Shown: positions 1-64,000 of the stretch, piece after piece | How the letters are laid out: every line of letters starts with the position of its first letter | Numbering within the stretch: the first letter of the stretch is position 1 | Origin: Candidatus Moraniibacteriota bacterium | GTDB taxonomy: Bacteria > Patescibacteriota > Minisyncoccia > Moranbacterales > UBA11712 | Direction of reading: 5' to 3' | Assembly: GCA_030679895.1 (NCBI GenBank) | Contig: JAUXSN010000026.1 | Span: 24,661-88,660 of the forward strand | DNA: 64,000 bases | Translations under genes and position numbers: made by a program | The notes under the pieces: model-generated | Database searches by the model: none | Seen by the model: the letters and a program-made list of their open reading frames with translations, nothing else | What the model was told of the DNA's origin: nothing

Positions 1-2
1 TC

Positions 3-215
3 GCTCGCTTGAAAAAAGAAAAGATATCTGAAGTGATCATCGCCACCAATCCGACAACTGAAGGCGAAGCCACAGCTCTTTATTTAGCAAGGCTGATAAG
101 ACCTTTGAATATTAAAATCACCCGCCTGGCGCGAGGACTCCCGACAGGAGGAGACATCGAATACGCGGACGAAGCAACTTTAACAGGATCGCTAGAGGGA
201 AGAAAGGAGATGTGA
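3..215 (+). CDS. recR: Recombination protein RecR, C-terminal Toprim part (5' truncated by the window edge)
   Basis: ORF 9..215 reads [47 protein letters not shown], the conserved RecR Toprim C-terminus; the frame is open back to the window start. Confidence 0.8.
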
Positions 216-275
216 AAAATATAAAATTCATTTGAAATTAAAAAACAGGCTCTCGATGCCCGTTTTTTATTTTAC

Positions 276-581
276 TTATATTTTCACTATCTCCACTTCC
301 GCCACTTGCTGCCGATGCCCGAATTTCACCTTATACCTTTTCTTTGCCTTGTGCTTTACGCCTGTTACTTTTTTGTCCTTTCCCTGCTTCAAAATCTTTC
401 CTTCAACTTTCGCTCCAGCAACAAAAGGCGCGCCGATCTTTACATCCTTTTCGCCGCCCTGAAAAAGCACTTCCGAAAATTCAACCTTATCTCCGACTTT
501 TCCTTCGATTTTTTCAATTTTGATCTTGTCCCCCTTTTTGACCAGATATTGCTTCCCGCCGGTTTTGATAACTGCTAGCAT
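276..581 (-). CDS. rplU: 50S ribosomal protein L21
   Basis: MLAVIKTGGKQYLVKKGDKIKIEKIEG is the canonical L21 N-terminus; 101 aa. Confidence 0.9.
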   Translation of the reverse strand: MLAVIKTGGKQYLVKKGDKIKIEKIEGKVGDKVEFSEVLFQGGEKDVKIGAPFVAGAKVEGKILKQGKDKKVTGVKHKAKKRYKVKFGHRQQVAEVEIVKI

Positions 582-645
582 AGTAAATTATTTGAAAATT
601 ACTTATTTAGACTATTAGAGTTTAGCGATTATGTCAAGAAAAAAA

Positions 646-718
646 GTGAACAGTGACCAACGATCAGTGATCAGTAATTTTGAAATATTGATCGCTGTTC
701 ACTGTTCACTGATCACTG
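646..718. repeat. Long imperfect palindrome of CAGTGATCA/CAGTGAACA words around an AT loop; overlaps the htrA stop and lies upstream of rplU
   Basis: Left arm gtgaacagtgaccaacgatcagtgatcag, loop taattttgaaata, right arm ttgatcgctgttcactgttcactgatcactg; a second copy of the same architecture is at 52790..52881. Confidence 0.7.
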
Positions 719-1927
719 TAAAGTCACCTTAATCTCCATCTCTTGCCCGTCTCTCGCGACCGTGATATTCAGTTCGTCTCCCGGCTTATATTTTGAAACA
801 AGATAAGCCAAGTTTTGTCCGGGATTGACTTCCTCGCCATTGACACTCAAAATTACGTCCGAAATGCGCAATCCCGCTTTGTCCGCCGGACTTCCGGAAA
901 TCACCGCGAGGCCCTGTTGGAGGCTGGGCGAATAGACAAGCGCTCCCCGGTCATATTTATTTCCTGTCAAATAAGAATTTTCCTTATCCAAGCTCAAATA
1001 GTATACTCCCAGGCTTCCCCTTTTTATGGCTCCATTTGCCAGATATTCGTCAATGAGATGCTCGATATGATTAACCGAAATAATGAAATATTGCCGGGTC
1101 TGATCCACTTTTTGAGATCCCAGAATGCCAACCACGTCTCCATTATAATCCGCCGCGGCCGCTCCGACCAAGTTTTCGTCTCCGAGATTGTCAAAAGCCA
1201 TATCGGTTAAAAAAACTCCCTGCAGTTTTTCGGATGTTGCCAAGGGTCCGGAAAGCGAGTATTGCTCGGCGAGCTGGCTGATTAATCCCGATTTATAAAC
1301 AATGCTGGCGTTGCTTTCGCCTCTTCCGATAGCGATAATCTTCGATCCCGTTTTTATATCTTCGGGTGCGATAAAGGACGCGGTAGGAAGATTTTCCGCC
1401 CCATCAACCTTGATGAAAGTCAAACCCGTAAAAGAATCAGTAAGGACCACTCTCCCTTCGAAAGATGTTCCGTCTGACGTGATAATCTTATATTTTGCCG
1501 GATCGGCTAAAATAGCTTCCTGATAAGTGATGATGAGTCCATCAGCAGTCGCGATAAGGCCGCTTCCGAATTTAGTTTGCCCGCTTTGATTGCTTTTTTT
1601 TGAAGAAACTCCGCTAGCGCTCTTTTGCGAGATAATTTCCACGACGCTTGATGCCGATTTATTTGAATAGCGGGAAATATTCTGCTCCTCGCTGACCGTA
1701 ACCTGCTCGGTTTTATTGACCACTACCACATTTTTGGTAGCCTTTTGAAGAAACTTGTATTTATTGAGCCACTTTGCCGTCGTGAGACGCGGGATAAGAG
1801 AGTAGTCGATAATCACGAGACTCGCGCCGGAAAGCGCGAATACCAACAAAACAAAAAAAGCAAACCTGATTATTCGCAGGCCCTTGCGAGACTTATGATC
1901 TTTTTCGCTTTTATTGTTTTCGTTCAT
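713..1927 (-). CDS. htrA: HtrA/DegP-family trypsin-like serine protease with C-terminal PDZ domain (N-terminal TM anchor)
   Basis: Trypsin-like core plus a PDZ-like C-terminus (GLRISDVILSVNGEEV). I moved the start to the ATG at 1927 (MNENNKSEK...), just after the upstream gene's stop at 1930; the track ORF 713..2113 overextends upstream. Confidence 0.8.
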   Translation of the reverse strand: MNENNKSEKDHKSRKGLRIIRFAFFVLLVFALSGASLVIIDYSLIPRLTTAKWLNKYKFLQKATKNVVVVNKTEQVTVSEEQNISRYSNKSASSVVEIISQKSASGVSSKKSNQSGQTKFGSGLIATADGLIITYQEAILADPAKYKIITSDGTSFEGRVVLTDSFTGLTFIKVDGAENLPTASFIAPEDIKTGSKIIAIGRGESNASIVYKSGLISQLAEQYSLSGPLATSEKLQGVFLTDMAFDNLGDENLVGAAAADYNGDVVGILGSQKVDQTRQYFIISVNHIEHLIDEYLANGAIKRGSLGVYYLSLDKENSYLTGNKYDRGALVYSPSLQQGLAVISGSPADKAGLRISDVILSVNGEEVNPGQNLAYLVSKYKPGDELNITVARDGQEMEIKVTLQ

Positions 1928-1929
1928 TG

Positions 1930-2673
1930 CTAGATTATCGGGTACCATTTGGTGCTCAAGAGTAAGATTGAGGCAGTCCCGGCCAAAAAAAATAAATTGA
2001 AAACTATTTTTCGAGCTGTTAGTTTTTCCGTAAAATAATTGCGGATAATATCCCAGCTGACGTAGTAGATTATGAGAGCAATAACTCCCGTTGTCAAGTA
2101 ACCGAAAGGCCAAAAATTTTGGATCCAGATAGCTCCCGCCATAAGATAAGCAAGATATACGGAATAGAGAACGCGCTGATAGCGGTTTATTTCAAGCTTA
2201 TTTATCATAATTAAGATATGCGAAACCAAAAAAGTAATTGCGGCAAAAACCGCCATAATATACCAAACTGACACCTGAATATTGAGATACCAGCCGTAAA
2301 CCGAAGTGTACCAGCAAAAAAGAGCGGCCAGCGCGGCCAAATTGACCATTGCCTTGGCTGTTTGATCCTTATCATATTTTCTCAACCGATAACCGGCCAA
2401 AATAGCCAGATAAAAAACGCCGCTTATGAGAAAAATGAATGCCTTGGCTTGGGCGGGAGAATCAATGAGCGGGAGAAGCAGGAGCGCTCCTACCGTCAAA
2501 AGAGCCAACAGAAAAAAGAAGCGGAAATTTCGAGCAATCAGCCTCACTCCGATTAATAACGCCGCCGCGAATATTCCGATAATCCAAAAAGCCCGGTCCG
2601 GATAATCAAAAACCAGCCAGAGCGCCGCCAGATTTATGAAACTTAAAAAAAAGACGCCGAATTCCCAAATCAT
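1930..2673 (-). CDS. Hypothetical polytopic membrane protein
   Basis: 247 aa with 6-7 predicted hydrophobic helices; no recognisable motif; co-directional and near-abutting htrA. Confidence 0.5.
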   Translation of the reverse strand: MIWEFGVFFLSFINLAALWLVFDYPDRAFWIIGIFAAALLIGVRLIARNFRFFFLLALLTVGALLLLPLIDSPAQAKAFIFLISGVFYLAILAGYRLRKYDKDQTAKAMVNLAALAALFCWYTSVYGWYLNIQVSVWYIMAVFAAITFLVSHILIMINKLEINRYQRVLYSVYLAYLMAGAIWIQNFWPFGYLTTGVIALIIYYVSWDIIRNYFTEKLTARKIVFNLFFLAGTASILLLSTKWYPII

Positions 2674-2682
2674 ATTTGCTAA

Positions 2683-5292
2683 TTACTGAATTACGATCTT
2701 ATCCTCTTTCGCGCCCACTTTTACTCTGTCTCCCTCTTTTATTTTCCCTTCCACAATCCGCAGCGCCAATTCGTCCAAAACCATACTTTGAATAGCCCGT
2801 TTTAGAGGACGGGCTCCGTATATCGGATCAAAACCGGATCGAGCCAGAAGATCTTCCGCTTCCGGACTGACATTCAGCTTGATATGTTTCTCCGAGAGCC
2901 TTTTGCGCACCAGATCCAATTGCATATCGACTATTTTTTTGATTTCACCCGTCCCAAGCGGATGGAAAATTATTATTTCATCCAAGCGATTCAAAAATTC
3001 CGGTTTGAATTTTTCGCGAAGAGACTGCATAACGCGATCTTTCATTTCTTCCTCCCGGAAGCCGAATTCTTTTACTTTTCCTTCTTGAAAACCGATTTCC
3101 TGCATTTTGTATATTATTTCCGATCCGACATTTGAAGTCATTACGATAACAGTGTTTTTGAAATTGACCATGCGGCCTTTCGCGTCGGTAAGGCGTCCGT
3201 CGTCGAGAATCTGTAGCAGAACATTGAAAACATCCGGATGGGCTTTTTCAATTTCGTCGAATAAAATCAGGCTGTACGGCCGGCGGCGCACTTTTTCCGT
3301 GAGCTGGCCGCCTTCCTCGTGGCCGATATAGCCGGGGGGAGACCCGATCATCTTTGCCACACTGTGCTGTTCCATATATTCGCTCATATCCACCCTGATC
3401 ATGGCATTTTCATCGTTAAAAAGAAATTCCGCCAAGGTTCTCGCCAGCTCGGTCTTGCCGACACCGGTCGGACCTAAAAATATAAAAGACCCGATTGGCT
3501 TATTTTCTTCGCCGATTCCGGCTCGTGATCTTCGAAGAGCATTCGCTACCGATTTTATGGCTTCGTTTTGACCGACAATCCGCATCTTCAGTTTTTCTTC
3601 CGCTTTAGCCAATTTTTCCATCTCGCCCTCAAGCATTTTGGAAACCGGTATTCCTGTCCAGCGCGATACCGCCCGGGCGATGTCTTCTTCGGTCACTTCT
3701 TCCTTGAGGATGGGATTTTTGCTCTGAATGGCCGTTAACTTTTTTTGTTCGGCTCTGATTTTTTTCTCCAGCTCCGGAATTTTTCCATAGCGGATTTCAG
3801 CTACCCGGCTCAATTCGCCTTGCTGTTCAAAAATATCCGATTCTCCCCGCAGCCGCTCCATTTCACTTTTATGCGAACGGATGTTCGTTATCAATTCTTT
3901 CTCGCTTTTCCACTGCAATTTCCATTTGTTGGCTCTCTCATTTATATCAGCCAGCCTTCTTCCGATATCTTTCAATTTATCTTTCACTCCTTTGTTTTTT
4001 TCTTTTTTAAGGCCTTCTTTCTCGATTTCAAGCCGCCTTTTTTGCCTATCCAGGTCGTCAATTTCCGCGGGCAAACTGTCAATCTCCATCCGGAGAGCCG
4101 ACGCCGCCTCGTCAACAAGATCCACAGCCTTGTCCGGCAGATTTCGATCGGCAATATAACGGCTGGAAAGCCGGGCCGCCGCGATGATCGCTTCGTCCGT
4201 CACCCGGACTCCATGATGAATTTCGTATTTTTCTTTGAGACCCCGGAGAATAGCGATTGTGTCTTCAATAGAAGGCTCATTGACATAAACCGGCTGGAAT
4301 CTTCGCTCCAAAGCCGCGTCTCGTTCAATATAGCGCTGATATTCCTTGAGAGTCGTCGCGCCGATAGCCCGGATCTTTCCGCGGGCCAAAGCCGGCTTGA
4401 TCATATTGGACGCGTCCATAGTCCCTTCCATGGCTCCGGCGCCGACAAGGGTGTGCAACTCATCAATAAAGAGGATATATTTTCCCGCTGACTTTTCTAT
4501 TTCGGAAAGAACCGCTTTGAACCTTTCCTCAAATTCACCTCTGAACTTGGAACCGGCAAGGAGCAAACCCAGATCCAGCATCAGTATTTCTTTTCCCTTG
4601 AGGCTTTCCGGGACGTCGGAGGAGATAATCCTTTGCGCCAATCCTTCCGCAATCGCGGTTTTTCCTGTTCCCGCTTCGCCGATAAGTACCGGGTTATTTT
4701 TTGTCCGGCGCGTCAGGACCTGCATCACCCTTCGGATTTCTTCCTCGCGGCCAATCACAGGATCCAGCTTCTTTTCGGCCGCTTCTTTGGTCAAATTTAT
4801 CGTATATTTTTCCAGAACTTGGTATTTTCCTTCCGGCGTCGGACTGTCCACCCGTTGATTTCCCCTCACTTCTTTCATAATTTTGAGCGCTATTTCAATA
4901 TTAACTTTATTTTCTTCGAGTATTTTCTTGGCGCGGCTCGGCACAGTAAGCAAAGCCAGAAAAAGATGTTCCGTGCTGATAAACTCATCTCCAAGATTTT
5001 GGGCCTGCTTGAAGCCTTCCTGAAGAATGCCGGCCATTTCGGAAGAAAGATAGAATTGTGGCGCCCCCGTCACTTTCGGTATTTTCTCAATTTCCGAAAA
5101 AACCCTTTCCTTAAGCTTTTTATTGTCTATCTCCAGCTTGTTGATAATCGTCGGCACTATGCTTTCCGCTTGCCCCAGGAGGACATAGAACAAATGCAAA
5201 ACATCCACCACATTTTGTTGTTGGGCCTGGGAAATCTGCTGGGCTCCCTGAAGAGCTTCTTGCGACTTTAAAGTAAGTTTATTTAAATCCAT
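2683..5292 (-). CDS. clpB: ATP-dependent chaperone ClpB (two AAA+ modules and middle coiled-coil)
   Basis: 869 aa with Clp N-domain, GEAGTGKT and GPTGVGKT Walker A motifs and a long middle domain. Confidence 0.95.
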   Translation of the reverse strand: MDLNKLTLKSQEALQGAQQISQAQQQNVVDVLHLFYVLLGQAESIVPTIINKLEIDNKKLKERVFSEIEKIPKVTGAPQFYLSSEMAGILQEGFKQAQNLGDEFISTEHLFLALLTVPSRAKKILEENKVNIEIALKIMKEVRGNQRVDSPTPEGKYQVLEKYTINLTKEAAEKKLDPVIGREEEIRRVMQVLTRRTKNNPVLIGEAGTGKTAIAEGLAQRIISSDVPESLKGKEILMLDLGLLLAGSKFRGEFEERFKAVLSEIEKSAGKYILFIDELHTLVGAGAMEGTMDASNMIKPALARGKIRAIGATTLKEYQRYIERDAALERRFQPVYVNEPSIEDTIAILRGLKEKYEIHHGVRVTDEAIIAAARLSSRYIADRNLPDKAVDLVDEAASALRMEIDSLPAEIDDLDRQKRRLEIEKEGLKKEKNKGVKDKLKDIGRRLADINERANKWKLQWKSEKELITNIRSHKSEMERLRGESDIFEQQGELSRVAEIRYGKIPELEKKIRAEQKKLTAIQSKNPILKEEVTEEDIARAVSRWTGIPVSKMLEGEMEKLAKAEEKLKMRIVGQNEAIKSVANALRRSRAGIGEENKPIGSFIFLGPTGVGKTELARTLAEFLFNDENAMIRVDMSEYMEQHSVAKMIGSPPGYIGHEEGGQLTEKVRRRPYSLILFDEIEKAHPDVFNVLLQILDDGRLTDAKGRMVNFKNTVIVMTSNVGSEIIYKMQEIGFQEGKVKEFGFREEEMKDRVMQSLREKFKPEFLNRLDEIIIFHPLGTGEIKKIVDMQLDLVRKRLSEKHIKLNVSPEAEDLLARSGFDPIYGARPLKRAIQSMVLDELALRIVEGKIKEGDRVKVGAKEDKIVIQ

Positions 5293-5341
5293 AATTTAAA
5301 ATTTCTCCCCTGCCCGAAGGGTGGAGGGGTGGAAGCTGTTA

Positions 5342-5368
5342 TTAGCACTCTCGTCATCCGAGTGCTAG
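5342..5368. promoter_or_regulatory. CIRCE inverted repeat (HrcA operator) in the clpB leader
   Basis: TTAGCACTC-tcgtcatcc-GAGTGCTAG against the consensus TTAGCACTC-N9-GAGTGCTAA; 17/18 arm positions match; 50-76 nt upstream of the clpB ATG. Confidence 0.85.
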
Positions 5369-5371
5369 TTT

Positions 5372-5399
5372 ATTATAGCTTTTCAGCGTGATCTGTCAA
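5372..5399 (-). promoter_or_regulatory. Sigma70-type promoter (TTGACA-16-TATAAT on the minus strand) just upstream of the CIRCE, driving clpB
   Basis: The minus strand reads cTTGACAgatcacgctgaaaagcTATAATaaa followed 3 nt later by CIRCE. Confidence 0.7.
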
Positions 5400-5477
5400 G
5401 ACTTACTACGCAACGCGCCCGATTCTATTTTTCCCAATATTCAATGTTGGGTGGCTGTATGCTGAGTTGGGTTTAGG

Positions 5478-5741
5478 TTATAGCACGGCTCTATTCAGAA
5501 TATTTTCTATTACCCAATATTTATAATCGCCGATATCAAAATACGTATATTGTTTAGAATAAAACTTTGCAGTATAGCCGTTCTTTTTTATAAACTTATC
5601 GAATACATCAAAGATCTTTTTATCATTTTCAGATAAATTATCCCTCACAATGTAGTGGTGCGGTATCTCGGACATAGTTTTTGCGAATAACCACTCATTT
5701 TTTTCAACTAGTTTGCAAAACTTTTTATCAATACACTGCAT
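5478..5741 (-). CDS. Hypothetical small protein (87 aa), second gene of a two-gene mini-operon
   Basis: Its ATG lies 5 nt after the stop of the 68-aa ORF upstream (TAAacattATG), which suggests translational coupling. Confidence 0.4.
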   Translation of the reverse strand: MQCIDKKFCKLVEKNEWLFAKTMSEIPHHYIVRDNLSENDKKIFDVFDKFIKKNGYTAKFYSKQYTYFDIGDYKYWVIENILNRAVL

Positions 5742-5746
5742 AATGT

Positions 5747-5953
5747 TTAAATTTCAAATTTATCCGGTATTTCAGACAATGGATTATCCGAGTCTATCCT
5801 CACGGTGATCGAATCTTCTTTTTTGCGCTTGGAAACAAACTTGATTCCCTTGATAAAAGACATGGTTTGTTCGTTGTTTTGTTTTTTCAAGATTTGATAG
5901 ATGCCAGCTTCAATCCTTGCCCATATACTATCAAGAATATATGCGGAAAGCAA
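5747..5953 (-). CDS. Hypothetical small protein (68 aa)
   Basis: ORF abuts the RhuM-like gene and is coupled to the 87-aa ORF; no recognised motif. Confidence 0.35.
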   Translation of the reverse strand: MLSAYILDSIWARIEAGIYQILKKQNNEQTMSFIKGIKFVSKRKKEDSITVRIDSDNPLSEIPDKFEI

Positions 5954-5998
5954 AAATACTGCCGTAAAAAGCAGTACATTTTCCTGATAAACAAAGGC

Positions 5999-6604
5999 CT
6001 ATTCCTTCTTTTTCAACAACTTTTTCACTTCCCGATCGAAATCGGAGATATAATTTTTGTCCTGTTTTTTGCGATATTTTTCGAATTCTTTCAATGCCAG
6101 CGTTTCCGCCACTTCATGGCTGATTTTTCCCGCATTCATCAATATCTCATATTCGCTGAATTTCAAAAAAGCGTTCAGTTTTTTTATCCAGTCTTTCATG
6201 GTCATCACTCTGCCGCGCGCCGCTTGCAACTCGGCGTAATCAAGATACATATTGCCGATGCTGTTGAGATGAGCTAGTTCCTTTTTGTCCAAATAATTTT
6301 TGGCAATCACCGCGTCACTTGGCATGATTTTCCCCTGTGGAGAGCGCCGCCAGGAAGTCAATCCCATTTTTTCTTTTTGAACTTGTAAGAAATCTTTACA
6401 AGTTGCCAGTTCATCCAATTCACCTTCCGTATAAATATTCCTAAGATGCTGGGTAATATTTTGAGGTGTCGTATCAAAAAGCTCCGCCATACGTTTTTGC
6501 GGCAACCAAATATTTTCTTCAGCATAAAGCACCTCGATATTAACCGACCCATCCGGCGCCTGATAAAAAGCGATTTGATTGTCCGGTATCTTTTTTCTTT
6601 TCAT
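5999..6604 (-). CDS. RhuM-family (virulence protein RhuM / Fic-Doc-associated) DNA-binding protein, short form
   Basis: N-terminus IAFYQAPDGSVNIEVLYAEENIWLPQKRMAELFDTTPQNITQHLRNIYTEGEL and C-terminus LAHLNSIGNMYLDYAELQAARGRVMTMKDWIKKLNAFLKFSEYEILMNAGKISHEVAE match the RhuM family signature as I remember it. Confidence 0.65.
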   Translation of the reverse strand: MKRKKIPDNQIAFYQAPDGSVNIEVLYAEENIWLPQKRMAELFDTTPQNITQHLRNIYTEGELDELATCKDFLQVQKEKMGLTSWRRSPQGKIMPSDAVIAKNYLDKKELAHLNSIGNMYLDYAELQAARGRVMTMKDWIKKLNAFLKFSEYEILMNAGKISHEVAETLALKEFEKYRKKQDKNYISDFDREVKKLLKKKE

Positions 6605-6635
6605 GGATTAATTAAGTCATATTTTTACCTCGTAT

Positions 6636-7256
6636 CTACCCTATCAACGGCACAAAAGCGAACCCCGGAAATTCTTCTTCGCGGAATTCTTTCGCAGATA
6701 TTTTTTCAAAAACCCAGATGCTGTTTTCAATGGGGATGACTAACCGCCCGCCAACGGCCAGTTGTTTTTTGAGATCTTTCGGAACTTCCGAAGCCGCGGC
6801 TGACACCAGTATTCTTTTATAGGGCGCTTCGTTTACATAACCCTTTGTGCCATCGGCGCAAATTATTTTGGCTCTCCCCCCTTCTATCAAGTGATATTTG
6901 CTAAGATTATTTATCCCGAAATCGCGAAGACTTTTGATTCTTTCCAGGCCGACCACTTTTCCATGCTTGCCGACAATATGCGCGAGAAGCGCGGTTGTCC
7001 ACCCCGAACCGGAACCGACATCGAGAACTTTATCGCCCGGCTGGGACCCAAGTTTTTCCAGCATAAAAGCCACGGTGAGTGGCTGGGAAATTGTCTGGCC
7101 TTGCCCGATGGGAAGCGGAATATTCGCCTGCGCCGCCGACTGCAGATCGTCCGGTAAAAAATCAATCCGCTTTATTTTTGAAAAAGCCTCGATAACGCGG
7201 TCGGTTTTGAGATAGCCTTGATAGATAAGATCGCGGACAAGAGAATCCATATGCAA
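6636..7256 (-). CDS. pcm: Protein-L-isoaspartate O-methyltransferase
   Basis: GQGQTISQP motif and the SAM-binding LDVGSGSGW; 206 aa. Confidence 0.85.
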   Translation of the reverse strand: MHMDSLVRDLIYQGYLKTDRVIEAFSKIKRIDFLPDDLQSAAQANIPLPIGQGQTISQPLTVAFMLEKLGSQPGDKVLDVGSGSGWTTALLAHIVGKHGKVVGLERIKSLRDFGINNLSKYHLIEGGRAKIICADGTKGYVNEAPYKRILVSAAASEVPKDLKKQLAVGGRLVIPIENSIWVFEKISAKEFREEEFPGFAFVPLIG

Positions 7257-7257
7257 T

Positions 7258-7410
7258 AAAATCTAAATATCAAAATCCAAATGTTCCCGCTAAAGCGGGA
7301 TCCCGCCGTGGCGGTGACAAATCAAGCTCAAAATCTAAAATCTAAAAAATCTTGACATTTGGATTTTTGATTTGATTTGACATTTGAGCTTTGGATTTTT
7401 GATTTCCAAG
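7258..7410. repeat. Composite intergenic repeat: inverted caaaatc/gattttg arms around a GC double hairpin (7286..7319)
   Basis: tatcaaaatccaaatgtt...acatttggatttttgat arms flank cccgctaaagcgggatcccgccgtggcggtgaca; the same double hairpin occurs reverse-complemented at 11219..11252. Confidence 0.7.
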
Positions 7411-7851
7411 TTATTCGCCGATAACTTGAACTATAATATTTCTCTTCCTTCCCCCATCCAGTTCGACCATGAAAATATTCTGCCTTTCTCCCAAAAGCAG
7501 CTTGCCCTCTTCAATCGGAACCGCCTCGCTCACGCCCAAAATCAAATTTTTACAATGGCTGTGGCCGTTGCTCCTTCCATCCGATTTCAATCCGGACTTG
7601 AGTTCAAAAAGATCGTGCGAATATCTCTCATCAATCGGAACAAGTTTATAAAGCAGCCGCTGAAAATCCTGCATAAGCAAGGATTCGTTTTGATTGATTG
7701 AAATACCGACAGTAGTATGGGGAGAAAACACCAGAACCTGGCCGTTCTTTATCTTCGACTCTTTTACCGCTTCTTCAACTTCGTGAGTGATGTCAATAAA
7801 TTCAATCTGGCTGTGGGATTCTTTTTCGATTTTTTGTTTGTATATCTTCAT
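7411..7851 (-). CDS. yjbQ: YjbQ/UPF0047 family protein (secondary thiamine-phosphate synthase-like)
   Basis: ITHEVEEAV...NGQVLVFSPHTTVGISINQNE matches the YjbQ family core. Confidence 0.7.
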   Translation of the reverse strand: MKIYKQKIEKESHSQIEFIDITHEVEEAVKESKIKNGQVLVFSPHTTVGISINQNESLLMQDFQRLLYKLVPIDERYSHDLFELKSGLKSDGRSNGHSHCKNLILGVSEAVPIEEGKLLLGERQNIFMVELDGGRKRNIIVQVIGE

Positions 7852-7961
7852 AATGCTAAATAAGAAATTAAATATAAGAAAGAAAAAATAAATAGTAGAA
7901 ATAAGAAAGAAAAATATTTTTAATCTCTTATTTTTATATCTTCTTTTTTATATTTCATATC

Positions 7962-9074
7962 TTATTTAAACATTCCCGCCACCGCCTTTGTCACCCTTCT
8001 ATCCAGCACCTCTGGCACTATTTTATCGTACTTTGGCTTTTTTACCAAGCCGGCAATCGCTTCAGCCGCTTTTATCTTTATTTTGTCCGTGATAAATCGC
8101 GTTCTCGTGTCCAGCGCGCCTCGAAAAATTCCGGGGAAAACGAGGGCATTATTGATTTGATTGGGAAAATCGCTCCGACCCGTCGCAACTATCAACGCTC
8201 CTCCAGATTTGGCTTCTTTATAGGATATTTCGGGAACAGGATTGCTCATCGCGAAAACAACGGCATCTTTATTCATCTTTTGAATATCGTCGGCTTTCAA
8301 TAAATTCGGCGCTGAAACACCGATGAAAATATCCGCCCCGACCAGCGCGTTTCCTAAGTTGCCTTTGTATTTTTCCCGATTGGTTATTTGGGAGATTTTC
8401 TTTTTCTCTTCGTTTCCGCCGATATTTCGGCCATGATAAATCGCTCCTTTACTGTCAAAGGTAATAATATTTTTTGCCCCGTATTTCAAAAGCAGTTTCG
8501 TGATCGCAATCCCCGCCGCTCCCGCCCCCGAGATTACTATTTTTATATTTTTTATATCTTTTCCGACAACTTTTAGAGCGTTGATGAACCCGGCCAGTAC
8601 CGCAATAGCCGTTCCATGCTGATCATCATGAAAAACGGGAATGTCAAGTTCCTCGATCAAGCGCCGCTCTATCTCAAAGCATCTCGGCGCGGAAATATCC
8701 TCCAAATTTATCCCGCCGAATGTCGGTGCGATATATTTTACGGCTTTTATTATTTCTTCGGTATCTTGAGTCGCCAAAACAATCGGCACCGCGTCAACTC
8801 CGCTCAACTCTTTGAACAAAGCTACTTTCCCCTCCATCACCGGCAAGGCCGCTTCCGGACCCAGGTTTCCCAAACCCAAAACAGCGCTGCCATCCGAAAC
8901 GATCGCCACGCTGTTTTTTTTCCAGGTAAGGTCGTATACTTTCTTTTTATTTTTCGCAATGGCTCTTGAAAGTTCGGCCACACCGGGAGTATAGATTATC
9001 GGTAAATTACGCTTAGTTAATTTAAATTTACTTTTAATTTCAATTTTTGAGCCTAAAATTTTTTTCACTTCCAA
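7962..9074 (-). CDS. NAD(P)-dependent malic enzyme (short, MaeB N-terminal type)
   Basis: IYTPGVAELSRAIA, VVISGAGAAGIA Rossmann motif and FHDDQHGTA typical of malic enzymes; 370 aa. Confidence 0.8.
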   Translation of the reverse strand: MEVKKILGSKIEIKSKFKLTKRNLPIIYTPGVAELSRAIAKNKKKVYDLTWKKNSVAIVSDGSAVLGLGNLGPEAALPVMEGKVALFKELSGVDAVPIVLATQDTEEIIKAVKYIAPTFGGINLEDISAPRCFEIERRLIEELDIPVFHDDQHGTAIAVLAGFINALKVVGKDIKNIKIVISGAGAAGIAITKLLLKYGAKNIITFDSKGAIYHGRNIGGNEEKKKISQITNREKYKGNLGNALVGADIFIGVSAPNLLKADDIQKMNKDAVVFAMSNPVPEISYKEAKSGGALIVATGRSDFPNQINNALVFPGIFRGALDTRTRFITDKIKIKAAEAIAGLVKKPKYDKIVPEVLDRRVTKAVAGMFK

Positions 9075-9197
9075 TTTTCAATTTTCAATGATCAATTTTC
9101 AAACAATTTACAATGATCAATTTTCAAACAAATTCGCATTGTTAATTGAAAATTGAAAATTCATTGAAAATTGTAAATTGATAATTGAAAATTTTTA
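9071..9197. repeat. About 125 nt palindromic array of tandem AATTTTCAA units (left) and TTGAAAATT units (right) in the promoter region of the malic-enzyme gene
   Basis: ccaattttcaattttcaatgatcaattttcaaac...ttaattgaaaattgaaaattcattgaaaattg; the same unit arrays flank GC hairpins at 11127..11285 and 15756..15861. Confidence 0.7.
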
Positions 9198-9231
9198 ATA
9201 AAAATACTGAAAATAATCCTCAAATAGCACA

Positions 9232-10155
9232 TTAAGAAATTTGCAACTTCCTATACACGCTTCCCGCCGCAATCGCTCCTTCCGCCGCCGCGGTCACGAT
9301 TTGGCGTGTTTTGTTCGATCCGGTCGTGGCGTCCCCCGCCGCGTAAATATTGGCGACGTTCGTGCTTTGATCAGATTCGACAATTATGAATCCTTGCTCG
9401 TCCGATTCCACGCCAAGCTGCTTGACTAGCTCAATTCCCGGCTCGCTTCCGATTTCGATAAAGATACCTTGCACTTCCAGCTCATCCGCATTTTCATATT
9501 TTTTGTCGAGAATTATTTTCTCAACTGACTTCTCCCCTTTGATCTCTTTGATGTTAGTTTGATAAATGACTTTGACTTTCGCGTTTCCGGAAATTTTTTC
9601 AAGGTATGCCGGATCCACTTTCAGCCGCTCGCCCCGATAGATGATAAAAACACTGCCGGCGTATTCCGCCAGAAGCAACGCCGCCGAGGCCGCGCTGTTC
9701 CCTCCGCCGACGACAACCACCGTTTTGTCTTTGAAAAACGGCGCGTCGCATGTGGGGCAATAGGAGACTCCTTTTCCTCTAAATTCGGTTTCTCCCGGAA
9801 TTCGCAATTTTCGATATTCCATTCCGAGCGCCAAAATGATATATTTCGCTTTATAATTCTCGGCGTGGGTTGTGACGCTCCAGACATCGCCTTCCTTCAT
9901 GATATTCGACACAGAATCCATAATTATTTTCCCGCCAAGCTTTTCAACGTGTTCGCGCATTTTTTGGCCAAGTTCCAAGCCGGATATGGATTCCGTCCCC
10001 GGCCAATTTTCAACCAGATGAGCTTCGTTGGCCTGTCCGCCCGGCTCTTTGGCGATAACTATATGGTTGATCTTATAGCGCGAAGCATAAATCGAAGCCG
10101 CAAGCCCGGCCGGTCCGGCGCCGATGATGATGAGATCGTAAATGTTTGTATCCAT
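9232..10155 (-). CDS. trxB: Thioredoxin-disulfide reductase
   Basis: IIGAGPAG FAD motif, redox CPTCD, a second GGGNSA NADPH motif; 307 aa. Confidence 0.85.
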   Translation of the reverse strand: MDTNIYDLIIIGAGPAGLAASIYASRYKINHIVIAKEPGGQANEAHLVENWPGTESISGLELGQKMREHVEKLGGKIIMDSVSNIMKEGDVWSVTTHAENYKAKYIILALGMEYRKLRIPGETEFRGKGVSYCPTCDAPFFKDKTVVVVGGGNSAASAALLLAEYAGSVFIIYRGERLKVDPAYLEKISGNAKVKVIYQTNIKEIKGEKSVEKIILDKKYENADELEVQGIFIEIGSEPGIELVKQLGVESDEQGFIIVESDQSTNVANIYAAGDATTGSNKTRQIVTAAAEGAIAAGSVYRKLQIS

Positions 10156-10273
10156 AGAAATATATCTGGCGAACGAAAAATTGAAGTTGAGAGAGTATCG
10201 CGTTCTGTTTCCGCATATTAATATGCGGAAACAGGTTAGCCTACTCGAAAAACTTTAATTTTTCGCGAGCTTA

Positions 10274-10588
10274 TTAAACCTTCCCCAGCTCTTCCCTCAA
10301 ATTATCTTTATTTTGCACGCCTACCAATTGCTTTACAACTTTTCCATTCTTGAAAATTATCAGAGTCGGAATCGACATTACGCTGTAATTTGTGGCTGTT
10401 ACGCGATTCTCGTCCACGTTCAGTTTTCCAATTTTGGCCTTGTCTTTCATTTCTTCAGCCAGCTCGTCGATAATAGGGCCCATTATCTGGCACGGACCGC
10501 ACCAAGCCGCCCAAAAATCAACCAAAACGGGTTTTTCGCTTTTCAACACTTCCTGCTCGAAATTTTGATCGCTGAATTGTTGCGCCAT
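10274..10588 (-). CDS. trxA: Thioredoxin
   Basis: WAAWCGPCQ active site; 104 aa. Confidence 0.9.
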   Translation of the reverse strand: MAQQFSDQNFEQEVLKSEKPVLVDFWAAWCGPCQIMGPIIDELAEEMKDKAKIGKLNVDENRVTATNYSVMSIPTLIIFKNGKVVKQLVGVQNKDNLREELGKV

Positions 10589-10592
10589 AAAT

Positions 10593-11126
10593 TTATTTAT
10601 TAGATTTCTTACGATTTATAAAAATTAACGCGCCTCCGCCGATAAGGATAAGAGCGGCTATTATTGCGGGAAAATAATTTTTTTTGTTTCCGGCCGAAAC
10701 GGGGGCATCCACGCTATTCGGATTTTCCTTTGCGGTATTTTTGCTGATTTTGTCCGGATCAGGAAGTTGAGACGCGTCCGCCGCGTCGATTTCTTTTTCA
10801 AAATTATCAATGATCGGCTGATCACCGGCAATGAATTTATCCGCGAAAGCAATGGCTGGAACACTTCCCTTAAATTCGCTTTTGAAAACTTCTCCGAATT
10901 TCAGGAGCAAGCGGGTATTGAACGGATTGGAAAAATCAAGTTTTGTGATGTCATATTTATCATAAATCCCATTGGCTTTGAAATATTCGTCCACTTTCTG
11001 GCAATGCGGACACTGATCGCCATAAAAATAGTAAGCCTTCTTTTTCGAATCGCTTTGGGCTAGGGAAAAAATTGGAATTATAAAAAGAGCAAGTATAATA
11101 AATTTTAGTTTCATAAAAATTTTCAA
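10593..11126 (-). CDS. Secreted and membrane-anchored thioredoxin-fold (DsbA-like) thiol-disulfide oxidoreductase
   Basis: N-terminal signal peptide, a CPHC motif and a C-terminal TM helix; directly downstream of trxA, giving a trxB-trxA-dsb operon. Confidence 0.6.
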   Translation of the reverse strand: MKIFMKLKFIILALFIIPIFSLAQSDSKKKAYYFYGDQCPHCQKVDEYFKANGIYDKYDITKLDFSNPFNTRLLLKFGEVFKSEFKGSVPAIAFADKFIAGDQPIIDNFEKEIDAADASQLPDPDKISKNTAKENPNSVDAPVSAGNKKNYFPAIIAALILIGGGALIFINRKKSNK

Positions 11127-11285
11127 TTATCAATTTTTAATTTCTAAACAATTTTCAATGACTGAATGAATCAATTTTCAACGTTATGTTTAAGAAATTG
11201 GGAAATTTAAGCATTGTTTGTCACCGCCTTGGCGGGATCCCGCTTGGGCGGGAAAAATTGAAAATTAGAAATTGAAAATTGCGCG
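11127..11285. repeat. Composite repeat: AATTTTCAA unit arms around the GC double hairpin tgtcaccgccttggcgggatcccgcttgggcggg (11219..11252)
   Basis: The hairpin is the reverse complement (loops differ) of the one at 7286..7319 and is flanked by ttgaaaatt and aattttcaa units. Confidence 0.7.
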
Positions 11286-11999
11286 TCAGCGCCCGTATTT
11301 TCTCGCCCTTCGCGAATAATCCAAAATCGCTTCTCTCATTTTCTTCTCGTTAAAATCCGGCCAGAGAGTTTCGGAAAAATAGAGCTGGGCGTTGGCCAAG
11401 TCCCACATCATAAAACCGGCGCTCATATGCGGTTCTCCGCCAGTACGCACTAGAAGATCAACCGGAGGCAAATCTTTCGTCATCAAGTGGCTTTTTATCA
11501 TCCGGGTCGTTATTTTGGCCTTTCCTTTGCATTTTCCGGCGATTTTTTTCATCGCTTCCATAATTTCATCATCCCCGCTATACGCCAAAAGAAAATTCAG
11601 AAAATATTTTCGGTAGCGGTTTGTCCGATTGATGCACTTATGGATTATACGCTTCAGCGTCTCCGGAAATTGCTCTTCCCATTTGCCAATCACATTGATC
11701 CTCACCTTGTTTTTGTGAATATCTTCGCTATCAATCAGCTTTAAAAAATACTTGCGATAAACATCGAGCAAAGCTTTCTTTTCTCTCCATGGCCTTTTCC
11801 GCATATTATCCAGCGACGATCCCCAAAAAGTGACGTATTCCACTCCCAAATCCAAATTTTCCCGAAGCACTTTTTCGAGATTTTTGGCTCCGGCATCATG
11901 ACCCTCCCACGGCTTGAGACCCCGCTCGCGCGCCCAGCGCCGATTGCCGTCGGGGATGATGGCAACATGTTTGGGGATGTTTTTTATCTTATTGGACAT
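11286..11999 (-). CDS. uppS: Undecaprenyl-diphosphate synthase
   Basis: HVAIIPDGNRRWARERG motif; 237 aa. Confidence 0.9.
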   Translation of the reverse strand: MSNKIKNIPKHVAIIPDGNRRWARERGLKPWEGHDAGAKNLEKVLRENLDLGVEYVTFWGSSLDNMRKRPWREKKALLDVYRKYFLKLIDSEDIHKNKVRINVIGKWEEQFPETLKRIIHKCINRTNRYRKYFLNFLLAYSGDDEIMEAMKKIAGKCKGKAKITTRMIKSHLMTKDLPPVDLLVRTGGEPHMSAGFMMWDLANAQLYFSETLWPDFNEKKMREAILDYSRRARKYGR

Positions 12000-12093
12000 A
12001 ATAGCGACAACAAAACAAAATTAGGAAGCTAACAGCTCCTCATTTGATTATTCTATAACAAAAACAAATTTATCTCAATATGCTGTACTTTTC

Positions 12094-13167
12094 TCATACT
12101 TCTCTGCTCACGATATATTCCGCTATCCCGACAAGGAAATCTTTAGCGTCCTTGGATATTGCTGATTTTTCCATAGCTGACACGCCCTTTGAAACCAGGT
12201 TTTTCGCCAATTTTTTGGAATATTCCAGCGATCTGGTATCAATAATAATTTTTCGGAAATCTTCTATTTCCCCTCTTGTGACATTTCTGTTTCCCAAAAC
12301 GCTCTTTATGAATTTTCGCTGGACGCTGTTTCCTTTTTCAACGGCCTTCAGCACCAGAAGAGTTTGCTTCCCCTCCCGAAGATCGCTGCAAACCGGTTTT
12401 CCCAGCTTCTTTTCATTGCCAAACACGCCCAGAATGTCATCTTGAATTTGAAAAGCAACGCCCACCGGAACCGCGTAATCGCTCAATACTTTCAGAAAAT
12501 TTTTATCCGCTCCGGCAAGAAGCGCTCCCAGATGAAGCGGCCCCTCGACCGTATATTTCGCGGTTTTGCTTTTATGGACTTCCGAAATTTCTTTTTCGGT
12601 CGCCTTGCCGCGAGCCTCCAGAATCACGTCCATCATTTCCCCGGCCACCGTGTCCCTGACAATGTCTTGGAGCTTGTCCAGCGCTTTCAGGATCTTCTCC
12701 GCTGAAAATCGGGAATTGAAGATAATGGCGTTTCCTGCCGCCGCGGCCATGTCGCCTATGATTATGGCCATGGAGTTTCCAAAATGAAACGGGTCTTTTC
12801 TTTTATAGAATTGCCTGGCAATAGTCTCGTATCGCTTGTGGATCGTCGGCACCCCATGGCGAAAATTGTCCTGGTCGATAATGTCGTCGTGAATGAGAAG
12901 AAAAATATGCGTAAGCTCGATGCTCATCGAAGCCTCGATTATTTTTTCGTCTTCCTTACCGCTTGCCGCTTTGTATCCCCAATACATAAAAGCCGCCCGG
13001 ACGCGCTTTCCGCCCGCGAGCGTCAAATCTCTCAAATTCTCCGCCGCCTGGGCCGCCAGCGGATTTATTTTCCTTGCTTCCCGGATTCTTTCCCTGAAAA
13101 ATACGGCCAGCTTTCGGTCGAGAATTTTTTTGTAGTTTTGGAGCTCTTGCTTGGCATTCATTAGCAA
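12094..13167 (-). CDS. Polyprenyl diphosphate synthase (trans-IPPS family)
   Basis: First DDxxD (LIHDDIIDQD) and second motif (FQIQDDILGVFGN); 357 aa. Confidence 0.8.
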   Translation of the reverse strand: MLMNAKQELQNYKKILDRKLAVFFRERIREARKINPLAAQAAENLRDLTLAGGKRVRAAFMYWGYKAASGKEDEKIIEASMSIELTHIFLLIHDDIIDQDNFRHGVPTIHKRYETIARQFYKRKDPFHFGNSMAIIIGDMAAAAGNAIIFNSRFSAEKILKALDKLQDIVRDTVAGEMMDVILEARGKATEKEISEVHKSKTAKYTVEGPLHLGALLAGADKNFLKVLSDYAVPVGVAFQIQDDILGVFGNEKKLGKPVCSDLREGKQTLLVLKAVEKGNSVQRKFIKSVLGNRNVTRGEIEDFRKIIIDTRSLEYSKKLAKNLVSKGVSAMEKSAISKDAKDFLVGIAEYIVSREV

Positions 13168-13212
13168 TTCTTTGACAACAATTAGTCTATATTATAAAGG
13201 CAAATTTTGCTA

Positions 13213-13241
13213 TTGACAAATTATATTATTTCGTTTAAAAT
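13213..13241 (+). promoter_or_regulatory. Near-consensus sigma70 promoter TTGACA-17-TAAAAT driving a non-coding transcript
   Basis: ttgacaaattatattatttcgtttaaaat; no protein-coding gene follows. Confidence 0.6.
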
Positions 13242-13247
13242 ATAGTC

Positions 13248-13635
13248 AAATTCTTTTGGGTAAGGAGGTCATAAAACTGGCTAAGGTCGGAGTTCATTTA
13301 ACAAATTAAACTAGTCTATTGAGGAGACAAGATTTGAAACAGACAATATTTCATGACACCGCGGGGGTAAGGGTGAAAACGCCCTGGGATATTACCGTAA
13401 TGCGACAGGGGAGAAAAACTCCTCTCATCGTTCAAGGCATCGGGAGGTTAAGCGTGTTAAAGGATCGAGTCATCGAAGCTTATCCCGGAGCAACGCTGAA
13501 ATTCACTCCGATGATCGCCTGATCCCGCCCCAAAGTGCCAAGTCTCCACAGAACTAGCTAAAATTTTGTCCCAAAAGGATATTACTGCCCCCGTAAGGCG
13601 CCACACCAGTGCCGACCGGGGGTATTTTTTTTATT
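13248..13635 (+). ncRNA. rnpB: Candidate structured ncRNA of about 385 nt, most consistent with RNase P RNA (AU-rich variant)
   Basis: Bounded by the promoter above and a Rho-independent terminator (cccccgtaaggcgccacaccagtgccgaccggggg + U-run); contains GGUAAGGGUGAAA, identical to the E. coli M1 J11/12 segment as I remember it; 3' region CCACAGAACUAGCUAA resembles the P4 3' strand ACAGAACCCGGCUUA and can pair with 5' AAACUAGUCU; ORF 13319..13522 inside uses a TTG start and is judged spurious. Confidence 0.45.
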
Positions 13636-13648
13636 TAAAAGAATTTTG

Positions 13649-13720
13649 TACCGCTACGGAGAATCGAACTCCGGTTTCCAGGATGAGAACCTGATGTCCT
13701 GACCACTAGACGATAGCGGC
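13649..13720 (-). tRNA. tRNA-Glu (anticodon CTC)
   Basis: Hand-folded from GCCGCTATCGTCTAGTGGTCAGGACATCAGGTTCTCATCCTGGAAACCGGAGTTCGATTCTCCGTAGCGGTA; acceptor, D, anticodon (loop TTCTCAT) and T (TTCGATT) arms all pair. Confidence 0.75.
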
Positions 13721-13860
13721 GTAACGCTCTATACATTACTAAAATTTTTTCGGCTTGTCCATATTTTTCCAAAAAGAAAAGGGGCCTACAGACGTGAGTA
13801 GGACCCCATGGAGAGAGGTTTAACGGATAACAAAGATTTACTGGGCGATTGGAGAAAGTC

Positions 13861-14097
13861 TTAAGCATGAGCGATACGCCCCCCATTTCGGACCATAGCA
13901 GCCAGATCCTCGATGGGAACGATGTCAATGATCGTGCTCTGGACAAGTTCCTCCGCGATCGCCAACTGTTCTCGAGATAAATCCCCAAGATGTGTGCGCA
14001 CACTTGCAAGGATTTTTTCTCTCTGGATAGGATATTCCCTTTCCCTTCTCCGGAGAGCTTCCGTTGCCATTTGTTTCTTCTGAGCATCTGGAGACAT
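13861..14097 (-). CDS. Hypothetical small protein (78 aa), GC-richer than its surroundings
   Basis: GGAGGG SD 5 nt upstream of the ATG; no recognised motif. Confidence 0.45.
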   Translation of the reverse strand: MSPDAQKKQMATEALRRREREYPIQREKILASVRTHLGDLSREQLAIAEELVQSTIIDIVPIEDLAAMVRNGGRIAHA

Positions 14098-14227
14098 CTT
14101 GCCCTCCCCCGAGACTAAGCTCGGAATTTTTTTTAAAAAAGTTGGTTAGTCTTGAGCTCAACTTAAGAATCAATAAGTTATTTATAATTCCCAAATGAAG
14201 CCCAAGACTTCTTGTGTTTTCCTCCTT

Positions 14228-14266
14228 TTAAAACACAAAACGATCCGGCAATACCATGCATGGATC
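14228..14266. terminator. Bidirectional Rho-independent terminator at the end of the dcw operon (after murF)
   Basis: aaaacgatccggcaataccatgcatggatcgtttttt with T/A runs on both strands. Confidence 0.6.
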
Positions 14267-14405
14267 GTTTTTTAAAGAGCTGACGGTTATCCCCTATTCT
14301 TGGCAACCGCAAGCTCTCTTAATATTCAATTTTCCCTTTTTGTTTTACGCCCCCCCATTTTATCCCCGGAGCCGGATCGCGTCAATGGGGCAGTTATCCA
14401 CAGGC

Positions 14406-15755
14406 CTATTTTACCTTCCATTCCTCCGTCTGTCTCGGCAGAAGCTTTTCCGCCTGTTCCGGAAAACGCATAATTTCCTCGGAAATAAGCTCCATTCTGG
14501 CTCCCTGGGATCCTTTTATCAAAATCACGTCCCCTTCTTTCAAGGCTTTTTGAATAGGGATTTTAGCCTCGAACGAGTCATCGTAGCAGAAAACATTGTT
14601 TTTGTCAAGTCCCGACCGAATCGCTTCGTCGGCGATGAATTTCGCCTTGTCGCCAATCGCGAAAAGAATATCGGCAACTTGGGCCGCTTTTTTTCCCACT
14701 TCCCGATGTCCCGCTTCCGCTGCTTCGCCCAGCTCCAACATATTTCCCAGGGCCGCTATTTTTCGGCGCGCCTGAATTTTTTCCAGCACTTCAAGGGCGG
14801 CCAGCGTTGACTGCGGAGCGGCGTTATAGCTGTCCTCAATGATCATCGTGTTTTTGATCCCGTCTATAATATTCAATCGTCCCGCCGGTGCCTGAAAATC
14901 TTTGAGCGCTCCGGCAATCTCCAAAAGATTCATTCCAAAATGAATGCCGACCGCCGTGGCCGCCAGAGCCGAATATATTTGAGGCCTTCCGACAGATTGC
15001 GTCAGTCTTACCGGCATAGTTGTCCCTTCAAAGCTCAACTTGAAGCTGATGCCCCGAATCTTGCTGATATCGATACCCTTGCGATCTTTCACCGTTTCAT
15101 AGCCGAAGAAAACATCTGAAGCTCGAACGTCGGCTGCCTCTGAAAAGCCGAAAAACATTTTTTTTACCTTCACCGCTTCGGCCATTTTTCTCGCTTCCTC
15201 ATCGTCATAATTGAGAACTGCCAGTCCTTCTTTGTTTAAAAACCGGACTAAATAACTTTTTTCCCGGACAATTTGCTTTTTATCTTTGAAAAATTCGAGA
15301 TGGCTGATGCCAATGGCCGTAACCACGCCCACTTCCGGCTGGATGAAATCCACCAGATATTTGATATCTCCCGGCCGGTCCGCTCCCATTTCGAGAACCA
15401 TAATTTCGGGATATTTTTTCTTTGATGAAAAGAAAAGAATTCCGATTGACCGCAGAAACACTACGGTCCATTTTAAGAAGCTTCCGCCCCCGCCGGAAAG
15501 GCCGAGGATAGTAAGCGGCAGGCCGATTTCGTTGTTGTAATTCTTTTCGTTCTTGCGCACTCGATACTTTGAAGCCAGCACCGTATAAATCGCTTCTTTC
15601 GTTGAACTTTTTCCCACTGATCCCGTAACGCCGACAATGCGAGGCCTGAATTCACGCAAGGTTCTGGTTGCGAAATATTTTAATATTTTTTCCAATATTA
15701 TTATTCTTTTTGATTTCATGTTAATAATTTTCAATTTCCAATTTTCAATTTTCAA
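14406..15755 (-). CDS. murF: UDP-N-acetylmuramoyl-tripeptide--D-alanyl-D-alanine ligase
   Basis: Mur ligase central domain GVTGSVGKSSTKE; its position after ftsI in the dcw cluster; 449 aa. Confidence 0.8.
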   Translation of the reverse strand: MKIENWKLKIINMKSKRIIILEKILKYFATRTLREFRPRIVGVTGSVGKSSTKEAIYTVLASKYRVRKNEKNYNNEIGLPLTILGLSGGGGSFLKWTVVFLRSIGILFFSSKKKYPEIMVLEMGADRPGDIKYLVDFIQPEVGVVTAIGISHLEFFKDKKQIVREKSYLVRFLNKEGLAVLNYDDEEARKMAEAVKVKKMFFGFSEAADVRASDVFFGYETVKDRKGIDISKIRGISFKLSFEGTTMPVRLTQSVGRPQIYSALAATAVGIHFGMNLLEIAGALKDFQAPAGRLNIIDGIKNTMIIEDSYNAAPQSTLAALEVLEKIQARRKIAALGNMLELGEAAEAGHREVGKKAAQVADILFAIGDKAKFIADEAIRSGLDKNNVFCYDDSFEAKIPIQKALKEGDVILIKGSQGARMELISEEIMRFPEQAEKLLPRQTEEWKVK

Positions 15756-15861
15756 TCAATACTCCAATTCTCCAATTTTCAATGAAATAAAGTTTGAAAA
15801 TTTTGTCATTGTGACATTGAAAATTGTTTGGAAATTAGAAATTGATAATTGAAAATTAGAA
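15756..15861. repeat. AATTTTCAA/TTGAAAATT unit arrays around the short palindrome tgtcattgtgacat (possible empty site or solo terminal inverted repeat of the GC-hairpin element)
   Basis: ttaataattttcaatttccaattttcaattttcaatcaa...tttgaaaattttgtcattgtgacattgaaaattgtttggaaattagaaattgataattgaaaatt. Confidence 0.65.
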
Positions 15862-17733
15862 TTAATGTTTCTTTTTCTTCTCTTTCTTTTCCTCTGCCGG
15901 CGGCATCGCTGGCGGCTGAACTTCTTCTTTCGGCGCCTGATATATCGAAACATCATGCGTCGCGTTGAAGATATCCACATCTTTCTCGGTATATTCCTCC
16001 GTCGGCTCGACTCCAAAATAATCTAGCATAAACTTGGCCATTTCGCCAAAAGTGGGAGCCGCGCTTGACTCCGCCCACTCGACATTCTTGGGATTATCCA
16101 GCTTGACCAGCATCGCGAATTTCGGATCATAGGCCGGCGCGAAACCGGCAAAGGATCCTATATGCGCGCTTTCTTCATAACCCCCGCCATTCTTTTTTGG
16201 CACTTGAGCCGTTCCCGTTTTTCCCGCCACGAGATAACCGGGAACCCCCGCTCTTTTCCCATGACCGCTTTGAACGACGCTGATGAGCATTCTGGTCAAA
16301 TCCAGGCTGGATTCTTTGGAAATAACCCGCCTTATTTCCCGGGGCTCGATAACATTCTCATTTCCGTCTCCGCTGGAAATTTTTCCGACCAAATGAGCTT
16401 TCATCATTTCGCCGCCGTTAGCGATCGTGGCAAAAGCGCTCACGAGCTGAAGAGGAGTCACCGAAAGTCCCTGCCCGAAAGCGGCCGTAAAGGCGTTTAT
16501 GCTTCTTAGTTCCTTGAGGCCCGAGATATTGCCGGAAACTTCTCCCAAAGTGTCAATTCCTGTTTTTTCGCCAAAACCAAAATTTTTCACGTATTCAAGA
16601 AATCTCAAATTGCCCAGCAATTTTTCGACGAAGATCACTCCTGTGTTCAAGGATTTTTCAAGCACCTGCGTCATTGTTTGCGCGCCATTCGCCTTGCCAT
16701 CTGAATTTTTGATGGTATATCCGGCTTCGCTTACCGCTCCGGTGTCAGTATAAATAGTGTCGGGAACCACCAGCTTCGCGTCAAGGCCGCCCGCCATCGT
16801 AACCGGCTTGAAAACAGATCCGCATTCATAAGTCTCGCTTACGACCGGATTGGCAAACACCGCCATATCTTCAACTTTTGAAAAATCATTGGGATTGAAA
16901 GTCGGCCAGGACGCCATCGCCAAAACCGCTCCGGTGCGAGGCTCGGTGATCACGATGTTGCCACTATCAGCCATAAACTTTTCCACCGATTTTTTTATTG
17001 CCATTTCCGCCCGGTACTGGATCGTATGGTCGATTGTCAGATAGAGGTCGGATCCGTTTACGGCCGGTATTATTTTTCTCTCGCTGATTGATATCCATCT
17101 CCCACCCGTGTCTCTTTCCTGCTCAAGTTTTCCTTCCTGCCCCTCAAGCTCTTTGTCCCAATAGGCTTCAAGTCCGTAACGTCCCTTCGTTTTCTCGCCG
17201 TCTGATCCGACGAAACCGACTATTTGCGAGGCAAATGTGCCGGCCGGATAGGAGCGTTCGTTTTCCGGAGCAAAATATATTCCTTTTATATTTTTTTCTT
17301 TTATGGCGCCGGATTTGTCATCCTCTGTTTTGTGGGCAATAACCGCGTACCAGCCTTCCGGCTGATCCAGCTTATCCTTCAGCTCCCCTTCGTCCAGTCC
17401 CAGGATTTCCGCGATATCGCGGGCGGCTTTTGCCGGATCTTCAATCTCTTTTGGAACGGCATAAACCAAACTCAACTCTTTGTTAGCCGCGACCGGGTAA
17501 TAGTCATCGCCGTCTTTGACGAATATCTCCCCGCGCCTTGGCACAAGATCTTCAAAAACCTTGTGCTGGTCAAAAGCCAGCTCTTGATAATATTCATGGG
17601 CAAGAATCTGAAGAGAATACAGGCGAAAAAAAATGAGGCCGGAAAATATGAAAACAAAAACAACCAGAAGATATATCCGGAAGTTTGTTTTAAGAGAACT
17701 TCTTTTCTGTTTTCCAAATTTTCTTTTAGTCAT
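15862..17733 (-). CDS. ftsI: Penicillin-binding protein / peptidoglycan D,D-transpeptidase FtsI
   Basis: N-terminal TM, PBP dimerisation domain, transpeptidase motifs (SxxK: SVFK; KTGTA); its dcw position. Confidence 0.85.
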   Translation of the reverse strand: MTKRKFGKQKRSSLKTNFRIYLLVVFVFIFSGLIFFRLYSLQILAHEYYQELAFDQHKVFEDLVPRRGEIFVKDGDDYYPVAANKELSLVYAVPKEIEDPAKAARDIAEILGLDEGELKDKLDQPEGWYAVIAHKTEDDKSGAIKEKNIKGIYFAPENERSYPAGTFASQIVGFVGSDGEKTKGRYGLEAYWDKELEGQEGKLEQERDTGGRWISISERKIIPAVNGSDLYLTIDHTIQYRAEMAIKKSVEKFMADSGNIVITEPRTGAVLAMASWPTFNPNDFSKVEDMAVFANPVVSETYECGSVFKPVTMAGGLDAKLVVPDTIYTDTGAVSEAGYTIKNSDGKANGAQTMTQVLEKSLNTGVIFVEKLLGNLRFLEYVKNFGFGEKTGIDTLGEVSGNISGLKELRSINAFTAAFGQGLSVTPLQLVSAFATIANGGEMMKAHLVGKISSGDGNENVIEPREIRRVISKESSLDLTRMLISVVQSGHGKRAGVPGYLVAGKTGTAQVPKKNGGGYEESAHIGSFAGFAPAYDPKFAMLVKLDNPKNVEWAESSAAPTFGEMAKFMLDYFGVEPTEEYTEKDVDIFNATHDVSIYQAPKEEVQPPAMPPAEEKKEKKKKH

Positions 17734-17769
17734 CGAGCTTAATGCCTATCGCATCGTTAACAAAGTATT

Positions 17770-18135
17770 TTACTTCATCGCCACATCACCCGGAAGATTC
17801 AGATAACTGACATCTTTCGGAACAATCATATTAAGTCCTTTGGTTTTTTCTTCGATATTATACATCGATCTCTGCTGCGCCTCCCGGATTTTCAGTTTTT
17901 CGTTTTCTTTCTTGAGATCGCTCATCTGATTTTCAAGCGCTTTGATTTCATATCCTTTTGTCGCCATATTATTCACCTCGAAGATATAAAAAACTCCCAA
18001 AAGACAGACTAAAGCGGCCACCAAAAAATTCAAGGTGACGTTGCCCATCCTCGCTGCTGATTGCGATTTTACTGTTTTTTTCCTCTCACCGAAATTCACG
18101 GAACTGGAATTGGTGATAGTGAGAAACCGGCTCAT
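17770..18135 (-). CDS. ftsL: Cell division protein FtsL-like (single TM plus coiled coil)
   Basis: 121 aa with a TM helix then a coiled-coil; lies between rsmH and ftsI, the standard ftsL position. Confidence 0.6.
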   Translation of the reverse strand: MSRFLTITNSSSVNFGERKKTVKSQSAARMGNVTLNFLVAALVCLLGVFYIFEVNNMATKGYEIKALENQMSDLKKENEKLKIREAQQRSMYNIEEKTKGLNMIVPKDVSYLNLPGDVAMK

Positions 18136-18163
18136 TGAACTTTTGGCCCCCCTCAGTTAGAAT

Positions 18164-19120
18164 CTATTTTTTGTTTATGTTTGTTTTTTGCCGAACTAAC
18201 CTTTCTGCCACTCTCATTTTGGCGCTTCGGCTCCTGGGATTGGTCCTGATTTCTTCTTCCGAAGCGCCAATCGGCTTTTTGGTGATTATTTTCAGGCTTT
18301 TTCTGTGCCCGCAAACGCATTTCGGAAAATTCGGCGGACAAACGCAATCTTTCGAATGCAGCCTGAAAAAATTCTTCACAATCCGGTCTTCCAATGAATG
18401 GAAGCTGATGACCGCTAGCCTCCCCCCGCTAGCAAGCATTTTTATGCTTTGGTCCAAAAATGTTTTCAAATTTTCAAGCTCCTGATTAACCTCGATTCGA
18501 AGGGCCTGGAATACTTTCGTAGCGGGATGGATTCTGCCATTTCGATATCTTTGGGAAATACTTGCGCTTATTATCTCAACCAATTGCAGTGTCCGGGCTA
18601 TTCTCTTTTCTTTTCTGGCGATTGCCACAGCTCGCGCAATACTCCTGGCAAATTTTTCCTCCCCGTAATTCCTGAATATTTCAACTAATCTTTCTTCCGG
18701 ATAATTGTTTATCACATCGGCGGCGGTAATTTTTTGAGTCTGCGGAGAATAGCGCATATCGAGAGGTCCGTCTTTTTGGAAACTGAAGCCTCTTTCGGCG
18801 TTTTCGATCTGGTCAGAGTTGAATCCAAGGTCAATCAAAATGGCGTCCACGGTTTTTATCCCCAGCCCCCTAAGAATATTCTCCAGATTGGCATAATTAT
18901 CAACTATCCCGATCAGTTCTTTTTTCGAAATAATCTCTTTGAAATTTTCAATTGCCTCCGCGTCCCAATCAATCGCAATCAATTTGCCGCCGGGCAGAAT
19001 CTTTTTGAGAATTTCAATCGCGTGCCCGCCCGCTCCCAATGTCCCGTCAACGACCACGCTCCCTTTTTTCAAATTTAGACTCTCGATTGCTTCCCCTGGC
19101 AATACCGGTTTATGTATCAT
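18164..19120 (-). CDS. rsmH: 16S rRNA (cytosine1402-N4)-methyltransferase RsmH (MraW)
   Basis: VDGTLGAGGH SAM motif, 318 aa, follows mraZ. Confidence 0.9.
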   Translation of the reverse strand: MIHKPVLPGEAIESLNLKKGSVVVDGTLGAGGHAIEILKKILPGGKLIAIDWDAEAIENFKEIISKKELIGIVDNYANLENILRGLGIKTVDAILIDLGFNSDQIENAERGFSFQKDGPLDMRYSPQTQKITAADVINNYPEERLVEIFRNYGEEKFARSIARAVAIARKEKRIARTLQLVEIISASISQRYRNGRIHPATKVFQALRIEVNQELENLKTFLDQSIKMLASGGRLAVISFHSLEDRIVKNFFRLHSKDCVCPPNFPKCVCGHRKSLKIITKKPIGASEEEIRTNPRSRSAKMRVAERLVRQKTNINKK

Positions 19121-19129
19121 CGATTATTA

Positions 19130-19180
19130 TCCTAAAGTTCAACTTTCGGAACGCTTCCTAAAGTTGAACTTTAGGATTCA
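19130..19180. promoter_or_regulatory. Twin palindromes TCCTAAAGTTcAACTTTcGGA and TCCTAAAGTTgAACTTTAGGA between mraZ and rsmH
   Basis: Two tandem 21-bp inverted repeats of the TCCTAAAG-N5-CTTTAGGA type; the same design recurs at 55644..55691. Confidence 0.65.
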
Positions 19181-19185
19181 ACGAT

Positions 19186-19620
19186 CTAATATATCCCTAA
19201 CTTCCCTAGTTGCTCCGCGATGTCATCAGTGTTTTTTTCAGCTTCCTTTTTGTACTGGGCCCATTTCACGCTGTCCCAGACTTCAAGACGGTTATAGAGT
19301 CCGGCGATGACGACTTCTTTTTTGAGGCCGGCGTAAACTTTCAGATAGTCCGGAATCAGCACTCGTCCCAATTTATCAATGTCCGTATCGACCGCCCCGG
19401 CCAGCATCAAACGAACAAAACTTCTTGTCCCCGACTCCCCCATCGGAAGACTGCCCAGTTTCCCCGAGAGCTCCTCCCAGGTTTTCATCGGATATATAAA
19501 AAGACATTTATCAAGACCGCGGGTCACCACTGCTTTGCCGCCGAAATCATTTCTAAATTTGACCGGGATTGCCAGCCGCTTTTTCGGATCTACGTTGTGC
19601 GAGTATTCGCCGATAAACAT
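19186..19620 (-). CDS. mraZ: Transcriptional regulator MraZ
   Basis: MFIGEYSHNVDPKKRLAIPVKFR and a duplicated MraZ domain; 144 aa. Confidence 0.9.
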   Translation of the reverse strand: MFIGEYSHNVDPKKRLAIPVKFRNDFGGKAVVTRGLDKCLFIYPMKTWEELSGKLGSLPMGESGTRSFVRLMLAGAVDTDIDKLGRVLIPDYLKVYAGLKKEVVIAGLYNRLEVWDSVKWAQYKKEAEKNTDDIAEQLGKLGIY

Positions 19621-19665
19621 GAAATATCATTCTATCTTTATAAATTAAGAGGCAAGCGAAGCATT

Positions 19666-19712
19666 GACTTATCCCCAATTCGGCCGACTTATCCCCACTT
19701 CTATCCACTTTG
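19666..19712 (-). promoter_or_regulatory. Putative MraZ boxes: GTGG/TGGGG direct repeats at about 10-nt spacing upstream of mraZ
   Basis: The minus strand reads aaaGTGGatagaaGTGGGGataagtcggccgaatTGGGGataagt, 45-90 nt upstream of the mraZ ATG. Confidence 0.5.
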
Positions 19713-20087
19713 CAACACTGTAACTACATTCTAAACCACTTCAAAACATCGGTCAACACTTTAAACCAAAAATGAAAATGGCTTATATAAGCCACTCGAC
19801 ACCATTCTTACGCACAAGTTATCCACTTTCTCCCTGCCCCGTACCAATTCTATCGCCTTACCATCGGATAGCTGCAAAGCAAGGCGAAGCCGTTTCGCTC
19901 TTTCACGTGAATATCAAAAAAAGATAAATGGAATTGGCGCGGGGTTGCGCTCGTTTGAAAGTCATATTATAATTCCAGTGTAATATTCCGCACTAAAATG
20001 CCGATGCTGAATTTTTCTTAAATGCAACAGTGTATTAAGAGGCATATGAACATTTTGATGCGGGACAAGTAAAAACAAATATAAAAA

Positions 20088-20900
20088 ATGCAATCGGCTG
20101 ATGGGGGTTTTTTCTTTGCCAGCCAATTGCAAAATTCAAGAATGCCAAAAAAGAAAACCAGCGATAAAGACAAAGATCAGGAACTCCAAAAAATAGCCGC
20201 GATTCGTGAAATGATCGCCAATGCCGAACGGACCATCCAATCCGCCCGCGCGATGCTAACGCAAATTGAAGGACCTTCCGCAAGAATGTCCCGCCGGCCG
20301 GCAGCAATCAATGGGTCAGAAGAAGAAGGGGAAATCGTCGAAGGAGTTTTTGACGGACAAGTTATGATGGGAACCGACGGGAAACAATATCCAGTCCCGG
20401 CTAACTATGCTTCAAAATCAAAGTTAGTCGAGGGGGATATGATGAAACTTACAATCACCCCGGACGGTTCTTTTATTTATAAGCAAATCGGACCCGCTGA
20501 AAGAAAAAGGCTGATCGGAGTTGTCAGCCAGGATGATTTAGGGAACTATGTCGTCATTGCTGATGGCAAGGCTTATCGCGTCCTTCTTGCTTCTGTCACC
20601 TATTTCAAAGCCGAACCGGGAGACGAGGTGACCCTCGTTACTCCCAAGGACAGTGATTCGATTTGGGGAGCCATTGAAAATCTCGTCAAAAAAGGATCCA
20701 TGGGCGGATTTGGAATGGAGTCGAGCTTCGGTGAAGAAAATCAAGAAAAAGATTCTTATGAAAAATCTGAAGGCGAAACCTCGTCGATTGATACGGGAAA
20801 ATTCGGCCGGGATGGAAAATTGGAAAGCGACCTCATAGACGAATGGACGCCGGAACTGGAAAAATTGCGGGAAGAAGCCAGCAAGCCGGTTCAAAGCTAA
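20088..20900 (+). CDS. Hypothetical protein with two repeated beta-rich segments and an acidic C-terminus (start may be the internal ATG at 20142, MPKKK...)
   Basis: 270-aa ORF; internal repeats KQYPVPANY...LVEGDMMKLTITPDG and KAYRVLLASV...AEPGDEVTLVTPKD; no recognised family. Confidence 0.5.
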   Translation: MQSADGGFFFASQLQNSRMPKKKTSDKDKDQELQKIAAIREMIANAERTIQSARAMLTQIEGPSARMSRRPAAINGSEEEGEIVEGVFDGQVMMGTDGKQYPVPANYASKSKLVEGDMMKLTITPDGSFIYKQIGPAERKRLIGVVSQDDLGNYVVIADGKAYRVLLASVTYFKAEPGDEVTLVTPKDSDSIWGAIENLVKKGSMGGFGMESSFGEENQEKDSYEKSEGETSSIDTGKFGRDGKLESDLIDEWTPELEKLREEASKPVQS

Positions 20901-20960
20901 GCTTTGAGGAATCCGCCGATGAGGCGGAGGAAAAGGTCGAACCTTGGTTTAAAGGTCGGA
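20901..20960 (+). ncRNA. Gene-3'-end structured element, variant copy of the family-2 element at 21647 and 23430
   Basis: gctttGAGGAATccgccgatgaggcggAGGAAAAggtcgaacctt shares the GAGGAAT...AGGAAAA core with the other two copies but has a different inner hairpin. Confidence 0.5.
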
Positions 20961-21012
20961 CTTTGAGCAAAGCAAAAGAAATCGAACTCTTTTAATTTAA
21001 AATATAAAAACT

Positions 21013-21645
21013 ATGGCAAAAACAAAAACCAATCAGACACAAAATTTGACTTCACGAGATATTCTTTTTGGCGCCATTAACGGTCTTATTTTTGGCGCGC
21101 TGCTGCCGGTTGTCCTCAAGAATATGAACATCGCAATTTCCACGAATATGGGTTTCGTTATTGCTATAGCTTTTACTGTTCTTGCGGCAATTGGGGTGGC
21201 TATCGGCTATTTTCTGTCAAAGTATATAAAAATCATTTTCCAGATCGCTAAATTCGGATGCGTGGGCGCGGCTAATTTTGCGGTGGATATCGGAATCCTG
21301 AATCTCTTGATTTTCCTGTCGGGGACAGCTGTCGGAGTCGCCTATATCGCTTTCAAAGTGATTTCTTTCACCTTTGCCGTCACCAATAGCTATACCTGGA
21401 ACAAAATATGGACATTCAAAAAAGTTGACACAAAAGAAACGGGAAAAGAATTTGGCCAGTTTATTACGATCAGCGTAATTGGACTCATCTTAAACGCTGC
21501 CGTCGCGGGTTTTCTCGTGATTGTCATCGGGCCATTGGGTGGAATAAAAGTCAAAACCTGGGCCAGCGTCTCCGCTGCCGTGGCTTCCGTCTGCGTCATG
21601 GCTTGGAATTTTGTCGGATACAAATTTTGGGTGTTTAAGAAATAG
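21013..21645 (+). CDS. GtrA-family membrane protein (polysaccharide synthesis or translocation accessory)
   Basis: FGCVGAANFAVDIGILNLL motif and four TM helices typical of GtrA, after an N-terminal extension. Confidence 0.6.
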   Translation: MAKTKTNQTQNLTSRDILFGAINGLIFGALLPVVLKNMNIAISTNMGFVIAIAFTVLAAIGVAIGYFLSKYIKIIFQIAKFGCVGAANFAVDIGILNLLIFLSGTAVGVAYIAFKVISFTFAVTNSYTWNKIWTFKKVDTKETGKEFGQFITISVIGLILNAAVAGFLVIVIGPLGGIKVKTWASVSAAVASVCVMAWNFVGYKFWVFKK

Positions 21646-21646
21646 T

Positions 21647-21718
21647 ATAAAGCTAACAAAGGTTCGACCTTGAGGAATTGCAAGTGATAGCGAGCAAGGA
21701 AAAGGTCGAACCTTGAAA
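21647..21718 (+). ncRNA. Family-2 structured element: outer stem aggttcgacctt/aaggtcgaacct around the conserved core GAGGAATTGCAAGTGATAGCGAGCAAGGAAAA, followed by a small terminator
   Basis: The core is near-identical to the copy at 23443..23471 while the stems differ but remain complementary (compensatory changes). Confidence 0.55.
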
Positions 21719-21720
21719 GA

Positions 21721-21745
21721 ATAAGCGCCAAACGCTTTTTTATTT
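21721..21745 (+). terminator. Rho-independent terminator
   Basis: aagcgccaaacgcttttttatttt. Confidence 0.6.
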
Positions 21746-21787
21746 TGCTTTTTTGATTTTTTATCTCAAACGCTATAATATACCTTT

Positions 21788-23428
21788 ATGAGCACAACTC
21801 TTTACCGCAAATACCGTCCCTCTGATTTTTCCCAAGTAATCGGGCAGAAGCACGTCGTTCAGACTCTTCAGAACTCCATCAAAAGCGGCCGGATCGGCCA
21901 GGCTTATCTTTTTGCTGGCCCGCGGGGAACGGGAAAAACTTCAATTGCGCGAATATTCGCTAAAACAATAAACTGCGCTGCTAACTTGGAAACTAAGTTT
22001 CCAAGTGGCGAACCTTGCCTCAAATGCGATTCTTGCAAAACTATTCTTGACGGCCGCTCGCTCGACATCATCGAAATTGACGCCGCTTCCCACACCGGCG
22101 TGGACAACATCCGTGAACTTCGGGAAACAGTGAAGCTTCCGCCCACCTCTCTCAAATATAAAGTCTATATCATCGACGAAGTCCATATGCTTTCCGGAGG
22201 CGCTTTTAATGCCCTTCTTAAAACTCTTGAGGAACCTCCGGAACACGTCGTTTTCATCCTGGCGACCACTGAAGTCCACAAAATTCCGGAAACGATTCTT
22301 TCCCGGGTGCAAAGATTCGATTTCACCCGCTTGACAGTCGAGGAAATTATAGAAAGACTAAAACAAATCGCGAAACTCGAAAAAGTGAGCGTCGAGCCGG
22401 AAGCTCTCGAAATAATCGCCTCTTCCTCCGAAGGCGGAATGCGAAACGCCGAAAGCCTTTTGGGACAAGTGATCGCCCTTGAAGACAAAAAGATTACGGC
22501 CAAGGAAGTCGAATTCATCCTGGGAACGGTTTCGGAAAAAGAAATAGCCGATTTTGTCGGTCAATTAGTGGCACATAATTTTCCGGCTGTCTTTTCGAGA
22601 ATCGCCGACCTGCGGGAATCCGGCATCGATTTCAAAAATTTCGGCAAGTCGCTGCTCAATTATCTTCGACAGATGCTGGTCTTGAAGATAAATCCGGATC
22701 TTGGAAAAAAATTGTCATACGAACTAACCAAAGAGAGGCTGGGGCAGATCCAAAAACAAATTACCGAAATAGAAATTGATGCAATATTGGATATGATCAA
22801 TATTCTTCAGGAAAATACCGAGCGTTTCAAAAACAGCCAGATTCCCCAGCTGTATCTCGAAGCAAGTATTGCCAGCCTCACCGTAAATTCTGGCAAGTCT
22901 AGGCGGGCTGAAGCGGCTGTCAGCGAAGTTATTGATGCCTCCCCTGCTCCACCAATCGCAACTCAAATTAATAATAATAAAAAAGAAACAGCCGAGATCA
23001 AACAAGCTGCGGAAAATAAATCTTTTAAAACATCGGCCGAGCCTAAAAAAGAATTAGCTGAAGCGGTTAAAAAAGAAATCAGCGGCGACGACCTTGAACT
23101 CGTCCGCTCCAGATGGCTGGATATCATAGATTCGCTCAAAAGCTACAACCATTCCCTGTCGTCTGTCCTTAAAATGGCCAGCCCGTCTCTTATCGAAGGA
23201 AACAAACTGATTGTCAAAACAAAGTATGATTTCTACAAAGACAAAATCACCGAAACCCAAAATCGATTGACAATCGAAGACGCGATTGATAAGATAACAG
23301 GCGTTAATTTGAAAATAAAAACGCTCACCGAAAAAGAATTCCAAGCCGAATATCCGGACTTCAAAGAGAAAAAAAGCCTCCTTCAGGAAGCCGTGGATAT
23401 CTTCGGAGGGAAGATCGTAAAAGAATAG
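21788..23428 (+). CDS. dnaX: DNA polymerase III subunit gamma/tau
   Basis: GPRGTGKTS Walker A, Zn module CLKCDSC, DEVHML Walker B, SRVQRF sensor; 546 aa. Confidence 0.9.
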   Translation: MSTTLYRKYRPSDFSQVIGQKHVVQTLQNSIKSGRIGQAYLFAGPRGTGKTSIARIFAKTINCAANLETKFPSGEPCLKCDSCKTILDGRSLDIIEIDAASHTGVDNIRELRETVKLPPTSLKYKVYIIDEVHMLSGGAFNALLKTLEEPPEHVVFILATTEVHKIPETILSRVQRFDFTRLTVEEIIERLKQIAKLEKVSVEPEALEIIASSSEGGMRNAESLLGQVIALEDKKITAKEVEFILGTVSEKEIADFVGQLVAHNFPAVFSRIADLRESGIDFKNFGKSLLNYLRQMLVLKINPDLGKKLSYELTKERLGQIQKQITEIEIDAILDMINILQENTERFKNSQIPQLYLEASIASLTVNSGKSRRAEAAVSEVIDASPAPPIATQINNNKKETAEIKQAAENKSFKTSAEPKKELAEAVKKEISGDDLELVRSRWLDIIDSLKSYNHSLSSVLKMASPSLIEGNKLIVKTKYDFYKDKITETQNRLTIEDAIDKITGVNLKIKTLTEKEFQAEYPDFKEKKSLLQEAVDIFGGKIVKE

Positions 23429-23429
23429 A

Positions 23430-23485
23430 AAGCTAAGCTTTGAGGAATTGCGAGTAAAGCGAGCAAGGAAAAAGCTTAGCTTTGG
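23430..23485 (+). ncRNA. Family-2 structured element: stem agctaagcttt/aaagcttagct around the core GAGGAATTGCGAGTAAAGCGAGCAAGGAAAA
   Basis: Directly after the dnaX stop and before tRNA-Gln; the core is conserved with the copy at 21671..21700. Confidence 0.55.
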
Positions 23486-23498
23486 AAAAAATTAATTT

Positions 23499-23570
23499 TG
23501 GGGCGTCGCCAAGTGGTAAGGCAGGGGCCTTTGAAGCCCCCATTCGTGGGTTCGAATCCTACCGCCCCAG
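23499..23570 (+). tRNA. tRNA-Gln (anticodon TTG)
   Basis: Hand-folded tggggcgtcgccaagtggtaaggcaggggcctttgaagcccccattcgtgggttcgaatcctaccgccccag; anticodon loop cTTTGaa, T-loop TTCGAAT, 7-bp acceptor. Confidence 0.75.
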
Positions 23571-23677
23571 CTGATAGATTAAGGCTTAAAAAAAGCCTTT
23601 TTATGCTATCGTTTTCCATTTGACAAACAAATTCCAATGTGCTATGATAACGAATCTTAAATACCCATTCATTTGAT

Positions 23678-24688
23678 ATGAACATCCGGAAAATTCTCAT
23701 ACCGAATAAGCCTCACCTTGACCCGATAGCGGCCATATATTTGTTGCGTAAACACGGAAAGGAGAAATTTCCCGGAGTTGAGCGTGCCGAAATAGTTTTT
23801 TGGGAACATGCAAAAAATCCCAGCGAGAAAGAGGCAAGCGATTTTGAAAAAGAGGGCGGCTTGATGATTGACGTTGGCGGAGGCTTGTTCGACCATCACG
23901 GCGGAAAAAACAGCTCCGAAACCTCGACATCATTGGTGGCTTCCCATCTGGGCATAGAAAATAATCCCGAGGTGTCGGCGCTGCTCGGATACATCAGGGA
24001 AGATGACCTCGAGGGCCTTCACAACCGCTACGGCGATCTTGCCTACATCGTGAAATGCATGCACAAGCAGAATGTGCCTTCGGCAAAAGTCATTGAGTAT
24101 ATAATGCTCGCGATTGATTTCTTGCAGCTTAATCAGGACGAATGGCACCATGTGGTGAAAAAGGAATACGAAGAAAAATGCAAAGTAGTCATGGTGAAGC
24201 GCCCCAAAAGAAAAATAAAGCTTGGGGTGATCGAATCGGACAATGTGCAAGTCGGCAATTATGGAATTTCCGTCGATAATCTTTCCATTCTGATTCAGAA
24301 ACGTTCGACAGGCCATATTGTGATCCTGACCAATAAACATCACCGAATAAATTTGAGGGAAATTGTTGGCGCTATCAGAAAAAGAGAACTTGAATTGGCG
24401 GATTATGGAAAACCGATTGATCCGAAAAAGCTGCAGTTCGAAGGAAAAAACTCTCTTGTTCCCCAATGGTTTTTTCACCGGTCTCTCAACGCGTTCATGA
24501 ACGGATCGGACGCGCTGAATAAAGCGGATCCGACCAAAGTTCCGCTGGAAGAAATCATGAATTTGGTCTGGTATGGAATTACCGCGGAAATTTCCGAATA
24601 CTGCGATTGCGACAAGGGCGGAGAAATGTGTCCTTTCGCGCCATACGGATTTAGCAAATGCGAAGAGAGAAAAAACAGCCCAGCGTAA
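23678..24688 (+). CDS. Hypothetical protein with a DHH-phosphoesterase-like motif (IDVGGGLFDHHGG) and a C-terminal Cys cluster (CDCDKGGEMC...C)
   Basis: 336 aa; N-terminal HLDPIAA loosely resembles DHH motif I; family assignment is tentative. Confidence 0.5.
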   Translation: MNIRKILIPNKPHLDPIAAIYLLRKHGKEKFPGVERAEIVFWEHAKNPSEKEASDFEKEGGLMIDVGGGLFDHHGGKNSSETSTSLVASHLGIENNPEVSALLGYIREDDLEGLHNRYGDLAYIVKCMHKQNVPSAKVIEYIMLAIDFLQLNQDEWHHVVKKEYEEKCKVVMVKRPKRKIKLGVIESDNVQVGNYGISVDNLSILIQKRSTGHIVILTNKHHRINLREIVGAIRKRELELADYGKPIDPKKLQFEGKNSLVPQWFFHRSLNAFMNGSDALNKADPTKVPLEEIMNLVWYGITAEISEYCDCDKGGEMCPFAPYGFSKCEERKNSPA

Positions 24689-24790
24689 CAGTCCTATGAG
24701 GATGATATTTTCACCATGGGATTGCGACGCTATCATCGGTCGCAATAAAAATTCCGCAGCACATTCCAATACTGTATAAAGGGAGAAGAG

Positions 24791-25246
24791 ATGGCACAGA
24801 AAGGTGTTGTTCCGAGAGAAGTTCAGCGGCAAACGGTCTGGGGGCCAGAAGCGGCCTTCATCGGTATTGACAAGAACGCGGTTCTGAAGACTTATATCCC
24901 CGAAGGCAAAAAAAAGTCTCTCCAATACCTGGAATGCATGAAGGCTGTGGAGGGAGGATTCATTCCCCTCTACGTCTTCGGCGAAGGGGATCTGGAAATG
25001 ATCCGCGGGAAAAAGGTTCCCGCCGAGGTCGAGCTCCGGACCAAGCGCGAGCGCGGCCAGAAAATCCACTACCTGCGGGCAGAGATCCTGCCGCCGGATG
25101 CTGCCCGTCCGCAAGTCAAGCTTTATGTCGGTAGCGGAAAAGACGAGAACATTGTCCTGCTGGATAATTACCCGCGGCTGAAAGGCGCCGAGGAACTCCG
25201 GCGGTTCATTATCGGCTTCATCTCCACCACCAAAAAGGCGGCCTGA
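24791..25246 (+). CDS. Hypothetical protein (151 aa) in a GC-rich patch
   Basis: Good RBS (aagggagaagag) before the ATG and a terminator after; composition is clearly GC-richer than the flanks. Confidence 0.5.
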   Translation: MAQKGVVPREVQRQTVWGPEAAFIGIDKNAVLKTYIPEGKKKSLQYLECMKAVEGGFIPLYVFGEGDLEMIRGKKVPAEVELRTKRERGQKIHYLRAEILPPDAARPQVKLYVGSGKDENIVLLDNYPRLKGAEELRRFIIGFISTTKKAA

Positions 25247-25332
25247 AATCAGCGCCTCCAAGGAGGAAAAAAAATGGGCGGATGTGGATTTGTCTCTCAT
25301 TGAGACGCTCCCATCCGCCCTACCCCCCACTA

Positions 25333-25360
25333 CCCAAAACGCACTTTCGTGCGGTTTTTT
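25333..25360 (+). terminator. Rho-independent terminator
   Basis: aacgcactttcgtgcggttttttt. Confidence 0.6.
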
Positions 25361-25440
25361 TATTTTATACAAACTAATTAAAAATATTGCATTCCCGCTC
25401 CCCCATTGCCAAAAGACTCGTTGAAAGGTAAGGTTACCCT

Positions 25441-26397
25441 ATGATTACCGATGAAGTAAAAATTATCACGCGCGCCGGAAAAGGCGGAGACGGAATTGTG
25501 GCTTTTGATAAGATCAAGATGAGTCTCGGGCCGACCGGAGGAAAAGGCGGAGACGGCGGAAATGTTTTTTTTGAAAGCGTAAGGGATCTGACCGCGCTAA
25601 ACAAGTATAAACAAAGGAAAGAATATTTCGCCGGACCGGGCCGTAACGGAAAAGCGGATCGCTCCACCGGACATACTGGTCGAGACCTGACTTTGACCCT
25701 TCCTATCGGATCCGTTATTAAAAATCTCAAAACGGGGGCGGAATTTGAAATAACTACGGCCGGAGAAAAAATATTGGTCGCCAAAGGCGGCCTGGGAGGA
25801 CGAGGCAATTATCTTTTCCGATCTTCGAAAAACACCAGTCCGGAAGAATACGAGGAAGGAAAACCGGGAGAGAAAGCGGAATTTTTCATTGAACTGCGGC
25901 TCATTGCCGACATCGGGCTTGTCGGACTTCCCAATGCCGGAAAATCAAGTCTCTTGAATGAAATCACCAATGCCAATGTGAAAGTGGCCAACTACGCCTT
26001 CACGACGCTCGAACCGAATCTTGGAGTTTTGGATAATCTTGTCATCGCCGATATCCCCGGCCTTATCGAAGGCGCTTCGAAAGGAAAGGGCCTGGGCATT
26101 AAATTTTTGAAGCACATCCAAAGAACAAAAGTTTTGGTTCATTGCATTTCCCTCGAATCCGATGATCTGATGAAAGACTACAAGACCGTGCGAAAAGAAC
26201 TGGATGATTATTCAAAAAAGCTGACACAGAAAAAAGAGATTATCTTTCTCACGAAATCAGATCTCGTTTCAGAAGAAAAAATCACCGAAAACACGGCGCT
26301 AATGAAAAAAATCACACCGGAAGTTTATTCTGTTTCAATCCACGATTGGGACAGTCTGCAAAATTTGCTAAAGATACTATCCGACACTCAAGCATAG
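25441..26397 (+). CDS. obg: GTPase Obg/CgtA
   Basis: Gly-rich Obg fold (GKGGDGGNV), G1 GLPNAGKSSL and G3 DIPG motifs; 318 aa, short form without a C-terminal extension. Confidence 0.9.
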   Translation: MITDEVKIITRAGKGGDGIVAFDKIKMSLGPTGGKGGDGGNVFFESVRDLTALNKYKQRKEYFAGPGRNGKADRSTGHTGRDLTLTLPIGSVIKNLKTGAEFEITTAGEKILVAKGGLGGRGNYLFRSSKNTSPEEYEEGKPGEKAEFFIELRLIADIGLVGLPNAGKSSLLNEITNANVKVANYAFTTLEPNLGVLDNLVIADIPGLIEGASKGKGLGIKFLKHIQRTKVLVHCISLESDDLMKDYKTVRKELDDYSKKLTQKKEIIFLTKSDLVSEEKITENTALMKKITPEVYSVSIHDWDSLQNLLKILSDTQA

Positions 26398-26414
26398 TCC
26401 ATAACTCCAATCAG

Positions 26415-26443
26415 TTGACAAGACTCTATTTCTCTTATATACT
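26415..26443 (+). promoter_or_regulatory. Sigma70 promoter TTGACA-17-TATACT with about 140 nt leader for the DEAD-box helicase
   Basis: ttgacaagactctatttctcttatatact; the leader contains the hairpin aagcctttaggcttt. Confidence 0.6.
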
Positions 26444-26586
26444 ATACAAACGTAACTAAATCTCTTTGTTTTATATCTCTTAGTATTATTCCTCTAAGAA
26501 CTTCAAAGCCTTTAGGCTTTATCTAAAACTTATGAGACGAACTCGCCAAATTCTTTATTAAAGGCGAGAGGTTATTAGATAAAGCT

Positions 26587-27810
26587 ATGAATACAAGAAC
26601 TCCCAACAGAAGAGGACCGAGAAGATCCTTTTCGCGGTCAACAATGCCTCGAAAACCCTATGGCGGTTCGCGCTTTGGCGGAGGTCAAAGAAGCCGTCAA
26701 GGCGGCGAACGGATTGATTTCTCAAGATTCATCAACAAAGCGGTGATAACCGAAGAAGTTGATCATTTTGTACCGGAACATAAATTCCAGGATTTTGCCA
26801 TTGACCAACATTTGAAGCGCGCGATTACCGCAAGAGGCTACACTGACCCGACCCCGATCCAGGACCGGACCATTCCTCATATTTTGCGCGGTTCGGATCT
26901 GGTCGGCATCGCCAACACCGGCACCGGAAAAACGGCCGCTTTTCTCATTCCGCTCATCCACAAAGTTCGACAGAGCACTTCAGAGCACGTTTTGATCATC
27001 GTGCCGACTCGCGAGCTTGCGATTCAAATCGATCAGGAACTGAAAGACCTGACGAGAGGAATGAAAATATTTTCCGCTTGTTGCGTCGGAGGAATGAACA
27101 TCCGCCCCCAGATTCAAGCTCTTCGCTACCGGCATAATTTCATCATTGGAACGCCGGGGCGGCTTAAAGACTTGATCGACCGAAGGATCATCCATCTTTC
27201 AGATATAAAAACAGTAGTACTCGACGAAGCCGATCGGATGCTCGATATGGGATTCATCGCTGATATGCGTTTTGTGATAGCGGGAATGTCCAAAGAACGG
27301 CAAACTCTTTTTTTCGCGGCCACTTTTTCCTCGGAGGTTGAAAGGTTCGTCAAAGAATTTTTGCGGGATCCGGTGAGAATTTCCGTCAAAACGCGGGATA
27401 CTTCGAAAAATGTCGACCAGGATGTCGTGAAAATCGGCCGGGATCAAGTGAAAATAGAAGTGCTCCATGACCTTCTCAACCAAAAAGAGTTGAGCAAAGT
27501 ACTCATTTTCGGACGGACAAAGCACGGAGTGGAAAAACTTTCAAAGATTCTTATTCAAAGGGGCTTCAGCGCAGAGTCAATTCACGGCAACAAAAACCAT
27601 GCGAAACGACAGCGCGCACTTGGTCTTTTCAAAACCGATCGGATCAAAATTTTGGTAGCCACCGACGTCGCGGCTCGCGGTATCGATATTGCGGATGTGA
27701 GTCATGTGATCAACTACGACCTGCCGGAAACATACGATGATTATATCCACCGCATCGGCCGAACCGGACGAGGCGACAAGAAAGGCAAAGCCCTGACGTT
27801 TGTCGGGTAA
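26587..27810 (+). CDS. DEAD-box ATP-dependent RNA helicase
   Basis: Q-motif, PTPIQ, AxTGTGKT, DEAD (LDEADRM), SAT, HRIGRTGR; N-terminal R/G-rich tail. Confidence 0.9.
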   Translation: MNTRTPNRRGPRRSFSRSTMPRKPYGGSRFGGGQRSRQGGERIDFSRFINKAVITEEVDHFVPEHKFQDFAIDQHLKRAITARGYTDPTPIQDRTIPHILRGSDLVGIANTGTGKTAAFLIPLIHKVRQSTSEHVLIIVPTRELAIQIDQELKDLTRGMKIFSACCVGGMNIRPQIQALRYRHNFIIGTPGRLKDLIDRRIIHLSDIKTVVLDEADRMLDMGFIADMRFVIAGMSKERQTLFFAATFSSEVERFVKEFLRDPVRISVKTRDTSKNVDQDVVKIGRDQVKIEVLHDLLNQKELSKVLIFGRTKHGVEKLSKILIQRGFSAESIHGNKNHAKRQRALGLFKTDRIKILVATDVAARGIDIADVSHVINYDLPETYDDYIHRIGRTGRGDKKGKALTFVG

Positions 27811-27860
27811 ACCCCGCGCCAAATATAGCAAAAATGCGCTTGGGATGCTAAAATCAAGCC

Positions 27861-29435
27861 ATGGAAGCAGTTTTTCGCTTTTTAGAAAAATACAGGAGTT
27901 ACTTCCTCGTTCTGATCTGTCTTATTGTTGGCGCTTATTTACGCTTTCACCACATAGGCCTTCGAACTTTTTGGCTCGACGAAGCCAGCTCGGCCACTTT
28001 GATAAAATACAATTTTTCGGACTTGTGGCGGGAAATCGCCCAGAAAGACAGCTGTCCCGCTTATCTTTTTTTTCTGAAAATATGGTCGCTCCTTTTTGGC
28101 GATTCAGAATTCGCCCTAAGATCTTTTTCCGCCACAGCCGGCCTGCTCTCGATAGCCGCTATTTACCGGCTTGGTAAAATGCTTTTTGGAAAAACCGCCG
28201 GCCTTTGGGCCGGATTTTTGCTGTCGATAAATTATTTTGGCATTTTTTATGCCATTCAAGCCCGGCCGTATTCTCTGGCAATTCTTTTCAGTATTTTATC
28301 TTATTATTATTTTGTTAAATTAATAAGAAATGAAAAGTCCGCTCTCAATGTTATTTTATATATCGTCGTAACCGCCGTCGGAATTTATATCCACATCTGG
28401 TTTTTCCTTATTTTAGGCTCCCAAATTCTCTATTGGCTGATAAAGAAAGCGGCAAAAAGAAGCTATTTCATATTTGCGATATACCCTGTTTTCATCATTC
28501 TCCTTTCCCTTCCATGGGCAAGCACCCTGCTCCGATTTGGAAAAAACGGCGCCAGTGATTGCTATGGACCGGCCAAACTAAGCGCCTTTTCGGAAACGTT
28601 TAACTATTTTATGTTCGGCAGCGCCGCCGTCTATATAATCTTTTCTTTGATCGTTTTGGCAAGCTATTTTATCGGAATCAAAAAAGAGGAAGAGGGGGAT
28701 ATTGTCCGCTATCGATTGGTGGAAAAAACCAGCGGAATAAAAATAAATGAAAACGCGTATTTGCTTCTGAATTATTTGTTTTTCCCTCTCATCTCCGCGT
28801 GGATCATATCCCAGTTCGTTCCCATCTATTTAACCGGGAGGCACGAAGCCGTTGTGCTTCCCGCTTTCATTCTGCTCGTGGCCGGCTTTTGGTCCACTTT
28901 TCCAAATAAAAAAATTATTTTAGCTGCGGCGCTGATTCTGATCGCCTTGGGCATCCGTTCCGCCGAAGCAGACAAGCAAGCCATAAACTCTTACAAAATC
29001 AACGATAGAACAATAGCTAGGGACTTGATAAATAATATGACCGGCAACGATGTCATCATTTTTACAGGCCTTAGCCGCCCTTCTTTCGATTATTATCTGC
29101 CCCGAGTGAACACGGAAAACAAAAAATATCTGGAGATTTCCTTTCCGGAAGAAATGGAACATCACCCCGCCTTCCAAAGCATTAGGATTATGAATACAAA
29201 AATTGATAAAATATCCTTTGAGGCTGACGCATTGATTGAGAAAATAACCAATCTCAAGCCGTCTCATATTTGGATAATTTTTGCCTCCGGCAACCCCGCC
29301 AGCGAAATTTTGCGCGAAAAGATGGATGAAAAATTTAAGCTGATTGAATCTACATCTTTTCTGGACCCGGAAACTTCCGCTCCTCAAGCGGACGTTTCTC
29401 CTTTGCATTTCCAATATATTTTGGAATATGAATGA
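27861..29435 (+). CDS. GT-C fold glycosyltransferase, ArnT/PMT family (GT39/GT83-like)
   Basis: Polytopic N-terminus with FWLDEA (DE motif) in the first loop; 524 aa. Confidence 0.6.
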   Translation: MEAVFRFLEKYRSYFLVLICLIVGAYLRFHHIGLRTFWLDEASSATLIKYNFSDLWREIAQKDSCPAYLFFLKIWSLLFGDSEFALRSFSATAGLLSIAAIYRLGKMLFGKTAGLWAGFLLSINYFGIFYAIQARPYSLAILFSILSYYYFVKLIRNEKSALNVILYIVVTAVGIYIHIWFFLILGSQILYWLIKKAAKRSYFIFAIYPVFIILLSLPWASTLLRFGKNGASDCYGPAKLSAFSETFNYFMFGSAAVYIIFSLIVLASYFIGIKKEEEGDIVRYRLVEKTSGIKINENAYLLLNYLFFPLISAWIISQFVPIYLTGRHEAVVLPAFILLVAGFWSTFPNKKIILAAALILIALGIRSAEADKQAINSYKINDRTIARDLINNMTGNDVIIFTGLSRPSFDYYLPRVNTENKKYLEISFPEEMEHHPAFQSIRIMNTKIDKISFEADALIEKITNLKPSHIWIIFASGNPASEILREKMDEKFKLIESTSFLDPETSAPQADVSPLHFQYILEYE

Positions 29436-29502
29436 CCTTGTTTGAGAAATAATCCACGAAATGGTAAATTGAGCTTGATCCTCTAAGTTGTAAAACAAAC
29501 AT

Positions 29503-29703
29503 ATGGAACAAGAATTATTGGATAAATTGAATCAAATGGAGCAAAAAGTCGAGGAAACCCGCGTTCTGGCGCAAAAAACCTATAAGCTTTTTCTTTGGAC
29601 AATGATCGCAACGGTTGTGATGTTTGTTTTGCCGCTTATCGCGCTGGCGATTGTCATTCCCTATTTCCTAAAAACTATCACTTCAGGACTCAACGGACTA
29701 TAA
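29503..29703 (+). CDS. Hypothetical small membrane protein (66 aa)
   Basis: ORF with a single TM helix; no SD. Confidence 0.3.
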   Translation: MEQELLDKLNQMEQKVEETRVLAQKTYKLFLWTMIATVVMFVLPLIALAIVIPYFLKTITSGLNGL

Positions 29704-29723
29704 AAAAATATCAGTAACAAAAA

Positions 29724-29750
29724 AAGTTTCCACTCGGAAACTTTTTTATA
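29724..29750. terminator. Bidirectional terminator between convergent genes
   Basis: aaaagtttccactcggaaactttttt. Confidence 0.6.
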
Positions 29751-29773
29751 TACGAAATACTAAACACCAGCTG

Positions 29774-31237
29774 CTATTCCACTTGATAATTCGGCGATTC
29801 TTTCGTGATGGTCACATCATGGACGTGGCTTTCCTTGAGTCCCGCGTTTGAAATTTTGATAAACTTCGCTTTCTCTTGAAGTTCTTTCAGATTTTTGCAT
29901 CCGCAATACCCCATTCCCGAACGCAGCCCTCCCATAAGCTGATAAACGCTCTGCGAAAGCGGTCCCTTGTAGGGAACGCGCCCTTCAATTCCCTCCGGAA
30001 CCAATTTTGAAGCTTCAACCCCGCTCTGGCCGTAACGATCCCTGGACCCCTGCATCATCGCTCCCAACGACCCCATGCCGCGGTAGAGTTTATAGTGCCG
30101 GCCTTGGTATAGGATCGTCTCGCCCGGCGATTCATCCGTTCCGGCAAAGAGGCTTCCGATCATCACCGCGTTCGCGCCAGCCGCCAGAGCCTTGGTGATA
30201 TCACCCGAATATTTCACTCCCCCGTCGGCAATGACGGGAATATTATATTTTTTTGCCACGCCGACAACATTTTGAATGGCCGTGATTTGAGGCATACCCG
30301 CTCCCGACACAATTCTTGTTGTGCAAATCGATCCCGGACCGATGCCGACTTTCAAAGCGTCCGCTCCAGCTTTTATGAGATCTTCCGCCGCTTCCGCGAT
30401 GGCGATATTCCCGGCAATGACGGGAATATTAAATTTCTTTTTTATTTCTTTCAGCGTATTCAAGACGGATTGGCTGTGGCCATGCGCCGTATCGATTGAA
30501 ATTAAATCGGCGTTAGCTTCCATCAACAAACCAACCCTATCGAGAGTATCGGCGCTCGTACCGACAGCCGCTCCCACCCGAAGCCTCCCTAATTTATCCT
30601 TGCAAGCGTTGGGATATTTCTTTTTCTTTTCAATGTCCTTTACGGTAATGAGTCCCTTAAGGATATAATTTTTATCGACAATAAGCAGTTTTTCGATCTT
30701 GTATTTTCCCAGAACCCTTTTGGCTTGGTCGAAGTCCGTTCCGACCGGCGCGGTGATCAAATTGTCTTTAGTCATCACCTGCCTCACCGTTTTTTTGATA
30801 TTCGTTTCGAAACGGAGATCGCGGTTGGTAATAATGCCGATTAATTTCCCTTTTTTATCCGTGACGGGCACGCCGGAAATGCGATAATGTTTCATCAGCT
30901 TCATGACATCGGAAATCAGAACATCCGCGGAGACAGTCACCGGGTCTATGATCATTCCTGATTCTGATTTTTTCACCTTTTCAATTTCACCGGCTTGTTG
31001 GGCCGGCGTCATATTGCGGTGGATAAAACCGATGCCTCCTTCTTGCGCGAGCGCGATCGCGAGAGCTGATTCCGTCACTGTGTCCATCGCCGCAGAAAGT
31101 ATCGGGATGTTCAATTTTATTTCGCGCGTGAGAAGCGTCGTCACGTCCGCGTCTTTCGGCATCACTTCTGATTTTCGCGGAACGAGCAGAACGTCGTCAA
31201 AAGTGAGTCCCGTTTCAATTTTTTTTATTGTTGGCAT
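29774..31237 (-). CDS. guaB: IMP dehydrogenase
   Basis: IGxGSICTT catalytic Cys loop and tandem CBS domains; start set to [16 protein letters not shown] (ATG at 31237). Confidence 0.9.
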
Positions 31238-31392
31238 AAAATTTGGAAAAATTATTAAAAAATAAAGCCCCAAAAAAAGAGAGCTTGTTCCTTTTTATAA
31301 ATATAGTATTTTTTGGAGATTGTGTCAAAAATAGAAAAATGGTTGACGTAACTGTATTTTTCCTTATATTTAATACCAAGAAGGTGCGTGGC

Positions 31393-31506
31393 ATGAAACC
31401 TTTTTTCCGCCGGATGCTAATGACTTTGGAGTTCCACTTTGACTGGTTATTGGGGAGAATATTGCCCGATTGCATCATCAAAGCGATCGACCGAAGACTG
31501 GGTTAA
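31393..31506 (+). CDS. Possible 37-aa small ORF or leader peptide followed by a hairpin (31519..31553) upstream of tsaC
   Basis: GGTG SD 5 nt upstream of the ATG; followed by gctgctgcttccttctttaagggagcagcagc and a T-rich tract. Confidence 0.25.
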   Translation: MKPFFRRMLMTLEFHFDWLLGRILPDCIIKAIDRRLG

Positions 31507-31568
31507 TGCCTCCGAGAGTGCTGCTGCTTCCTTCTTTAAGGGAGCAGCAGCCAATTTATTTATCACAA

Positions 31569-32150
31569 ATGACAAAAAACATAATCAATATATCAAAATT
31601 AATTAGGTGCAATAAAATCGGTGTCATACCCACCGACACTATCTATGGCATCGTGGCTTCGGCGTGGTCGAAAAAAGCGGTTGCGCGAGCCTATAAAATA
31701 ATGGGGCGTGATCCCAAAAAACCTTTTATTATTCTCATCTCATCAATTGAAGATTTAGCCTTATTTAAGGTGAAAATAGACAATGCGACAAAAAATATTC
31801 TCAAAAAACTCTGGCCGGGAAAAATCAGTGTGGTTTTGCCAATTCCCTTCAAAAGATTCCAGTATCTCCATCGCGGAACAAAAACTCTTGCTTTTCGCGT
31901 TCCGAAAAAGCCCAGTTTGATAAAAATACTGAAATATTCCGGTCCGCTAATCTCAACTAGCGCCAATCCGCAAGGCTTGAAACCGGCTGCGACTATCACG
32001 GAAGCAAAAAAATATTTCGCGGATGAAATAGATTTTTATATCAATAACGGAAAAATGCCGCTTTTCCCTTCTACCCTGGTGGAGATTAAGCATAATAAGA
32101 TCGTCATTAAAAGAATAGGCGTTGGTAAGATACCCAATGAGCTGTTATAA
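31569..32150 (+). CDS. tsaC: L-threonylcarbamoyladenylate synthase (TsaC/YrdC family)
   Basis: IPTDTIYGIVA and SANPQG motifs; start set to the internal ATG (MTKNIINI...). Confidence 0.8.
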   Translation: MTKNIINISKLIRCNKIGVIPTDTIYGIVASAWSKKAVARAYKIMGRDPKKPFIILISSIEDLALFKVKIDNATKNILKKLWPGKISVVLPIPFKRFQYLHRGTKTLAFRVPKKPSLIKILKYSGPLISTSANPQGLKPAATITEAKKYFADEIDFYINNGKMPLFPSTLVEIKHNKIVIKRIGVGKIPNELL

Positions 32151-32223
32151 TCATCGAGGAAATAATTTTACTATCTCTGCGTATTAGATAAAGCCTAATA
32201 ATTAATAAGTTAACTTATATATT

Positions 32224-32346
32224 ATGGAAGACAAATGCCCAAACTGCGGCGAGCCTACGGAGAGCTGCAAGTGCGAATCGAGCGAAGAAAAATCCGGTTG
32301 CGATTGTTCCTGTTGCGGCCATCCGTGCGAACCGGAAGAAAAATAA
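32224..32346 (+). CDS. 40-aa cysteine-rich peptide (9 Cys; metallothionein-like or other Cys-rich small protein); not in the ORF track because it is under 60 aa
   Basis: MEDKCPNCGEPTESCKCESSEEKSGCDCSCCGHPCEPEEK, followed by a perfect terminator hairpin aaaaatcaacttcgcccgccgcgaagttgattttt (32356..32390). Confidence 0.45.
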   Translation: MEDKCPNCGEPTESCKCESSEEKSGCDCSCCGHPCEPEEK

Positions 32347-32423
32347 TCCCATTGCAAAAATCAACTTCGCCCGCCGCGAAGTTGATTTTTCGATACGATA
32401 ATTTGTCATGAGCAAAAAAACAG

Positions 32424-33152
32424 ATGCTTTACAATGTTAAATTATTTAGAAAATATCAAAATATTCAAGCTTTTTTCTCCCGAAAATCAGATAGTTCAAT
32501 GAAATTGACAAGCAATTCCCTTTTGAAAAAAAGAATATCCGCCAATCGAGAAGATTATTTCGTGAAAAATAACATCGATCCGAAAAATGTTGTTTCGGCA
32601 AAAATAGTTCATGAAAAGAAGCTTGCTGCTGTTCATGAAAAAGACAGCAGGAAAATTATATCAGGCGTTGATGGATTAATTACTCAAAATAAAAACATAT
32701 TTTTATCAATAACTTCAGCTGATTGCCTGCCGATTTTTTTGTTCGAGCCGGAAAAAGAAATTATCGGCATGATCCACGCCGGCTGGCGGAACCTGGAAAA
32801 AGGCATCGCATCCAATGCTGTCGAAAAAATTATTAAACTTGGCGGAAGACCGGAAAATATTTTGGTCGGGATTGGCCCCGCTATCTGCCAAAAACATTAT
32901 GAAGTCGGACTGGAGGTCGCGGAAAAATTCAAAAAATATCCCGAGGCGATAAAAAAAGAGGGTGGAAAAACATATCTGGACATAAAAAAAATCGCCCAGC
33001 TTCAGCTCTTGGAATTGGGAATAAGAAAAGGAAATATTGAAATTAGTTCTGAATGTACTTTTGAACTTCCTAAAAAATATTTTTCGGCGAGACGAGACAA
33101 ACCAAAGATAGTAGAAGCAATGATAGCAGTAATCGGAATGAAAAATACTTGA
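32424..33152 (+). CDS. pgeF: Peptidoglycan editing factor PgeF / YfiH (DUF152, laccase-domain) family
   Basis: SADCLPIF...HAGWRN motif pair; 242 aa. Confidence 0.75.
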   Translation: MLYNVKLFRKYQNIQAFFSRKSDSSMKLTSNSLLKKRISANREDYFVKNNIDPKNVVSAKIVHEKKLAAVHEKDSRKIISGVDGLITQNKNIFLSITSADCLPIFLFEPEKEIIGMIHAGWRNLEKGIASNAVEKIIKLGGRPENILVGIGPAICQKHYEVGLEVAEKFKKYPEAIKKEGGKTYLDIKKIAQLQLLELGIRKGNIEISSECTFELPKKYFSARRDKPKIVEAMIAVIGMKNT

Positions 33153-33210
33153 TATAAATGGAAGTCGAACTTCCAAAGATATCAAAAGATTATCCCACTT
33201 CTGTATATTT

Positions 33211-33340
33211 TGTGCCCTCGACAGCCCCGCTCCTCACGAAGGGCGGGGTAAAGAATCACACGATATAGTTTTCTTGTGTCCTCAGAGGGAGTCGAACCTT
33301 CATCTCCCCGCCACGGCGGGGCGCTCTTTTTTTATAGCTA
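33211..33340 (-). repeat. Two tandem truncated copies of a tRNA 3' half (T-arm plus acceptor) downstream of tRNA-Arg, each next to a GC hairpin (33306..33336 is also a plus-strand terminator)
   Basis: Minus strand: GAAGGTTCGACTCCCTCTGAGGACA and GCGGGGCTGTCGAGGGCA against the genuine 3' half ACAGGTTCGATTCCTGTCGAGGACA; neither fragment has a D or anticodon arm. Confidence 0.6.
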
Positions 33341-33341
33341 G

Positions 33342-33413
33342 TGTCCTCGACAGGAATCGAACCTGTATTTTGAGTTCCGGAAACTCACGTCCTATCCGTT
33401 GGACTACGAGGAC
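33342..33413 (-). tRNA. tRNA-Arg (anticodon CCG)
   Basis: Hand-folded GTCCTCGTAGTCCAACGGATAGGACGTGAGTTTCCGGAACTCAAAATACAGGTTCGATTCCTGTCGAGGACA; all four arms pair. Confidence 0.75.
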
Positions 33414-33417
33414 TTTT

Positions 33418-34707
33418 CTATCTATCCTTCCAGTTTTCCCTTCTTAATTTCTTGTGATAACTGATCGCGAAGCGGTGGGCTTCGTTTCGGATTCGCTCAA
33501 GCAATTTTTCGTCGCTCAATATCCGATTATACTTCTCTCTTATTTGCTCATTTCGACCGAGATATGTCAAGAGAAACTTTGACTGATAGACATCCAGTTT
33601 TTTTCGCGTCGGTCCTTTGGCAACTGCGATGACCGGGATATCCATTTTAAAATCCTTCAAAACGCTTTGCGCCATATTGAGATGCCCCTTTCCCCCATCA
33701 AGAAGAATTAGATCCGGTCTTGCCCAGTTATTTTTGAATCTCCTATATAATACTTCTCGCATCATGGCCACGTCATCAATTCCGGATACGGTTTTTATTT
33801 TGAACTTTCGGTATTCGTTTTTATCCTCCTTCCCATTTGTAAATACAACCATCGAGCCAACCGCGTAATCCCCGCCGATGTTTGAAATATCATAGGCTTC
33901 AATCCTGAATGGTTTTGGAAGTTTAGCTTCCATAATGGAAGCTAAACTTCCACTTCCACTATCCTCGGATATCAACACCACATCCCGAATATGCTCCAGA
34001 GCAAAGATCCGATTGCGCGTTTCAGCGGCTTTTTCGAATTCTCTTTTTTTGGAATAATCTTTCATTTCTTTTTCCAGTTTTCCAATCAAACTTTTTTTCT
34101 TGCCTTCAAGGATCATCTTCACTCCCCGAATATTTTTGAGATAATCTTTTTTCGAAATCGCGCCCGCGTACGGCCCCGGACATCTTCCGATCTGGAAATC
34201 GAAACAACATTGACTCGTCGCCCGCTTTGCGCTGTGAAACGGAAAAATTCTGCGGATGAGTTTCAAAGCAATATTCATTTGGTGCTTCGAGAGATACGGC
34301 CCGTATATTTTTTTCGCCGGTACTTTCCCCAGTTCCGTTTTCCAAAGGATCACCACCCGCGGAAATTTTTCTTTGGTGATCACAAAATAGCCGAAACTCT
34401 TGTCATCTTTCGCCATCACATTATATTTCGGCTGGTGTTTTTTGATGAGATTTGCTTCCAAAATCAGCGCTTCAAGAACCGAATCAGTTTCATGGATTTT
34501 AATGTCCGCAACTTGCAAAACCATCGGCTCAATATTCGGCCTGTCGAGGTGAAACCTCGACAGGAAATAACTCCCCACCCGATCCTTGAGACTCGTCGCT
34601 TTCCCAATATAAAGAATTTTCCCTTGCTTATCACGGAATTCGTACACGCCGGGGGATTTTGGAAGCTTATTTATGCTGTTTTTTGGGGCTTGGCTTGACA
34701 ATGGCAT
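33418..34707 (-). CDS. uvrC: Excinuclease ABC subunit C, short form lacking the C-terminal (HhH)2 domain
   Basis: GIY-YIG (GVYEFRDKQGKILYIGKATSLKDRV), UvrBC-interaction and RNase H-like endonuclease regions; only 429 aa. Confidence 0.8.
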   Translation of the reverse strand: MPLSSQAPKNSINKLPKSPGVYEFRDKQGKILYIGKATSLKDRVGSYFLSRFHLDRPNIEPMVLQVADIKIHETDSVLEALILEANLIKKHQPKYNVMAKDDKSFGYFVITKEKFPRVVILWKTELGKVPAKKIYGPYLSKHQMNIALKLIRRIFPFHSAKRATSQCCFDFQIGRCPGPYAGAISKKDYLKNIRGVKMILEGKKKSLIGKLEKEMKDYSKKREFEKAAETRNRIFALEHIRDVVLISEDSGSGSLASIMEAKLPKPFRIEAYDISNIGGDYAVGSMVVFTNGKEDKNEYRKFKIKTVSGIDDVAMMREVLYRRFKNNWARPDLILLDGGKGHLNMAQSVLKDFKMDIPVIAVAKGPTRKKLDVYQSKFLLTYLGRNEQIREKYNRILSDEKLLERIRNEAHRFAISYHKKLRRENWKDR

Positions 34708-34760
34708 ATTTTTTATATATTGTTATCTGAAAACCAAATAAAGCGAATTAAGGAGGCGTC

Positions 34761-35003
34761 ATGCAGTACGTTATCGTTGAGAGGGTTCACATCACGAACC
34801 TTCATACGGTATTTGGCCCGTATTCTTCTCTAGGAGTGGTGGGAAGAATTTTACAGAATAAAGGATATCACCTCTACCTCAACTGGGAGAAATCCGCCGG
34901 ACGGTTGGTGTATGAAAAGGAAAATGAGCGGGGCACGCACACCATCAAAACAGTAAGCGCAGTTGTGTGCCCGATTCTTCCGGACGCCAGCGGCATGGTT
35001 TAA
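34761..35003 (+). CDS. Hypothetical small protein (80 aa)
   Basis: Strong SD (AAGGAGG) before the ATG; terminator at 35033..35070. Confidence 0.45.
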   Translation: MQYVIVERVHITNLHTVFGPYSSLGVVGRILQNKGYHLYLNWEKSAGRLVYEKENERGTHTIKTVSAVVCPILPDASGMV

Positions 35004-35095
35004 TTTAATCACCGACTTGGTGACCACCCATAGTGGGAGCAGGTTTTATAGCTTGTCTCCCGCTTTTTTATTTGTAAAAAACCCTGACTCCTTTT

Positions 35096-35177
35096 TGTCA
35101 TTCCCGCGAAAGCGGGAATCCAGTAATCGTTGCTATTCAGTTTTTTTCTGGATTCCGCATCAAGTGCGGGATGACAC
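35096..35177. mobile_element. GC-hairpin palindromic MITE-like element, full copy A, immediately 3' of uvrA
   Basis: tgtcattcccgcgaaagcgggaatccag - spacer - ctggattccgcatcaagtgcgggatgacac; termini TGTCAT/ATGACA. Confidence 0.7.
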
Positions 35178-35183
35178 TTCGTG

Positions 35184-38135
35184 TCACTTCCTTAAAATTT
35201 CTTTAAGAAATTTTGCTGTATAACTTTCCTTGTGATATTTCACCACTTCCTCCGGCGGGCCGGTGACGACGACGCGTCCGCCAAGGTCACCGCCTTCGGG
35301 ACCAAGATCAATTATCCAATCCGCCGTTTTGATGACATCCATATTATGTTCGATCACGATCACGGTATTTCCCGCTTCGACCAAACGGTTGAGAACGCCC
35401 AACAACTTCTTGATATCTTCAAAATGCAGTCCGGTGGTCGGCTCGTCCAATATGTACAGGGTATCACCCGACGAGCGGCGCGACAATTCCGTGGCCAGTT
35501 TGATCCTCTGCGCTTCCCCGCCGGAAAGAGTGGTCGCCGATTGGCCGAGATTGATATACCCAAGTCCCACGTCTTCGAGAACCTTGAGCGCTTCATGAAT
35601 CGCCGGGAAATTTTCAAAAAAATCTTTGGCTTCGCTCACCGTCATCGCCAAAACATCGGCAATGGTTTTTCCTTTATATTTCACTTGCAAGGTTTCGCTG
35701 TTATAGCGCTTTCCGGAACATACGTCGCAAGGAAGATAAACGTCCGGCATAAATTGCATTTCGATCTTGAGAAATCCTTCGCCGGCGCAATTGTCGCAAC
35801 GCCCGCCATTCACATTGAAAGAAAATCTTCCCGGGCCATAACCGCGTTGTTTGGCTTCTCTCGTCATGGCAAACAAAGTCCGGATCGGCGTGAAAAGTCC
35901 GGTGTAAGTCGCCGGATTGGACCGCGGCGTGCGACCGATCGGAGACTGGTCGATGTGGATCACTTTGTCGACATATTGCGTCCCAAGAATTTCTTTGTGC
36001 CGCCCCGGCCGCTCGAGTGAGCGCATAATTTTCGACGACAAACCTTTCCCCAGTATATCCTCAACCAGTGTCGATTTTCCGCTACCGCTGACACCCGTCA
36101 CACAAGTCAATGTTTTCAGGGGAAATTCGACTGTTATACTCTTGAGATTGTGTTCAGTGGCACCTTTCACAGTGAGCCACTTTTTGTTTTTCACCGGACG
36201 GCGGAATTTGGGAATTTCTATTTCAGCATCACCTCGCAAATATTTTCCCGTGATCGATTTTTTTTCTTTTTCGATATCCTTCACCGAACCTTCGGCCACG
36301 ATTTCTCCGCCAAGTTTTCCCGCTCCCGGACCGATATCAACCAGATGATCGGCCGCCCGGATCGTTTCTTCGTCGTGTTCAATGACAATGACCGTGTTCC
36401 CGATATCTCTCAATTTGAGCAATGTTTCAAGTAATTTCGCATTATCTCGCGCGTGAAGCCCTACTGACGGCTCGTCGAGGATATACAAAACTCCGACTAA
36501 TTGCGATCCAATCTGGGAAGCGAGGCGGATTCTCTGCGTTTCGCCACCGGCCAAAGTATTGGCGGATCTGCCCAAGGTCAAATACCCAAGACCCACATCC
36601 TCCAAAAACTTCAAACGATTTTTCACCTCTTTGAGAATTCTGTCGGCGATTATTTTTTCCCGCTCGTTTAATTTTATGCCTTCAAAAAATTTCAGCGTTT
36701 CATTCACGCTCACGGTTGAAATTTCGGATACATTTTTTCCGCCAACAGTCACAAGCAACGCTTCGGGTTTGTATCTCGATCCTCGACAAGCGCCGCAGGG
36801 ACTTTGGGACATATATTTTTCAATGCCTTCCCGCACCGCTTCCGAATCGGTCTTGAAATATCGGTCGCGCAAAAATCCGACCACGCCCTTCCATTCGATC
36901 TCCCATTTCCAGATCGATCCTGTTTTTGAATGGAATCTCACCGGTATCTCGTCGGCCGGATCATCGCCATTCACAAGCAGTTCTTGCTGGCGGTCCGTGA
37001 GATTCCGGAAACGAACATTGTCCGGAATGGAATAAAAATTCGTCACCGAGCGCAAAATAGTCCCGTAATAATTATTGCGCTTATACGTCCAGGGAATAAT
37101 CGCCCCTTCGGCGATGGTCTTCGTTTTGTCAGGAATTACCATATCGGGATCAATTTCTTTTTTTGTTCCCAGTCCTTCACATTCGGGACACGCTCCCTGC
37201 GGACTATTGAAAGAAAACAGCCGCGGCTCCAGTTCCGGAAAAACAGCATCTTCGTGATCAGGACAGGCCATGTTTTGATTATATATCTGCTCGGATTTTC
37301 CATTGCGCACTTTCACAAATCCTTTCGACAGCTTTAGCGCGCTTTCTGCACCTTCAAATATCCGGCTTATATTTTTATCATTCATTTCGATCGTATCGAT
37401 CAAAATATCAATACTGTGCTTTTTGTATCTGGCTAAAATTTTGCCTTTTTTGGCTTCTTCTTCGAGATTTACTTTTTTGCCATCAATATATGCTTCCGAA
37501 AATCCACGTTTCCACATTTCCGCAAGCAAGGTCGCGTAATCACCCTTTCTCTCGCGTACGACTGGTGAAAGAATTTCAATTTTCAAACTTTTTTCTTTTT
37601 TGTCATCCCCGTGAAAACGGGGATCCAGTTTTGCCTGGTCACTGGAACTTTTCTGGATTCCCACGGAGTTTATCCTCGTGAAAACGGGGACGGGAATGAC
37701 AAGATTGGACAAATCAAATATTCTATCAACTACTTCATCAATCGAAAGTTTTGAAATCTCTTTTTCGCACACCGGACAATGCGTCACGCCGATCTTGGCA
37801 TATAAAAGCCTCAAATAGTCATGAATTTCAGTCACCGTTCCCACCGTCGAGCGCGGATTGTGCGACGCCGCTTTCTGGTCAATCGAAATCGCCGGGCTCA
37901 AGCCTTCGATCGAATCCACATCCGGTTTTTCCATCTGTCCCAAAAACTGCCGGGCATAACTCGAAAGACTCTCGAGATACCGCCTCTGCCCCTCGGCAAA
38001 AATTGTATCAAAAGCCAGCGTCGATTTCCCCGACCCGCTGATGCCCGTGAAAACAATAAACTTCCCCCGAGGTAGTTCAAGGTTTATATTCTTCAAATTA
38101 TGCTCTCGCGCGCCGCGAATTATTATTTTATCCAT
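35184..38135 (-). CDS. uvrA: Excinuclease ABC subunit A
   Basis: Two ABC ATPase modules and Zn fingers; 983 aa, about 35 aa longer than typical because of an in-frame repeat-element insertion (separate entry). Confidence 0.95.
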   Translation of the reverse strand: MDKIIIRGAREHNLKNINLELPRGKFIVFTGISGSGKSTLAFDTIFAEGQRRYLESLSSYARQFLGQMEKPDVDSIEGLSPAISIDQKAASHNPRSTVGTVTEIHDYLRLLYAKIGVTHCPVCEKEISKLSIDEVVDRIFDLSNLVIPVPVFTRINSVGIQKSSSDQAKLDPRFHGDDKKEKSLKIEILSPVVRERKGDYATLLAEMWKRGFSEAYIDGKKVNLEEEAKKGKILARYKKHSIDILIDTIEMNDKNISRIFEGAESALKLSKGFVKVRNGKSEQIYNQNMACPDHEDAVFPELEPRLFSFNSPQGACPECEGLGTKKEIDPDMVIPDKTKTIAEGAIIPWTYKRNNYYGTILRSVTNFYSIPDNVRFRNLTDRQQELLVNGDDPADEIPVRFHSKTGSIWKWEIEWKGVVGFLRDRYFKTDSEAVREGIEKYMSQSPCGACRGSRYKPEALLVTVGGKNVSEISTVSVNETLKFFEGIKLNEREKIIADRILKEVKNRLKFLEDVGLGYLTLGRSANTLAGGETQRIRLASQIGSQLVGVLYILDEPSVGLHARDNAKLLETLLKLRDIGNTVIVIEHDEETIRAADHLVDIGPGAGKLGGEIVAEGSVKDIEKEKKSITGKYLRGDAEIEIPKFRRPVKNKKWLTVKGATEHNLKSITVEFPLKTLTCVTGVSGSGKSTLVEDILGKGLSSKIMRSLERPGRHKEILGTQYVDKVIHIDQSPIGRTPRSNPATYTGLFTPIRTLFAMTREAKQRGYGPGRFSFNVNGGRCDNCAGEGFLKIEMQFMPDVYLPCDVCSGKRYNSETLQVKYKGKTIADVLAMTVSEAKDFFENFPAIHEALKVLEDVGLGYINLGQSATTLSGGEAQRIKLATELSRRSSGDTLYILDEPTTGLHFEDIKKLLGVLNRLVEAGNTVIVIEHNMDVIKTADWIIDLGPEGGDLGGRVVVTGPPEEVVKYHKESYTAKFLKEILRK
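37601..37701. mobile_element. GC-hairpin palindromic MITE-like element, copy B, in frame inside uvrA (encodes VIPVPVFTRINSVGIQKSSSDQAKLDPRFHGDDKK)
   Basis: tgtcatccccgtgaaaacggggatccag...ctggattcccacgg...gtgaaaacggggacgggaatgaca; the uvrA ORF runs through it; the segment is absent from E. coli UvrA between ...VDNVLSQP and EGKRLMLLAPI... Confidence 0.75.
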
Positions 38136-38142
38136 GGTCTTT

Positions 38143-38188
38143 GCTAAAGCTTAGCCTTAGCGAGCCGCCGCTAAGGCTAAGCTTTAGC
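38143..38188. promoter_or_regulatory. Perfect 20-bp inverted repeat (6-nt loop) 8 nt upstream of the uvrA start codon
   Basis: gctaaagcttagccttagcg-agccgc-cgctaaggctaagctttagc; candidate operator or RBS-sequestering hairpin. Confidence 0.6.
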
Positions 38189-38543
38189 TCGCATAGTTTC
38201 CTAACACAAAAATTCCCCATTTAAGGCTTGCTCCGTACCAAATATCTTTGAGAATAAGTTTCTGATTTGCAAATACAAAAACTTACCCCAAATTGGCACA
38301 TATACACACCAACATATTTTGGTGCGGGGGTTTCACTAATATAATACTATTGAACTAATAAATCAATTATAAAAAGGGATAATTAACCTAAATAAAAACT
38401 ACTTCTATACAAACCGTTTAGGGATTTACATAGAAGTAGTGGAGACGGTGCAATTCGTCCCCAAGAAAGATAGAATATCTGTATTGCACTCGAATGTAAT
38501 AATTCGAACAGATATTGCAGCTTCAGCCAACGGCTTTGGCTTT

Positions 38544-38945
38544 CTATGCCATCGCCAGTCTTTCCTCAAGCGCAGCTCGGAGTGAGGCTTCCAAAAGCTG
38601 AAGGGGTTCTCCAGGAACTCTATACACCATAGGGCTTTCAAGTAATTTTCCGACGGTGTATTCGATCGCCTCTCCCTTATTGAAGCCGGCCACCACGGTG
38701 TCAATTTTGTGGCATAAGAGCCGATAGGGAAAGATATCATACTGTTCCCACGTGGTAAGAAGGAAAACATCTCTATCCACTTTAAGAGAATATCGGAAGG
38801 TGTAACCCATCTCGCCATGTTCAATTTTGACCCAAATTTCAGGGCTGGTGACATTTGGGTCGACCAGAAACCTAAAGGAAGTTTCCTCTCCCGAGCATCG
38901 CGACTGCGGGATCTCCCTTTTTCCCTCAATTTTAAGCAACTCCAT
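38544..38945 (-). CDS. Hypothetical protein (about 133 aa from MELLKIEGK...), GC-richer patch
   Basis: Protein-like composition in this frame; the competing frame 38426..38929 is W-rich junk. Confidence 0.4.
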   Translation of the reverse strand: MELLKIEGKREIPQSRCSGEETSFRFLVDPNVTSPEIWVKIEHGEMGYTFRYSLKVDRDVFLLTTWEQYDIFPYRLLCHKIDTVVAGFNKGEAIEYTVGKLLESPMVYRVPGEPLQLLEASLRAALEERLAMA

Positions 38946-39025
38946 AGGCCGCTCCTTTTGTGCGTTTTTATTCCCCAATTAAAGGGGAATGTTTAATTTA
39001 AGCAAATAAAAATTCATTTGTCCAG

Positions 39026-41026
39026 CTACCCCATCTGCAATTTCCGCAGCTGAATTATTTCATCCCGGATCACCGCCGCTTTTTCGAATTCCATATTTCG
39101 GGCGGCGGTTTTCATTTCCATTTCTTTTTGCTTGATATATCCAGCGATGTCCTCGAGCGATTCCAGTTTCACGAATTCGCGCGGGACTTCAGGTTTCAGT
39201 TCATGGTCAACAATAGATTCGATCTTCTTCTGGATGGTTTTTGGCGTAATGTGATGCAGTTTGTTGTATTTCGTCTGCGTTGCGCGCCGGCGGTTGGTTT
39301 CGTCTATCGCCCGCCTCATTGAGCCGGTAATATGATCGGCATATAAGATAACCCGCCCGGAAATGTTTCTTGCCGCGCGGCCAATGGTCTGAATGAGCGA
39401 AGTTTCCGAGCGTAAAAATCCTTCTTTGTCTGCGTCGAGTATTGTGACGAGTGTTACTTCCGGCAAGTCCAAACCTTCCCGCAAAAGATTCACCCCAACG
39501 AGAACATCGAATTTTCCTCTTCGCAAATTTTCCAAAATCCGCACCCGCTCCATCGTATCCACTCCTGAATGCAAATATTCGGCTTTTATCTGGCTTTCTT
39601 TGAGGAAATCCGAAAGATCTTCAGCCATTTTTTTCGTCAGCGTCGTGACTAAAACCCTTTCTTTTTTATCTACTACTTTTTTAATTTCGGAAATAACATC
39701 CTTGATTTGACCCTTTGCAGGTTTTATCACTAATTCGGGATCTATCAAGCCGGTCGGACGGATGATTTGCTCGACAATCTGCTTCTTGGAGCCTAAAGCC
39801 CCAATTGGGGCTTTAGGCTCCAAACTATGGGATATTTCATAATCCGCCGGAGTCGCCGAAGTGAAAATAACTTGGTTTATTTTGTTCTCAAATTCCGAAA
39901 ATTTGAGAGGTCGATTATCATAAGCGCTCGGAAGACGAAAACCATTATCAATAAGAGTTTTTTTGCGCGCGTGATCCCCATTATACATTCCATTGAGTTG
40001 CGGGACGGTGACGTGTGATTCATCAATGACAATCAGAAAATTTTTATCAAAATAGTCCACAAGAGTATACGGCGCCTCCCCTGGCGCGCGGCCGGTGAGA
40101 TATCGCGAATAATTTTCAATTCCGTTACAATAGCCGATCTCACGCATCATTTCCAGATCCTGTTTGGTGCGACGCCAAATCCTTTCAGCTTCCAGTAATT
40201 TGTTATGTTTTTTAAAATACGCCACCCGCTCATTAAGCTCTTTTTCAATTTCTTTGAGTGCCTCTTCCATCACCGGCTCGGGCACGACAAAATGTTTCGC
40301 CGGATAAATCAAAACTTTTTCCAAATTACCCAGTGCCTCGCCGGTCAAAAAATCATATTCGCTGATTTTTGCTATTTTATCATTCTTGAGTTCTATTCTC
40401 GTCACGATTTCCCTTGATGGCGACATTATTTCAATCGTCTCTCCGTGAGAGCGAAATTTCCCGCGGGACAAATGTTCCGAGCGAAGAAAATGCATTTCCG
40501 TGAGATCCCTGATCAATTTTTCCCGGTCAATCGCTTCTCCAATTTTGAGGCTCAAAGAAATATCTTCATAGAATTCCGGCGATCCCAAGCCGTAGATGCA
40601 AGAAACGGACGCGACAATGACCACATCTTTTCGCGACATCACCGCCACCGTCGCCGCGTGCCGCAACCGGTCAATCTCGTCATTTATCTGGGACTCTTTT
40701 TCAATATATGTGTCGGAGGATGCAATATACGCTTCCGGCTGGTAGTAATCATAGTAAGAGACAAAATATTCCACCGCGCTTTTCGGAAAAAAAGTCCGAA
40801 ATTCCTGCGCCAATTGCGCCGCTAGCGTCTTGTTCGGCGCGATCACCAGAGTCGGCTTTTGCACATTCTCAATCACATTCGCCATCGTGAAAGTCTTCCC
40901 GGAACCGGTCACACCGAGAAGAGTTTGAAATTTATTTCCTCGCTTTAAGCCAGCGGTCAATTGCTCGATCGCCTTCGGCTGATCGCCATCGGGTTTGAAT
41001 TTTGAGGATATTTTAAATTTAGACAT
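39026..41026 (-). CDS. uvrB: Excinuclease ABC subunit B
   Basis: Helicase motifs, beta-hairpin and UvrB/UvrC interaction region; start set at MSKFKISSKFKPDGDQPKAI, the conserved UvrB N-terminus (the track ORF extends to 41125). Confidence 0.9.
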   Translation of the reverse strand: MSKFKISSKFKPDGDQPKAIEQLTAGLKRGNKFQTLLGVTGSGKTFTMANVIENVQKPTLVIAPNKTLAAQLAQEFRTFFPKSAVEYFVSYYDYYQPEAYIASSDTYIEKESQINDEIDRLRHAATVAVMSRKDVVIVASVSCIYGLGSPEFYEDISLSLKIGEAIDREKLIRDLTEMHFLRSEHLSRGKFRSHGETIEIMSPSREIVTRIELKNDKIAKISEYDFLTGEALGNLEKVLIYPAKHFVVPEPVMEEALKEIEKELNERVAYFKKHNKLLEAERIWRRTKQDLEMMREIGYCNGIENYSRYLTGRAPGEAPYTLVDYFDKNFLIVIDESHVTVPQLNGMYNGDHARKKTLIDNGFRLPSAYDNRPLKFSEFENKINQVIFTSATPADYEISHSLEPKAPIGALGSKKQIVEQIIRPTGLIDPELVIKPAKGQIKDVISEIKKVVDKKERVLVTTLTKKMAEDLSDFLKESQIKAEYLHSGVDTMERVRILENLRRGKFDVLVGVNLLREGLDLPEVTLVTILDADKEGFLRSETSLIQTIGRAARNISGRVILYADHITGSMRRAIDETNRRRATQTKYNKLHHITPKTIQKKIESIVDHELKPEVPREFVKLESLEDIAGYIKQKEMEMKTAARNMEFEKAAVIRDEIIQLRKLQMG

Positions 41027-41187
41027 GCTGAGAGGGTTTACTTGCCCCGTCAAATTCGCGAAGTGAAAATTTGACGGGGGAACTTTGAAGATATTTGAAA
41101 TTTCATGTTCAACTATTATACACACGAAAAAACAAAAAGTCTACATCTAGATTAGCATGAATTATAATATAGTGATATAGTGATAGT

Positions 41188-42384
41188 ATGTTCAAACGTG
41201 GAATTGCTACATTCACTCTTGATTATGGCAAATGCCCGAAATGGCTTTTTGAGCGGATGGTGAAATTGGGACGGGAAATGTCGCGGGTCATCATTGCCGA
41301 ATACGGGCCGGACGAATTTGTGAAACGGATTGCCGATCCGGTCTGGTTTCAGGCACTCGGAACGGTGCTCGCTTTTGATTGGAACGCGTCGGGATTGACG
41401 ACCATTCTCACCGCGGCTTTGAAAGAAGCGATCCGCGGAGAAGAAAGAGATTTGGGAATATATATTTGCGGAGGGAAAGGAAAAACTTCCCTCAAAACTC
41501 CGGAGCAGATCAGTTTGTTCGGCGCGCGAGCGGAGCTTTCGCAGGAAAAAATAAATTCGCTGGAATACAATTCCCGCATGGCCGCCAAAGTTGATTCTTC
41601 TCTCGTTCAAGACGGATTCCAGATTTATCACCATTGCTTTTTCTTTTCGCAAAACGGCGTATGGGCAGTGGTTCAACAGGGAATGAATGAAAAAAATGTA
41701 ACGGCGCGACGCTATCACTGGTTTTCAGACGACGCCAAGAATATGGTCATCGAACCGCACGCTGGAATAATTTCAGATGGCCAGCATACCGGACTCAATA
41801 TGACTGCAAGAGAAAGTGAAAATACACAAAAGATCAGCACCGAGCTTGTGCAAGGAAGTTATAATACGCTGATGAAGGATTTAAAACTATTGAGCAAATA
41901 TCCAATCAACAGGAAGTCCAACTTCCAAAAGGGAATTTGGACTTCCTCGTCGACGCCGCAGAGCCAAGTTGTATCGATTAAAAACAAAAAACAGGAGTTA
42001 ACCCTGTTAAACTTAACCGATCTAAATTTCAAAACCCACCCCGTTCTCTTAGAAGACTTCACCAAAAGCAAATACCTGCAAAAAATACTTTATGAAGTAA
42101 ATGAAATAAAACCGAAAAATTATGAACAACTTTTGTCCCTCAAAGGCGTCGGACCGAAAACCATCCGCGCGCTCGCCCTCACCGCCGAAGTGATCTACGG
42201 CGCCAAAGCTTCCTACGAAGATCCCGCTCGCTACTCCTTCGCCCACGGCGGGAAAGATTTTATCCCCTACCCCGTCGACCGCCCGACATATAATCAAACC
42301 ATCGCCACCATGCGCCAGCTTGCATCCAAGATGAAAATTGGATATAGTGAAAAAAATAAGGTAACGGATCGACTTATAATATAA
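41188..42384 (+). CDS. DUF763-family protein with a C-terminal helix-hairpin-helix
   Basis: KCPKWLFERMVKLGREMSRVIIAEYGPDEFVKRIADPVWFQALGTVLAFDWNASGLTT matches DUF763 as I remember it; HhH LLSLKGVGPKTIRAL. Confidence 0.55.
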   Translation: MFKRGIATFTLDYGKCPKWLFERMVKLGREMSRVIIAEYGPDEFVKRIADPVWFQALGTVLAFDWNASGLTTILTAALKEAIRGEERDLGIYICGGKGKTSLKTPEQISLFGARAELSQEKINSLEYNSRMAAKVDSSLVQDGFQIYHHCFFFSQNGVWAVVQQGMNEKNVTARRYHWFSDDAKNMVIEPHAGIISDGQHTGLNMTARESENTQKISTELVQGSYNTLMKDLKLLSKYPINRKSNFQKGIWTSSSTPQSQVVSIKNKKQELTLLNLTDLNFKTHPVLLEDFTKSKYLQKILYEVNEIKPKNYEQLLSLKGVGPKTIRALALTAEVIYGAKASYEDPARYSFAHGGKDFIPYPVDRPTYNQTIATMRQLASKMKIGYSEKNKVTDRLII

Positions 42385-42399
42385 ATAACAGTAAAAAAT

Positions 42400-42849
42400 A
42401 TGGAAAAAAGTCAGCCAAGAATTGACCCAAAATATATTCCCGCCAGCATGGACGAGCAACAATTTCTTGAAATTCTCCGCATCGATTTTTCTAAGATTGT
42501 TCGTGAAGAACTAGATTCATTTAAAAAACCTGATAATCAAAAAATACTGCAGATAACTGCAAAAATGTTTTTACTGAGAAAAGGCTTTCCCGTCAAATTG
42601 ATGGAAGATCCGACCGGCGGTATAGCCGATTTATGTAATTTTCTTGACAAGATAGGACAACATATTATCAATGAGAGCACCAAAGAAAATGTCGAATTAA
42701 AAACAAAAGCGAGAACGAATCCTGAGGTTCATAAAGCTTTATTAAACCAACAAAAACAAATTGGAGATATGAAAATTGATGAAGAAAAGGCAAGGGACTA
42801 TTTTGGAGAAACACCAGAAGATTTTTTTCTTCGTACGAAAATAAGATAA
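42400..42849 (+). CDS. Hypothetical protein (149 aa)
   Basis: ORF 16 nt after the DUF763 stop; bidirectional terminator 42873..42900 follows. Confidence 0.45.
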   Translation: MEKSQPRIDPKYIPASMDEQQFLEILRIDFSKIVREELDSFKKPDNQKILQITAKMFLLRKGFPVKLMEDPTGGIADLCNFLDKIGQHIINESTKENVELKTKARTNPEVHKALLNQQKQIGDMKIDEEKARDYFGETPEDFFLRTKIR

Positions 42850-42922
42850 ATTACCTTTAAGTAAAACAAAAAAGCCTGTCTTTCGAGACTGGCTTTTTTG
42901 ATGAGCAATCACTAAAAAGTAA

Positions 42923-43084
42923 TTACTCTGCGGGTGTTTCTTCAACCGGTGCGGCTGGAACTTCTTCTGCCGGCGCTTCCGGAGTTGTTGGCTCCATTAC
43001 CATCGGAGCTTCTTCAGTCGTCTCCTCGGCTGGAGTCGCAGTTGGGTCCACCGGAGCGGCGGTTGGGTTCATATCATCAGTCAT
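42923..43084 (-). CDS. Possible 53-aa acidic Pro/Glu/Thr-rich small protein at the distal end of the VirB4 cluster (not in the ORF track)
   Basis: MTDDMNPTAAPVDPTATPAEETTEEAPMVMEPTTPEAPAEEVPAAPVEETPAE; no SD; low confidence. Confidence 0.25.
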   Translation of the reverse strand: MTDDMNPTAAPVDPTATPAEETTEEAPMVMEPTTPEAPAEEVPAAPVEETPAE

Positions 43085-43148
43085 GATATTTATAATTAAA
43101 AATTAAAAGTGAAAAATTATATTTAACTTTTCATTTTAAACTTTTAAC

Positions 43149-45689
43149 TTACAGCGGTTTTTCTCCCATATCGAATGCGTCAGCCGTGGCCGGCGTGGCG
43201 ATATAGCTCGCCTTTTTCATTATCTCTGCATTCACTATATCACGGCTGCGTCCATATTTCAACTTGGAAAGTTCTTTGATGGCTTCCGCCACTTTGGGAT
43301 TGCCCTTTGTCGGCGGATAGGTTTTCATATTGAACGGCGTTGCCACCTGGCTGTTGATCAGAAGCTTCATGAAACAATTGCGGTTATCCACGTTCATCAG
43401 ATCATTCGCGTCGAACACCGGCTCAAATTGCTTCTGCACAAATTCGGCGTCTTCCGCTCCGATCCGGAAGGAACAAATGGATCCGACGTTTCCAAAAACG
43501 GCTTTCGAAATTTCTTCTTTGAGCTGGGCAATGAATTGATGGGCGATAATGAGCGCCAAGCGGTATTTTCGGGCTTCCGAAAGGATCTGGGAGATCGAAT
43601 CGGTGGTGAAGTTCTGGAATTCGTCGATATAGAGATAGAAGTCTTTGCGTTCCGCTTCCGGCATATCCACCCGGGAAAGAGCGGCAATCAGAATTTTTCC
43701 GACAATCACCATTCCGAGAAGATTGGCGTTTATTTCACCGATTTTCCCCTTTGAAAGATTGACGAGAACAATTTGCTGGTCATCCATCGCCCGGCGGAAA
43801 TTCACCGTCGTCTTTTCCTGGGCGATAATCGGCCGCATCATATCGTTCGATATAAACTGCGTGAGTTTCGAGGTGATATAGGGAACCATATTCGCCAGCG
43901 CCGCCTCTCCGCCCGCTTTTTCGGCTTCCTTTTCCCAAAAATTCTTCACAATCGGGTTAGAGCAATAAGAAAGCTTCATGTGCCGGAATTCCTCATCGGC
44001 CAAAACCCTCGGGATCTCCATCAGGGTCGAACCTGATTCCGGATGCTCCATCACCAGAAGCGCCGCGTTTCGCATATATTGCTCGAACATCGGACCGCCG
44101 GTTTGCTTCAAATCATAAAGCTTGTCGAAAATATTGATGATTTCATTGATGACAAAAGTTTTTTGTTCCGGTTTATTGGTATCATACTCGAGCATATTGA
44201 GCCCGAAGGGGCGCTCCATATCCGCCGGGTCGAAATATATGACGTCTTCCGCCCGCTCTTTCGGAACGCATTCGATCACGTGTTCGACAAATTCGCCGTG
44301 AGGATCGATGACGCAAACGCCCCGACCGTTCTTGATGTCTTGCTTGACCATTTCTTCCATCATTGTTGATTTACCGGTTCCCGTCTGCCCGACGATATAG
44401 AAATGGCGGCGGCGGTCGTCATCATCGTGATGGATGACTGTTTCCACTCCCCGGTAATCATTGAATCCCAGAATTATTCCTTCTTTGGAAATATTCGGCG
44501 GCGGCGCGGCCGTCCGGGCCTTGAGCCAGGCAATTTTGGGAGTTTCCGTCGAAAAGAGCGGAAAATGGAAGATGCTGGATATTTCTTCCGAAGAAAGCAC
44601 GAAGCTTTGCTCGTTTTTGAAATTGCGGAAAATGAAATCGAAAGCGATTTTTTTCTCTTTTTTCTGATTTTCTCTCACAACCTTGAAGCCGTTTATACTC
44701 GGATTTTCGTACTGGATAAAAGCATTTTCCAGTTCCGCGAGAACTGCTTCGGCTCTTTCCTTGCTTAGGGCCGAGGATACCAGCCTGATGTTTGCGCTAA
44801 AACCGGGCTTATTAGCTTTTCCTTCAATTTTTTTGACAATTTCCTGCTCTTCCGGAGTGAGTTGGATAGTTTCCTTATCGGATTTAAAAACATCCCTTTT
44901 CTGGTCCTCGTTCTTTTTGACCATTACATTGAAAAATCCGCGGAAAAATTGCCGGAAAGGCGTGTCGCGTTTTACGTCGGAGAGGCGCCTCCCCTGCTGC
45001 ATTTTGTGGGCAATTTCCCTTCCCTTGCTCCTCCAATCTCCGCGGGCAGGCTTCACGAGCAGCTGGATGGCCGCCCCTTCTTTTTTTTCATCAAACTTTC
45101 CCAGAACATTGGTAATGTTGTTGAGCGGATCGGATTCCAAAGTTTGGTACGTGCGAAGCGGAAGACAATCTTTTTCCCGAAGTTTCAAATACGAAGCGGC
45201 AGTGAAGCTTCCCGGATAAAATATATTGTAGTCTTTCACGCGTTCAATGGCCGCTTTCGGATAAAAACTGTGAATTTGTCTTTCGACAATCTCAATAAAT
45301 TTTTTTGGAGCTCCCACATAGAAAGAAATTTCATCGTTTTCAGCCGGGTTGGAAATTTCCAGCGCGATCACCGCGTCGCCATAAATTATCCTGTGCCAAA
45401 GACCCGCTTTTTCTTTTATGTTTCCGAGGCTGGCGAAGAGATGCTCCATAACAGCGATTATCTCTTTTTCCGGCTTGGGCTGCTGTTGTTGCTGCTGGGA
45501 TGATTGCGATTGAGTTTTGAGAGAATGGCTGACCTTCACAACATCGATATCCATATTCAAAGAGCGGGTAATTTGTCCCTTGAATATGGTGAAGCTTCGA
45601 AAAATCATCCATCCGCCGGATATGAAACTAGCCAGAGCCAGAAGGCCAGCCAGCGGATAAAGTATTAAATTGAGGTTATAGGCGTCCAT
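43149..45689 (-). CDS. VirB4/TraC/TrbE-family (FtsK-HerA superfamily) secretion or conjugation-type ATPase with an N-terminal TM helix
   Basis: 846 aa; Walker A HFYIVGQTGTGKST...VIDPHGEF near aa 425; Walker B FYLYIDEFQNF; RKYRLALIIAHQF motif; VirB4-like domain order (large N-domain, ATPase in the C-terminal half). Confidence 0.6.
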   Translation of the reverse strand: MDAYNLNLILYPLAGLLALASFISGGWMIFRSFTIFKGQITRSLNMDIDVVKVSHSLKTQSQSSQQQQQQPKPEKEIIAVMEHLFASLGNIKEKAGLWHRIIYGDAVIALEISNPAENDEISFYVGAPKKFIEIVERQIHSFYPKAAIERVKDYNIFYPGSFTAASYLKLREKDCLPLRTYQTLESDPLNNITNVLGKFDEKKEGAAIQLLVKPARGDWRSKGREIAHKMQQGRRLSDVKRDTPFRQFFRGFFNVMVKKNEDQKRDVFKSDKETIQLTPEEQEIVKKIEGKANKPGFSANIRLVSSALSKERAEAVLAELENAFIQYENPSINGFKVVRENQKKEKKIAFDFIFRNFKNEQSFVLSSEEISSIFHFPLFSTETPKIAWLKARTAAPPPNISKEGIILGFNDYRGVETVIHHDDDDRRRHFYIVGQTGTGKSTMMEEMVKQDIKNGRGVCVIDPHGEFVEHVIECVPKERAEDVIYFDPADMERPFGLNMLEYDTNKPEQKTFVINEIINIFDKLYDLKQTGGPMFEQYMRNAALLVMEHPESGSTLMEIPRVLADEEFRHMKLSYCSNPIVKNFWEKEAEKAGGEAALANMVPYITSKLTQFISNDMMRPIIAQEKTTVNFRRAMDDQQIVLVNLSKGKIGEINANLLGMVIVGKILIAALSRVDMPEAERKDFYLYIDEFQNFTTDSISQILSEARKYRLALIIAHQFIAQLKEEISKAVFGNVGSICSFRIGAEDAEFVQKQFEPVFDANDLMNVDNRNCFMKLLINSQVATPFNMKTYPPTKGNPKVAEAIKELSKLKYGRSRDIVNAEIMKKASYIATPATADAFDMGEKPL

Positions 45690-45716
45690 TTTTTATTTTT
45701 ATTTCCACTATACAGT

Positions 45717-46253
45717 CTACAATTCCACAAGAAGTCCTTTTTGGAAAAGCTGTTTTCTCAAATCTTCCTCGATCATCTTATCGTGCAACTCGTCCAAAGT
45801 GTAATTGTCGTTGGCGTCCATATGTTGAGCTACTTTTATGGCGTGTTCCGGCCCCTTTTGAAGAGCCAACTCCACCAGCTTTTCGACTTTTTTTTCGTAT
45901 TCGGCAATTCCGGCCACTATTTTGGCATCGTCGGCAATTGTGGTCGCCACGGGCGTTTTTTGCGTGCTGATGGTTTTGCGGACAGTTTCGATTTTTTCGG
46001 ACACTTTTTCTTCCTGGAATTCTCCTCCGATTTCCCGCTCGAGACCGGGAGTTTCAATTTCTCCTGCTAATATACTTTCCGCCGACTCCGTCGAAGGTAA
46101 TATTTCTTCCTGTTCCGACGGTTTTTCAGAAACGTTTTTTTCTTCATTTATAAAGGTTTTTTCGGGATTCAAAGCCTCGCCCGGACCGGTAAATTTTTTC
46201 GTCAAATCAAGATCCTCCTTTTCGATTGGCTCCTGATAATTGGACTGTGCCAT
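45717..46253 (-). CDS. Hypothetical acidic protein (178 aa)
   Basis: Co-directional, 27 nt upstream of the ATPase; Glu-rich. Confidence 0.45.
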   Translation of the reverse strand: MAQSNYQEPIEKEDLDLTKKFTGPGEALNPEKTFINEEKNVSEKPSEQEEILPSTESAESILAGEIETPGLEREIGGEFQEEKVSEKIETVRKTISTQKTPVATTIADDAKIVAGIAEYEKKVEKLVELALQKGPEHAIKVAQHMDANDNYTLDELHDKMIEEDLRKQLFQKGLLVEL

Positions 46254-46314
46254 TGGGATAAATTTATCAATTAGTTAGATAATGCAAAAACCGCACTTTT
46301 ACGCATCCTGACCT

Positions 46315-46653
46315 TTATTTATTTTCCACTGGAGCATTTTTGCCAAAGCTGGCGATATCTTCTTTTAATTCGTCCTTTAATTCACTGACAACTTTCTTCA
46401 CGAATTCGTCGTAGTCGCTTATCTTGCTTCGGAGAAAAGATTCGACTTTCTCCTGATCGGATTTTTCCTCCAGCATTTTCATCAATTCCTGCTGATCTTC
46501 TTTCGTTAATCTGTCCATCGTTTCCATATACAAGCGCTTCAAAACAAGTTCCAGCAAGTCAACCAGAATTTGCGCTTTTCTTTCTTCGGGTAAATCTCCA
46601 AGTCCCAGCTCATCAATAATTGTTTGTTGTAAGATCGTATTTTTTTCGGTCAT
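46315..46653 (-). CDS. Hypothetical acidic helical protein (112 aa)
   Basis: Co-directional member of the cluster. Confidence 0.45.
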   Translation of the reverse strand: MTEKNTILQQTIIDELGLGDLPEERKAQILVDLLELVLKRLYMETMDRLTKEDQQELMKMLEEKSDQEKVESFLRSKISDYDEFVKKVVSELKDELKEDIASFGKNAPVENK

Positions 46654-46670
46654 TTTGTTTATTTAATTAT

Positions 46671-48938
46671 TTATGCGTTGACTACTCTTTTTAGAGTTCT
46701 AACTATTTCTTCAGGCGTTACTTTCCCCTGCGCTAATCCTCTTTGAAGCCAACTTTCCGTGCTTTCATTGCCAAGGGTTGGCCCCAGCTTTCTATTCAGC
46801 TCTTGAGCTGCCCGCCAATACTGTTGCTGTTCGCCAACATTAGCCGGCGGTCCCATCGGCTGATCGGAAGTTAGAAATGATCCCAACATTCTTTTTCTGA
46901 ATTCGCTGGCCGGCTCCCTCCAATCAACAGTTGTACCCTCGCCGTATATTCTTTCTTGAATGAAATCCATCCATTTGTGCGTTTGAGTGTTATCTATCGC
47001 AGCCGTTTCAGCAATTCTATCCGCTATTAGCGGTCCTCTTGATTGGACTAAAGCTTCGTGGGTCTGAGCTGATATTGCGGCTTTCTTCGCATAATTTTCT
47101 TGAGCCATTTTTTGCCGATTATCAAGCGCTTGATCCAACGCCGAACGTTTTCCAGTAGTTTCATAAGTGCTCGCTCCTCGCGGATGATTATCGGCAACGG
47201 CTCTCCCTGCTCCTCCGGGCGCGGAAGCTTCTGCTACAGCTTGTCCGGCACCGCCTGCCCGTGGAACATCATGTATGTGGCCCGCCTTTATTCCCGAAGT
47301 TTCACCAAGTAAAATATGCCCGTCTGCGTCGAGAGTGATCGAATCTCCCGGATGAACCACGATGTTGCCTATACCCTGTTCTTTTATGGCGCCCACCGTT
47401 CTCCATTCAGCCCAAATTTTATGTTTTTGATCGTCCGTCAAGCCGCTGAAGTCTTCAACCCCTTTTATGCCTAAACGCTTCAGAATACCTTGATCCTTGA
47501 ACGATCCAAACAGTCTTTTTGCCTCATCGTCGCTATATCCGTATTCATCAAAATGTTGCATAAAAATATCTCGCGTGCTTCTCCAAACGCTCCCGCCTTC
47601 TCCTACTTTTGCTGTACCTCCGGTAAATTCCCAATGCTCTACCTGTTCATATCCAGGTACTATTGGACCATGTTTCTGATCAGGGTTGATAATTCCTTTC
47701 CCGGCTCCGGCTGGCATTTCCGCATCGGTAATTGAACTGTGCGCGGCATCGTAAAAACCGGTTTTTCCGCCTCCGAACGAATGCGTCACCTTTTCCCAAG
47801 CCTGGCCGAAGAATCCTTTAATATCGGCTGCGTAATAGCTGGCGATAGTGCCCGCCAAAAATGTTCCGCCCGCAAGCCCAAGCGCCAATTTTTTATGTTT
47901 TGCGTCTTTATCAGCAAATGCTTGCTCCTCCCCTGTTATTGATTTTAAGCCTTCCCTTTCCGCAATAAAAGCGTTCCATTCTTCATCCGTTTTTTGTTTT
48001 TTGGCCTCAATTATTTTTAAAACATCGGCTTGAACTTCTTTTTCCTTTTTTTCCACGAAGCCTTTCTCCATTCTTTTCTTCAACGCATAACCGGCTCCTA
48101 CAGAACCAAAAGCGCGCCACGCCATTGCTGCCGACGCCCCGGCTGATCCAACTGCCACAATACCCAAAGCGGGCAAACTGGCCGCGATAAGAGACGTTGC
48201 GGCAAAACCAATGGCCGCGGCAGTTGCCACCCCTTTCGCAACTCCTTTTACGGTCAATTTTCCATCCTTTAGAAATTGTTTGGAGATAAACTCCCGGTAA
48301 TTCTTGCTGACGTTTGCCAAGCCCACAAAAGCATTGTTAAATGTGGCATCTTTTGCTCGAATTCCGTCTTCCTCCAGCCTCGATTTGATGGCAACCATTG
48401 TCTCGTGATAATTTGTCTCAAATTCCGCCCACTCTTGCTCATTTCCGCTCAAGACGTGCCTGCCAGCAGCCATTAATTTCGGGTGCAAAGTTTTTCTATT
48501 TTCCAGGTATCCCTTGATTTCTTCATCTTCAATATTTCTTTTCCATATACCCAAAGCTTCAAAAATAATCTTCAATTTGCCTTTCGATTTATGCCTTGCT
48601 GCGGCTATCTTTTTTTCATTTTCATCAAATTCCTTCCTCACTTGATCAAATTCTTTCCGGATTTTTCTTTCTTCTTCAAGCGTTGCCAAAGGAACCGGTG
48701 GCTGATCAATCCGACTGCCCCGGCTACCACCTTCAAATTCACTGAACCTCTTTGGCTCTCTTTTTTCCTCGGTTCCAGCTCTATCGTGACCAGGCTCACC
48801 TCCCATAAGCCCCGCCCCGGATTTTTCAACGGGTTCCGGTTCAGCATCGGGAGACGTGGCTGCTGGAGTCGCAGTTACAAGATCTTCAGGCTTCCCGGGT
48901 CGCGGATTGATATCTTTTCTTAAACCTTCTCTTATCAT
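46671..48938 (-). CDS. Large hypothetical protein (755 aa) with a central Gly/Ala-rich block of 2-3 TM helices; GC-richer than the flanks
   Basis: Hydrophobic block GVATAAAIGFAATSLIAASLPALGIVAVGSAGASAAMAW; no recognised catalytic motif. Confidence 0.5.
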   Translation of the reverse strand: MIREGLRKDINPRPGKPEDLVTATPAATSPDAEPEPVEKSGAGLMGGEPGHDRAGTEEKREPKRFSEFEGGSRGSRIDQPPVPLATLEEERKIRKEFDQVRKEFDENEKKIAAARHKSKGKLKIIFEALGIWKRNIEDEEIKGYLENRKTLHPKLMAAGRHVLSGNEQEWAEFETNYHETMVAIKSRLEEDGIRAKDATFNNAFVGLANVSKNYREFISKQFLKDGKLTVKGVAKGVATAAAIGFAATSLIAASLPALGIVAVGSAGASAAMAWRAFGSVGAGYALKKRMEKGFVEKKEKEVQADVLKIIEAKKQKTDEEWNAFIAEREGLKSITGEEQAFADKDAKHKKLALGLAGGTFLAGTIASYYAADIKGFFGQAWEKVTHSFGGGKTGFYDAAHSSITDAEMPAGAGKGIINPDQKHGPIVPGYEQVEHWEFTGGTAKVGEGGSVWRSTRDIFMQHFDEYGYSDDEAKRLFGSFKDQGILKRLGIKGVEDFSGLTDDQKHKIWAEWRTVGAIKEQGIGNIVVHPGDSITLDADGHILLGETSGIKAGHIHDVPRAGGAGQAVAEASAPGGAGRAVADNHPRGASTYETTGKRSALDQALDNRQKMAQENYAKKAAISAQTHEALVQSRGPLIADRIAETAAIDNTQTHKWMDFIQERIYGEGTTVDWREPASEFRKRMLGSFLTSDQPMGPPANVGEQQQYWRAAQELNRKLGPTLGNESTESWLQRGLAQGKVTPEEIVRTLKRVVNA

Positions 48939-48945
48939 ATAAATT

Positions 48946-49986
48946 TTATTTACTTTTAGCTAAAAAATCTTCAATTTCAGTTGCTTCTTCAAAAAACTTG
49001 GCTATTTGTTTAACACCCTCTTCGCTAAAATTTTCTTCTCTTGCAATTTCTTCCACAAAACCGATAAATTCCAAGTTGAGAGCGGCTAGCTCTCCCTTTT
49101 TTATATCTATTTTATCCTTTTCTTTTCTATAACGGTTTAAAACCGGCATCAGCCAATCTTTCAAAAAATATTCAACATCCTCTTCCGGCAGTTTGGCTAT
49201 TTCGCTTAAGGCTGCGTTTGCTTTGTTCAGAGCTTTCATCTTGACATCAACTATTCTTTTTTCATTCGGAGATAAACTATCATAATTTAGTGCCAGCGAT
49301 TCGCGAGCTTCCTGAATTCCCGCTTTTTTGAATAATTCTTCTTTTATATCCGTTTCGGCAGGTTCCCTTTCTCCGGCAGCATCACCGGCTTCGGAACCAC
49401 TTTTCCCAATATTTTCTCTTCTTTTTTCGATTTTTCGCAACTCCTTATAAGAAGTAAGAAATTTGCTTAATTCCCTCTCCGGATTGAGGCAGCGTTTATA
49501 TACCGCGTTTTGCGCAAATTGTGTATACTTTATTTTTTTCCCGGCTAACTCCAAATCGGCTATTCCAGCCGCTATATCTTGAAAAATTTGCTCCATAGAT
49601 TCTTCGATTTTTTCTATGGAACTTGAAAACTCATCGATCTCTTTTGCTAAATCGTCATAATTTATTCCCTTGCTTTCAATCAGCCTCTTTCTTTCAGCAT
49701 TTTCTTTCGCCACAAGCGCCCATTCCATTTTTTCTTTCAACTTGCCGTACGCCTCCTTGATCGCTTCTTTTATTTCTTCGCCATATTCCTTTTTGATCTT
49801 TTCTATTTTCGCTTTTTTTTCCTCGGAATCAAATTCATCTTTAATCCCTTGGTTTACCACCAATTTTTCTTCTTCCGCAACAGCTATTCCAGGGACAGTA
49901 ATTTTCCTATCTGCCGCCGAGGCAACCGCGGCTCCCTTTACTTCCAAACCCGGAGCTACTCCCGATGTTTTTTTCCTTCCACTCAT
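48946..49986 (-). CDS. Hypothetical coiled-coil protein (346 aa)
   Basis: K/E-rich heptad-like sequence; 7-nt gap to the downstream gene. Confidence 0.45.
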   Translation of the reverse strand: MSGRKKTSGVAPGLEVKGAAVASAADRKITVPGIAVAEEEKLVVNQGIKDEFDSEEKKAKIEKIKKEYGEEIKEAIKEAYGKLKEKMEWALVAKENAERKRLIESKGINYDDLAKEIDEFSSSIEKIEESMEQIFQDIAAGIADLELAGKKIKYTQFAQNAVYKRCLNPERELSKFLTSYKELRKIEKRRENIGKSGSEAGDAAGEREPAETDIKEELFKKAGIQEARESLALNYDSLSPNEKRIVDVKMKALNKANAALSEIAKLPEEDVEYFLKDWLMPVLNRYRKEKDKIDIKKGELAALNLEFIGFVEEIAREENFSEEGVKQIAKFFEEATEIEDFLAKSK

Positions 49987-50159
49987 TTCGTCAAAATAAA
50001 ATTAAACTAGCGCAAAACTAGTCTGCGTTCGTAATTGGATTATACCACAAAATTAATGTGAAAAGAACCCTGTGGATAACTTTTTCTTCAAAAAAATAAC
50101 CCCGATCCGAATCAAGCAGCGCCTGATTCGAAACGGGGGTCGGAAAAACTTACCGTTGC

Positions 50160-50966
50160 TTAGAACACCTCCAGGGGAATCCGAGCTTCTCCCTTCGGAT
50201 CCCCATTGGGGACGATACGAATTTCGCGTTTACCGGGAGCAGAAAATGTGAAGGTATTGGGGTGCTTGATCGTCATTGCGACCGAGCCATCAAACTCGAT
50301 TCGGTCCGAATCATCATTGATGTCGGAGCGGATGAAGAGTAAATCAAACCCGCTTTTCAACCTAATGCCCTGTTTATGGTTTTCGGGGGAGATTATCTCC
50401 ACTTTCCCTCCCTCAATCCTGAATGTGATAATCCGGTCATTGATTTTTTTATCCGTGGGAATTATTACCGCGGTCAAAGGCCTTTCCTTCACCGCTGCCT
50501 GTCCATTCCAATGCGCAATAGACATCGTGACCCCGGACCAAATTTCAATAATGTCTCCGCTGACACGGAGAAAGCCATTAGGGATATCCCTTTCCTCCTT
50601 GACGAATTTTATCCCCCCGCGTATAGGCTGCATCACCAGGTAACTAAGTTCCGGAGCGGAACTGCCTTTTGTAAAAGAGAAAACAATGGCATCTTTGCCC
50701 GCGCCAAAAAAATTGCGGACCGGCTCCACGATTCCAGCCGAATGCTCTGTATAGCTGATAACCTTTTTCAGCTTTCCCCCAGACTTGAGAAATATCTGAA
50801 CATGGGTCTGGTCAGATTGGAAATCCGTGCAATAAACGACCCGGTAATGCTTTTTGCCCCACTTCAGGAAAAAATTCCCCTCTTCGGCCTTTCCCGGAGC
50901 AGGAAAAGCAAATAAGATCAGAAAAACTACCGCTAATACGCCACACAAATTTTTAAAAAACAACAT
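50160..50966 (-). CDS. Hypothetical secreted protein (signal peptide MLFFKNLCGVLAVVFLILFAFPAPGKA), first gene of the cluster
   Basis: GGAGGG SD before the ATG at 50966; the track ORF extends to 51014. Confidence 0.45.
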   Translation of the reverse strand: MLFFKNLCGVLAVVFLILFAFPAPGKAEEGNFFLKWGKKHYRVVYCTDFQSDQTHVQIFLKSGGKLKKVISYTEHSAGIVEPVRNFFGAGKDAIVFSFTKGSSAPELSYLVMQPIRGGIKFVKEERDIPNGFLRVSGDIIEIWSGVTMSIAHWNGQAAVKERPLTAVIIPTDKKINDRIITFRIEGGKVEIISPENHKQGIRLKSGFDLLFIRSDINDDSDRIEFDGSVAMTIKHPNTFTFSAPGKREIRIVPNGDPKGEARIPLEVF

Positions 50967-51094
50967 GAAGTTCACCCTCCCCGTCCGAGTTTTTTTACCA
51001 CTTTGCCTAATCATTAGGGTAAATTGCTGTTTTTGTCAAGTTATTGCTGGCCGGACTTTTTTAGTGTATAATAATATCGTACCGCGATGAAATT

Positions 51095-52789
51095 TTGAAA
51101 CAAAAAATGCGAAAGAGAATAAAAACTCGATGGAAAAGATGGAGAAGTGTCGCGAGTGATTATATCCGCTATAAGCCGGAACAAAAACTCGGCCGCCGGC
51201 AGAAATATTTATATCTGCTGCTTGGCGCGGTTATCGTGATCGGCGCTTTTGCAATCCGGGCCTACCACATTTCTTCTCTTCCGCCGGGAATATATCCCGA
51301 TGAAGCAGTCAACGGCACGGATGCCATAAACGCGATTGAAACCGGCCATTTTCGGCTTTTTTATCCGAATAATTACGGACGGGAGGGGCTATACATAAAC
51401 CTCATTGCTTTAGGATTTATTTTTTTCGGCGTCAGTATCATCACTCTCAAGATTTGGTCAGTATTTTTCGGGACTCTGACTGTGCTCGGAATGATCTTTC
51501 TTGGCCGGGAATTGTTCCGGTCCTGGCACGCGGGACTGGTCGCCGGATTTTTGTACGCCACCACTTTTTGGGCCATAAATTTCAACCGGATCGCTTTCCG
51601 CGCCAATATGCTTCCCTTCGTCCTGGTTTTTTCTTTTTATTTCCTTTTTAGAGGGTTGCGAACCAAAAAAAAGATAAACTACGTCCTCGCCGGAACACTT
51701 TTCGGACTCGGTACTCATACCTACATCGCGTTTCGGGTCGCTCCCGCGATACTGATCGCCCTTTTTATTGCTCTGATTCTCGCAAAAAAATCTTTTTTGA
51801 AAACATATTGGAAAGAAATTTCCATTTATGTTCTTTCTATGTTTTTCGTGGCTCTTCCGATCCTTCTCACTTTCTACGCCCATCCGGAATATTTCGAAAC
51901 CCGCTCCGAAGCGGTTTCCGTTTTTTCTCCGAAAGTCAACCAGGGCCATCTTTGGCAGGCCCTGGGAACCAGCGCCCGCCTTACTTTCGGCATGTTTAAT
52001 TTCAAAGGAGACCAGAATTGGCGTCATAATCTCCCCAGTCAGCCGGAACTTCAATCCTGGACGGGAACATTTTTCCTGATCGGAATTATATTTTTATTTT
52101 TTCAGCTTTTTTATTGGATTTTTTGGAGAATTAAAAATGGAATTCGAAACGATAATTTGACTCTTCCCGTGCTTCTCCTCTCTTGGATCTTTATCATGCT
52201 TCTTCCGGAAATGCTGGCCTATGAAGGCCTGCCGCACACGTTGAGAGCCATCGGCTCGCTCCCTGCCGCCATTTTAATAGCTGTTTTCTCAATTGAAGTC
52301 TTCAGGAGATGGATAATGAAAATCAGTATCGGATACATCAAGATTCCGCTTTATATTTTGCTGGTTTCAGCTGTTTTATTCAGCGGCTATATCTCAACCA
52401 AAAGATATTTTGTCGATTGGGGCCAGAGCCTCGATATTCATCCGGCTTTTTCTCAAAATTTGAAGAATATGGCCCTTTACCTCAATAGCGCTCCCGACAG
52501 TTATCATAAGTACATAGTCGCCAATGCCGGCGGGCAGATTATGGACGATGGCCTGCCGGTTTCCGCCGAGGCGGTAAAAATGCTAACATACTATCGGACT
52601 CCCGGAATAACTTATCTTCGTCCCGGTTTTGATCCGTCCGTTATAAAATCTCCGGCAAAAATGGTCCTGATGTATTACGACGGAGTGATTATTGCCGATA
52701 TTAAATCAAGATTTTCAAACGTTTACATCCAAAAACTGGATCCCCAACCCGGAAACGGAACCGATTATTTTGTAATAAACATTAATTGA
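51095..52789 (+). CDS. GT-C fold glycosyltransferase, ArnT/PMT family (GT39-like)
   Basis: YPDEAVNG DE motif in the first periplasmic loop; polytopic; 564 aa. Confidence 0.6.
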   Translation: MKQKMRKRIKTRWKRWRSVASDYIRYKPEQKLGRRQKYLYLLLGAVIVIGAFAIRAYHISSLPPGIYPDEAVNGTDAINAIETGHFRLFYPNNYGREGLYINLIALGFIFFGVSIITLKIWSVFFGTLTVLGMIFLGRELFRSWHAGLVAGFLYATTFWAINFNRIAFRANMLPFVLVFSFYFLFRGLRTKKKINYVLAGTLFGLGTHTYIAFRVAPAILIALFIALILAKKSFLKTYWKEISIYVLSMFFVALPILLTFYAHPEYFETRSEAVSVFSPKVNQGHLWQALGTSARLTFGMFNFKGDQNWRHNLPSQPELQSWTGTFFLIGIIFLFFQLFYWIFWRIKNGIRNDNLTLPVLLLSWIFIMLLPEMLAYEGLPHTLRAIGSLPAAILIAVFSIEVFRRWIMKISIGYIKIPLYILLVSAVLFSGYISTKRYFVDWGQSLDIHPAFSQNLKNMALYLNSAPDSYHKYIVANAGGQIMDDGLPVSAEAVKMLTYYRTPGITYLRPGFDPSVIKSPAKMVLMYYDGVIIADIKSRFSNVYIQKLDPQPGNGTDYFVININ

Positions 52790-52881
52790 CAGTGATCAGC
52801 AAACAACGAACAGTGAACAATATTTTATTTAGAAGAAAAATAAAAAAATATTGATCACTGATCACTGATCATTGTTCACTG
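52790..52881. repeat. Long palindrome of CAGTGATCA/CAGTGAACA words with an AT-rich loop, between the two GT-C genes
   Basis: cagtgatcagcaaacaacgaacagtgaacaa - AT loop - ttgatcactgatcactgatcattgttcactg; second copy of the family seen at 646..718. Confidence 0.7.
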
Positions 52882-52887
52882 AAGACT

Positions 52888-54690
52888 ATGCTCGAAAAAT
52901 ACAAAAATTTTATCGTCGCGGGAATTTTGGGAATTGTTTTCGCTATTTCTTTCGGAACCATGCTGGGAGACGCCGCCATTATGGATGAAGTGGCCCATAT
53001 CCCTTCCGGGTATTCCTATGTCCGCTATCATGATTTTCGGCTTAATCCCGAACATCCGCCGCTCCTCAAGGATATGGCCGGCATTCCCTTGCAATTCCTG
53101 AATGTTGATTTTCCGATTCAGAATAAATTTTGGACCACGGATGCCAACGGCCAATGGGAAGCCGGATGGGAATTTTTATATCTGCCGCAAAACAACACGG
53201 AAAATATTCTTTTTTGGTCCCGTCTTCCCATCTTGCTCTTATCTTTGCTTTTGGGATTCATGATTTATCGCTGGGCAAAGGAACTTTTCGGAACAAAAGC
53301 GGGTCTTTTGGCTCTTTCCCTTTACGCCTTCGATACCAACATATTGGGCCATAATCATTATGTCACTACCGATTTGGGTATCGCCGCTTTTATGTTTTTC
53401 GCTTTCTATTATTTCATCAAGTACCTCAAGACGCCGAGCTGTAAAACCATTATTCTCGCCGGAATTTTTATGGGTCTGGCGCAACTGGCCAAATTTTCTT
53501 CGGTTTTGATGTTTCCCGTCTTCGGCATCGCGCTATTGCTTTATATATTTTTTAGAAAAGACAAGCTTCCCTTCTCTTTTCTCGGATCAGGGAAAATCAA
53601 AAAATTCCGGGTTCAAAAGTTCTATTTTTATGCCACGACATTTATCGCGGCGCTTCTCATTCACATGGTCTTGATTGGCATTGTTTACGAACTCAATATT
53701 TACGCGATGCCTCCGGCGAAGATCCACCAGCTGGCGGATACGCAAATGTACGGGAAAATTGCCACTGCCGCGAAACCCATTATCCATAAAATGGCGGACA
53801 ATCCAATTCTGCGGCCATACAGCCAGTATTTGATCGGCCTTGTGATGGTTTTTGGCCGAGTGGCCGGAGGAAACACGACTTATTTCTTCGGACAAGTCAC
53901 GAATCAGAGCTTTAGGGAATATTTTCCCATGGTGTTTCTTATCAAAGAACCGATAGCCAACCTGCTCCTGATTCTTTTGGCGGCCGCGACCGGACTTTAT
54001 CTCGCCCTGAAACGCAATCTTTCCGAGTTTCCCCGCAAAATCTGGAACAATATCAAAGATTATCTTGATGGCCACATCGCGGAATTTTCGATGCTTTCTT
54101 TTATCGCGCTTTATGCTTATGTCAGCATCACAGGCAATCTTAATATCGGTTTCCGGCACCTTTTTCCAATCCTGCCCTTCATTTTTATCCTGGTCTCAAA
54201 GGAAGTCGCATTTTTGGGAAGCGCTCTCGGCAGAAAATATCAGAAATATTTTTGGGGGATAGTTTTGCTACTTGTGGCATGGCTCATCGCAGTAGCCGCT
54301 TTCGCCTATCCGAATTATCTGGCGTATTTCAATGAACTGGTCGGGGGATCAAAAAACGGCTACAAATACGTAACCGATTCCAATGTGGACTGGGGACAAG
54401 ATTTGAAACGCCTCGCAAAATGGGTAAACGAAAACAATATTGATAAGATCCGGGTTGATTATTTCGGCGGCGGCGATGTCGGACATTATCTCGGAAATAA
54501 GGCTGTTATCTGGCACGCCCATATGGGACAAGGGCCCGGCTGGTACGCCATTTCAGCCACTTTTCTTCAGAATTCGCTCTATGAAAAAATAACTGAAGGA
54601 AAACCGGATTATCAATGGCTCCGCGATCGCGAACCCTACGCGAATATCGGGGGATCGATATTGGTATATAAAGTAGAAAACGGAATTTAA
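52888..54690 (+). CDS. GT-C fold glycosyltransferase, ArnT/PMT_2 family
   Basis: IMDEVAHIPSGYSY DE motif; polytopic; 600 aa. Confidence 0.6.
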   Translation: MLEKYKNFIVAGILGIVFAISFGTMLGDAAIMDEVAHIPSGYSYVRYHDFRLNPEHPPLLKDMAGIPLQFLNVDFPIQNKFWTTDANGQWEAGWEFLYLPQNNTENILFWSRLPILLLSLLLGFMIYRWAKELFGTKAGLLALSLYAFDTNILGHNHYVTTDLGIAAFMFFAFYYFIKYLKTPSCKTIILAGIFMGLAQLAKFSSVLMFPVFGIALLLYIFFRKDKLPFSFLGSGKIKKFRVQKFYFYATTFIAALLIHMVLIGIVYELNIYAMPPAKIHQLADTQMYGKIATAAKPIIHKMADNPILRPYSQYLIGLVMVFGRVAGGNTTYFFGQVTNQSFREYFPMVFLIKEPIANLLLILLAAATGLYLALKRNLSEFPRKIWNNIKDYLDGHIAEFSMLSFIALYAYVSITGNLNIGFRHLFPILPFIFILVSKEVAFLGSALGRKYQKYFWGIVLLLVAWLIAVAAFAYPNYLAYFNELVGGSKNGYKYVTDSNVDWGQDLKRLAKWVNENNIDKIRVDYFGGGDVGHYLGNKAVIWHAHMGQGPGWYAISATFLQNSLYEKITEGKPDYQWLRDREPYANIGGSILVYKVENGI

Positions 54691-54695
54691 ACATT

Positions 54696-54725
54696 TGTCA
54701 TACCGCACTTGATGCGGGAATGACA
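54696..54725. mobile_element. Solo half-copy (single hairpin) of the GC-hairpin element, acting as a bidirectional terminator
   Basis: tgtcataccgcacttgatgcgggaatgaca. Confidence 0.6.
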
Positions 54726-54753
54726 AAAAAAGAAGTTAATTATTTTGACAAAG

Positions 54754-55638
54754 TCATTTTTCACTTTCAGTTTTGAGCTTATAATAGACTTTTCCCTTTA
54801 TCCTTAAGTCCAGATAATCAAGATTCTGCCTTTTTTCAGTGCCTAACTCTTTTTCAAAAAGAGTCTGGATTATTTTTTTGGTCTCTGCCGGAGATATTTG
54901 ATCGGAAAGTTTGAGCATCCAGCCTTCTTTGGTTTGAAAATAAACTTCACCGGAGGCGAGAGCCGGCGTGTGATAGGTTCCGTCCGGCTCCAGCTGCAGT
55001 TCTTCGCGCAAAACATAATTCAGTTCTTTGAGATAACTTATAAAGTCCTTGCTGATAACTGTTTTTTCAATCTCCACTTGGCGGGCATTGTCGTCGATAA
55101 CCGTCAAAAAGCCCGATTTTTTCAGTTCCTCGTCAGTGGCATTGGCCCCTGAATAAACCAGGCCGTCTTCATCGACCAAATAGCAAACGCCCGAACTGCA
55201 CCAAACCAGTTCCGCCTGCCTTTCGTCTATTTTGATCAGCATCGTTTTGGGAAATTTTTTTTGAATTTCTATTTTTCCGATCCGATTGAAATCATTTTTT
55301 AGCTTCCGGGACACCTCGTCATTTTTTCCCAGAAAAAAATTGTTTTTGGAAAAATATTTGAAATAATTTCCCTGCAGGGCTTCACTTGCCGATTTTTTTA
55401 TGTCCTCCGCGGATATGCTTTCGTTTCCCTCAACGCTTATCGCGTCAATCTGAAGAAACGGCGAAAGAAAAAATATATAAAAGCTAACACTCAAGAAAAC
55501 GATAAACAGAAGCCAATAAAAAAAACGAGCCAGCGTCAACGCTCTTTTTTCGGCTGTTCTTCCGGGCACGCCGGAATACATCCTGGGGTTGCTCCGTTTC
55601 CAGAATTTATTTTTTTCTTTTTTTTTAAATAGACTCAT
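54754..55638 (-). CDS. ftsQ: Cell division protein FtsQ/DivIB-like (TM plus POTRA)
   Basis: Basic N-terminus, single TM, POTRA-like LQIDAISVEGNESISAEDI; adjacent to a Mur-ligase-like gene. Confidence 0.55.
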   Translation of the reverse strand: MSLFKKKEKNKFWKRSNPRMYSGVPGRTAEKRALTLARFFYWLLFIVFLSVSFYIFFLSPFLQIDAISVEGNESISAEDIKKSASEALQGNYFKYFSKNNFFLGKNDEVSRKLKNDFNRIGKIEIQKKFPKTMLIKIDERQAELVWCSSGVCYLVDEDGLVYSGANATDEELKKSGFLTVIDDNARQVEIEKTVISKDFISYLKELNYVLREELQLEPDGTYHTPALASGEVYFQTKEGWMLKLSDQISPAETKKIIQTLFEKELGTEKRQNLDYLDLRIKGKVYYKLKTESEK

Positions 55639-55643
55639 GTTTT

Positions 55644-55691
55644 TCCTAAAGTTTAGCTTTAGGAAGCGTTCCTAAAGCTAAACTTTAGGAA
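55644..55691. promoter_or_regulatory. Twin palindromes TCCTAAAGtttagCTTTAGGA and TCCTAAAGctaaaCTTTAGGA directly upstream of the ftsQ-like start (the AGGA of the proximal arm sits at SD distance)
   Basis: Same TCCTAAAG-N5-CTTTAGGA x2 design as at 19130..19180. Confidence 0.65.
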
Positions 55692-55698
55692 ATAGACG

Positions 55699-56442
55699 CT
55701 ATAAAATACTTTTCACTACTTTTGCGATTATCCAGGCATAAACGAAATGCCGGCCGTATTTTTTTATGCGGACCGGCTCGCTTTTCCCCTGGAAACTGAA
55801 ATTGAAAGTCTGCCCTTCGGCATCAGTCTTGGAATCCGTCGCCCTTGCATCCGCGCCTTCCTCAAAACCATATGTAATCACCTTTCCTTTGGCGGAACCT
55901 TTGAGCTCCCTTACCCTTTCATCGTCGTTATTCAAGACAATATAACCACCCTCGGGTATTTCCGAAACAAGCTGCCTAAGTTCATTTTGGATTATTTCAA
56001 GGCTGGAATTGGAATAAGTATAGCTGCCCTCCACATTGGTGATTATGGCCACGTTCGGCCGGACCATTTCAAGAAGCTTTTTCATGTCGCCTTTTTCTTC
56101 GACTCCAAGCTCCAGCACAAGTTTTTCGGGAAACTTCCGTCCGAAAAGAGCCCGCATTTTGGCTTGCACAAGCACTTTAATCCATTTTGCGGCCGAAGAT
56201 TCGCCCGAATCCAAATAGAGAATCGCAAGCGGCAAACCAATTTCGGTGTTGTAGGATTTCGGATTTCCTCGCACTTCTTCTTCACCGTGTTTTTCGCGCA
56301 GAAATTTCAAAATATATTCTTTGACTGTCGTCTTTCCGGTACTTCCGGCAATAGCGACAATAAACGGTTTATGCCGCCATAAAACTAACTTCGTGAGGAG
56401 TTTTAGATAATATTGGATAAATGATTTGAGAAATTTTTTCAT
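55699..56442 (-). CDS. Truncated Mur-ligase-family protein (MurF-paralog central domain only, 247 aa); possible gene remnant
   Basis: IAGSTGKTTVKE...NTEIGLPLAIL is paralogous to murF (14406..15755) but the N- and C-terminal Mur domains are missing. Confidence 0.5.
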   Translation of the reverse strand: MKKFLKSFIQYYLKLLTKLVLWRHKPFIVAIAGSTGKTTVKEYILKFLREKHGEEEVRGNPKSYNTEIGLPLAILYLDSGESSAAKWIKVLVQAKMRALFGRKFPEKLVLELGVEEKGDMKKLLEMVRPNVAIITNVEGSYTYSNSSLEIIQNELRQLVSEIPEGGYIVLNNDDERVRELKGSAKGKVITYGFEEGADARATDSKTDAEGQTFNFSFQGKSEPVRIKKYGRHFVYAWIIAKVVKSIL

Positions 56443-56471
56443 GATAGTATTTCAAATAAAACTTTTTTATT

Positions 56472-56553
56472 TGTCATCCCGCACTTGATGCGGGATCCAG
56501 TTTCTATGCATAAAATTACATTTTCTGGATCCCCGCTTTCGCGGGGATGACAC
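56472..56553. mobile_element. GC-hairpin palindromic MITE-like element, full copy D
   Basis: tgtcatcccgcacttgatgcgggatccag - spacer - ctggatccccgctttcgcggggatgacac. Confidence 0.7.
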
Positions 56554-56588
56554 CTAGATGTCAGAAGCTTTTAATTTAAATTTACAAT

Positions 56589-57782
56589 TTAACTAAAATA
56601 TTTCTCCATCCGATCAAACGCCAAATTTATATCCTCTTCCGATCTTCCGAAGCACATCCGAATGTGATTTTCCCCGCTCGGGCCGAAAGCCGCTCCGGGA
56701 ACGGTGGCTACTCTGGCTTTCTCTAACAATTCTATCGCAAATTGCCATGATCCGCCATCGGTCGATATTTTTTTCAGATATTCATCTTTTATCCTCGGAA
56801 ATACGAAATAGGCGCTGTCCGGTTTTTGATAGGAAAACACTTTTGTAAGTTTATCGAGCCGCCGGCAAATCAAGTCCCGCCTCTTTTTGTATATTTGGTG
56901 ATATTTTGCAAGCTCCGAATCCGCCATCTCAAGCGCCGCGAGCGCCGCGTATTGCGAAACGACCGGCGCGCAAGTGACCAGAGCGTCATGAACGGCCAGA
57001 ATTTTTTTCGCGAGTTCCTGATGCGTGGCAAGATACGCTATCCGCCAGCCAGTCATCGCGTAGGCTTTGGAAAAGGAAAAAATGTATATCAAGCGATCCC
57101 GAATACCGCGCAGTTCGGCAAGAGAATATAACGGAAGGTTCGACCTCCCTGTGGAGGTTGAACCTCCATTATCCTCAAAAACAAAATCCTTATACACCTC
57201 GTCGGAAAAAATATAAAGATTATGCTTGATCGCCAGTTGCGCCAAAGCATGAAGCTGGTTTCGTGAAAATATCGTTCCGGTCGGATTGTTCGGATTGCAG
57301 AAAAGGAAAGCGCGCGTCCGCGGCGTAATGAGCTTTTCAAATTTATCGATATCAAACGCCCAGCCTTTTTCTTCGTCAAGCGGAACAAAAATCGGCGTTC
57401 CGCGAGCCACTTTTATCGCTGATTGATATGACGTATAAGTCGGATCCGGTATCAGCACTTCGTCTCCCGGCTCAAGAATGGCAAGAAGCGTGGCTGTGAT
57501 CGCTTCAATCGACCCGGCGGTAGCGATAATTTCCGTTTCAAAATCGAAGAATTTATTTTCTTTCTCCAAATAATGAGCAATAGTTTCCCGAAATTCCAAA
57601 ATTCCCGGCGAAAGGGAATATTTGGCGACTTTTCCCTGCTCAATCGCCTCAATCGCCCGCCGTTTGATCGGCTCGGGCGTATCAAAAGACGGCACACCTT
57701 GCGCAAGCGAAACAACTCCGGGAATGCGAGACGCCCGGAGTTCCATTTCCTTAATTGGGGATAAGTTTATTTTCTCACCCAT
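56589..57782 (-). CDS. PLP-dependent aminotransferase, class I/II (AspC-like)
   Basis: SFSKAYAMTGWRIAY lysine motif; 397 aa. Confidence 0.8.
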   Translation of the reverse strand: MGEKINLSPIKEMELRASRIPGVVSLAQGVPSFDTPEPIKRRAIEAIEQGKVAKYSLSPGILEFRETIAHYLEKENKFFDFETEIIATAGSIEAITATLLAILEPGDEVLIPDPTYTSYQSAIKVARGTPIFVPLDEEKGWAFDIDKFEKLITPRTRAFLFCNPNNPTGTIFSRNQLHALAQLAIKHNLYIFSDEVYKDFVFEDNGGSTSTGRSNLPLYSLAELRGIRDRLIYIFSFSKAYAMTGWRIAYLATHQELAKKILAVHDALVTCAPVVSQYAALAALEMADSELAKYHQIYKKRRDLICRRLDKLTKVFSYQKPDSAYFVFPRIKDEYLKKISTDGGSWQFAIELLEKARVATVPGAAFGPSGENHIRMCFGRSEEDINLAFDRMEKYFS

Positions 57783-57825
57783 AAACTGCTTTTTTCAGAA
57801 ACCAAATCTTTAGAAACAATTTATT

Positions 57826-58167
57826 TTACAAATTATACTTTTCAGTTTTGGCATTTTGCTCTTCATTTTTCTGATCCTCTACTGAATATCCTAGATCAGC
57901 TAGTCTTAGCGCGGCCGCAGCAGTGATTTCTTCTACAATATCTTCCCCGCTCTCATCGTTGATTAAGCTGTCATCTTTTAAGAGCTCACTATACTGATTA
58001 TACACACTGAAAAGCCAGCCGACATCGCTTGTATTCTGCACTCTCGGCAAAATTATTTTTGCTCTTCTAATCAATGATGAATCGTCAAACTTCCCGCCTC
58101 GTAAAACCTTCAGAGAAGGCCTGCGCTTTTCCGGGCTTAGTTTTTTTTGCAAATCCTCAATAGCCAT
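57826..58167 (-). CDS. Hypothetical protein (113 aa), translationally coupled to serS (TAATG overlap)
   Basis: Its start ATG overlaps the serS stop. Confidence 0.45.
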   Translation of the reverse strand: MAIEDLQKKLSPEKRRPSLKVLRGGKFDDSSLIRRAKIILPRVQNTSDVGWLFSVYNQYSELLKDDSLINDESGEDIVEEITAAAALRLADLGYSVEDQKNEEQNAKTEKYNL

Positions 58168-59501
58168 TAATTTATTTCTTTATTAATAATTTTCAAGTTC
58201 CCCGGCATCCATTTTCGCAAAACTTCCGGAATCACAACACTGCCATCGGATTGCTGTCCGTTTTCGAGAATAGCTATTAGCGTCCGACCGATAGCAAAGG
58301 CTGTCGCGTCGTTCATATGCACGAATTCAGTCTTTCCGTCTTTTCTTTTTACTTTCGTATTCAAACGACGGGATTGATAATCATTCATGAGATCGGACGT
58401 ATTTGTTTCGCGATATCTATTTTGTCCCGGCATCCATGTTTCAATGTCAATTTGCCGATAATCCGGACCGCCCATATCGCCCGTGCAGATTGCAACAACT
58501 TGATAAGATAATTTCAAGGACTGCATCAGATATTCCTGGATCGCAACAATAAAATCCTGTTCTTTCAAAGAATTTTCCGGAAGAGAAAATGATTCCATCT
58601 CTAGCTTGTCGAATTGATGAACCCGTAAAATTCCTTTTGTGTCTTTTCCATACGATCCCGCCTCTCGCCTGAAGGCTGTTGAAAAACCAATAAACCTCAA
58701 AGGCATATCCGCTTCTTTCAAAGTCTCATCCATATACATGGCTCCCAAAGTATGTTCAGCGCTACCAACCAAATATAAATCGTCAGCCGGAGTATGATAT
58801 CTTTCTTCGCGCGGTTCGAGTCTCGCCATTCTTTGCATTGACTCGGGCTTGATCAGCACCGGAGGAACAACCGGAATAAACGGCCGATCACTGACATCCA
58901 GATTATTTTCTTTGATAATCTCTTTTAATGTATTTTCATTGGTCAAAACGGAAAGAGCATGTTGAATAAGAGCAAACTCCAAAAGCACTGCTTCGCCTTT
59001 CAAATAACTGAACCTGCTCCCACTAACCTTTACAGCTCGTTCGATGTCGATGATATCCAAATTTTTGCCAAGTTCCCAATGCTCTTTGGGCTGAAAGTCG
59101 AACTTTGGAATTTCTCCCCACTTTCGAATTACTTTATTCCCTGCTTCATCCGGACCAATCGGCGTATCAGGAGAAATAACATTTGGTACGATATAAAGAA
59201 TTTCTTTATATTCTTTTTCTATTTTATCAAATTCAGGATCAAGTTTATCCAGATCTTTTTTAATCTTCTTTCCTTCTGCAATTATTTTATCCTTATCTCC
59301 CGCATTTTTCATTTCGTCGTTCAAGTTATTTTTTTTCTCTTTCAGTTCCCCAATTTCAACAATTAGTTTTCTTCTCTTCTCGTCCAATTCCAAAAGCCGG
59401 TCCACGTCGCATTTGATATTGCGGAGTTCGCAATTTTTCTTCACGGTTTCCTTGTTTTCGCGGATGTATTTGATATCGAGCATATTATTTAGAAGAAACA
59501 T
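58167..59501 (-). CDS. serS: Seryl-tRNA synthetase
   Basis: N-terminal coiled-coil arm plus class II motifs; 444 aa. Confidence 0.9.
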   Translation of the reverse strand: MFLLNNMLDIKYIRENKETVKKNCELRNIKCDVDRLLELDEKRRKLIVEIGELKEKKNNLNDEMKNAGDKDKIIAEGKKIKKDLDKLDPEFDKIEKEYKEILYIVPNVISPDTPIGPDEAGNKVIRKWGEIPKFDFQPKEHWELGKNLDIIDIERAVKVSGSRFSYLKGEAVLLEFALIQHALSVLTNENTLKEIIKENNLDVSDRPFIPVVPPVLIKPESMQRMARLEPREERYHTPADDLYLVGSAEHTLGAMYMDETLKEADMPLRFIGFSTAFRREAGSYGKDTKGILRVHQFDKLEMESFSLPENSLKEQDFIVAIQEYLMQSLKLSYQVVAICTGDMGGPDYRQIDIETWMPGQNRYRETNTSDLMNDYQSRRLNTKVKRKDGKTEFVHMNDATAFAIGRTLIAILENGQQSDGSVVIPEVLRKWMPGNLKIINKEIN

Positions 59502-59745
59502 TAATATCTTTTGTCATAAAATCGATAACAAAATTTGATTTCCCCAGCTCCTCCTGAACTAATTTTATAGTGCCAGATAATTTTTCTAAATCATCTTGGG
59601 ACAAATCTTTATTTTCGAGGAGAAATTCAATTTTTTCTAAATTGCTTTTCAATAAGTCAATTCTTTCATGAATATCTTGAAGTCTCACTCCTTCGTTGGT
59701 TGGACCATTATTATCAATTTGGGATCCGGTTTCTTTCTTATTCAT
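59485..59745 (-). CDS. Hypothetical small coiled-coil protein (86 aa) overlapping the serS start by 17 nt
   Basis: ORF only. Confidence 0.3.
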   Translation of the reverse strand: MNKKETGSQIDNNGPTNEGVRLQDIHERIDLLKSNLEKIEFLLENKDLSQDDLEKLSGTIKLVQEELGKSNFVIDFMTKDINVSSK

Positions 59746-59807
59746 ATTAAATTATAACAATTATTATTTTTTTCATAAAGAGAAACTGTATTTTTTACTG
59801 CGCCGGT

Positions 59808-61394
59808 TTATCTTATCACGTTTTCCAGTCTCTTTTCCAGAAAATTTCGGTCGAGGACGCTCAAAAACCAGCCAACTTTGGGACCACGGTCCTTGCCCAA
59901 AAAGCTGATGTATATAGCAGAAAAGAGCTCCTTTGGCTCAATGGCCATTTCTTTTTTTATGTCGTGGACTGTCGTGTGGAGAATTTGGCCATCAAGTTTT
60001 TTTTGCGTCTTGATATATTCCAGAATTTTCGCGAGACCTTCTTTTTGCCGCGCGGAAAAAGTTTTGGCCGCTTCCGGAACTTTGCCTTCCTGAAGTTCAT
60101 ATTTGAAGTCCTCCGGAGCAAATTTTTCGAGCCACCTTTTCGCATATCCGGCGCGATATTCAATTTCTTTCCTGTCCTCGTCCGTGAGCGATGATTCTTT
60201 CAGTTTTTCCACCGCCTCGAAATTGTCCATATGCGGCATTTGCACGATAAAAGCCATTTGGGAAAATCTTGGCAAAAATCTTTCCACTGTTTTTTCTTCG
60301 CGGTTTTTGTGCATCAGCTTGAAAATTCGGGGATAATCACCGTCTTCTGCCGCAAAATATGCCTCGGCCATCTTGTCATAGGTGTCATAAAGAACCGGAA
60401 TGGTGTCCCCGTCCGGAATAAAATCTATCACCCTTTTCGGGTCTTTTCCAAGCAGAAGCAGTCGCAAAAGCTCCGGAGGGAGAGTGTCGGCGATCTCCCG
60501 CGAAGACGTACCAGCGCCTTTAGAAGACGACATTTTCTTTCCGCTCACGTTGAAAAACTCATAGGGAATATTGAAAGGCGGAAGACAATCGAACACTTCC
60601 CGGCAGATCGCGTCCGCAATGCTGCGCGAACCTCCTTTTGTGGAATGGTCTTTTCCTGCCCCTTCAATATCAACTCCGAGAACCTTGAATTTGGCCGCCC
60701 ATTCCACTTTCCAGGGAAGCTTGGCGTTTCCGTCAAAAGGCGAATTTTTCCCTTTATATCCGCAGCCACGAGTCCAAGAAACCGCGTCTTCGGCACATTC
60801 ATACTCAACTTCCTTGTCATCAAAACTAAAAGCTCGGGTGGTGCTTATTTTACCGCATTTTTCACAAATCATTTGCACCGGCAGCCACTGGTCTTCTTTT
60901 TGCGATCCGGAAACTTTTTTATAAATATCCCTTATCTTGTCGGAGTTTTCAATGGCAATCCTGATAACTTCGTTATATTTCCCTTTTTTGTATAAATCGC
61001 TCGCGCGATAAAATTCCGGTTCGAAGCCCAATTCCCGGATAACCCCGATGTATTCTTCTCTAAAGTACTCGGCGTAATTTTTCGCCTTGCCGTCGGGACT
61101 GGGAATATTGCACAGCGGCACTCCCATAAAAGGCTCGAATTTTTCCTTTTCGAGATAAACCGGCAAGCCGTCCATGGGATCGAAATCATTTATCTCATAG
61201 AGAAATTTATTTTTCACGCCATTTTCACTGAGTATTTCTGAAATTATGCCGTGTATGGCTACTCCGCGAAGAGACCCAACATGCACCCGACCGGAAGCTG
61301 TTTTTTCATCGCGAATAATAAGCGGCTGGCCGCTTTCAACTTTTTCCCTGTATTCTTTTTTGATTTGCTCGACAAGCTTGTCCGCCCAAAACAT
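59808..61394 (-). CDS. lysK: Lysyl-tRNA synthetase, class I (archaeal/LysK type)
   Basis: Class I HIGH-type motif (HVGS) near the N-terminus and KMSKS-type GKKMSSSKG; 528 aa. Confidence 0.8.
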   Translation of the reverse strand: MFWADKLVEQIKKEYREKVESGQPLIIRDEKTASGRVHVGSLRGVAIHGIISEILSENGVKNKFLYEINDFDPMDGLPVYLEKEKFEPFMGVPLCNIPSPDGKAKNYAEYFREEYIGVIRELGFEPEFYRASDLYKKGKYNEVIRIAIENSDKIRDIYKKVSGSQKEDQWLPVQMICEKCGKISTTRAFSFDDKEVEYECAEDAVSWTRGCGYKGKNSPFDGNAKLPWKVEWAAKFKVLGVDIEGAGKDHSTKGGSRSIADAICREVFDCLPPFNIPYEFFNVSGKKMSSSKGAGTSSREIADTLPPELLRLLLLGKDPKRVIDFIPDGDTIPVLYDTYDKMAEAYFAAEDGDYPRIFKLMHKNREEKTVERFLPRFSQMAFIVQMPHMDNFEAVEKLKESSLTDEDRKEIEYRAGYAKRWLEKFAPEDFKYELQEGKVPEAAKTFSARQKEGLAKILEYIKTQKKLDGQILHTTVHDIKKEMAIEPKELFSAIYISFLGKDRGPKVGWFLSVLDRNFLEKRLENVIR

Positions 61395-61444
61395 AAGAAT
61401 ATTAAATTAAGGGTATTTGATTTAATAATATTAGCCGTTTTCCC

Positions 61445-61487
61445 GCAAAAAAACAACCCCGCCTTTCGTGAAGGGCGGGGTTGCTTG
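61445..61487 (-). terminator. Rho-independent terminator of greA
   Basis: caaccccgccctttcgtgaagggcggggttg with a U-run on the minus strand. Confidence 0.65.
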
Positions 61488-61500
61488 AATATCCCATAAA

Positions 61501-61956
61501 TCACTTCACTTCCAAAATCGTGTATTCTTTTTCCCCGCCGGGAGTCTGGACTGTTATCTTGTCACCGGCCTTTTTTCCCATCAGCGATTTTCCCATCGGC
61601 GATTCATTGGAAATTTTTCCGCCCAAGGGATCGGCTTCGTTCGACCCGACAATAGCAAAAATTTGCTCTTCGCCGTTGAGCTTTATTCTGACTTTCGAAC
61701 CCATTTGAACAATTCCGCTTCCCTCCACAAAGCTTGCCACTTGGGAAGTGCGGATCTGGTTTTCAAGCTCCATTATGCGCCTTTCGTTGTCCGCTTGCTG
61801 CCTTTTGGCTTCGGTATATTCGGCATTTTCAGACAAATCCCCTTGTTCTTTGGCTTCCTTGATGATGAGCGCGATCTTTTGGCGCATTTCTCTTTTTCGC
61901 ATTTCAAGTTCTTCTTCCAGTTTTTTTCGGCCTTCGGGAGTGAGATATTTTGTCAT
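61501..61956 (-). CDS. greA: Transcription elongation factor GreA
   Basis: LTPEGRKKLEEELE...GDLSENAEY; 151 aa. Confidence 0.9.
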   Translation of the reverse strand: MTKYLTPEGRKKLEEELEMRKREMRQKIALIIKEAKEQGDLSENAEYTEAKRQQADNERRIMELENQIRTSQVASFVEGSGIVQMGSKVRIKLNGEEQIFAIVGSNEADPLGGKISNESPMGKSLMGKKAGDKITVQTPGGEKEYTILEVK

Positions 61957-62032
61957 ATAAGTTTTTCTCTAAATAATAACAGCGACAAAACAAATGATAA
62001 TCGAAAACAAAAAACCTGTCAATTATAAAAAG

Positions 62033-63922
62033 CTATTTTTTATTTCTCTCCTCGAAATACCATTGGTACACATCTTTGGCCACCGGCACCGCCGTCGAGT
62101 GCCCTTCTCCTCCGCCCTCGACCAAAACTGCCAATGCGATTTGCGGATTATCGTAAGGAGCGAAAGAAACAAACCAGCCGTGAGTCTTGTTCTCGGAACC
62201 GAATTGGGCTGTTCCGGTTTTTCCCGCTACCGCCACCGGAAGGTCCTTCAGCGTTTGAGCCGTCCCTGATATTATTGCTTGCCGCATACCCTCCCGCACA
62301 ACCTGGATGTTTGAAGGGGAAATAAAATCGCTGTTTAAAATTTTTGGCTTGATTTCTTCCCGGCTGCCATCCGGTTTCTGAATATATTGAACTAAATGCG
62401 GCTGGTATACGGTTCCCCCATTGGCAACGGCGGCCGTATAATTCGCGATCTGCAGCGGCGTTGCCGTATCAAATCCCTGGCCGATGGCACAATGGTAGTC
62501 GTCCCCCAAATACCATTTTTCACCGAATCTATTTTGCTTCCAGGACTGGTCAGGTATGAGACCGGACGCTTCTCCGGGAATATCAACCCCCAGAGGCTTT
62601 CCCAGTCCGAAAAAATTAGCGTATTGCTTTATTCTGTCAATTCCAAGAGCCGGAATATTATTCCATCCGCCTCCCACGGCATAGAAAAAAACGTCGCAAC
62701 TTTCGGCAATCGCTTTTCTGATATCGGTAACACCATGCGTTTTCCAGTCCGGGAATCTATAGCTGCCGATATTGATTACACCCGGACAATCCAAACTGGT
62801 ACTCGATGTGATGGTCTTTTCCTCCAGCGCTACCGCGGCAACCAAAAGCTTGAATGTCGAACCGGGCGGGTATTCTCCGCTGATGGACCGATTGAACATC
62901 GGTTTATCGCCGTCGCTTATCAATTTCTGGTAATCTTCCCGCGAAATGCCTCTGGCAAATAAATTATTATCATAACTGGGAAGATTAACAAGCGCCAGCA
63001 CCCCGCCGTCTTTAGGATTGATGGCGACAGCCGCGGCTGTTTTCGTATTGGTATTTAAAAGCATATCCCCGAGGCTGTCCTGAATCTTTTTCTGAAGATC
63101 AGCATCAATATTCAAATGCAAATCATCTCCGTTAACCGGGCTGTCAACGCCTAAATTCTTTTTGATGTTTCCGGAAGAATCGACCTCCGCCTTTTCTTTT
63201 CCATGGACTCCCCGCAAATATTTTTCATAACTGTATTCAAGGCCGATTTTGCCCACATAGTCCGTCATAAGATATCCGGGATATTTTTCCAATTCATCTT
63301 TCGCGATCTTGCCGCTGTATCCCATAATCGAAGAGAAATACTGCGCGTCTTCATAAAACCGGACAGCCGTTTGGTCCAGCTGAAAACCAGGCATCTGCGG
63401 TTTTCTTTCAGAAAATATCAAAGCTTCTTCCTCACTGATATTTTCTTTGATCAAAATCGGATTGAAAGAATCAAGATCCTGCGATTCAACAAGCGCGCTA
63501 AAGCTTTGATCATTCATTCCCAAGAGAGACGCCATTTTTCTTTCTTCCCCGATTCTTTCTGCCGCGTTCCGGGGAAGATCCGCCGGAATTGCAACCAGAT
63601 CGAAGCTGGGGACATTGCGCGTCAGTTTTTTTCCGTTTCGGTCAAAAACCAGCCCCCGCGGAGCCTTCACTGCCAAATATCGGGTGCGATTTTCCCGGGA
63701 AAGTTCCGAATAATGAGCGCCCTTTACGACCTGGAGATAAAAAACTCTGGCAGCCAATAGAAAAAATATTAAAATTACCAAAATTTTAAAAAAACCCGCT
63801 CCTTCCTTTGGAATAGGCTTGGCTAAAGACGGCGCTTCGTCGAAATCATTTGCCAAGCGCGATACCTCTTCGATTTCCGCGCTTCTTTTTTTTCTTTTTT
63901 TCAATAAGTATTTGCCAATCAT
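62033..63922 (-). CDS. mrdA: Penicillin-binding protein 2 (elongasome transpeptidase, MrdA-like)
   Basis: TM plus PBP dimer domain plus transpeptidase (SxxK STFK, SxN, KTGTA); start set to the ATG at 63922 (MIGKYLL); the track start at 63943 is a TTG. Confidence 0.8.
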   Translation of the reverse strand: MIGKYLLKKRKKRSAEIEEVSRLANDFDEAPSLAKPIPKEGAGFFKILVILIFFLLAARVFYLQVVKGAHYSELSRENRTRYLAVKAPRGLVFDRNGKKLTRNVPSFDLVAIPADLPRNAAERIGEERKMASLLGMNDQSFSALVESQDLDSFNPILIKENISEEEALIFSERKPQMPGFQLDQTAVRFYEDAQYFSSIMGYSGKIAKDELEKYPGYLMTDYVGKIGLEYSYEKYLRGVHGKEKAEVDSSGNIKKNLGVDSPVNGDDLHLNIDADLQKKIQDSLGDMLLNTNTKTAAAVAINPKDGGVLALVNLPSYDNNLFARGISREDYQKLISDGDKPMFNRSISGEYPPGSTFKLLVAAVALEEKTITSSTSLDCPGVINIGSYRFPDWKTHGVTDIRKAIAESCDVFFYAVGGGWNNIPALGIDRIKQYANFFGLGKPLGVDIPGEASGLIPDQSWKQNRFGEKWYLGDDYHCAIGQGFDTATPLQIANYTAAVANGGTVYQPHLVQYIQKPDGSREEIKPKILNSDFISPSNIQVVREGMRQAIISGTAQTLKDLPVAVAGKTGTAQFGSENKTHGWFVSFAPYDNPQIALAVLVEGGGEGHSTAVPVAKDVYQWYFEERNKK

Positions 63923-63946
63923 ATTTTTGCAGAGGCCCGGCAAGAA

Positions 63947-64000
63947 TCATCGCCAGACCGATAAAAATTTATTCAGCCTTGCTGCCAGATAATACATAAT
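63947..64000 (-). CDS. 3' end (last 17 codons) of an upstream gene, possibly mreD, truncated by the window edge
   Basis: The open frame from the window edge ends ...IMYYLAARLNKFLSVWR*, hydrophobic, just upstream of mrdA. Confidence 0.3.
   Translation of the reverse strand: MMYYLAARLNKFLSVWR

Follow-up and report, generated by a model that had tools for sequence, protein, structure and literature searches.

Truncated tRNA-Arg(CCG) copies downstream of uvrC in a Moranbacterium as possible remnants of serially replaced tRNA genes

Two truncated tRNA copies lie next to an intact tRNA-Arg(CCG) gene in a 64,000-nucleotide stretch of DNA (here called the window) from a member of Candidatus Moraniibacteriota. 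We compared these copies with the corresponding locus in related genomes. The reading that we prefer, and in which our confidence is about even, is that they are the dead remnants of two earlier tRNA-Arg(CCG) genes at the uvrC-proximal site, displaced by serial replacement. We refer to the copies as relic 1, which is nearer to the intact gene, and relic 2. A preliminary description of the same DNA had called them likely scars of integrase-mediated integration into the tRNA gene.

Results

The intact tRNA-Arg(CCG) gene is 72 nt long and lies on the minus strand at 33342 to 33413, so that "downstream" of the tRNA means lower coordinates. It was called by ARAGORN, and the Rfam model RF00005 matched it over its full length (Infernal/Rfam; 66.8 bits, E 2.9e-14, gathering score 29). 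The gene starts 5 nt past the stop codon of uvrC (33418 to 34707, minus strand; 429 aa; Pfam GIY-YIG, UVR and UvrC_RNaseH_dom), which is the upstream anchor gene of the locus. By its UvrC, which is 100% identical to a Moranbacteria protein at NCBI, the host is a Candidatus Moraniibacteriota (CPR/Patescibacteria) whose nearest relatives are Moranbacteria, at 81% identity or less. Below the tRNA are 190 nt of intergenic DNA, up to the stop codon (33152) of a convergent pgeF/yfiH-like gene (Cu-oxidase_4; 32424 to 33152, plus strand; Pfam PF02578, E 3e-54). The tRNA and the two units that follow it form an array with unit periods of 72, 65, and 64 nt, and a repeat search of the array found direct repeats of 27 nt and 26 nt at spacings of 65 and 129 nt. 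Both truncated 3'-end copies named in the preliminary description are present and read as it gave them: fragment 1 (ending in GGTTCGACTCCCTCTGAGGACA) has its end at 33277, and fragment 2 (GCTGTCGAGGGCA) is at 33225-33213. We rejected an assembly artefact as their source: the Logan contig L001, which was assembled independently, agrees with the array region base for base (401/401), and separate assemblies of relatives yield matching array types (L100 equals L177, and L125 equals L178/L179).

That the fragments are not functional tRNAs, as had been proposed, was borne out. Neither relic drew a tRNA call from ARAGORN or Infernal/Rfam, and nothing else was called between 33140 and 33341, even at E<=10. 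Over 32900-33700, Rfam at the same threshold returned the intact tRNA only; the other matches were noise, for example, Plastid-ycf2 antisense to the tRNA-like sequence. Both relics are without a 5' acceptor strand, and relic 1 is also without an anticodon loop. The tRNA-Glu and tRNA-Gln genes of the window had no partial copies that we could find.

Relic 1 (33277 to 33326, minus strand), which we delimited by alignment to a second allele (allele B) and by nhmmer, is separated from the intact gene by a 15-nt spacer, CTAGCTAT plus A7 (33327 to 33341, minus strand). Spacer and relic make up unit 2 of the array (65 nt), which reads CTAGCTAT-A7, GAGCG, CCCCGCCGTGGCGGGG, AGATGAAGGTTCGACTCCCTCTGAGGACA on the minus strand. 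The relic starts with GAGCG, which corresponds to tRNA positions 22-26 (window 33326-33322). Next comes a 16-nt GC hairpin (33321-33306), standing exactly where the 17-nt anticodon arm would be. The variable loop, T arm, acceptor 3' strand, and discriminator (positions 43-72) follow, and nhmmer placed the relic at these positions with 20.9 bits and E 1.4e-6.

Fragment 1 had been taken for a degenerate copy of the resident tRNA, and this did not hold up. Only 21/27 aligned positions match the resident gene in the repeat search, whereas the fragment is identical to the 3' end of the B gene of L002 at 27/27 positions (blastn-short, E 2e-9), and over its last 30 nt it shows a 30/30 match to the B gene of L003, again at the 3' end. 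In an alignment of 4 intact B genes and 3 homologous relics, the B homology resumes 5' of the hairpin, from position 22, and a D loop is still discernible in the homologous relics of L006 and L003. The 3' end of the fragment is thus where the preliminary description had it, but the fragment reaches further 5', to GAGCG, and comprises the 3' two-thirds of a different allele. Relic 1 is thus a B-type gene from which the 5' end and the anticodon arm are gone.

tRNA gene fragments usually stem from partial tRNA copies that border integrated elements (PMC9897764). If the fragments were canonical tyrosine-integrase scars, they would be displaced host 3' ends (attR), with the tRNA rebuilt at attL and the elements later deleted. 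Several observations fit: relic 2 begins inside the T arm, 18 nt of the A 3' end, from the T loop onward, are present as a direct repeat in L100, and gene content just downstream of the array varies between relatives (pgeF, a Zn-ribbon ORF, DUF378, or DUF5122). However, the intact gene is not a host-5'/element-3' chimera, and on this ground we rejected canonical attL/attR reconstitution for relic 1. Wherever a crossover is placed, the intact gene has A-type sequence to either side of it, with G7:C66 (A7:T66 in B), a D stem of GTCC/GGAC (GCTC/GAGC in B), and anticodon and T stems of type A. Within positions 1-21, the intact gene departs from B at 4 sites, and this part of it co-varies with its own 3' half; the 5' strand of its D stem does not pair with the GAGC of relic 1. 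Relic 1 is also not a near-identical direct repeat of the adjacent tRNA, unlike a canonical att scar. Its B sequence runs back to position 22 in the D stem, beyond the anticodon-loop and T-loop boundaries usual for att cores. In addition, the arrays of relatives include 5' partial copies on the upstream side of the intact gene, for which the canonical integrase model makes no provision, and no integrase or island was found in the window or in the loci examined. We therefore keep from the preliminary description that the fragments are remnants of past recombination at the tRNA, and we drop its attL/attR mechanism for relic 1. For the fragments as a whole, canonical scars are a highly improbable explanation. 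A noncanonical integrase route, in which an element disrupts the tRNA and brings its own copy, is possible and is taken up below.

Relic 2 is unit 3 of the array (33213 to 33276, minus strand; 64 nt), recognized by its match to a tRNA 3' end and by homologous units in relatives. On the minus strand it is laid out as CAAGAAAACTATATCGTGTGATTCTTTA, CCCCGCCCTTCGTGAGGAGCGGGG, CTGTCGAGGGCA. It has a decayed 5' part, a conserved GATTCTTTA (33257-33249), a GC hairpin (33248-33225), and the tRNA 3' end CTGTCGAGGGCA (33224-33213), and its tRNA homology begins in the 3' strand of the T stem. The match to the resident tRNA is 11/12, over 12 nt only, and that to the 3' end of the A alleles of L006, L102, and L106 is 12/12; the chance expectation for a 12-mer match in 190 nt is 4e-4. 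Homologues of relic 2 lie downstream of the intact B gene in L002, L003, and L004, and its core is conserved in four genomes. This conservation, together with the 27/27 and 30/30 matches of relic 1 to allele B, led us to reject chance similarity, and the preliminary description was right that the resemblance goes beyond it. RNAalifold gave a consensus of -2.7 kcal/mol for relic 2, with no useful covariation and no supported structure. Its hairpin resembles the stem of a bona fide terminator at 61457-61480. Relic 2 is older than relic 1.

We collected relatives by scanning GTDB genomes and JGI metagenomes with UvrC as the anchor and by looking up homologues of UvrC; 3 JGI contigs and 1 ENA contig among them were covered as gene maps. 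At 13 distinct loci, a tRNA-Arg(CCG) gene follows uvrC, and each of these loci has exactly one intact gene. The intact gene is of type A in the window, L100/L177, L006, L102, L106, L007, and L125/L178; of type B in L002, L003, L004, L097, and L105; and of type C, with 74 nt, in L098. About 22 of 72 positions distinguish type A from type B, and each of the four stems contains compensated changes. The B genes of L002, L003, L004, and L097 are intact with anticodon CCG. The uvrC site is without the tRNA in L099, L101, L103, L104, L180, and L005, and L102 has a clean tRNA and a terminator without a relic.

A profile built from the 13 intact genes was used to search for partial copies with nhmmer, and the copies show a strict polarity. 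Those upstream of the intact gene all start at position 1-3 and end at 13, 21, 36, or 42. Those downstream all end at position 70-72 and start at 37, 39, 43, 55, or 60. Three arrays illustrate the orders found, where 5' marks a 5' partial copy: B5'-A5'-B-Brel-X in L003, A5'-B5'-C in L098, and A5'-C5'-A'-A''-X in L125. In the window, the order is A, B relic, A-like relic, and homologues of relic 2 stand beyond an intact B gene in relatives; two successive events are therefore indicated. Judged from the order and type of the units, the arrays show what would be a serial replacement of the resident gene by a complete gene of a different allele.

Could the arrays instead be the product of differential decay? 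An ancestral tandem tRNA-Arg array (A-B-X) would then have lost redundant copies reciprocally through small deletions. The unit periods of 72, 65, and 64 nt do resemble a tandem array, A and B both occur at the site in distant relatives (L007 and L105), and the same polarity would result from deletions that begin within one copy and stop at the border of the one that is kept. However, two intact copies were seen in 0/13 distinct loci, and the orders in L003, L098, and L125 cannot be derived from one ancestral order by deletion alone. Near-identical cassettes at 74 to 80% uvrC identity also point to exchange and not to vertical decay. We regard decay of an ancestral array as improbable.

Evidence for exchange comes from the window and L100. 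Their uvrC genes are 74% identical at the nucleotide level, yet the resident tRNA is identical to the intact gene of L100/L177 at 72/72 positions, the spacer is identical at 14/15, and the start of relic 1 is identical at 30/33. This homology stops at the tRNA 5' end and in the T loop of the relic. L004 and L100 have in common an 80-nt uvrC-tRNA spacer with a single base different, and their arrays differ. Allele type does not follow uvrC relatedness. Since near-identical cassettes sit beside diverged uvrC genes, the cassettes move between lineages. The relic of L100 switches from B to A in the T loop, and L100 looks like a window-type unit (A gene, spacer, and B relic) joined to a resident A 3' end in the conserved T loop, between GGTT and CGA. 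Relic 1 of the window is identical to that of L006 at 46/51 positions (90%), while uvrC is only 66% identical between the two; this near-identity needs either recent transfer or selection on the relic.

We searched for mobile elements at several levels. The Pfam scan took in 46 of the 49 nonoverlapping ORFs of at least 110 aa in the window, with E<=1e-8 for 40 of the 46, and none of the 46 is an integrase, transposase, or phage gene. A tblastn search with the integrase of L094 had no match in the window and 160 loci. Gene maps of about 20 related loci showed no integrase or island, so the statement that no integrase is present now stands for the window ORFs scanned and for these loci. The genes beside the array in these relatives are housekeeping genes (pgeF, NUDIX, DUF378, tsaC, IMPDH, and a Zn-ribbon ORF). 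The preliminary description had suggested a comparison with related genomes for islands between the tRNA and the repeats; no element was seen between tRNA and fragment in any relative examined.

Viral sequences gave a similar picture. Allele-specific probes (the anticodon-arm 24-mers of A and B and the 3'-end 25-mer of B) had 0 matches in 2.9 million viral contigs (IMG/VR). The 3'-end 24-mer of A had 15, all in unrelated contexts. Twelve of the 15 are the ends of complete tRNAs (anticodon CCT or ACG) inside phage tRNA arrays, 2 are in high-GC fragments without a tRNA (L092 and L095), and 1, from a low-GC host (L094), is the end of a complete tRNA-Arg(CCG) that is followed after about 150 nt by an integrase ORF. 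The INPHARED phage collection gave generic tRNA similarity only.

These searches bear most directly on the main rival to serial replacement by recombination, namely, that the relics are left from decayed integrative elements carrying their own tRNA, of the kind known from tRNA-dependent lysogeny. Such an element would integrate into a loop of the resident tRNA without rebuilding it and would supply a complete gene of the same isotype; later deletion would leave only the incoming tRNA, by then essential, and nested relics would build up as the cycle recurred. Actinobacteriophages provide documented cases of this mechanism, which has also been suggested for a Lactobacillus johnsonii prophage (PMC10865867). 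It would explain why the incoming gene is not chimeric, why the anticodon is the same, and why the relics have 5'/3' polarity. It also agrees with an intact A allele (CCG) adjoining a truncated B, as expected if the resident was disrupted and not reconstituted; with breakpoints that cluster in the D loop, anticodon loop, and T loop; and with similar GC hairpins at identical positions in different alleles. In the unrelated viral contigs L092, L095, and L094, tRNA-Arg(CCG) 3' ends are att-like or near a tyrosine integrase. Against it, no integrase, no phage gene, and no remnant of an element above about 100 nt in length was found in the window or in about 20 related loci; in the viral contigs, the allele-specific probes for A and B went unmatched, and the 15 A 3'-end matches were in unrelated contexts. 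L125, moreover, might have been a clean split gene, with flanking pieces at positions 1-36 and 37-70. We rejected that candidate because the pieces are of types C and A and are not halves of one gene. On balance, we hold decayed tRNA-carrying elements to be unlikely, though less so than the other rivals treated here.

Serial replacement by recombination between haplotypes leaves the GC hairpins to be accounted for. A perfect GC hairpin of about equal length takes the place of the anticodon arm in relic 1, which neutral decay does not predict. In relatives, GC hairpins follow position 13 and position 21 in 5' relics of either type, A or B, and these recurrent positions hint at a site-specific process. 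The hairpin in the 5' relics of L097/L098 carries two compensatory changes. We considered whether the junction hairpins belong to a dispersed MITE and rejected this: CCTGCCCGCC occurs at chance level (6 in the window versus 3.1 expected) and is rare in the loci.

Selection on the relics themselves, as functional RNA or DNA elements (signals for trailer processing or stability, decoys, or terminators), would account for some of this pattern. The 90% identity of relic 1 to its counterpart in L006, the relic 2 core conserved in four genomes, the retention of perfect GC hairpins with the compensatory changes in L097/L098, and a terminator reading on the plus strand (see below) all speak for it. 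However, the T arm of the relic 1 homologue is interrupted by inserts of 33 to 40 nt in the T loop in L100 and L003, and relic 1 folds no better than shuffled sequence (z +0.7). Relic 2 yielded no supported consensus with RNAalifold, neither relic has an Rfam match, and L102 does without a relic. We therefore consider it very unlikely that the relics are selected functional elements.

Discussion

Our preferred reading is serial replacement at one site, and the following history would produce the array in the window. The oldest gene would have had an A-like 3' end and would survive as relic 2. A complete B allele would then have been placed on the uvrC side, displacing the oldest gene, and the present complete A allele would in turn have displaced B, which would survive as relic 1. 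CGG is the commonest Arg codon (157/649 Arg codons in 30 Pfam-supported ORFs), and therefore one intact decoder must persist. This is also why exactly one intact copy is found with relics piling up around it. An incoming gene that destroys the resident and yet cannot itself be lost would act as a one-way ratchet, and relics would accumulate.

Given replacement, the route of the swap was slightly more probably than otherwise illegitimate or homology-facilitated recombination between diverged haplotypes. Haplotypes would be exchanged among related Moranbacteria, with uvrC, the downstream genes, or the tRNA itself as the anchor. One end would rest on this homologous anchor, and the other, illegitimate junction would lie within or next to the resident gene. 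This route presupposes that these organisms undergo natural transformation or recombination. Several observations go against haplotype exchange: the GC hairpin in place of the anticodon arm of relic 1, the GC hairpins at recurrent positions in relatives, and the near-identity of relic 1 between the window and L006. In addition, no donor/recipient pair has clear microhomology at the join of A-run and GAGCG in the window, where the junctions are flanked by the A-run and GC hairpins.

Homology-facilitated illegitimate recombination, associated with the work of de Vries & Wackernagel and of Prudhomme et al., is said to combine one homologous anchor with one illegitimate junction in transformable bacteria. 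It reportedly inserts foreign DNA and deletes part of the resident sequence at the same time. The locus resembles this process in that a complete foreign allele abuts a truncated resident and in that cassettes are common to diverged genomes. It differs in that microhomology is not evident at the window junction and in that competence of these CPR bacteria is assumed. To our knowledge, the process has never been described as serial tRNA gene replacement.

Besides recombination between haplotypes, we have kept a site-specific or functional reading, because the GC hairpin swap, the identity of relic 1 between the window and L006, and the recurrent hairpin and T-loop inserts are otherwise unexplained. 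Taken together, site-specific and functional readings are a minority possibility. The more specific version is that a minimal self-replacing tRNA cassette, or tRNA-dependent lysogeny outside Actinobacteria, targets the uvrC-proximal tRNA-Arg(CCG) site of the clade. Insertion of a complete tRNA into the loops of the resident (after positions 13, 21, 36, and 55) would be site specific, would kill the resident, and would make the newcomer indispensable. Nested "Russian-doll" relics would result, and the conserved GC hairpins would be recombination sites or selected RNA elements. We regard this version as speculative and rather unlikely.

The nearest known arrangements are partial tRNAs at att borders and the products of tRNA-dependent lysogeny. 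In PYG1 of Pyrococcus yayanosii, the att direct repeat (44 bp, for example) duplicates one and the same tRNA gene almost without change (PMC9897764). The locus described here is like such borders in having a complete gene beside a nonfunctional truncated copy that keeps the 3' end, at a recombination hot spot. Unlike in PYG1-type borders, the copies are 15 to 40 nt apart with no element or integrase found, the better-preserved relic comes from a different allele, and 5' partial copies are found in relatives as well. tRNA-dependent lysogeny, described by Guerrero-Bustamante & Hatfull in 2024, involves a tyrosine integrase, a prophage, and a common core of about 10 bp in actinobacteriophages (PMC10865867). 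The likeness is that the resident tRNA is destroyed and that a gene of the same isotype takes over in cis and then cannot be lost. In contrast to that system, integrase, prophage, and common core were not detected in the window or the related loci, and only the end state would remain.

It is routine practice to interpret partial tRNA genes as the footprints of integrases and to delimit genomic islands by them. This locus bears a signature that looks the same without a detectable element, apparently through wholesale replacement of an essential tRNA by a different allele, and the replacement seems to have been repeated within one clade of streamlined CPR bacteria. If it was recombinational, organisms regarded as mostly clonal symbionts would have undergone gene flow at a tRNA locus, with turnover of its alleles. 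If it was element driven, it would extend tRNA-dependent lysogeny to CPR bacteria and add a long-term genomic end state. For annotation, the locus is a warning that att sites cannot be called from tRNA 3' repeats alone.

Whatever their origin, parts of the relics may have present-day roles. A terminator scan of the plus strand found an intrinsic-terminator-like site for the convergent pgeF at 33306 to 33333 (fold -12.5 kcal/mol), 154 nt past the pgeF stop. The site consists of a stem-loop, CCCCGCC-ACG-GCGGGG, then CGCTC and T7, and reads CCCCGCCACGGCGGGG-CGCTC-TTTTTTT. It is built from the hairpin of relic 1 and the A-run of the spacer, which on this strand becomes the T7 tract. Like Rho-independent terminators, it combines an all-GC stem of 6 bp and a loop of 4 nt with a T7 tract that comes 5 nt further on, and it lies where a convergent gene ends. 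Unlike ordinary ones, its stem-loop stands in the place of a former anticodon arm and its T tract in that of a former D loop or spacer. The hairpin and A-run thus appear to have been co-opted as a predicted Rho-independent terminator of pgeF, that is, as a putative terminator recycled from a pseudogene fragment.

On the minus strand, the first terminator-like site after the tRNA is an AT-rich hairpin (33185-33149) with a U-run. The scan placed the whole site at 33141 to 33185, where the core GGAAGTTCGACTTCC is followed by GUAUUUUU (fold -13.9 kcal/mol, z -5.2). The hairpin is likely to be the predicted terminator of a uvrC-tRNA transcription unit, in which we infer co-transcription of the two genes. 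Since this first site lies beyond both relics, transcription of the relics probably yields no more than a 3' trailer to the tRNA. The uvrA-uvrC spacer is an insertion specific to the window.

Distribution of the array among close relatives

We observed that the whole tRNA-Arg array was missing 3′ of uvrC in the related loci L099, L101, L103, L104, L180, and L005. These relatives are close, with UvrC identity of up to 80%. At their loci, a bidirectional terminator and a convergent Zn-ribbon or DUF378 gene come immediately after uvrC. Thus, because close relatives lack the whole array at the uvrC site, the array is present or absent as a unit within the clade.

Structured inserts in the partial tRNA-Arg copies

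In other relatives, the partial copies upstream of the intact gene carry GC-rich hairpin inserts at recurrent sites, following tRNA position 13 or 21, and these sites are common to copies of both the A-type and B-type alleles. Such 5′ copies lie at 2024-2080 in L097, 1409-1466 and 1515-1549 in L098, 5323-5358 and 5392-5431 in L003, 2301-2338 in L004, and 4339-4378 in L125. One insert hairpin differs between L097 (CCCCGC..ATGC-TTCG-GCAT..GCGGGG) and L098 (CCCCACA..ATAC-TAT-GTAT..TGTGGGG) by two compensatory stem changes.

The 3′ relics of relatives contain structured inserts of 33 to 40 nt within the T loop (GGTT|...GGTGG|CGATTCC): L100 3829-3861 (equal to L177 6463-6495), L003 5556-5588, and L125 4591-4628. 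The L125 insert has mutually complementary segments, GTCATCCGA and TCGGATGAC.

Inverted repeats elsewhere in the window

The uvrC coding sequence contains a perfect 10-bp inverted repeat, CCTGTCGAGG-TTTCA-CCTCGACAGG (34540-34566, minus strand), where the protein is variable (LSRFHLDRP). The arm of the repeat reproduces tRNA-Arg positions 59 to 68 without mismatch, with an exact match over 12 nt (TTCCTGTCGAGG). This could be due to chance or could mark a secondary recombination site.

The uvrA-uvrC spacer (34708-35183; 476 nt) is missing in L002, L004, and L097, where uvrA directly adjoins uvrC. It starts with two inverted GC hairpins, GTGTCATCCCGC..GCGGAATCCAG and CTGGATTCCCGCTTTCGCGGGAATGACA (35096-35123). 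A second copy of the hairpin 28-mer, with 2 mismatches, lies with a partner hairpin at 56478-56552, and related pairs occur at about 7286 (7286-7320) and about 11239 (11225-11252). These pairs resemble copies of a small palindromic repeat element (MITE/REP-like).

Intergenic palindromes (20932-20946, 21658-21672, 21701-21715, and 57134-57167) contain the core AAGGTCGAACCTT, with 9 matches versus 1.9 expected by chance. The AT-rich hairpin beside pgeF has a related core, GGAAGTCGAACTTCC (33160-33175). These elements may represent a terminator or repeat motif specific to this genome; their likeness to a T arm seems coincidental.

Other genes in the window

At 43149-52789, an 846-amino-acid VirD4/TrwB-like and HerA-like ATPase is followed by six open reading frames, for which there was no Pfam match at an E value of ≤1e-8. 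This region could represent a CPR type IV secretion or pilus-like cluster. Positions 5999-6604 hold an open reading frame of the RhuM family.

Follow-up and report, generated by a model that had tools for sequence, protein, structure and literature searches.

Paired hairpin elements of the Neisseria NTS type in a Candidatus Moranbacteria genome and their likeness to the ends of GIY-YIG nuclease cassettes

The closest described relatives of the repeats considered here are hairpin repeats of Neisseria and the nuclease that recognizes them. The Neisseria Transformation Sequence (NTS), CGTCATTCCCGCGMAVGCGGGAATCYRG, includes the classical dRS3 repeat and belongs to a wider class of NTS-like hairpins, the Ssn-related motifs (SRM), for which the published expression is HGTCWYN(0-2)YYVSBRHN(0-5)WNVSBRGN(0-2)RNCYNB (Chenal et al. 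2025, PMC11893778). These motifs have an orientation, with a conserved GTC that precedes the palindrome by 3 bases and a C right after it, and the binding of Ssn requires this C. SsnA is a 94-aa protein with a single GIY-YIG domain, as is typical of the Ssn family (CDD cd10448, about 94 aa), and it binds NTS/SRM hairpins only as single-stranded DNA and cleaves 3 nt 5' of the motif; binding and cleavage have been demonstrated for the Neisseria and Wolbachia enzymes only (PMC11893778). The ssn genes are typically flanked by SRMs, a layout that the same authors liken to an insertion sequence, and the idea that the ssn cassette is a mobile element was raised by them and not tested, transposition of SRMs having no experimental demonstration (PMC11893778). 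Rickettsia is listed among the genomes with more than 300 SRMs (PMC11893778).

Here we describe SRMs that occur as tight inverted pairs in a 64-kb stretch (the window) of a genome of Candidatus Moranbacteria (Patescibacteria/CPR). We propose, with a probability of about 0.6, that these elements, in which two inverted SRMs enclose a spacer of about 24 nt, are gene-less, MITE-like miniatures of an SRM-ssn-SRM cassette whose gene encodes a GIY-YIG ssDNA nuclease of about 95 aa; this estimate includes the putative action of Ssn on them.

Elements in the window and their identity

The window holds three full elements (A, B and C), one single-hairpin relic (D) and two collapsed copies, and all copies of the repeat family with full, half and degenerate members that an earlier note had described were located. 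Measured from TGTCAT to ATGACA, a full element consists of a module of 28-29 nt, a spacer of 24 nt and a second module in inverted orientation. The module reads TGTCAT-(T/C)-CCCGC-loop-GCGGG-(A/G)-ATCCAG, with loops of two types, GAAA and ACTTGAT, and A and B have one of each. Element A (35096-35176, 81 nt) starts 7 nt past the stop codon of uvrA (35184-35186); its start is where the earlier note had placed it, and its end falls one base short of the 35177 given there. It comprises a left SRM module on the plus strand with a GAAA loop (35096-35123, TGTCATTCCCGCGAAAGCGGGAATCCAG), a 24-nt spacer (35124-35147) and a right SRM module on the minus strand with an ACTTGAT loop (35148-35176). Element B (56472-56552, 81 nt), between the stop codon of an aminotransferase gene and the start of a Mur-ligase gene, is A in reversed orientation, with the ACTTGAT-loop module on the plus strand (56472-56500), a spacer of 24 nt (56501-56524) and the GAAA-loop module on the minus strand (56525-56552). 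Element C (37601-37701, 101 nt) lies in frame inside uvrA and is made up of a first module (37601-37628), a 24-nt spacer (37629-37652) and a second module (37653-37701) whose loop contains a nested hairpin of 21 nt. The spacers of A, B and C are mutually unrelated sequences. A motif of the form ATGACA-N5/6-TGTCA adjoins both A and B; a reading of it as a conserved target site was not retained.

The remaining copies are reduced. Element D (54696-54725, 30 nt) has one ACTTGAT-loop hairpin directly between TGTCAT and ATGACA, and is probably the deletion relic of a composite, which slippage between two GCGGG direct repeats may have reduced to a single hairpin; D lacks ATCCAG and therefore also the C after the palindrome that Ssn binding needs. 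The collapsed copy on the plus strand (7284-7319) has TCCCGC-TAAA-GCGGGA and then CCGCC-GTG-GCGG, the two abutting each other, followed by TGACA and with no spacer, and the copy on the minus strand (11219-11254) is its reverse complement. The earlier pairing of the variants at about 7286 and 11219 as mutual reverse complements thus stands, with 7278-7332 and 11206-11260 being 82% complementary over 55 nt, and both would be composites that lost the spacer by slippage between two GGATCC repeats. A, B, D and both collapsed copies are found in short intergenic gaps adjoining stop codons.

By sequence match and orientation, the window elements are hairpin repeats of the SRM class and of the NTS/dRS3 type known from Neisseria. 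The left module of A (35096-35123) matches the NTS consensus at 27 of 28 bases and contains ATTCCCGCGAAAGCGGGAAT, which fits the ATTCCC-N8-GGGAAT of Neisseria dRS3, and B and C carry a compensated ATCCCC...GGGGAT version of the dRS3 core. The oriented hairpin TGTC/AT-stem-loop-stem-AT/C is found in A, B and C. Matches to the published SRM expression start at 35096, 37601 and 56472 on the plus strand and at 56552 on the minus strand (four matches in the window vs 0.2 expected from first-order Markov simulations); the strict expression leaves out the right module of A (35148-35176) and the module nested in C. In a BLAST search of A against a plasmid collection, two N. gonorrhoeae records of about 2.17 Mb were matched at 86-88% identity, the matches being NTS copies, and stretches of 27-28 nt identical to the left module of A were found in Sphingopyxis and Azospirillum.

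The composite pattern TGTCAT-N13-21-GRATCCAG-N20-30-CTGGATYC has five matches in the window vs 0.00 in 100 dinucleotide-preserving shuffles, and the folds of A, B and D as single-stranded DNA have z-scores of -4.2 to -6.6, with -2.3 for C. An nhmmer profile built from 47 modules detected no further significant copies in the window. No Rfam family reached its gathering score over the whole window or matched around A at E<=10, and what did appear were weak chance hits, such as Wolbachia sRNA 46 at 18 bits vs a threshold of 65 bits. Two further statements of the earlier note have to be revised. The window had been called AT-rich; its GC content is 39-48%, so it is not strongly so. A palindrome near 15800 had been read as an empty site or a solo terminal inverted repeat; located near 15804, it falls within a pair of arms (11118-11181 and 15794-15857, 88% complementary) that form an AT-rich repeat family distinct from the hairpin elements, and TGTCAT by itself occurs 23 times in the window.

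Distribution, covariation and the level at which the hairpin acts

The paired form was scanned across 185,579 species genomes, in which at least 120 stretches matched. Among the matches listed are Alpha-, Beta-, Gamma- and Deltaproteobacteria, Verrucomicrobia, Chloroflexi, Nitrospirota, Planctomycetes and Omnitrophica, as well as several CPR groups, including one Moraniibacteriota, and to judge from these matches the paired SRM form is pan-bacterial. The listed loci provided 51 complete composites with spacers of 20-30 nt, a range that equals the limits of the pattern, the commonest length being 23 nt. In Ca. Hatepunaea the spacer and extended flanks are common to the copies, a likeness by which these copies evidently multiply as units. 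In the window no two copies have the same 24-nt spacer, so that the recent activity supposed in the earlier note is not demonstrated as a recent burst; with unrelated spacers, the window copies are either old or were not replicated as whole units. Viral contigs hold just six matching stretches, and phages are therefore no obvious vehicle.

Between genomes the stems vary and their complementarity is kept. In 47 distinct 28-nt modules, 98.1% of the cells pair, and 47 cells changed on both sides vs 10.3 in shuffles, with none of 500 shuffles reaching the observed value; just two cells hold G-U pairs. This pattern of compensated change indicates a hairpin under selection. The Watson-Crick pairing is perfect on both strands and G-U pairs are nearly absent, and a structure at the level of DNA thus fits better than one of RNA.

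These data bear on an explanation in which the repeats are RNA elements selected by the host, that is, terminators or 3'-end stabilizers at gene ends that are repeated because they are useful and not because they are mobile. Such elements would be expected where all copies other than C are found, in short intergenic gaps by stop codons, and would have conserved modules in diverged surroundings, as is the case here; however, the near absence of G-U pairs argues against RNA, a scan for terminators predicts none at any copy, and the hairpins are followed on the coding strand by A-runs and not by T-runs. The suggestion in the earlier note that the intergenic copies work as bidirectional terminators is unsupported because no T-tract follows the hairpins, and one copy is intragenic, being located within uvrA. 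The same 28 nt are moreover found in unrelated phyla and inside the genes of LeuRS, Lgt and IleS, and the sites are empty in close relatives. We consider host-selected RNA elements quite unlikely, and return to the reading of the composites as gene-less derivatives of a nuclease cassette.

Occupancy of the sites in relatives and the copy inside uvrA

The earlier note had proposed that syntenic loci be compared for presence or absence, and the comparison did reveal polymorphism: relatives lack B, C and D at the corresponding sites, and A is common to one lineage only, as the idea of a non-autonomous insertion would have it. At the site of A, an element with matching modules is present at the same position in two related loci (L001 and L002) and there is none in a third (L003). 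Between the window and L001 the modules of A keep 55 of 57 bases, with spacers (24 vs 25 nt) and downstream flank that cannot be aligned and with uvrA 4-fold sites that are 64% identical. The modules being near-constant next to a spacer beyond alignment, either selection or conversion from other copies holds them constant. We considered whether the L001 spacer is the A spacer in inverted form and rejected this, the similarity being too weak.

For B, 12 close relatives were examined, in which the neighbouring aminotransferase is 77-83% identical, and their loci are all free of SRMs. The aminotransferase-Mur ligase pair is kept in nine of them, and in each of the nine the site lacks the element, the gap being 10-25 nt long or occupied by unrelated palindromic repeats. 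The peptide encoded by C is absent from all 26 other Moranbacteria-type UvrA proteins; the site has no insertion in L003 (UvrA 87% identical) and has a different palindrome, CCCGCCTCG...CGAGGCGGG, in L001 (UvrA 90% identical). The site of D is empty in the closest relative (L136, FtsQ 89% identical), where the intergenic gap is 18 nt, and in a second relative (L130), where it is 9 nt, and in other relatives it contains other palindromes. From the comparison of these loci, the window copies are lineage-specific insertions.

Target-site duplications, which the earlier note had proposed to look for, were found at none of 55 composite matches (a set that includes those of the window and of L001 and L002), and the flanks are often inverted instead. 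This result weighs on the possibility of a classical MITE, moved by cut and paste by a DDE transposase that recognizes TGTCAT terminal inverted repeats. The terminal inverted repeats, the small size and the presence or absence between relatives are what one would expect of such an element, but the lack of target-site duplications is not; none of the loci examined contains an insertion sequence with these ends, and the conserved end is a structured, covarying hairpin and not a plain repeat. We regard a DDE-mobilized MITE as highly improbable.

The host gene of C, uvrA (35184-38135, minus strand), encodes a protein of 983 aa for which an identical protein is on record (MDP1845561.1). C is translated in frame and adds 38 residues, SNLVIPVPVFTRINSVGIQKSSSDQAKLDPRFHGDDKK. 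When aligned with solved UvrA structures, the sequence on one side of the insert covers residues 118-164 and that on the other side residues 165-224; since residues 164 and 165 are adjacent in those structures, the 38 inserted residues are without counterpart. All residues that are invariant in 27 aligned UvrA sequences are kept in the window UvrA, which is intact apart from the insert. In the AlphaFold model, which is poor overall (mean pLDDT 57), the stretch of residues 144-182 lacks structure and has low confidence. The in-frame insertion into uvrA is tolerated, and a property of the module explains this tolerance: as read from the sequence, five of its six reading frames are open. An open-frame test over the 51 composites of the genome scan was discarded as too crude in GC-rich genomes. 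A role of the nested hairpin of C (20-21 nt) as a frame restorer was also rejected, the arithmetic being against it, with an element of 80 nt without the hairpin and of 101 nt with it.

The uvrA copy is joined by others, the paired element being in frame in LeuRS of a Parcubacteria genome (L025), in Lgt of a Kuenenbacteria genome (L011) and in the RefSeq-annotated ileS of Sphingopyxis indica. With in-frame copies in UvrA, LeuRS, Lgt and IleS, SRM elements remodel essential proteins; they also inflate the number of 'hypothetical protein' calls, through peptides such as SFPRKRES, VIPAKAGIQ and LDPRFRGDD, and masking them would give better gene calls in CPR genomes. No literature was found on translated peptides of the element, or that connects CPR with in-frame palindromes.

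The ssn cassettes of other CPR genomes and comparison with known systems

In three loci from the genome scan (L039, L065 and L098) a small GIY-YIG ORF lies directly beside a composite. The three ORFs match Pfam GIY-YIG at E values from 1e-13 to 1e-17, as the sole domain above the curated cut-off, and the comparator GIY-YIG ORFs, as used, are 94-116 aa long. Searched with NCBIfam, these comparator ORFs yield nothing that reaches the cut-off. There is no solved structure of an Ssn, and the best match of the small GIY-YIG protein in the PDB is a distant UPF0213 at E of about 1e-3. Homologues at 70-85% identity are plentiful, mainly on very short contigs, and a Moranbacteria genome has one of them (P0232 = PJA87032.1, locus L124). 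The order at this locus is TGTCATTCCCGACTTGATCGGGAATCCAG, 12 nt, a GIY-YIG ORF of 96 aa and CTAGATTCCCGCCTTCGCGGGAATGACA, so that the ORF is preceded by an ACTTGAT-loop module and followed by a GAAG-loop module in reverse complement. The layout is repeated in Saccharibacteria (L039) and Doudnabacteria (L218), and the asymmetry between left and right loops is seen in three of the four CPR ssn cassettes examined, L216 being the exception. A and B have both end types of the cassette, with 24 nt where the cassette has its gene, and the ends, as recognized from their modules and loops, are common to the window elements and the ssn cassettes. Because the same two end types flank ssn in other CPR genomes, the window elements look gene-less and MITE-like.

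The window itself has no ssn gene, and none of its 39 ORFs scanned has a Pfam match to a transposase or recombinase family. The earlier note had expected a transposase with terminal repeats matching TGTCAT; the gene between such ends is a single-domain GIY-YIG gene of the Ssn type, encoding about 95 aa. Its idea of a non-autonomous element is borne out by the existence, in other CPR genomes, of a counterpart that carries a gene between the same two types of end. Judged from the sequence data as a whole, the element is non-autonomous and mobile in origin and is not a terminator, and its partner is a nuclease and not a transposase. The same observations are relevant to a possible REP/REPIN nature of the elements, with a RAYT (a Y1 transposase of the IS200/IS605 type) as the mobilizing enzyme. 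REPINs have the same layout, two inverted hairpin repeats around a short spacer, and they too lack a target-site duplication, but the genes between such ends encode GIY-YIG and not Y1_Tnp, the 39 window ORFs scanned have no match to a transposase family, and the conserved flank is (T/C)GTCAT here, whereas REPs carry GTAG. RAYT-driven movement is very unlikely on this evidence.

As miniatures of the ssn cassette, the window elements would be acted upon as single-stranded DNA, in which each module would fold to a perfect Watson-Crick hairpin and each strand of the composite would present one correctly oriented module at its 5' end. A putative Ssn encoded elsewhere in the genome would act in trans, binding both ends and nicking opposite strands just outside TGTCAT; with one correctly oriented module per strand, both TGTCAT boundaries would be nicked on their outer side. 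Copying or repair initiated at the nicks may then spread the element or homogenize it, by conversion from other copies, without target-site duplications. A GIY-YIG nuclease cuts DNA, and we know of no instance in which it rejoins it. We infer both the action of Ssn on the window copies and the mode by which copies move.

The modules could also be domesticated marks that control natural transformation as in Neisseria, with Ssn cutting incoming ssDNA at the hairpins and the repeats being kept for genome defence or for control of recombination. Control of transformation is the sole function that has been shown experimentally for NTS and SsnA (PMC11893778), conservation of the modules far exceeds that of neutral sites, and the window contains a gene for a TrwB/HerA-like ATPase (43149-45689) beside ORFs without Pfam matches. 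However, the Neisseria repeats cluster at particular surface-protein genes, with 2% of them in genes (PMC11893778), whereas the window copies are scattered singly among housekeeping genes with one of them intragenic, and the occupancy of the sites is lineage-specific. Although we think such a function unlikely as the explanation of the window elements, a domesticated role in transformation would be compatible with a selfish origin.

The reading of the composites as cassette miniatures can be extended, more tentatively and with the odds in our view against it, to a pan-bacterial selfish cassette that consists of a GIY-YIG ssDNA nuclease of about 95 aa and two hairpins, with paired SRMs as its non-autonomous partners (a MITE system without a transposase) and also as a general origin of the 'protein-coding palindromes' that housekeeping proteins carry in frame. 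If true, the phenomenon of the Rickettsia palindromic elements (RPEs) would reach other phyla and would gain a candidate mobilizing enzyme. The module itself is already known; for its occurrence in CPR, for the compact pairs built like the ssn cassette and for the in-frame copies in housekeeping genes we found no description in PMC11893778 or other literature, and we found none that connects RPEs with GIY-YIG. The text of PMC11893778, supplements apart, mentions neither RPEs nor MITEs.

The comparison with known systems connects an unannotated CPR repeat with the experimentally characterized pair of NTS/SRM and Ssn, through a motif that is conserved almost base for base in Neisseria, alphaproteobacteria and CPR. 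The window elements resemble the Neisseria system in the 27 of 28 NTS bases, in the fit to the SRM expression and in the oriented hairpin, with GTCAT on the 5' side and C after the palindrome, and in that the modules flank a gene for a single-domain GIY-YIG protein of about 95 aa in related CPR genomes. They differ from it in their CPR host, neither Patescibacteria nor candidate phyla being mentioned in the text of PMC11893778 (supplements apart), in being sparse (about six in 64 kb) and not clustered, in being closely paired in inverted orientation around a spacer of about 24 nt, in one copy being intragenic vs 2% in N. meningitidis, and in the lack of an ssn gene in the 64-kb window. The RPEs are likewise palindromes that are in frame in housekeeping genes without destroying them (PMC10969869); however, they are about 150 bp in length and are found in Rickettsia only, and the likeness to the window elements considered here is one of insertion behaviour.

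In the NIMEs of Neisseria (dRS3 - RS unit - dRS3), inverted hairpins of the dRS3 type also bracket a segment that differs between copies. The bracketed spacer in the window is 24 nt long (across phyla, 20-30 nt) and every copy has its own, whereas the RS units of NIMEs are of 50-150 bp and are grouped in families. REPINs or BIMEs with their RAYT share with the window elements the inverted hairpin doublets, the lack of a target-site duplication and an arrangement with repeats on both sides of a small single-copy gene whose product works on hairpins in single-stranded form; they differ in that the partner here is a GIY-YIG nuclease and not a Y1 (HUH) transposase, and in the flanking motif. Compared with a MITE, the window elements lack target-site duplications, and their gene-carrying counterpart with the same ends, a candidate equivalent of the MITE parent, encodes a nuclease. 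They are like MITEs in their size of 81-101 nt, their inverted modules of 28-29 nt, the lack of coding capacity of their own and the insertion polymorphism between relatives, and a paired unit with the ends of a nuclease cassette has the anatomy that would be expected of a mobile cassette with miniature derivatives.

Spacer and hairpin architecture of the paired elements

In the three full paired elements of the window, A (35096-35176), C (37601-37701) and B (56472-56552), the two inverted hairpin modules of the Ssn-related motif (SRM) are separated by spacers of exactly 24 nt (35124-35147, 37629-37652 and 56501-56524, respectively), whose sequences are unrelated. The orthologue of A in a relative with a 90% identical UvrA (L001) has a 25-nt spacer that is unrelated to that of the window, despite 64% identity at four-fold sites of uvrA. 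The spacer seems to be constrained in length but not in sequence. Within the second module of C (37653-37701), the loop contains a nested hairpin of 21 nt, CCTCGTGAAAACGGGG, a near copy of the first module's hairpin in direct orientation. At the right ends of A and B on the plus strand, a TGTCA lies 5-6 nt beyond the terminal ATGACA, creating a small additional palindrome (35171-35187 and 56547-56564); the one at A overlaps the uvrA stop codon and is kept in L001. Elsewhere, composites of this kind occur as tandem arrays, with four copies at a 124-nt period in an Azospirillaceae genome (L032, 2588-3042) and three repeating about every 210 nt in one other genome (L093, 7340-7845).

Palindromic repeats between genes and their turnover

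In close relatives (L130-L146), the gaps orthologous to window positions 54690-54754 and 56442-56589 are almost empty in some cases, at 9-25 nt, and hold quite different palindromic repeats in the others, which suggests that many families of hairpin elements turn over rapidly in Moranbacteria. In two of these relatives (L139 and L146), the site of B is filled by a repeat similar to the CAGTGATCAGTGAACAG type, an intergenic family also observed in the window at 645-733 and 52775-52880. A separate AT-rich palindromic family of the AATTTTCAATTTTCAAT type occupies several intergenic regions of the window (9050-9230, 11100-11180, 11254-11280 and 15700-15860), and the tgtcattgtgacat site near 15804 is one of its members. 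A doublet palindrome, TCCTAAAGTTnAnCTTTAGGA, lies at 19127-19176 and 55641-55690; the copy between the Mur ligase gene and ftsQ is retained, with compensating changes, in L136, the closest relative at the 54696-54725 site.

Among the genes of the window, one encodes a TrwB/HerA-like ATPase (43149-45689); several large ORFs without a Pfam match come after it, and this region (43149-51014) is a possible cluster for DNA transfer or uptake. Surrounded by housekeeping genes, an ORF at 5999-6604 carries a RhuM virulence-protein family domain.

Insertions within UvrA and other housekeeping proteins

Moranbacteria UvrA, encoded in the window by uvrA (35184-38135, minus strand), ranges from 945 to 1038 aa. 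Insertions concentrate in at least five hot spots (columns about 145-216, 311-370, 478-496, 574-613 and 851-860 of alignment A1), which are occupied by unrelated peptides in different lineages. These peptides (for example GESLTSDVGSVPTSDVRRPCP; KNPPQSPFKKGGGA...SSPLKKEGLGEDF; KVRPFPSSSEALGIPQGQTL) look palindrome-derived. The exact uvrA site of copy C holds another palindrome in L001.

Complete paired-SRM elements also lie in frame within Lgt (L011, 2476-2553, Kuenenbacteria), Sphingopyxis ileS (L222, 401-480) and a Parcubacteria LeuRS (L025, 2204-2310), the last of which carries two more inserts, CHCEESEGRRSNP...SPRPDGARDDG and VIASSERAKQSR...EIASSQAPRNDD, that resemble the Rickettsia palindromic element (RPE).

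Follow-up and report, generated by a model that had tools for sequence, protein, structure and literature searches.

An in-frame CGTC-type REP dimer within uvrA of a Candidatus Moranbacteria bacterium

The uvrA gene of a Candidatus Moranbacteria bacterium carries within its coding sequence a palindromic element (element D) that, going by its tag, stem, loop, tail and dimer arrangement, is a member of the CGTC-tagged REP superfamily, with every defining structural feature present. We put at about 80% the probability that element D is a non-autonomous selfish CGTC REP dimer that entered uvrA and has been tolerated there. All coordinates refer to the analyzed stretch of 64,000 nt, hereafter the window. 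An earlier note on this DNA had proposed an in-frame palindrome in uvrA at 37601-37701. This was confirmed, i.e., the element is 101 nt long, starts with TGTCAT and ends with ATGACA; the encoded peptide quoted in that note was also correct. What is new is the host phylum, Patescibacteria, the kind of behavior being already known.

Anatomy and reading frame of element D

Element D is composed of two units and a spacer, which are listed here together with the host gene.

35184..38135, minus strand: uvrA, host of element D; 983 aa, intact, the sole long open reading frame (ORF) there
37601..37701, minus strand: element D, CGTC-type REP dimer in frame within uvrA; TGTCAT...ATGACA
37601..37628, plus strand: canonical CGTC-1 unit of element D; tag TGTC, 8-bp stem ATCCCCGT/ACGGGGAT, loop GAAA, tail CCA(G)
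37629..37652, no strand: spacer between the two units, 24 nt
37653..37701, minus strand: compound unit of element D; tag TGTC, 6-bp outer stem ATTCCC/GGGAAT, nested hairpin
about 37672..37690: nested hairpin in the compound unit, ATCCTCGTGAAAACGGGGA

The element had been described as a GC-rich double hairpin. Two units are indeed present, but the arm at 37653..37701 is compound, with a second hairpin nested inside it; this arm exceeds the canonical unit by 19 nt and retains only the outer 6 bp of the stem. The GC content of element D (51%) is only mildly enriched when compared with that of the window (44%) or of uvrA (47%), so that "GC-rich" overstated it. As RNA, the hairpin of element D has a predicted energy of -38 kcal/mol and a fold z-score of -3.5.

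Residues 146-178 of the product (VIPVPVFTRINSVGIQKSSSDQAKLDPRFHGDD) are encoded wholly by element D, which also contributes one base to each neighboring codon, the third of codon 145 and the first of codon 179. Only two of the six frames of the element are open, and one of these is the frame in use, in which the peptide reads VIP..GIQ...LDPRFHGDD. The DNA flanking the element reads ...TCCAATC and AAAAAGAAAAAAG..., and the peptides predicted from the insert for the junction region are IFDLSNLVIPVPVFTR, INSVGIQK and FHGDDK. As read from the sequence, deletion of 101 nt would cause a frameshift, whereas deletion of 102 nt would restore DLSNQKEKSLKIEIL.

The host gene and its product

Judged by sequence conservation, uvrA is still a functional gene under purifying selection. 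All 115 invariant columns of the UvrA alignment were intact in the insert-bearing protein, and comparison of uvrA with that of its nearest relative (L001) yielded a dN/dS of 0.074 at a dS of 0.74.

The earlier note had raised the question of whether the inserted residues map to a surface loop. The AlphaFold model places residues 145-182 in an unstructured loop (coil, pLDDT <50) of the UvrB-binding domain, between the helix 132-142 and the strand 185-197; the remainder of UvrA folds in the model, for which the mean pLDDT was 78.8. The earlier note had put the insert where E. coli UvrA lacks residues; the comparison made here was with Geobacillus stearothermophilus UvrA (2r6f). In that phmmer comparison, the alignment split exactly at the insert (query 141/184, chain 161/166), the site being 42 residues long here vs. 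4 in the G. stearothermophilus protein.

Comparison with relatives

Element D is, on the evidence of alignment with relatives, an insertion and not ancestral sequence, as had been claimed from the window. It was absent from the 119 other Moranbacteria-type UvrA proteins, i.e., unique to one sequence among 120, and the closest UvrA relatives (86-90% identity) all lacked it; the nearest relative in a database of 5.8 billion proteins was 90% identical. The DNA of L003 (87% identity) has an empty site, RIL/EARSGA/KIEIL, while that of L001 (90% identity) is without element D and has a different, unrelated 42-nt palindrome at that spot.

We considered whether the segment might instead be ancestral and lost in all relatives, or the product of a misassembly caused by the repeat. 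The linker at this site is variable across the UvrA family; the closest relatives, P0004 to P0008, however, have a minimal 6-residue linker, so that an ancestral origin would require many independent losses. With regard to misassembly, the window derives from a metagenome-assembled genome, and assemblers are known to have difficulty with repeats. Nevertheless, both flanks continue the uvrA frame and the total is in frame, which a chimeric join would not produce, and the 983-aa ORF product is 100% identical to the NCBI protein 'excinuclease ABC subunit UvrA [Candidatus Moranbacteria bacterium]'. Both explanations are thus extremely improbable, and an insertion into uvrA is the preferred reading.

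Family membership and other copies in the window

Family membership was assessed by the tag, stem, loop, tail and dimer arrangement, following Di Nocera et al. 2013 (PMC3733652). In that scheme, a CGTC REP carries an unpaired 4-nt CGTC tag on one side, for which TGTC or CCTC may substitute. Its 8-bp stem begins with A and T, its loop has 4 nt in family 1 and 5 nt in family 2, and its short unpaired tail has the consensus CCA. Most CGTC REPs occur as inverted dimers, spaced by 20-100 nt, downstream of ORFs (PMC3733652). The three further copies reported previously in the window are real and intergenic, comprising two 82-nt dimers and a solo hairpin.

35096..35177, no strand: REP dimer A, 82 nt; one CGTC-1 and one CGTC-2 unit, 24-nt spacer
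54696..54725, no strand: solo CGTC-2-like hairpin C, loop CTTGA; between convergent genes
56472..56553, no strand: REP dimer B, 82 nt; one CGTC-2 and one CGTC-1 unit, 24-nt spacer

With element D, the total in the window amounts to four loci and seven units in 64 kb. The unit pattern TGTCATYCC-N8-14-GGRATCCAG occurred five times in the window vs. none in 100 dinucleotide-preserving shuffles. The six canonical units and the solo unit all have a TGTC tag, and the stems ATCCCCGT, ATTCCCGC, ATCCCGCA and ATCCCCGC are 8 bp long and start with AT, with 0-1 mismatch. Three units have the loop GAAA and three have CTTGA, and the tail CCA was found in 6/6 canonical units. All three dimers are inverted, the 24-nt spacer of element D being equal in length to those of both intergenic dimers but unlike them in sequence. 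The two intergenic dimers each pair a CGTC-1 with a CGTC-2 unit, whereas element D has one compound arm.

Copies A, B and C adjoin the 3' ends of genes, with dimer A following the uvrA stop codon at a distance of 7 nt and dimer B located downstream of an aminotransferase gene (56589..57782). The closest relative has an orthologue of dimer A (L001 12888..12969); this conservation of a dimer 3' of uvrA dates the repeat family to before the split from L001. The elements of the window are therefore like published CGTC REPs in their tag variant, stem, loop classes, tail, dimer spacing, 3' location and repair-gene hosts. They differ in that the host belongs to Patescibacteria (Candidatus Moranbacteria), unlike the Proteobacteria, Chlorobi, Bacteroidetes, Spirochaetes and Thermotogae given in PMC3733652.

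Several scans accompanied these comparisons. A search of the whole window at Rfam gathering thresholds identified three tRNAs only, with no RNA family on the element, and an E-value search of 35000..38300 returned one miRNA match (38137..38195) at chance level. In the interval 34900..38400, a terminator scan did not score the REP hairpins as intrinsic terminators, and the ATGACA ends, considered as promoter parts, were discounted given that they yielded weak -35-like matches only. At 52732, in the C-terminal part of ORF 51095..52789, a stretch of 12-14 nt matches the element but has no hairpin partner; it was judged to be due to chance or a decayed remnant.

Likeness to repeats of Rickettsia and Neisseria

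The resemblance to Rickettsia palindromic elements (RPEs), drawn previously from the behavior of the insert, proved to be closer than an analogy, in that the elements fit CGTC-1 and CGTC-2, and CGTC-1 corresponds to R. conorii RPE-6 as well as to Neisseria dRS3 (PMC3733652). The R. conorii CGTC-1 peptides VIPAKAGI, CHSRESGNP and SFPRKRES..LDSRFRGND match frames of D, A and B; RPE-6 thus has the same peptide frames, i.e., VIPAKAGI../..LDSRFRGND in R. conorii vs. VIP..GIQ...LDPRFHGDD in element D. Both are in-frame palindromic repeats in a conserved housekeeping gene of a reduced genome, although the host here is not Rickettsia. In-frame RPE insertions were described by Ogata et al., as relayed in PMC3733652 and PMC10969869; the classical RPE-1 is a longer element (~150 bp). 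Insertion in frame with the conserved host protein left intact also holds for element D in uvrA.

As for Neisseria, the first unit of copy A (35100..35119, ATTCCCGCGAAAGCGGGAAT) is an exact fit to the 20-bp dRS3 form ATTCCC-N8-GGGAAT, whereas the other window units have ATCCCC/GGGGAT. The long arrays of Neisseria NIMEs, in which dRS3 alternates with RS elements, are absent from the window, which contains isolated dimers instead; the only dRS3/RS-like array encountered was that of L045, which is from an Azospirillaceae genome. Unlike dRS3, the window copies showed no link to a filamentous prophage or to a recombinase of the IS110 type.

Mobilization and target site

Element D had been called MITE-like. 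A classical MITE would have arisen by deletion from an insertion sequence with a DDE transposase and would move by cut-and-paste via its terminal inverted repeats. TGT...ACA ends occur in some DDE element families, and the TGTCAT/ATGACA termini, with the 28-nt arms as inverted repeats, could be taken for such an element. A multi-copy palindromic family is indeed what we found. However, no target-site duplication was seen around the four window copies or 47 full copies elsewhere (in some genomes the palindrome extends outward past the element ends), and neither the window nor 120 REP-bearing loci, a limited search space, yielded a parent insertion sequence sharing these ends. Nor was any gene family recurrent or enriched beside the element in the 120 loci. 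In addition, each arm is a hairpin whose stem covaries while its loop, tag and tail are conserved, and solo units exist, all of which are features of REPs rather than of MITEs. A MITE origin is therefore very unlikely, and the lack of both a target-site duplication and a parent insertion sequence makes "REP dimer" the better label.

A Pfam scan of the 37 window ORFs detected neither a transposase nor a Y1 domain, and in all-against-all clustering of 2056 ORFs from the 120 loci, every family was confined to 8 loci or fewer. One gene bracketed by inverted units (in L034) encodes a DUF4384 protein and was hence rejected as a mobilizing transposase. According to PMC3733652, no dedicated transposase or RAYT is known for CGTC REPs.

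A mechanistic parallel may be the REPIN-RAYT system, in which GTAG REP doublets are moved by IS200/IS605-like tyrosine transposases (Bertels & Rainey 2011, PMC3116915). REPINs likewise consist of two inverted hairpins with a short spacer that form one non-autonomous unit, and have intergenic copies at gene 3' ends. They differ in their tag, which is GTAG vs. TGTC/CGTC here, and a RAYT gene was not found in the window. By analogy with RAYTs and GTAG REPs, element D was probably mobilized as a folded single-stranded DNA hairpin by an enzyme acting in trans. Across phyla the stems covary whereas the tag, loop and tail are conserved, a pattern suggesting that a protein recognizes them. The three stem positions left free in the search were fully paired, with compensatory changes, in 142 of 148 units with a 4-nt loop, and the two loop classes (4 nt and 5 nt) also dominate 189 units from other phyla.

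Tolerance or co-option in uvrA

We propose that element D entered the uvrA coding sequence after the split from the nearest sampled relative. It may have survived because the net gain was in whole codons (102 nt, i.e., the 101-nt element plus one flanking base), because the frame used was one of the two stop-free frames, and because the site was a short surface linker at the N-terminal edge of the UvrB-binding domain. The result would be a disordered loop of ~34 residues in UvrA, and the predicted peptide is most likely a tolerated passenger rather than an adaptation.

Alternatively, the loop might have been co-opted to tune the UvrA-UvrB interaction (e.g., towards weaker excision repair and a higher mutation rate), or the mRNA hairpin might regulate uvrA translation or stability. 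Consistent with this, the loop is within the UvrB-binding domain, the RNA fold z-score is low, and uvrA, uvrB and uvrC of the window all have in-frame palindromes. Repair genes are moreover recurrent REP hosts, perhaps not fortuitously, and mutator effects have been speculated upon (PMC3733652). Yet in-frame palindromes were also present in unrelated genes of the window, namely dnaX, a glycosyltransferase and an aminotransferase gene, and the excess in uvrABC (4/11 vs. ~1.3 expected by coding length, P ~0.03) is marginal and was noticed post hoc. The insert is confined to a single sequence among 120 homologues and the predicted loop is disordered. Finally, the UvrA loop of other Moranbacteria (L001, L124, L125 and L126) is likewise filled by strong palindromes (-30 to -45 kcal/mol), but these are unrelated in sequence, which fits tolerance better than a selected function. 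We consider co-option unlikely and retain tolerance of a selfish REP dimer. In the UvrB-binding domain of UvrA, the loop that joins the first helix to the first strand is very permissive, which may be of relevance to protein engineering.

Distribution across phyla and genes

The dimer is carried by more than 120 loci in more than 15 phyla. Amongst 73 elements, six were in frame in known proteins, including Parcubacteria LeuRS and TGT and a TruB. At least 11 loci of the Candidate Phyla Radiation (CPR) besides the present one have the family, two of them in frame (the same LeuRS and TGT). Within the window, a DUF763 gene also has an in-frame palindrome. Phage carriage was rejected as a route of spread, with only three viral contigs matching the dimer pattern. 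In-frame REP copies in uvrA, uvrB and uvrC have already been reported in other phyla (PMC3733652). The remark in the earlier note, that such an insertion had not been seen described for this kind of AT-rich reduced genome, is consistent with the CPR literature, in which, at incomplete coverage, no description of such in-frame repeats was found.

A bolder idea, which we hold to be a long shot, is that CGTC REPs are moved by a conserved housekeeping enzyme that is not a transposase, with hairpin DNA linked mechanistically to excision-repair genes. If true, the repeated capture of palindromes by the UvrA loop, uvrB and uvrC would reflect such a link, beyond mere tolerance. CPR genomes are generally small, and a gene-poor one that is still gaining copies (uvrA, LeuRS, TGT) would therefore leave fewer candidate genes for the enzyme, on this idea few enough for it to be identified.

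The small palindromic family of Rickettsia, Neisseria and other Proteobacteria thus also occurs in the CPR, inside essential proteins. For annotation, this means that where CPR proteins differ in length or have odd low-complexity loops, the cause can be a repeat insertion, and such features should not be taken for lineage-specific domains. The canonical unit of element D (37601..37628) was identical at 28/28 positions to an arm of the dimer that lies in frame in the Parcubacteria LeuRS gene (L037).

Element D lies in frame within an intact uvrA gene

Element D, a double hairpin, was mapped to uvrA within a nucleotide-excision-repair cluster.

Element D and the surrounding cluster
37601..37701: element D, TGTCATCCCCGTGAAAACGGGGATCCAG + 24-nt spacer + CTGGATTCCCACGGAGTTTATCCTCGTGAAAACGGGGACGGGAATGACA
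35184..38135, minus: uvrA ORF, containing element D
33418..34707: uvrC
between uvrA and uvrB: 167-aa ORF, function unassigned
39026..41125, minus: uvrB
41188..42384, plus: DUF763 gene, after uvrB

The earlier note had proposed that the element sits in uvrA without breaking its frame, and translation bore this out, yielding 983 aa with no frameshift or stop. The product was 100% identical to an NCBI excinuclease ABC subunit UvrA from a Candidatus Moranbacteria MAG (114-kb contig). On the coding strand, element D encodes UvrA residues 146-178 (VIPVPVFTRINSVGIQKSSSDQAKLDPRFHGDD) and contributes one base to each adjoining codon, the last of codon 145 and the first of codon 179. Its mRNA strand folds at -38.1 kcal/mol (z-score -3.5). 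One arm is atypical, its outer stem of just 6 bp enclosing an extra hairpin, ATCCTCGTGAAAACGGGGA, that is approximately a direct copy of the other arm's stem-loop.

Deleting exactly 101 nt destroys the uvrA frame; as we read the sequence, deleting 102 nt, i.e., element D plus one flanking T or A, would restore DLSNQKEKSLKIEIL. These flanking bases also lengthen the palindrome. Given this result, and that only two of the six frames through the element are free of stops, its survival implies a selective filter on frame and length. By all tests at hand, uvrA is predicted to be functional: it retains every invariant column of a 115-sequence UvrA alignment, its dN/dS against L001 (the nearest sampled relative) is 0.074, and its AlphaFold model has a mean pLDDT of 78.8.

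The element maps to a predicted disordered loop of this conserved gene, which is under purifying selection. When UvrA structures were consulted, as the earlier note had suggested, the phmmer match in the PDB to G. stearothermophilus UvrA (2r6f, 3uwx) broke in two at the insert (query 1-141 to chain 21-161; query 184-982 to chain 166-957), leaving 42 residues in the window UvrA versus 4 in the G. stearothermophilus protein. AlphaFold assigns residues 145-182 no secondary structure and a pLDDT under 50; helix 132-142 precedes them and strand 185-197 follows. We take these residues, from general descriptions of UvrA, to be the start of the UvrB-binding domain.

Element D entered uvrA after the split from the nearest sampled relative

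When the 120 best-matching UvrA homologues were aligned (69-90% identity, each of the Moranbacteria/Parcubacteria type), the element D segment was confined to the window protein; the shortest linker at the site was six residues (e.g., IDEIVDRIL-EAKSGS-KIEILSPVV). The site is empty at the DNA level in uvrA of L003 (protein 87% identical), and in L001 (90% identical) the same spot holds a different, unrelated palindrome. The proposal that the intragenic copy is an insertion and not ancestral sequence is thus upheld by the empty L003 site and the absence from the homologues. L001 carries an orthologue of dimer A, an intergenic copy, at 12888..12969, right behind the uvrA stop codon, so the repeat family predates the window/L001 split and element D entered uvrA later. 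A dS of 0.74 indicates that this split is not recent. No CGTC-family units were found in L003 or in the Moranbacteria-type loci L124, L125 and L126.

Element D belongs to the CGTC-tagged REPs

Three further copies, all reported in the earlier note, were present in the window.

Other copies in the window
35096..35177: copy A, 82-nt dimer, 7 nt past the uvrA stop codon
56472..56553: copy B, 82-nt dimer, downstream of an aminotransferase gene
54696..54725: copy C, solo hairpin, convergent genes on either side

The repeat exceeds chance, with the unit pattern occurring five times in the window versus 0 in 100 shuffles. Copy A folds at -31.2 kcal/mol (z-score -4.6). Canonical units, arranged as inverted dimers, combine a TGTC tag and a CCA tail with an 8-bp stem starting AT, whose loop is either GAAA (4 nt) or CTTGA (5 nt). 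Tag, stem, loop, tail and dimer features define the CGTC-tagged REP superfamily, comprising CGTC-1 and CGTC-2 (Di Nocera, De Gregorio, Rocco 2013; PMC3733652), in which TGTC is a frequent tag variant (PMC3733652). Element D therefore belongs to a repeat family whose canonical units carry the defining CGTC-1/CGTC-2 features.

CGTC-1 is the Neisseria dRS3 repeat and R. conorii RPE-6 (PMC3733652). The first unit of copy A fits the dRS3 consensus ATTCCC-N8-GGGAAT exactly, and the R. conorii peptides in the supplementary table (VIPAKAGI, CHSRESGNP, SFPRKRES...LDSRFRGND; PMC3733652) use the same frames as element D and copies A and B. The likeness to Rickettsia palindromic elements drawn in the earlier note is therefore one of family as well as behavior. 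CGTC REPs lie largely downstream of ORFs, with intragenic hosts including uvrA in Thioalkalivibrio and Opitutus terrae and uvrB, uvrC and dnaE in R. conorii (PMC3733652).

ORF 51095..52789 contains, at 52732..52745, 12-14 nt matching element D (AAAACTGGATCCCC) with no hairpin partner; this is a chance match or what remains of a decayed copy. A Mur-ligase-like ORF (55699..56442, minus) of only 247 aa has a middle but no C-terminal domain and lies between dimer B on its upstream side and a downstream double hairpin; given these features, it may be truncated.

In-frame dimers occur in other genomes

A dimer-pattern scan of one genome per species, with chance matches estimated well below one, yielded at least 120 loci. 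The matches listed include Alpha-, Beta-, Gamma- and Deltaproteobacteria, Rickettsiales (including one Rickettsia), Nitrospirota, Nitrospinota, Planctomycetota, Chloroflexota, Gemmatimonadota, Armatimonadota, Bipolaricaulota, Aminicenantes, Poribacteria and Bacteroidota. Also among these matches were at least 11 genomes from Patescibacteria (labeled Parcubacteria, Saccharibacteria, Uhrbacteria, Nomurabacteria or Patescibacteria group). Only three viral contigs carried the dimer. Among 189 units in the matches listed, 148 had a 4-nt and 24 a 5-nt loop (mostly CTTGA). The three stem positions left free by the search pattern were fully paired in 142 of these 148, with compensatory variants (CGC/GCG, TGC/GCA, CGT/ACG, GGC/GCC, CAC/GTG); the stem thus drifts in sequence, with the hairpin shape and the tag, loop and tail preserved. 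From this pattern we infer that a protein may recognize the folded strand.

Eight of the 73 elements in the matches listed lay well inside long ORFs, six of them encoding recognizable proteins.

In-frame dimers in recognizable proteins
LeuRS: L037 2204..2303, Parcubacteria GW2011_GWB1_42_6, 100 nt
Queuine tRNA-ribosyltransferase: L008, Parcubacteria
TruB: L009
RluA-type pseudouridine synthase: L026
Epimerase-like protein: L092
YgfZ-like protein: L094

In LeuRS, the insert is translated as CHSRSASVIPAQAGIQVNSESNSGLDPRFHGDDI; its canonical arm is identical to that of element D (28/28) and its second arm is also compound. Given the Parcubacteria examples among the matches listed, this is not the only CPR genome with in-frame CGTC dimers. 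An Azospirillaceae MAG (L045, 2484..3042) contains a tandem array of CGTC dimers with a 124-nt period, similar to Neisseria NIME arrays.

Element D would be mobilized in trans as a hairpin and would be neutral for the UvrA protein. No transposase was found among the window ORFs or the genes at CGTC-REP loci in the matches listed, no target-site duplication in the flanks of copies in the window or elsewhere, and no Rfam family matching element D in a search of the window. In-frame REP/RPE insertion in a repair gene and the CGTC-1/2 family are already published. A literature search of incomplete coverage found no paper linking REPs or RPEs with Patescibacteria/CPR, and a 2024 review of prokaryotic MITEs gives in-frame RPEs for Rickettsia only and suggests that the mechanism is possible elsewhere. 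The present data extend the family to CPR genomes, reveal a very permissive UvrA loop, and offer a CPR genome in which to seek a CGTC mobilizing enzyme.

Palindromes in the UvrA loop and across the window

The same UvrA loop holds palindromes unrelated to element D in other Moranbacteria, with folding energies of -30 to -45 kcal/mol.

UvrA-loop palindromes
L001: 42 nt
L124: nearly 90 nt
L125: perfect, 21-bp stem
L126: another long palindrome

The loop is a very permissive landing pad. Further variable sites follow residues 182, 278-294, 390 and 464-467 in the 120-homologue alignment. The first uvrA of L126 (1038 aa) is followed 3 kb downstream by a second, uvrA-like gene of 958 aa (16084..18960).

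Neighboring genes carry palindromes too. A perfect 38-nt palindrome in uvrB (39786..39823, TTGGAGCCTAAAGCCCCAATTGGGGCTTTAGGCTCCAA, 17-bp stem, in-frame peptide LEPKAPIGALGSK) is missing from L001 UvrB (92% identical); it is not a CGTC REP. The DUF763 gene contains an in-frame 37-nt palindrome (41911..41947), part of a 16-residue insertion, PINRKSNFQKGIWTSS, missing from the L001 orthologue (91% identical). In uvrC, a 17-bp-stem palindrome (33916..33952) occupies a variable linker ahead of the RNase H-like domain, a position filled in relatives by different sequences of similar length, and an 11-bp-stem palindrome lies at 34540..34564. The window holds 19 hairpins whose stems reach 10 bp or more, 10 of them inside ORFs, versus about 2 in shuffles. 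In our reading, palindromic DNA enters at a high rate and is then filtered by protein tolerance. There may be a true preference for repair genes, but the counts here are too small and were seen post hoc.

A second double-hairpin family, with CCTAAAG...CTTTAGG and GCTAAAGCTTAGC motifs, is intergenic at all three sites (19129..19177, 55640..55694 and 38143..38188, the last directly upstream of the uvrA start); similar motifs are found in the palindromes of uvrB and uvrC. A GC-rich double-hairpin repeat of 55 nt (TGTCACCGCC..GGCGGGATCCCGC..GCGGG) occurs inverted at 7278..7332 and 11206..11260, both intergenic and 82% complementary, and may be a diverged relative of the CGTC units. AT-rich AATTTTCAAT-type blocks in three intergenic regions (9054..9225, 11099..11280 and 15707..15860) include 64-nt inverted arms, 88% complementary and 4.6 kb apart. 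Finally, GTGATCA / ACTGATCA-type short-repeat runs at 645..733 and 52775..52881 form inverted matches 52 kb apart.
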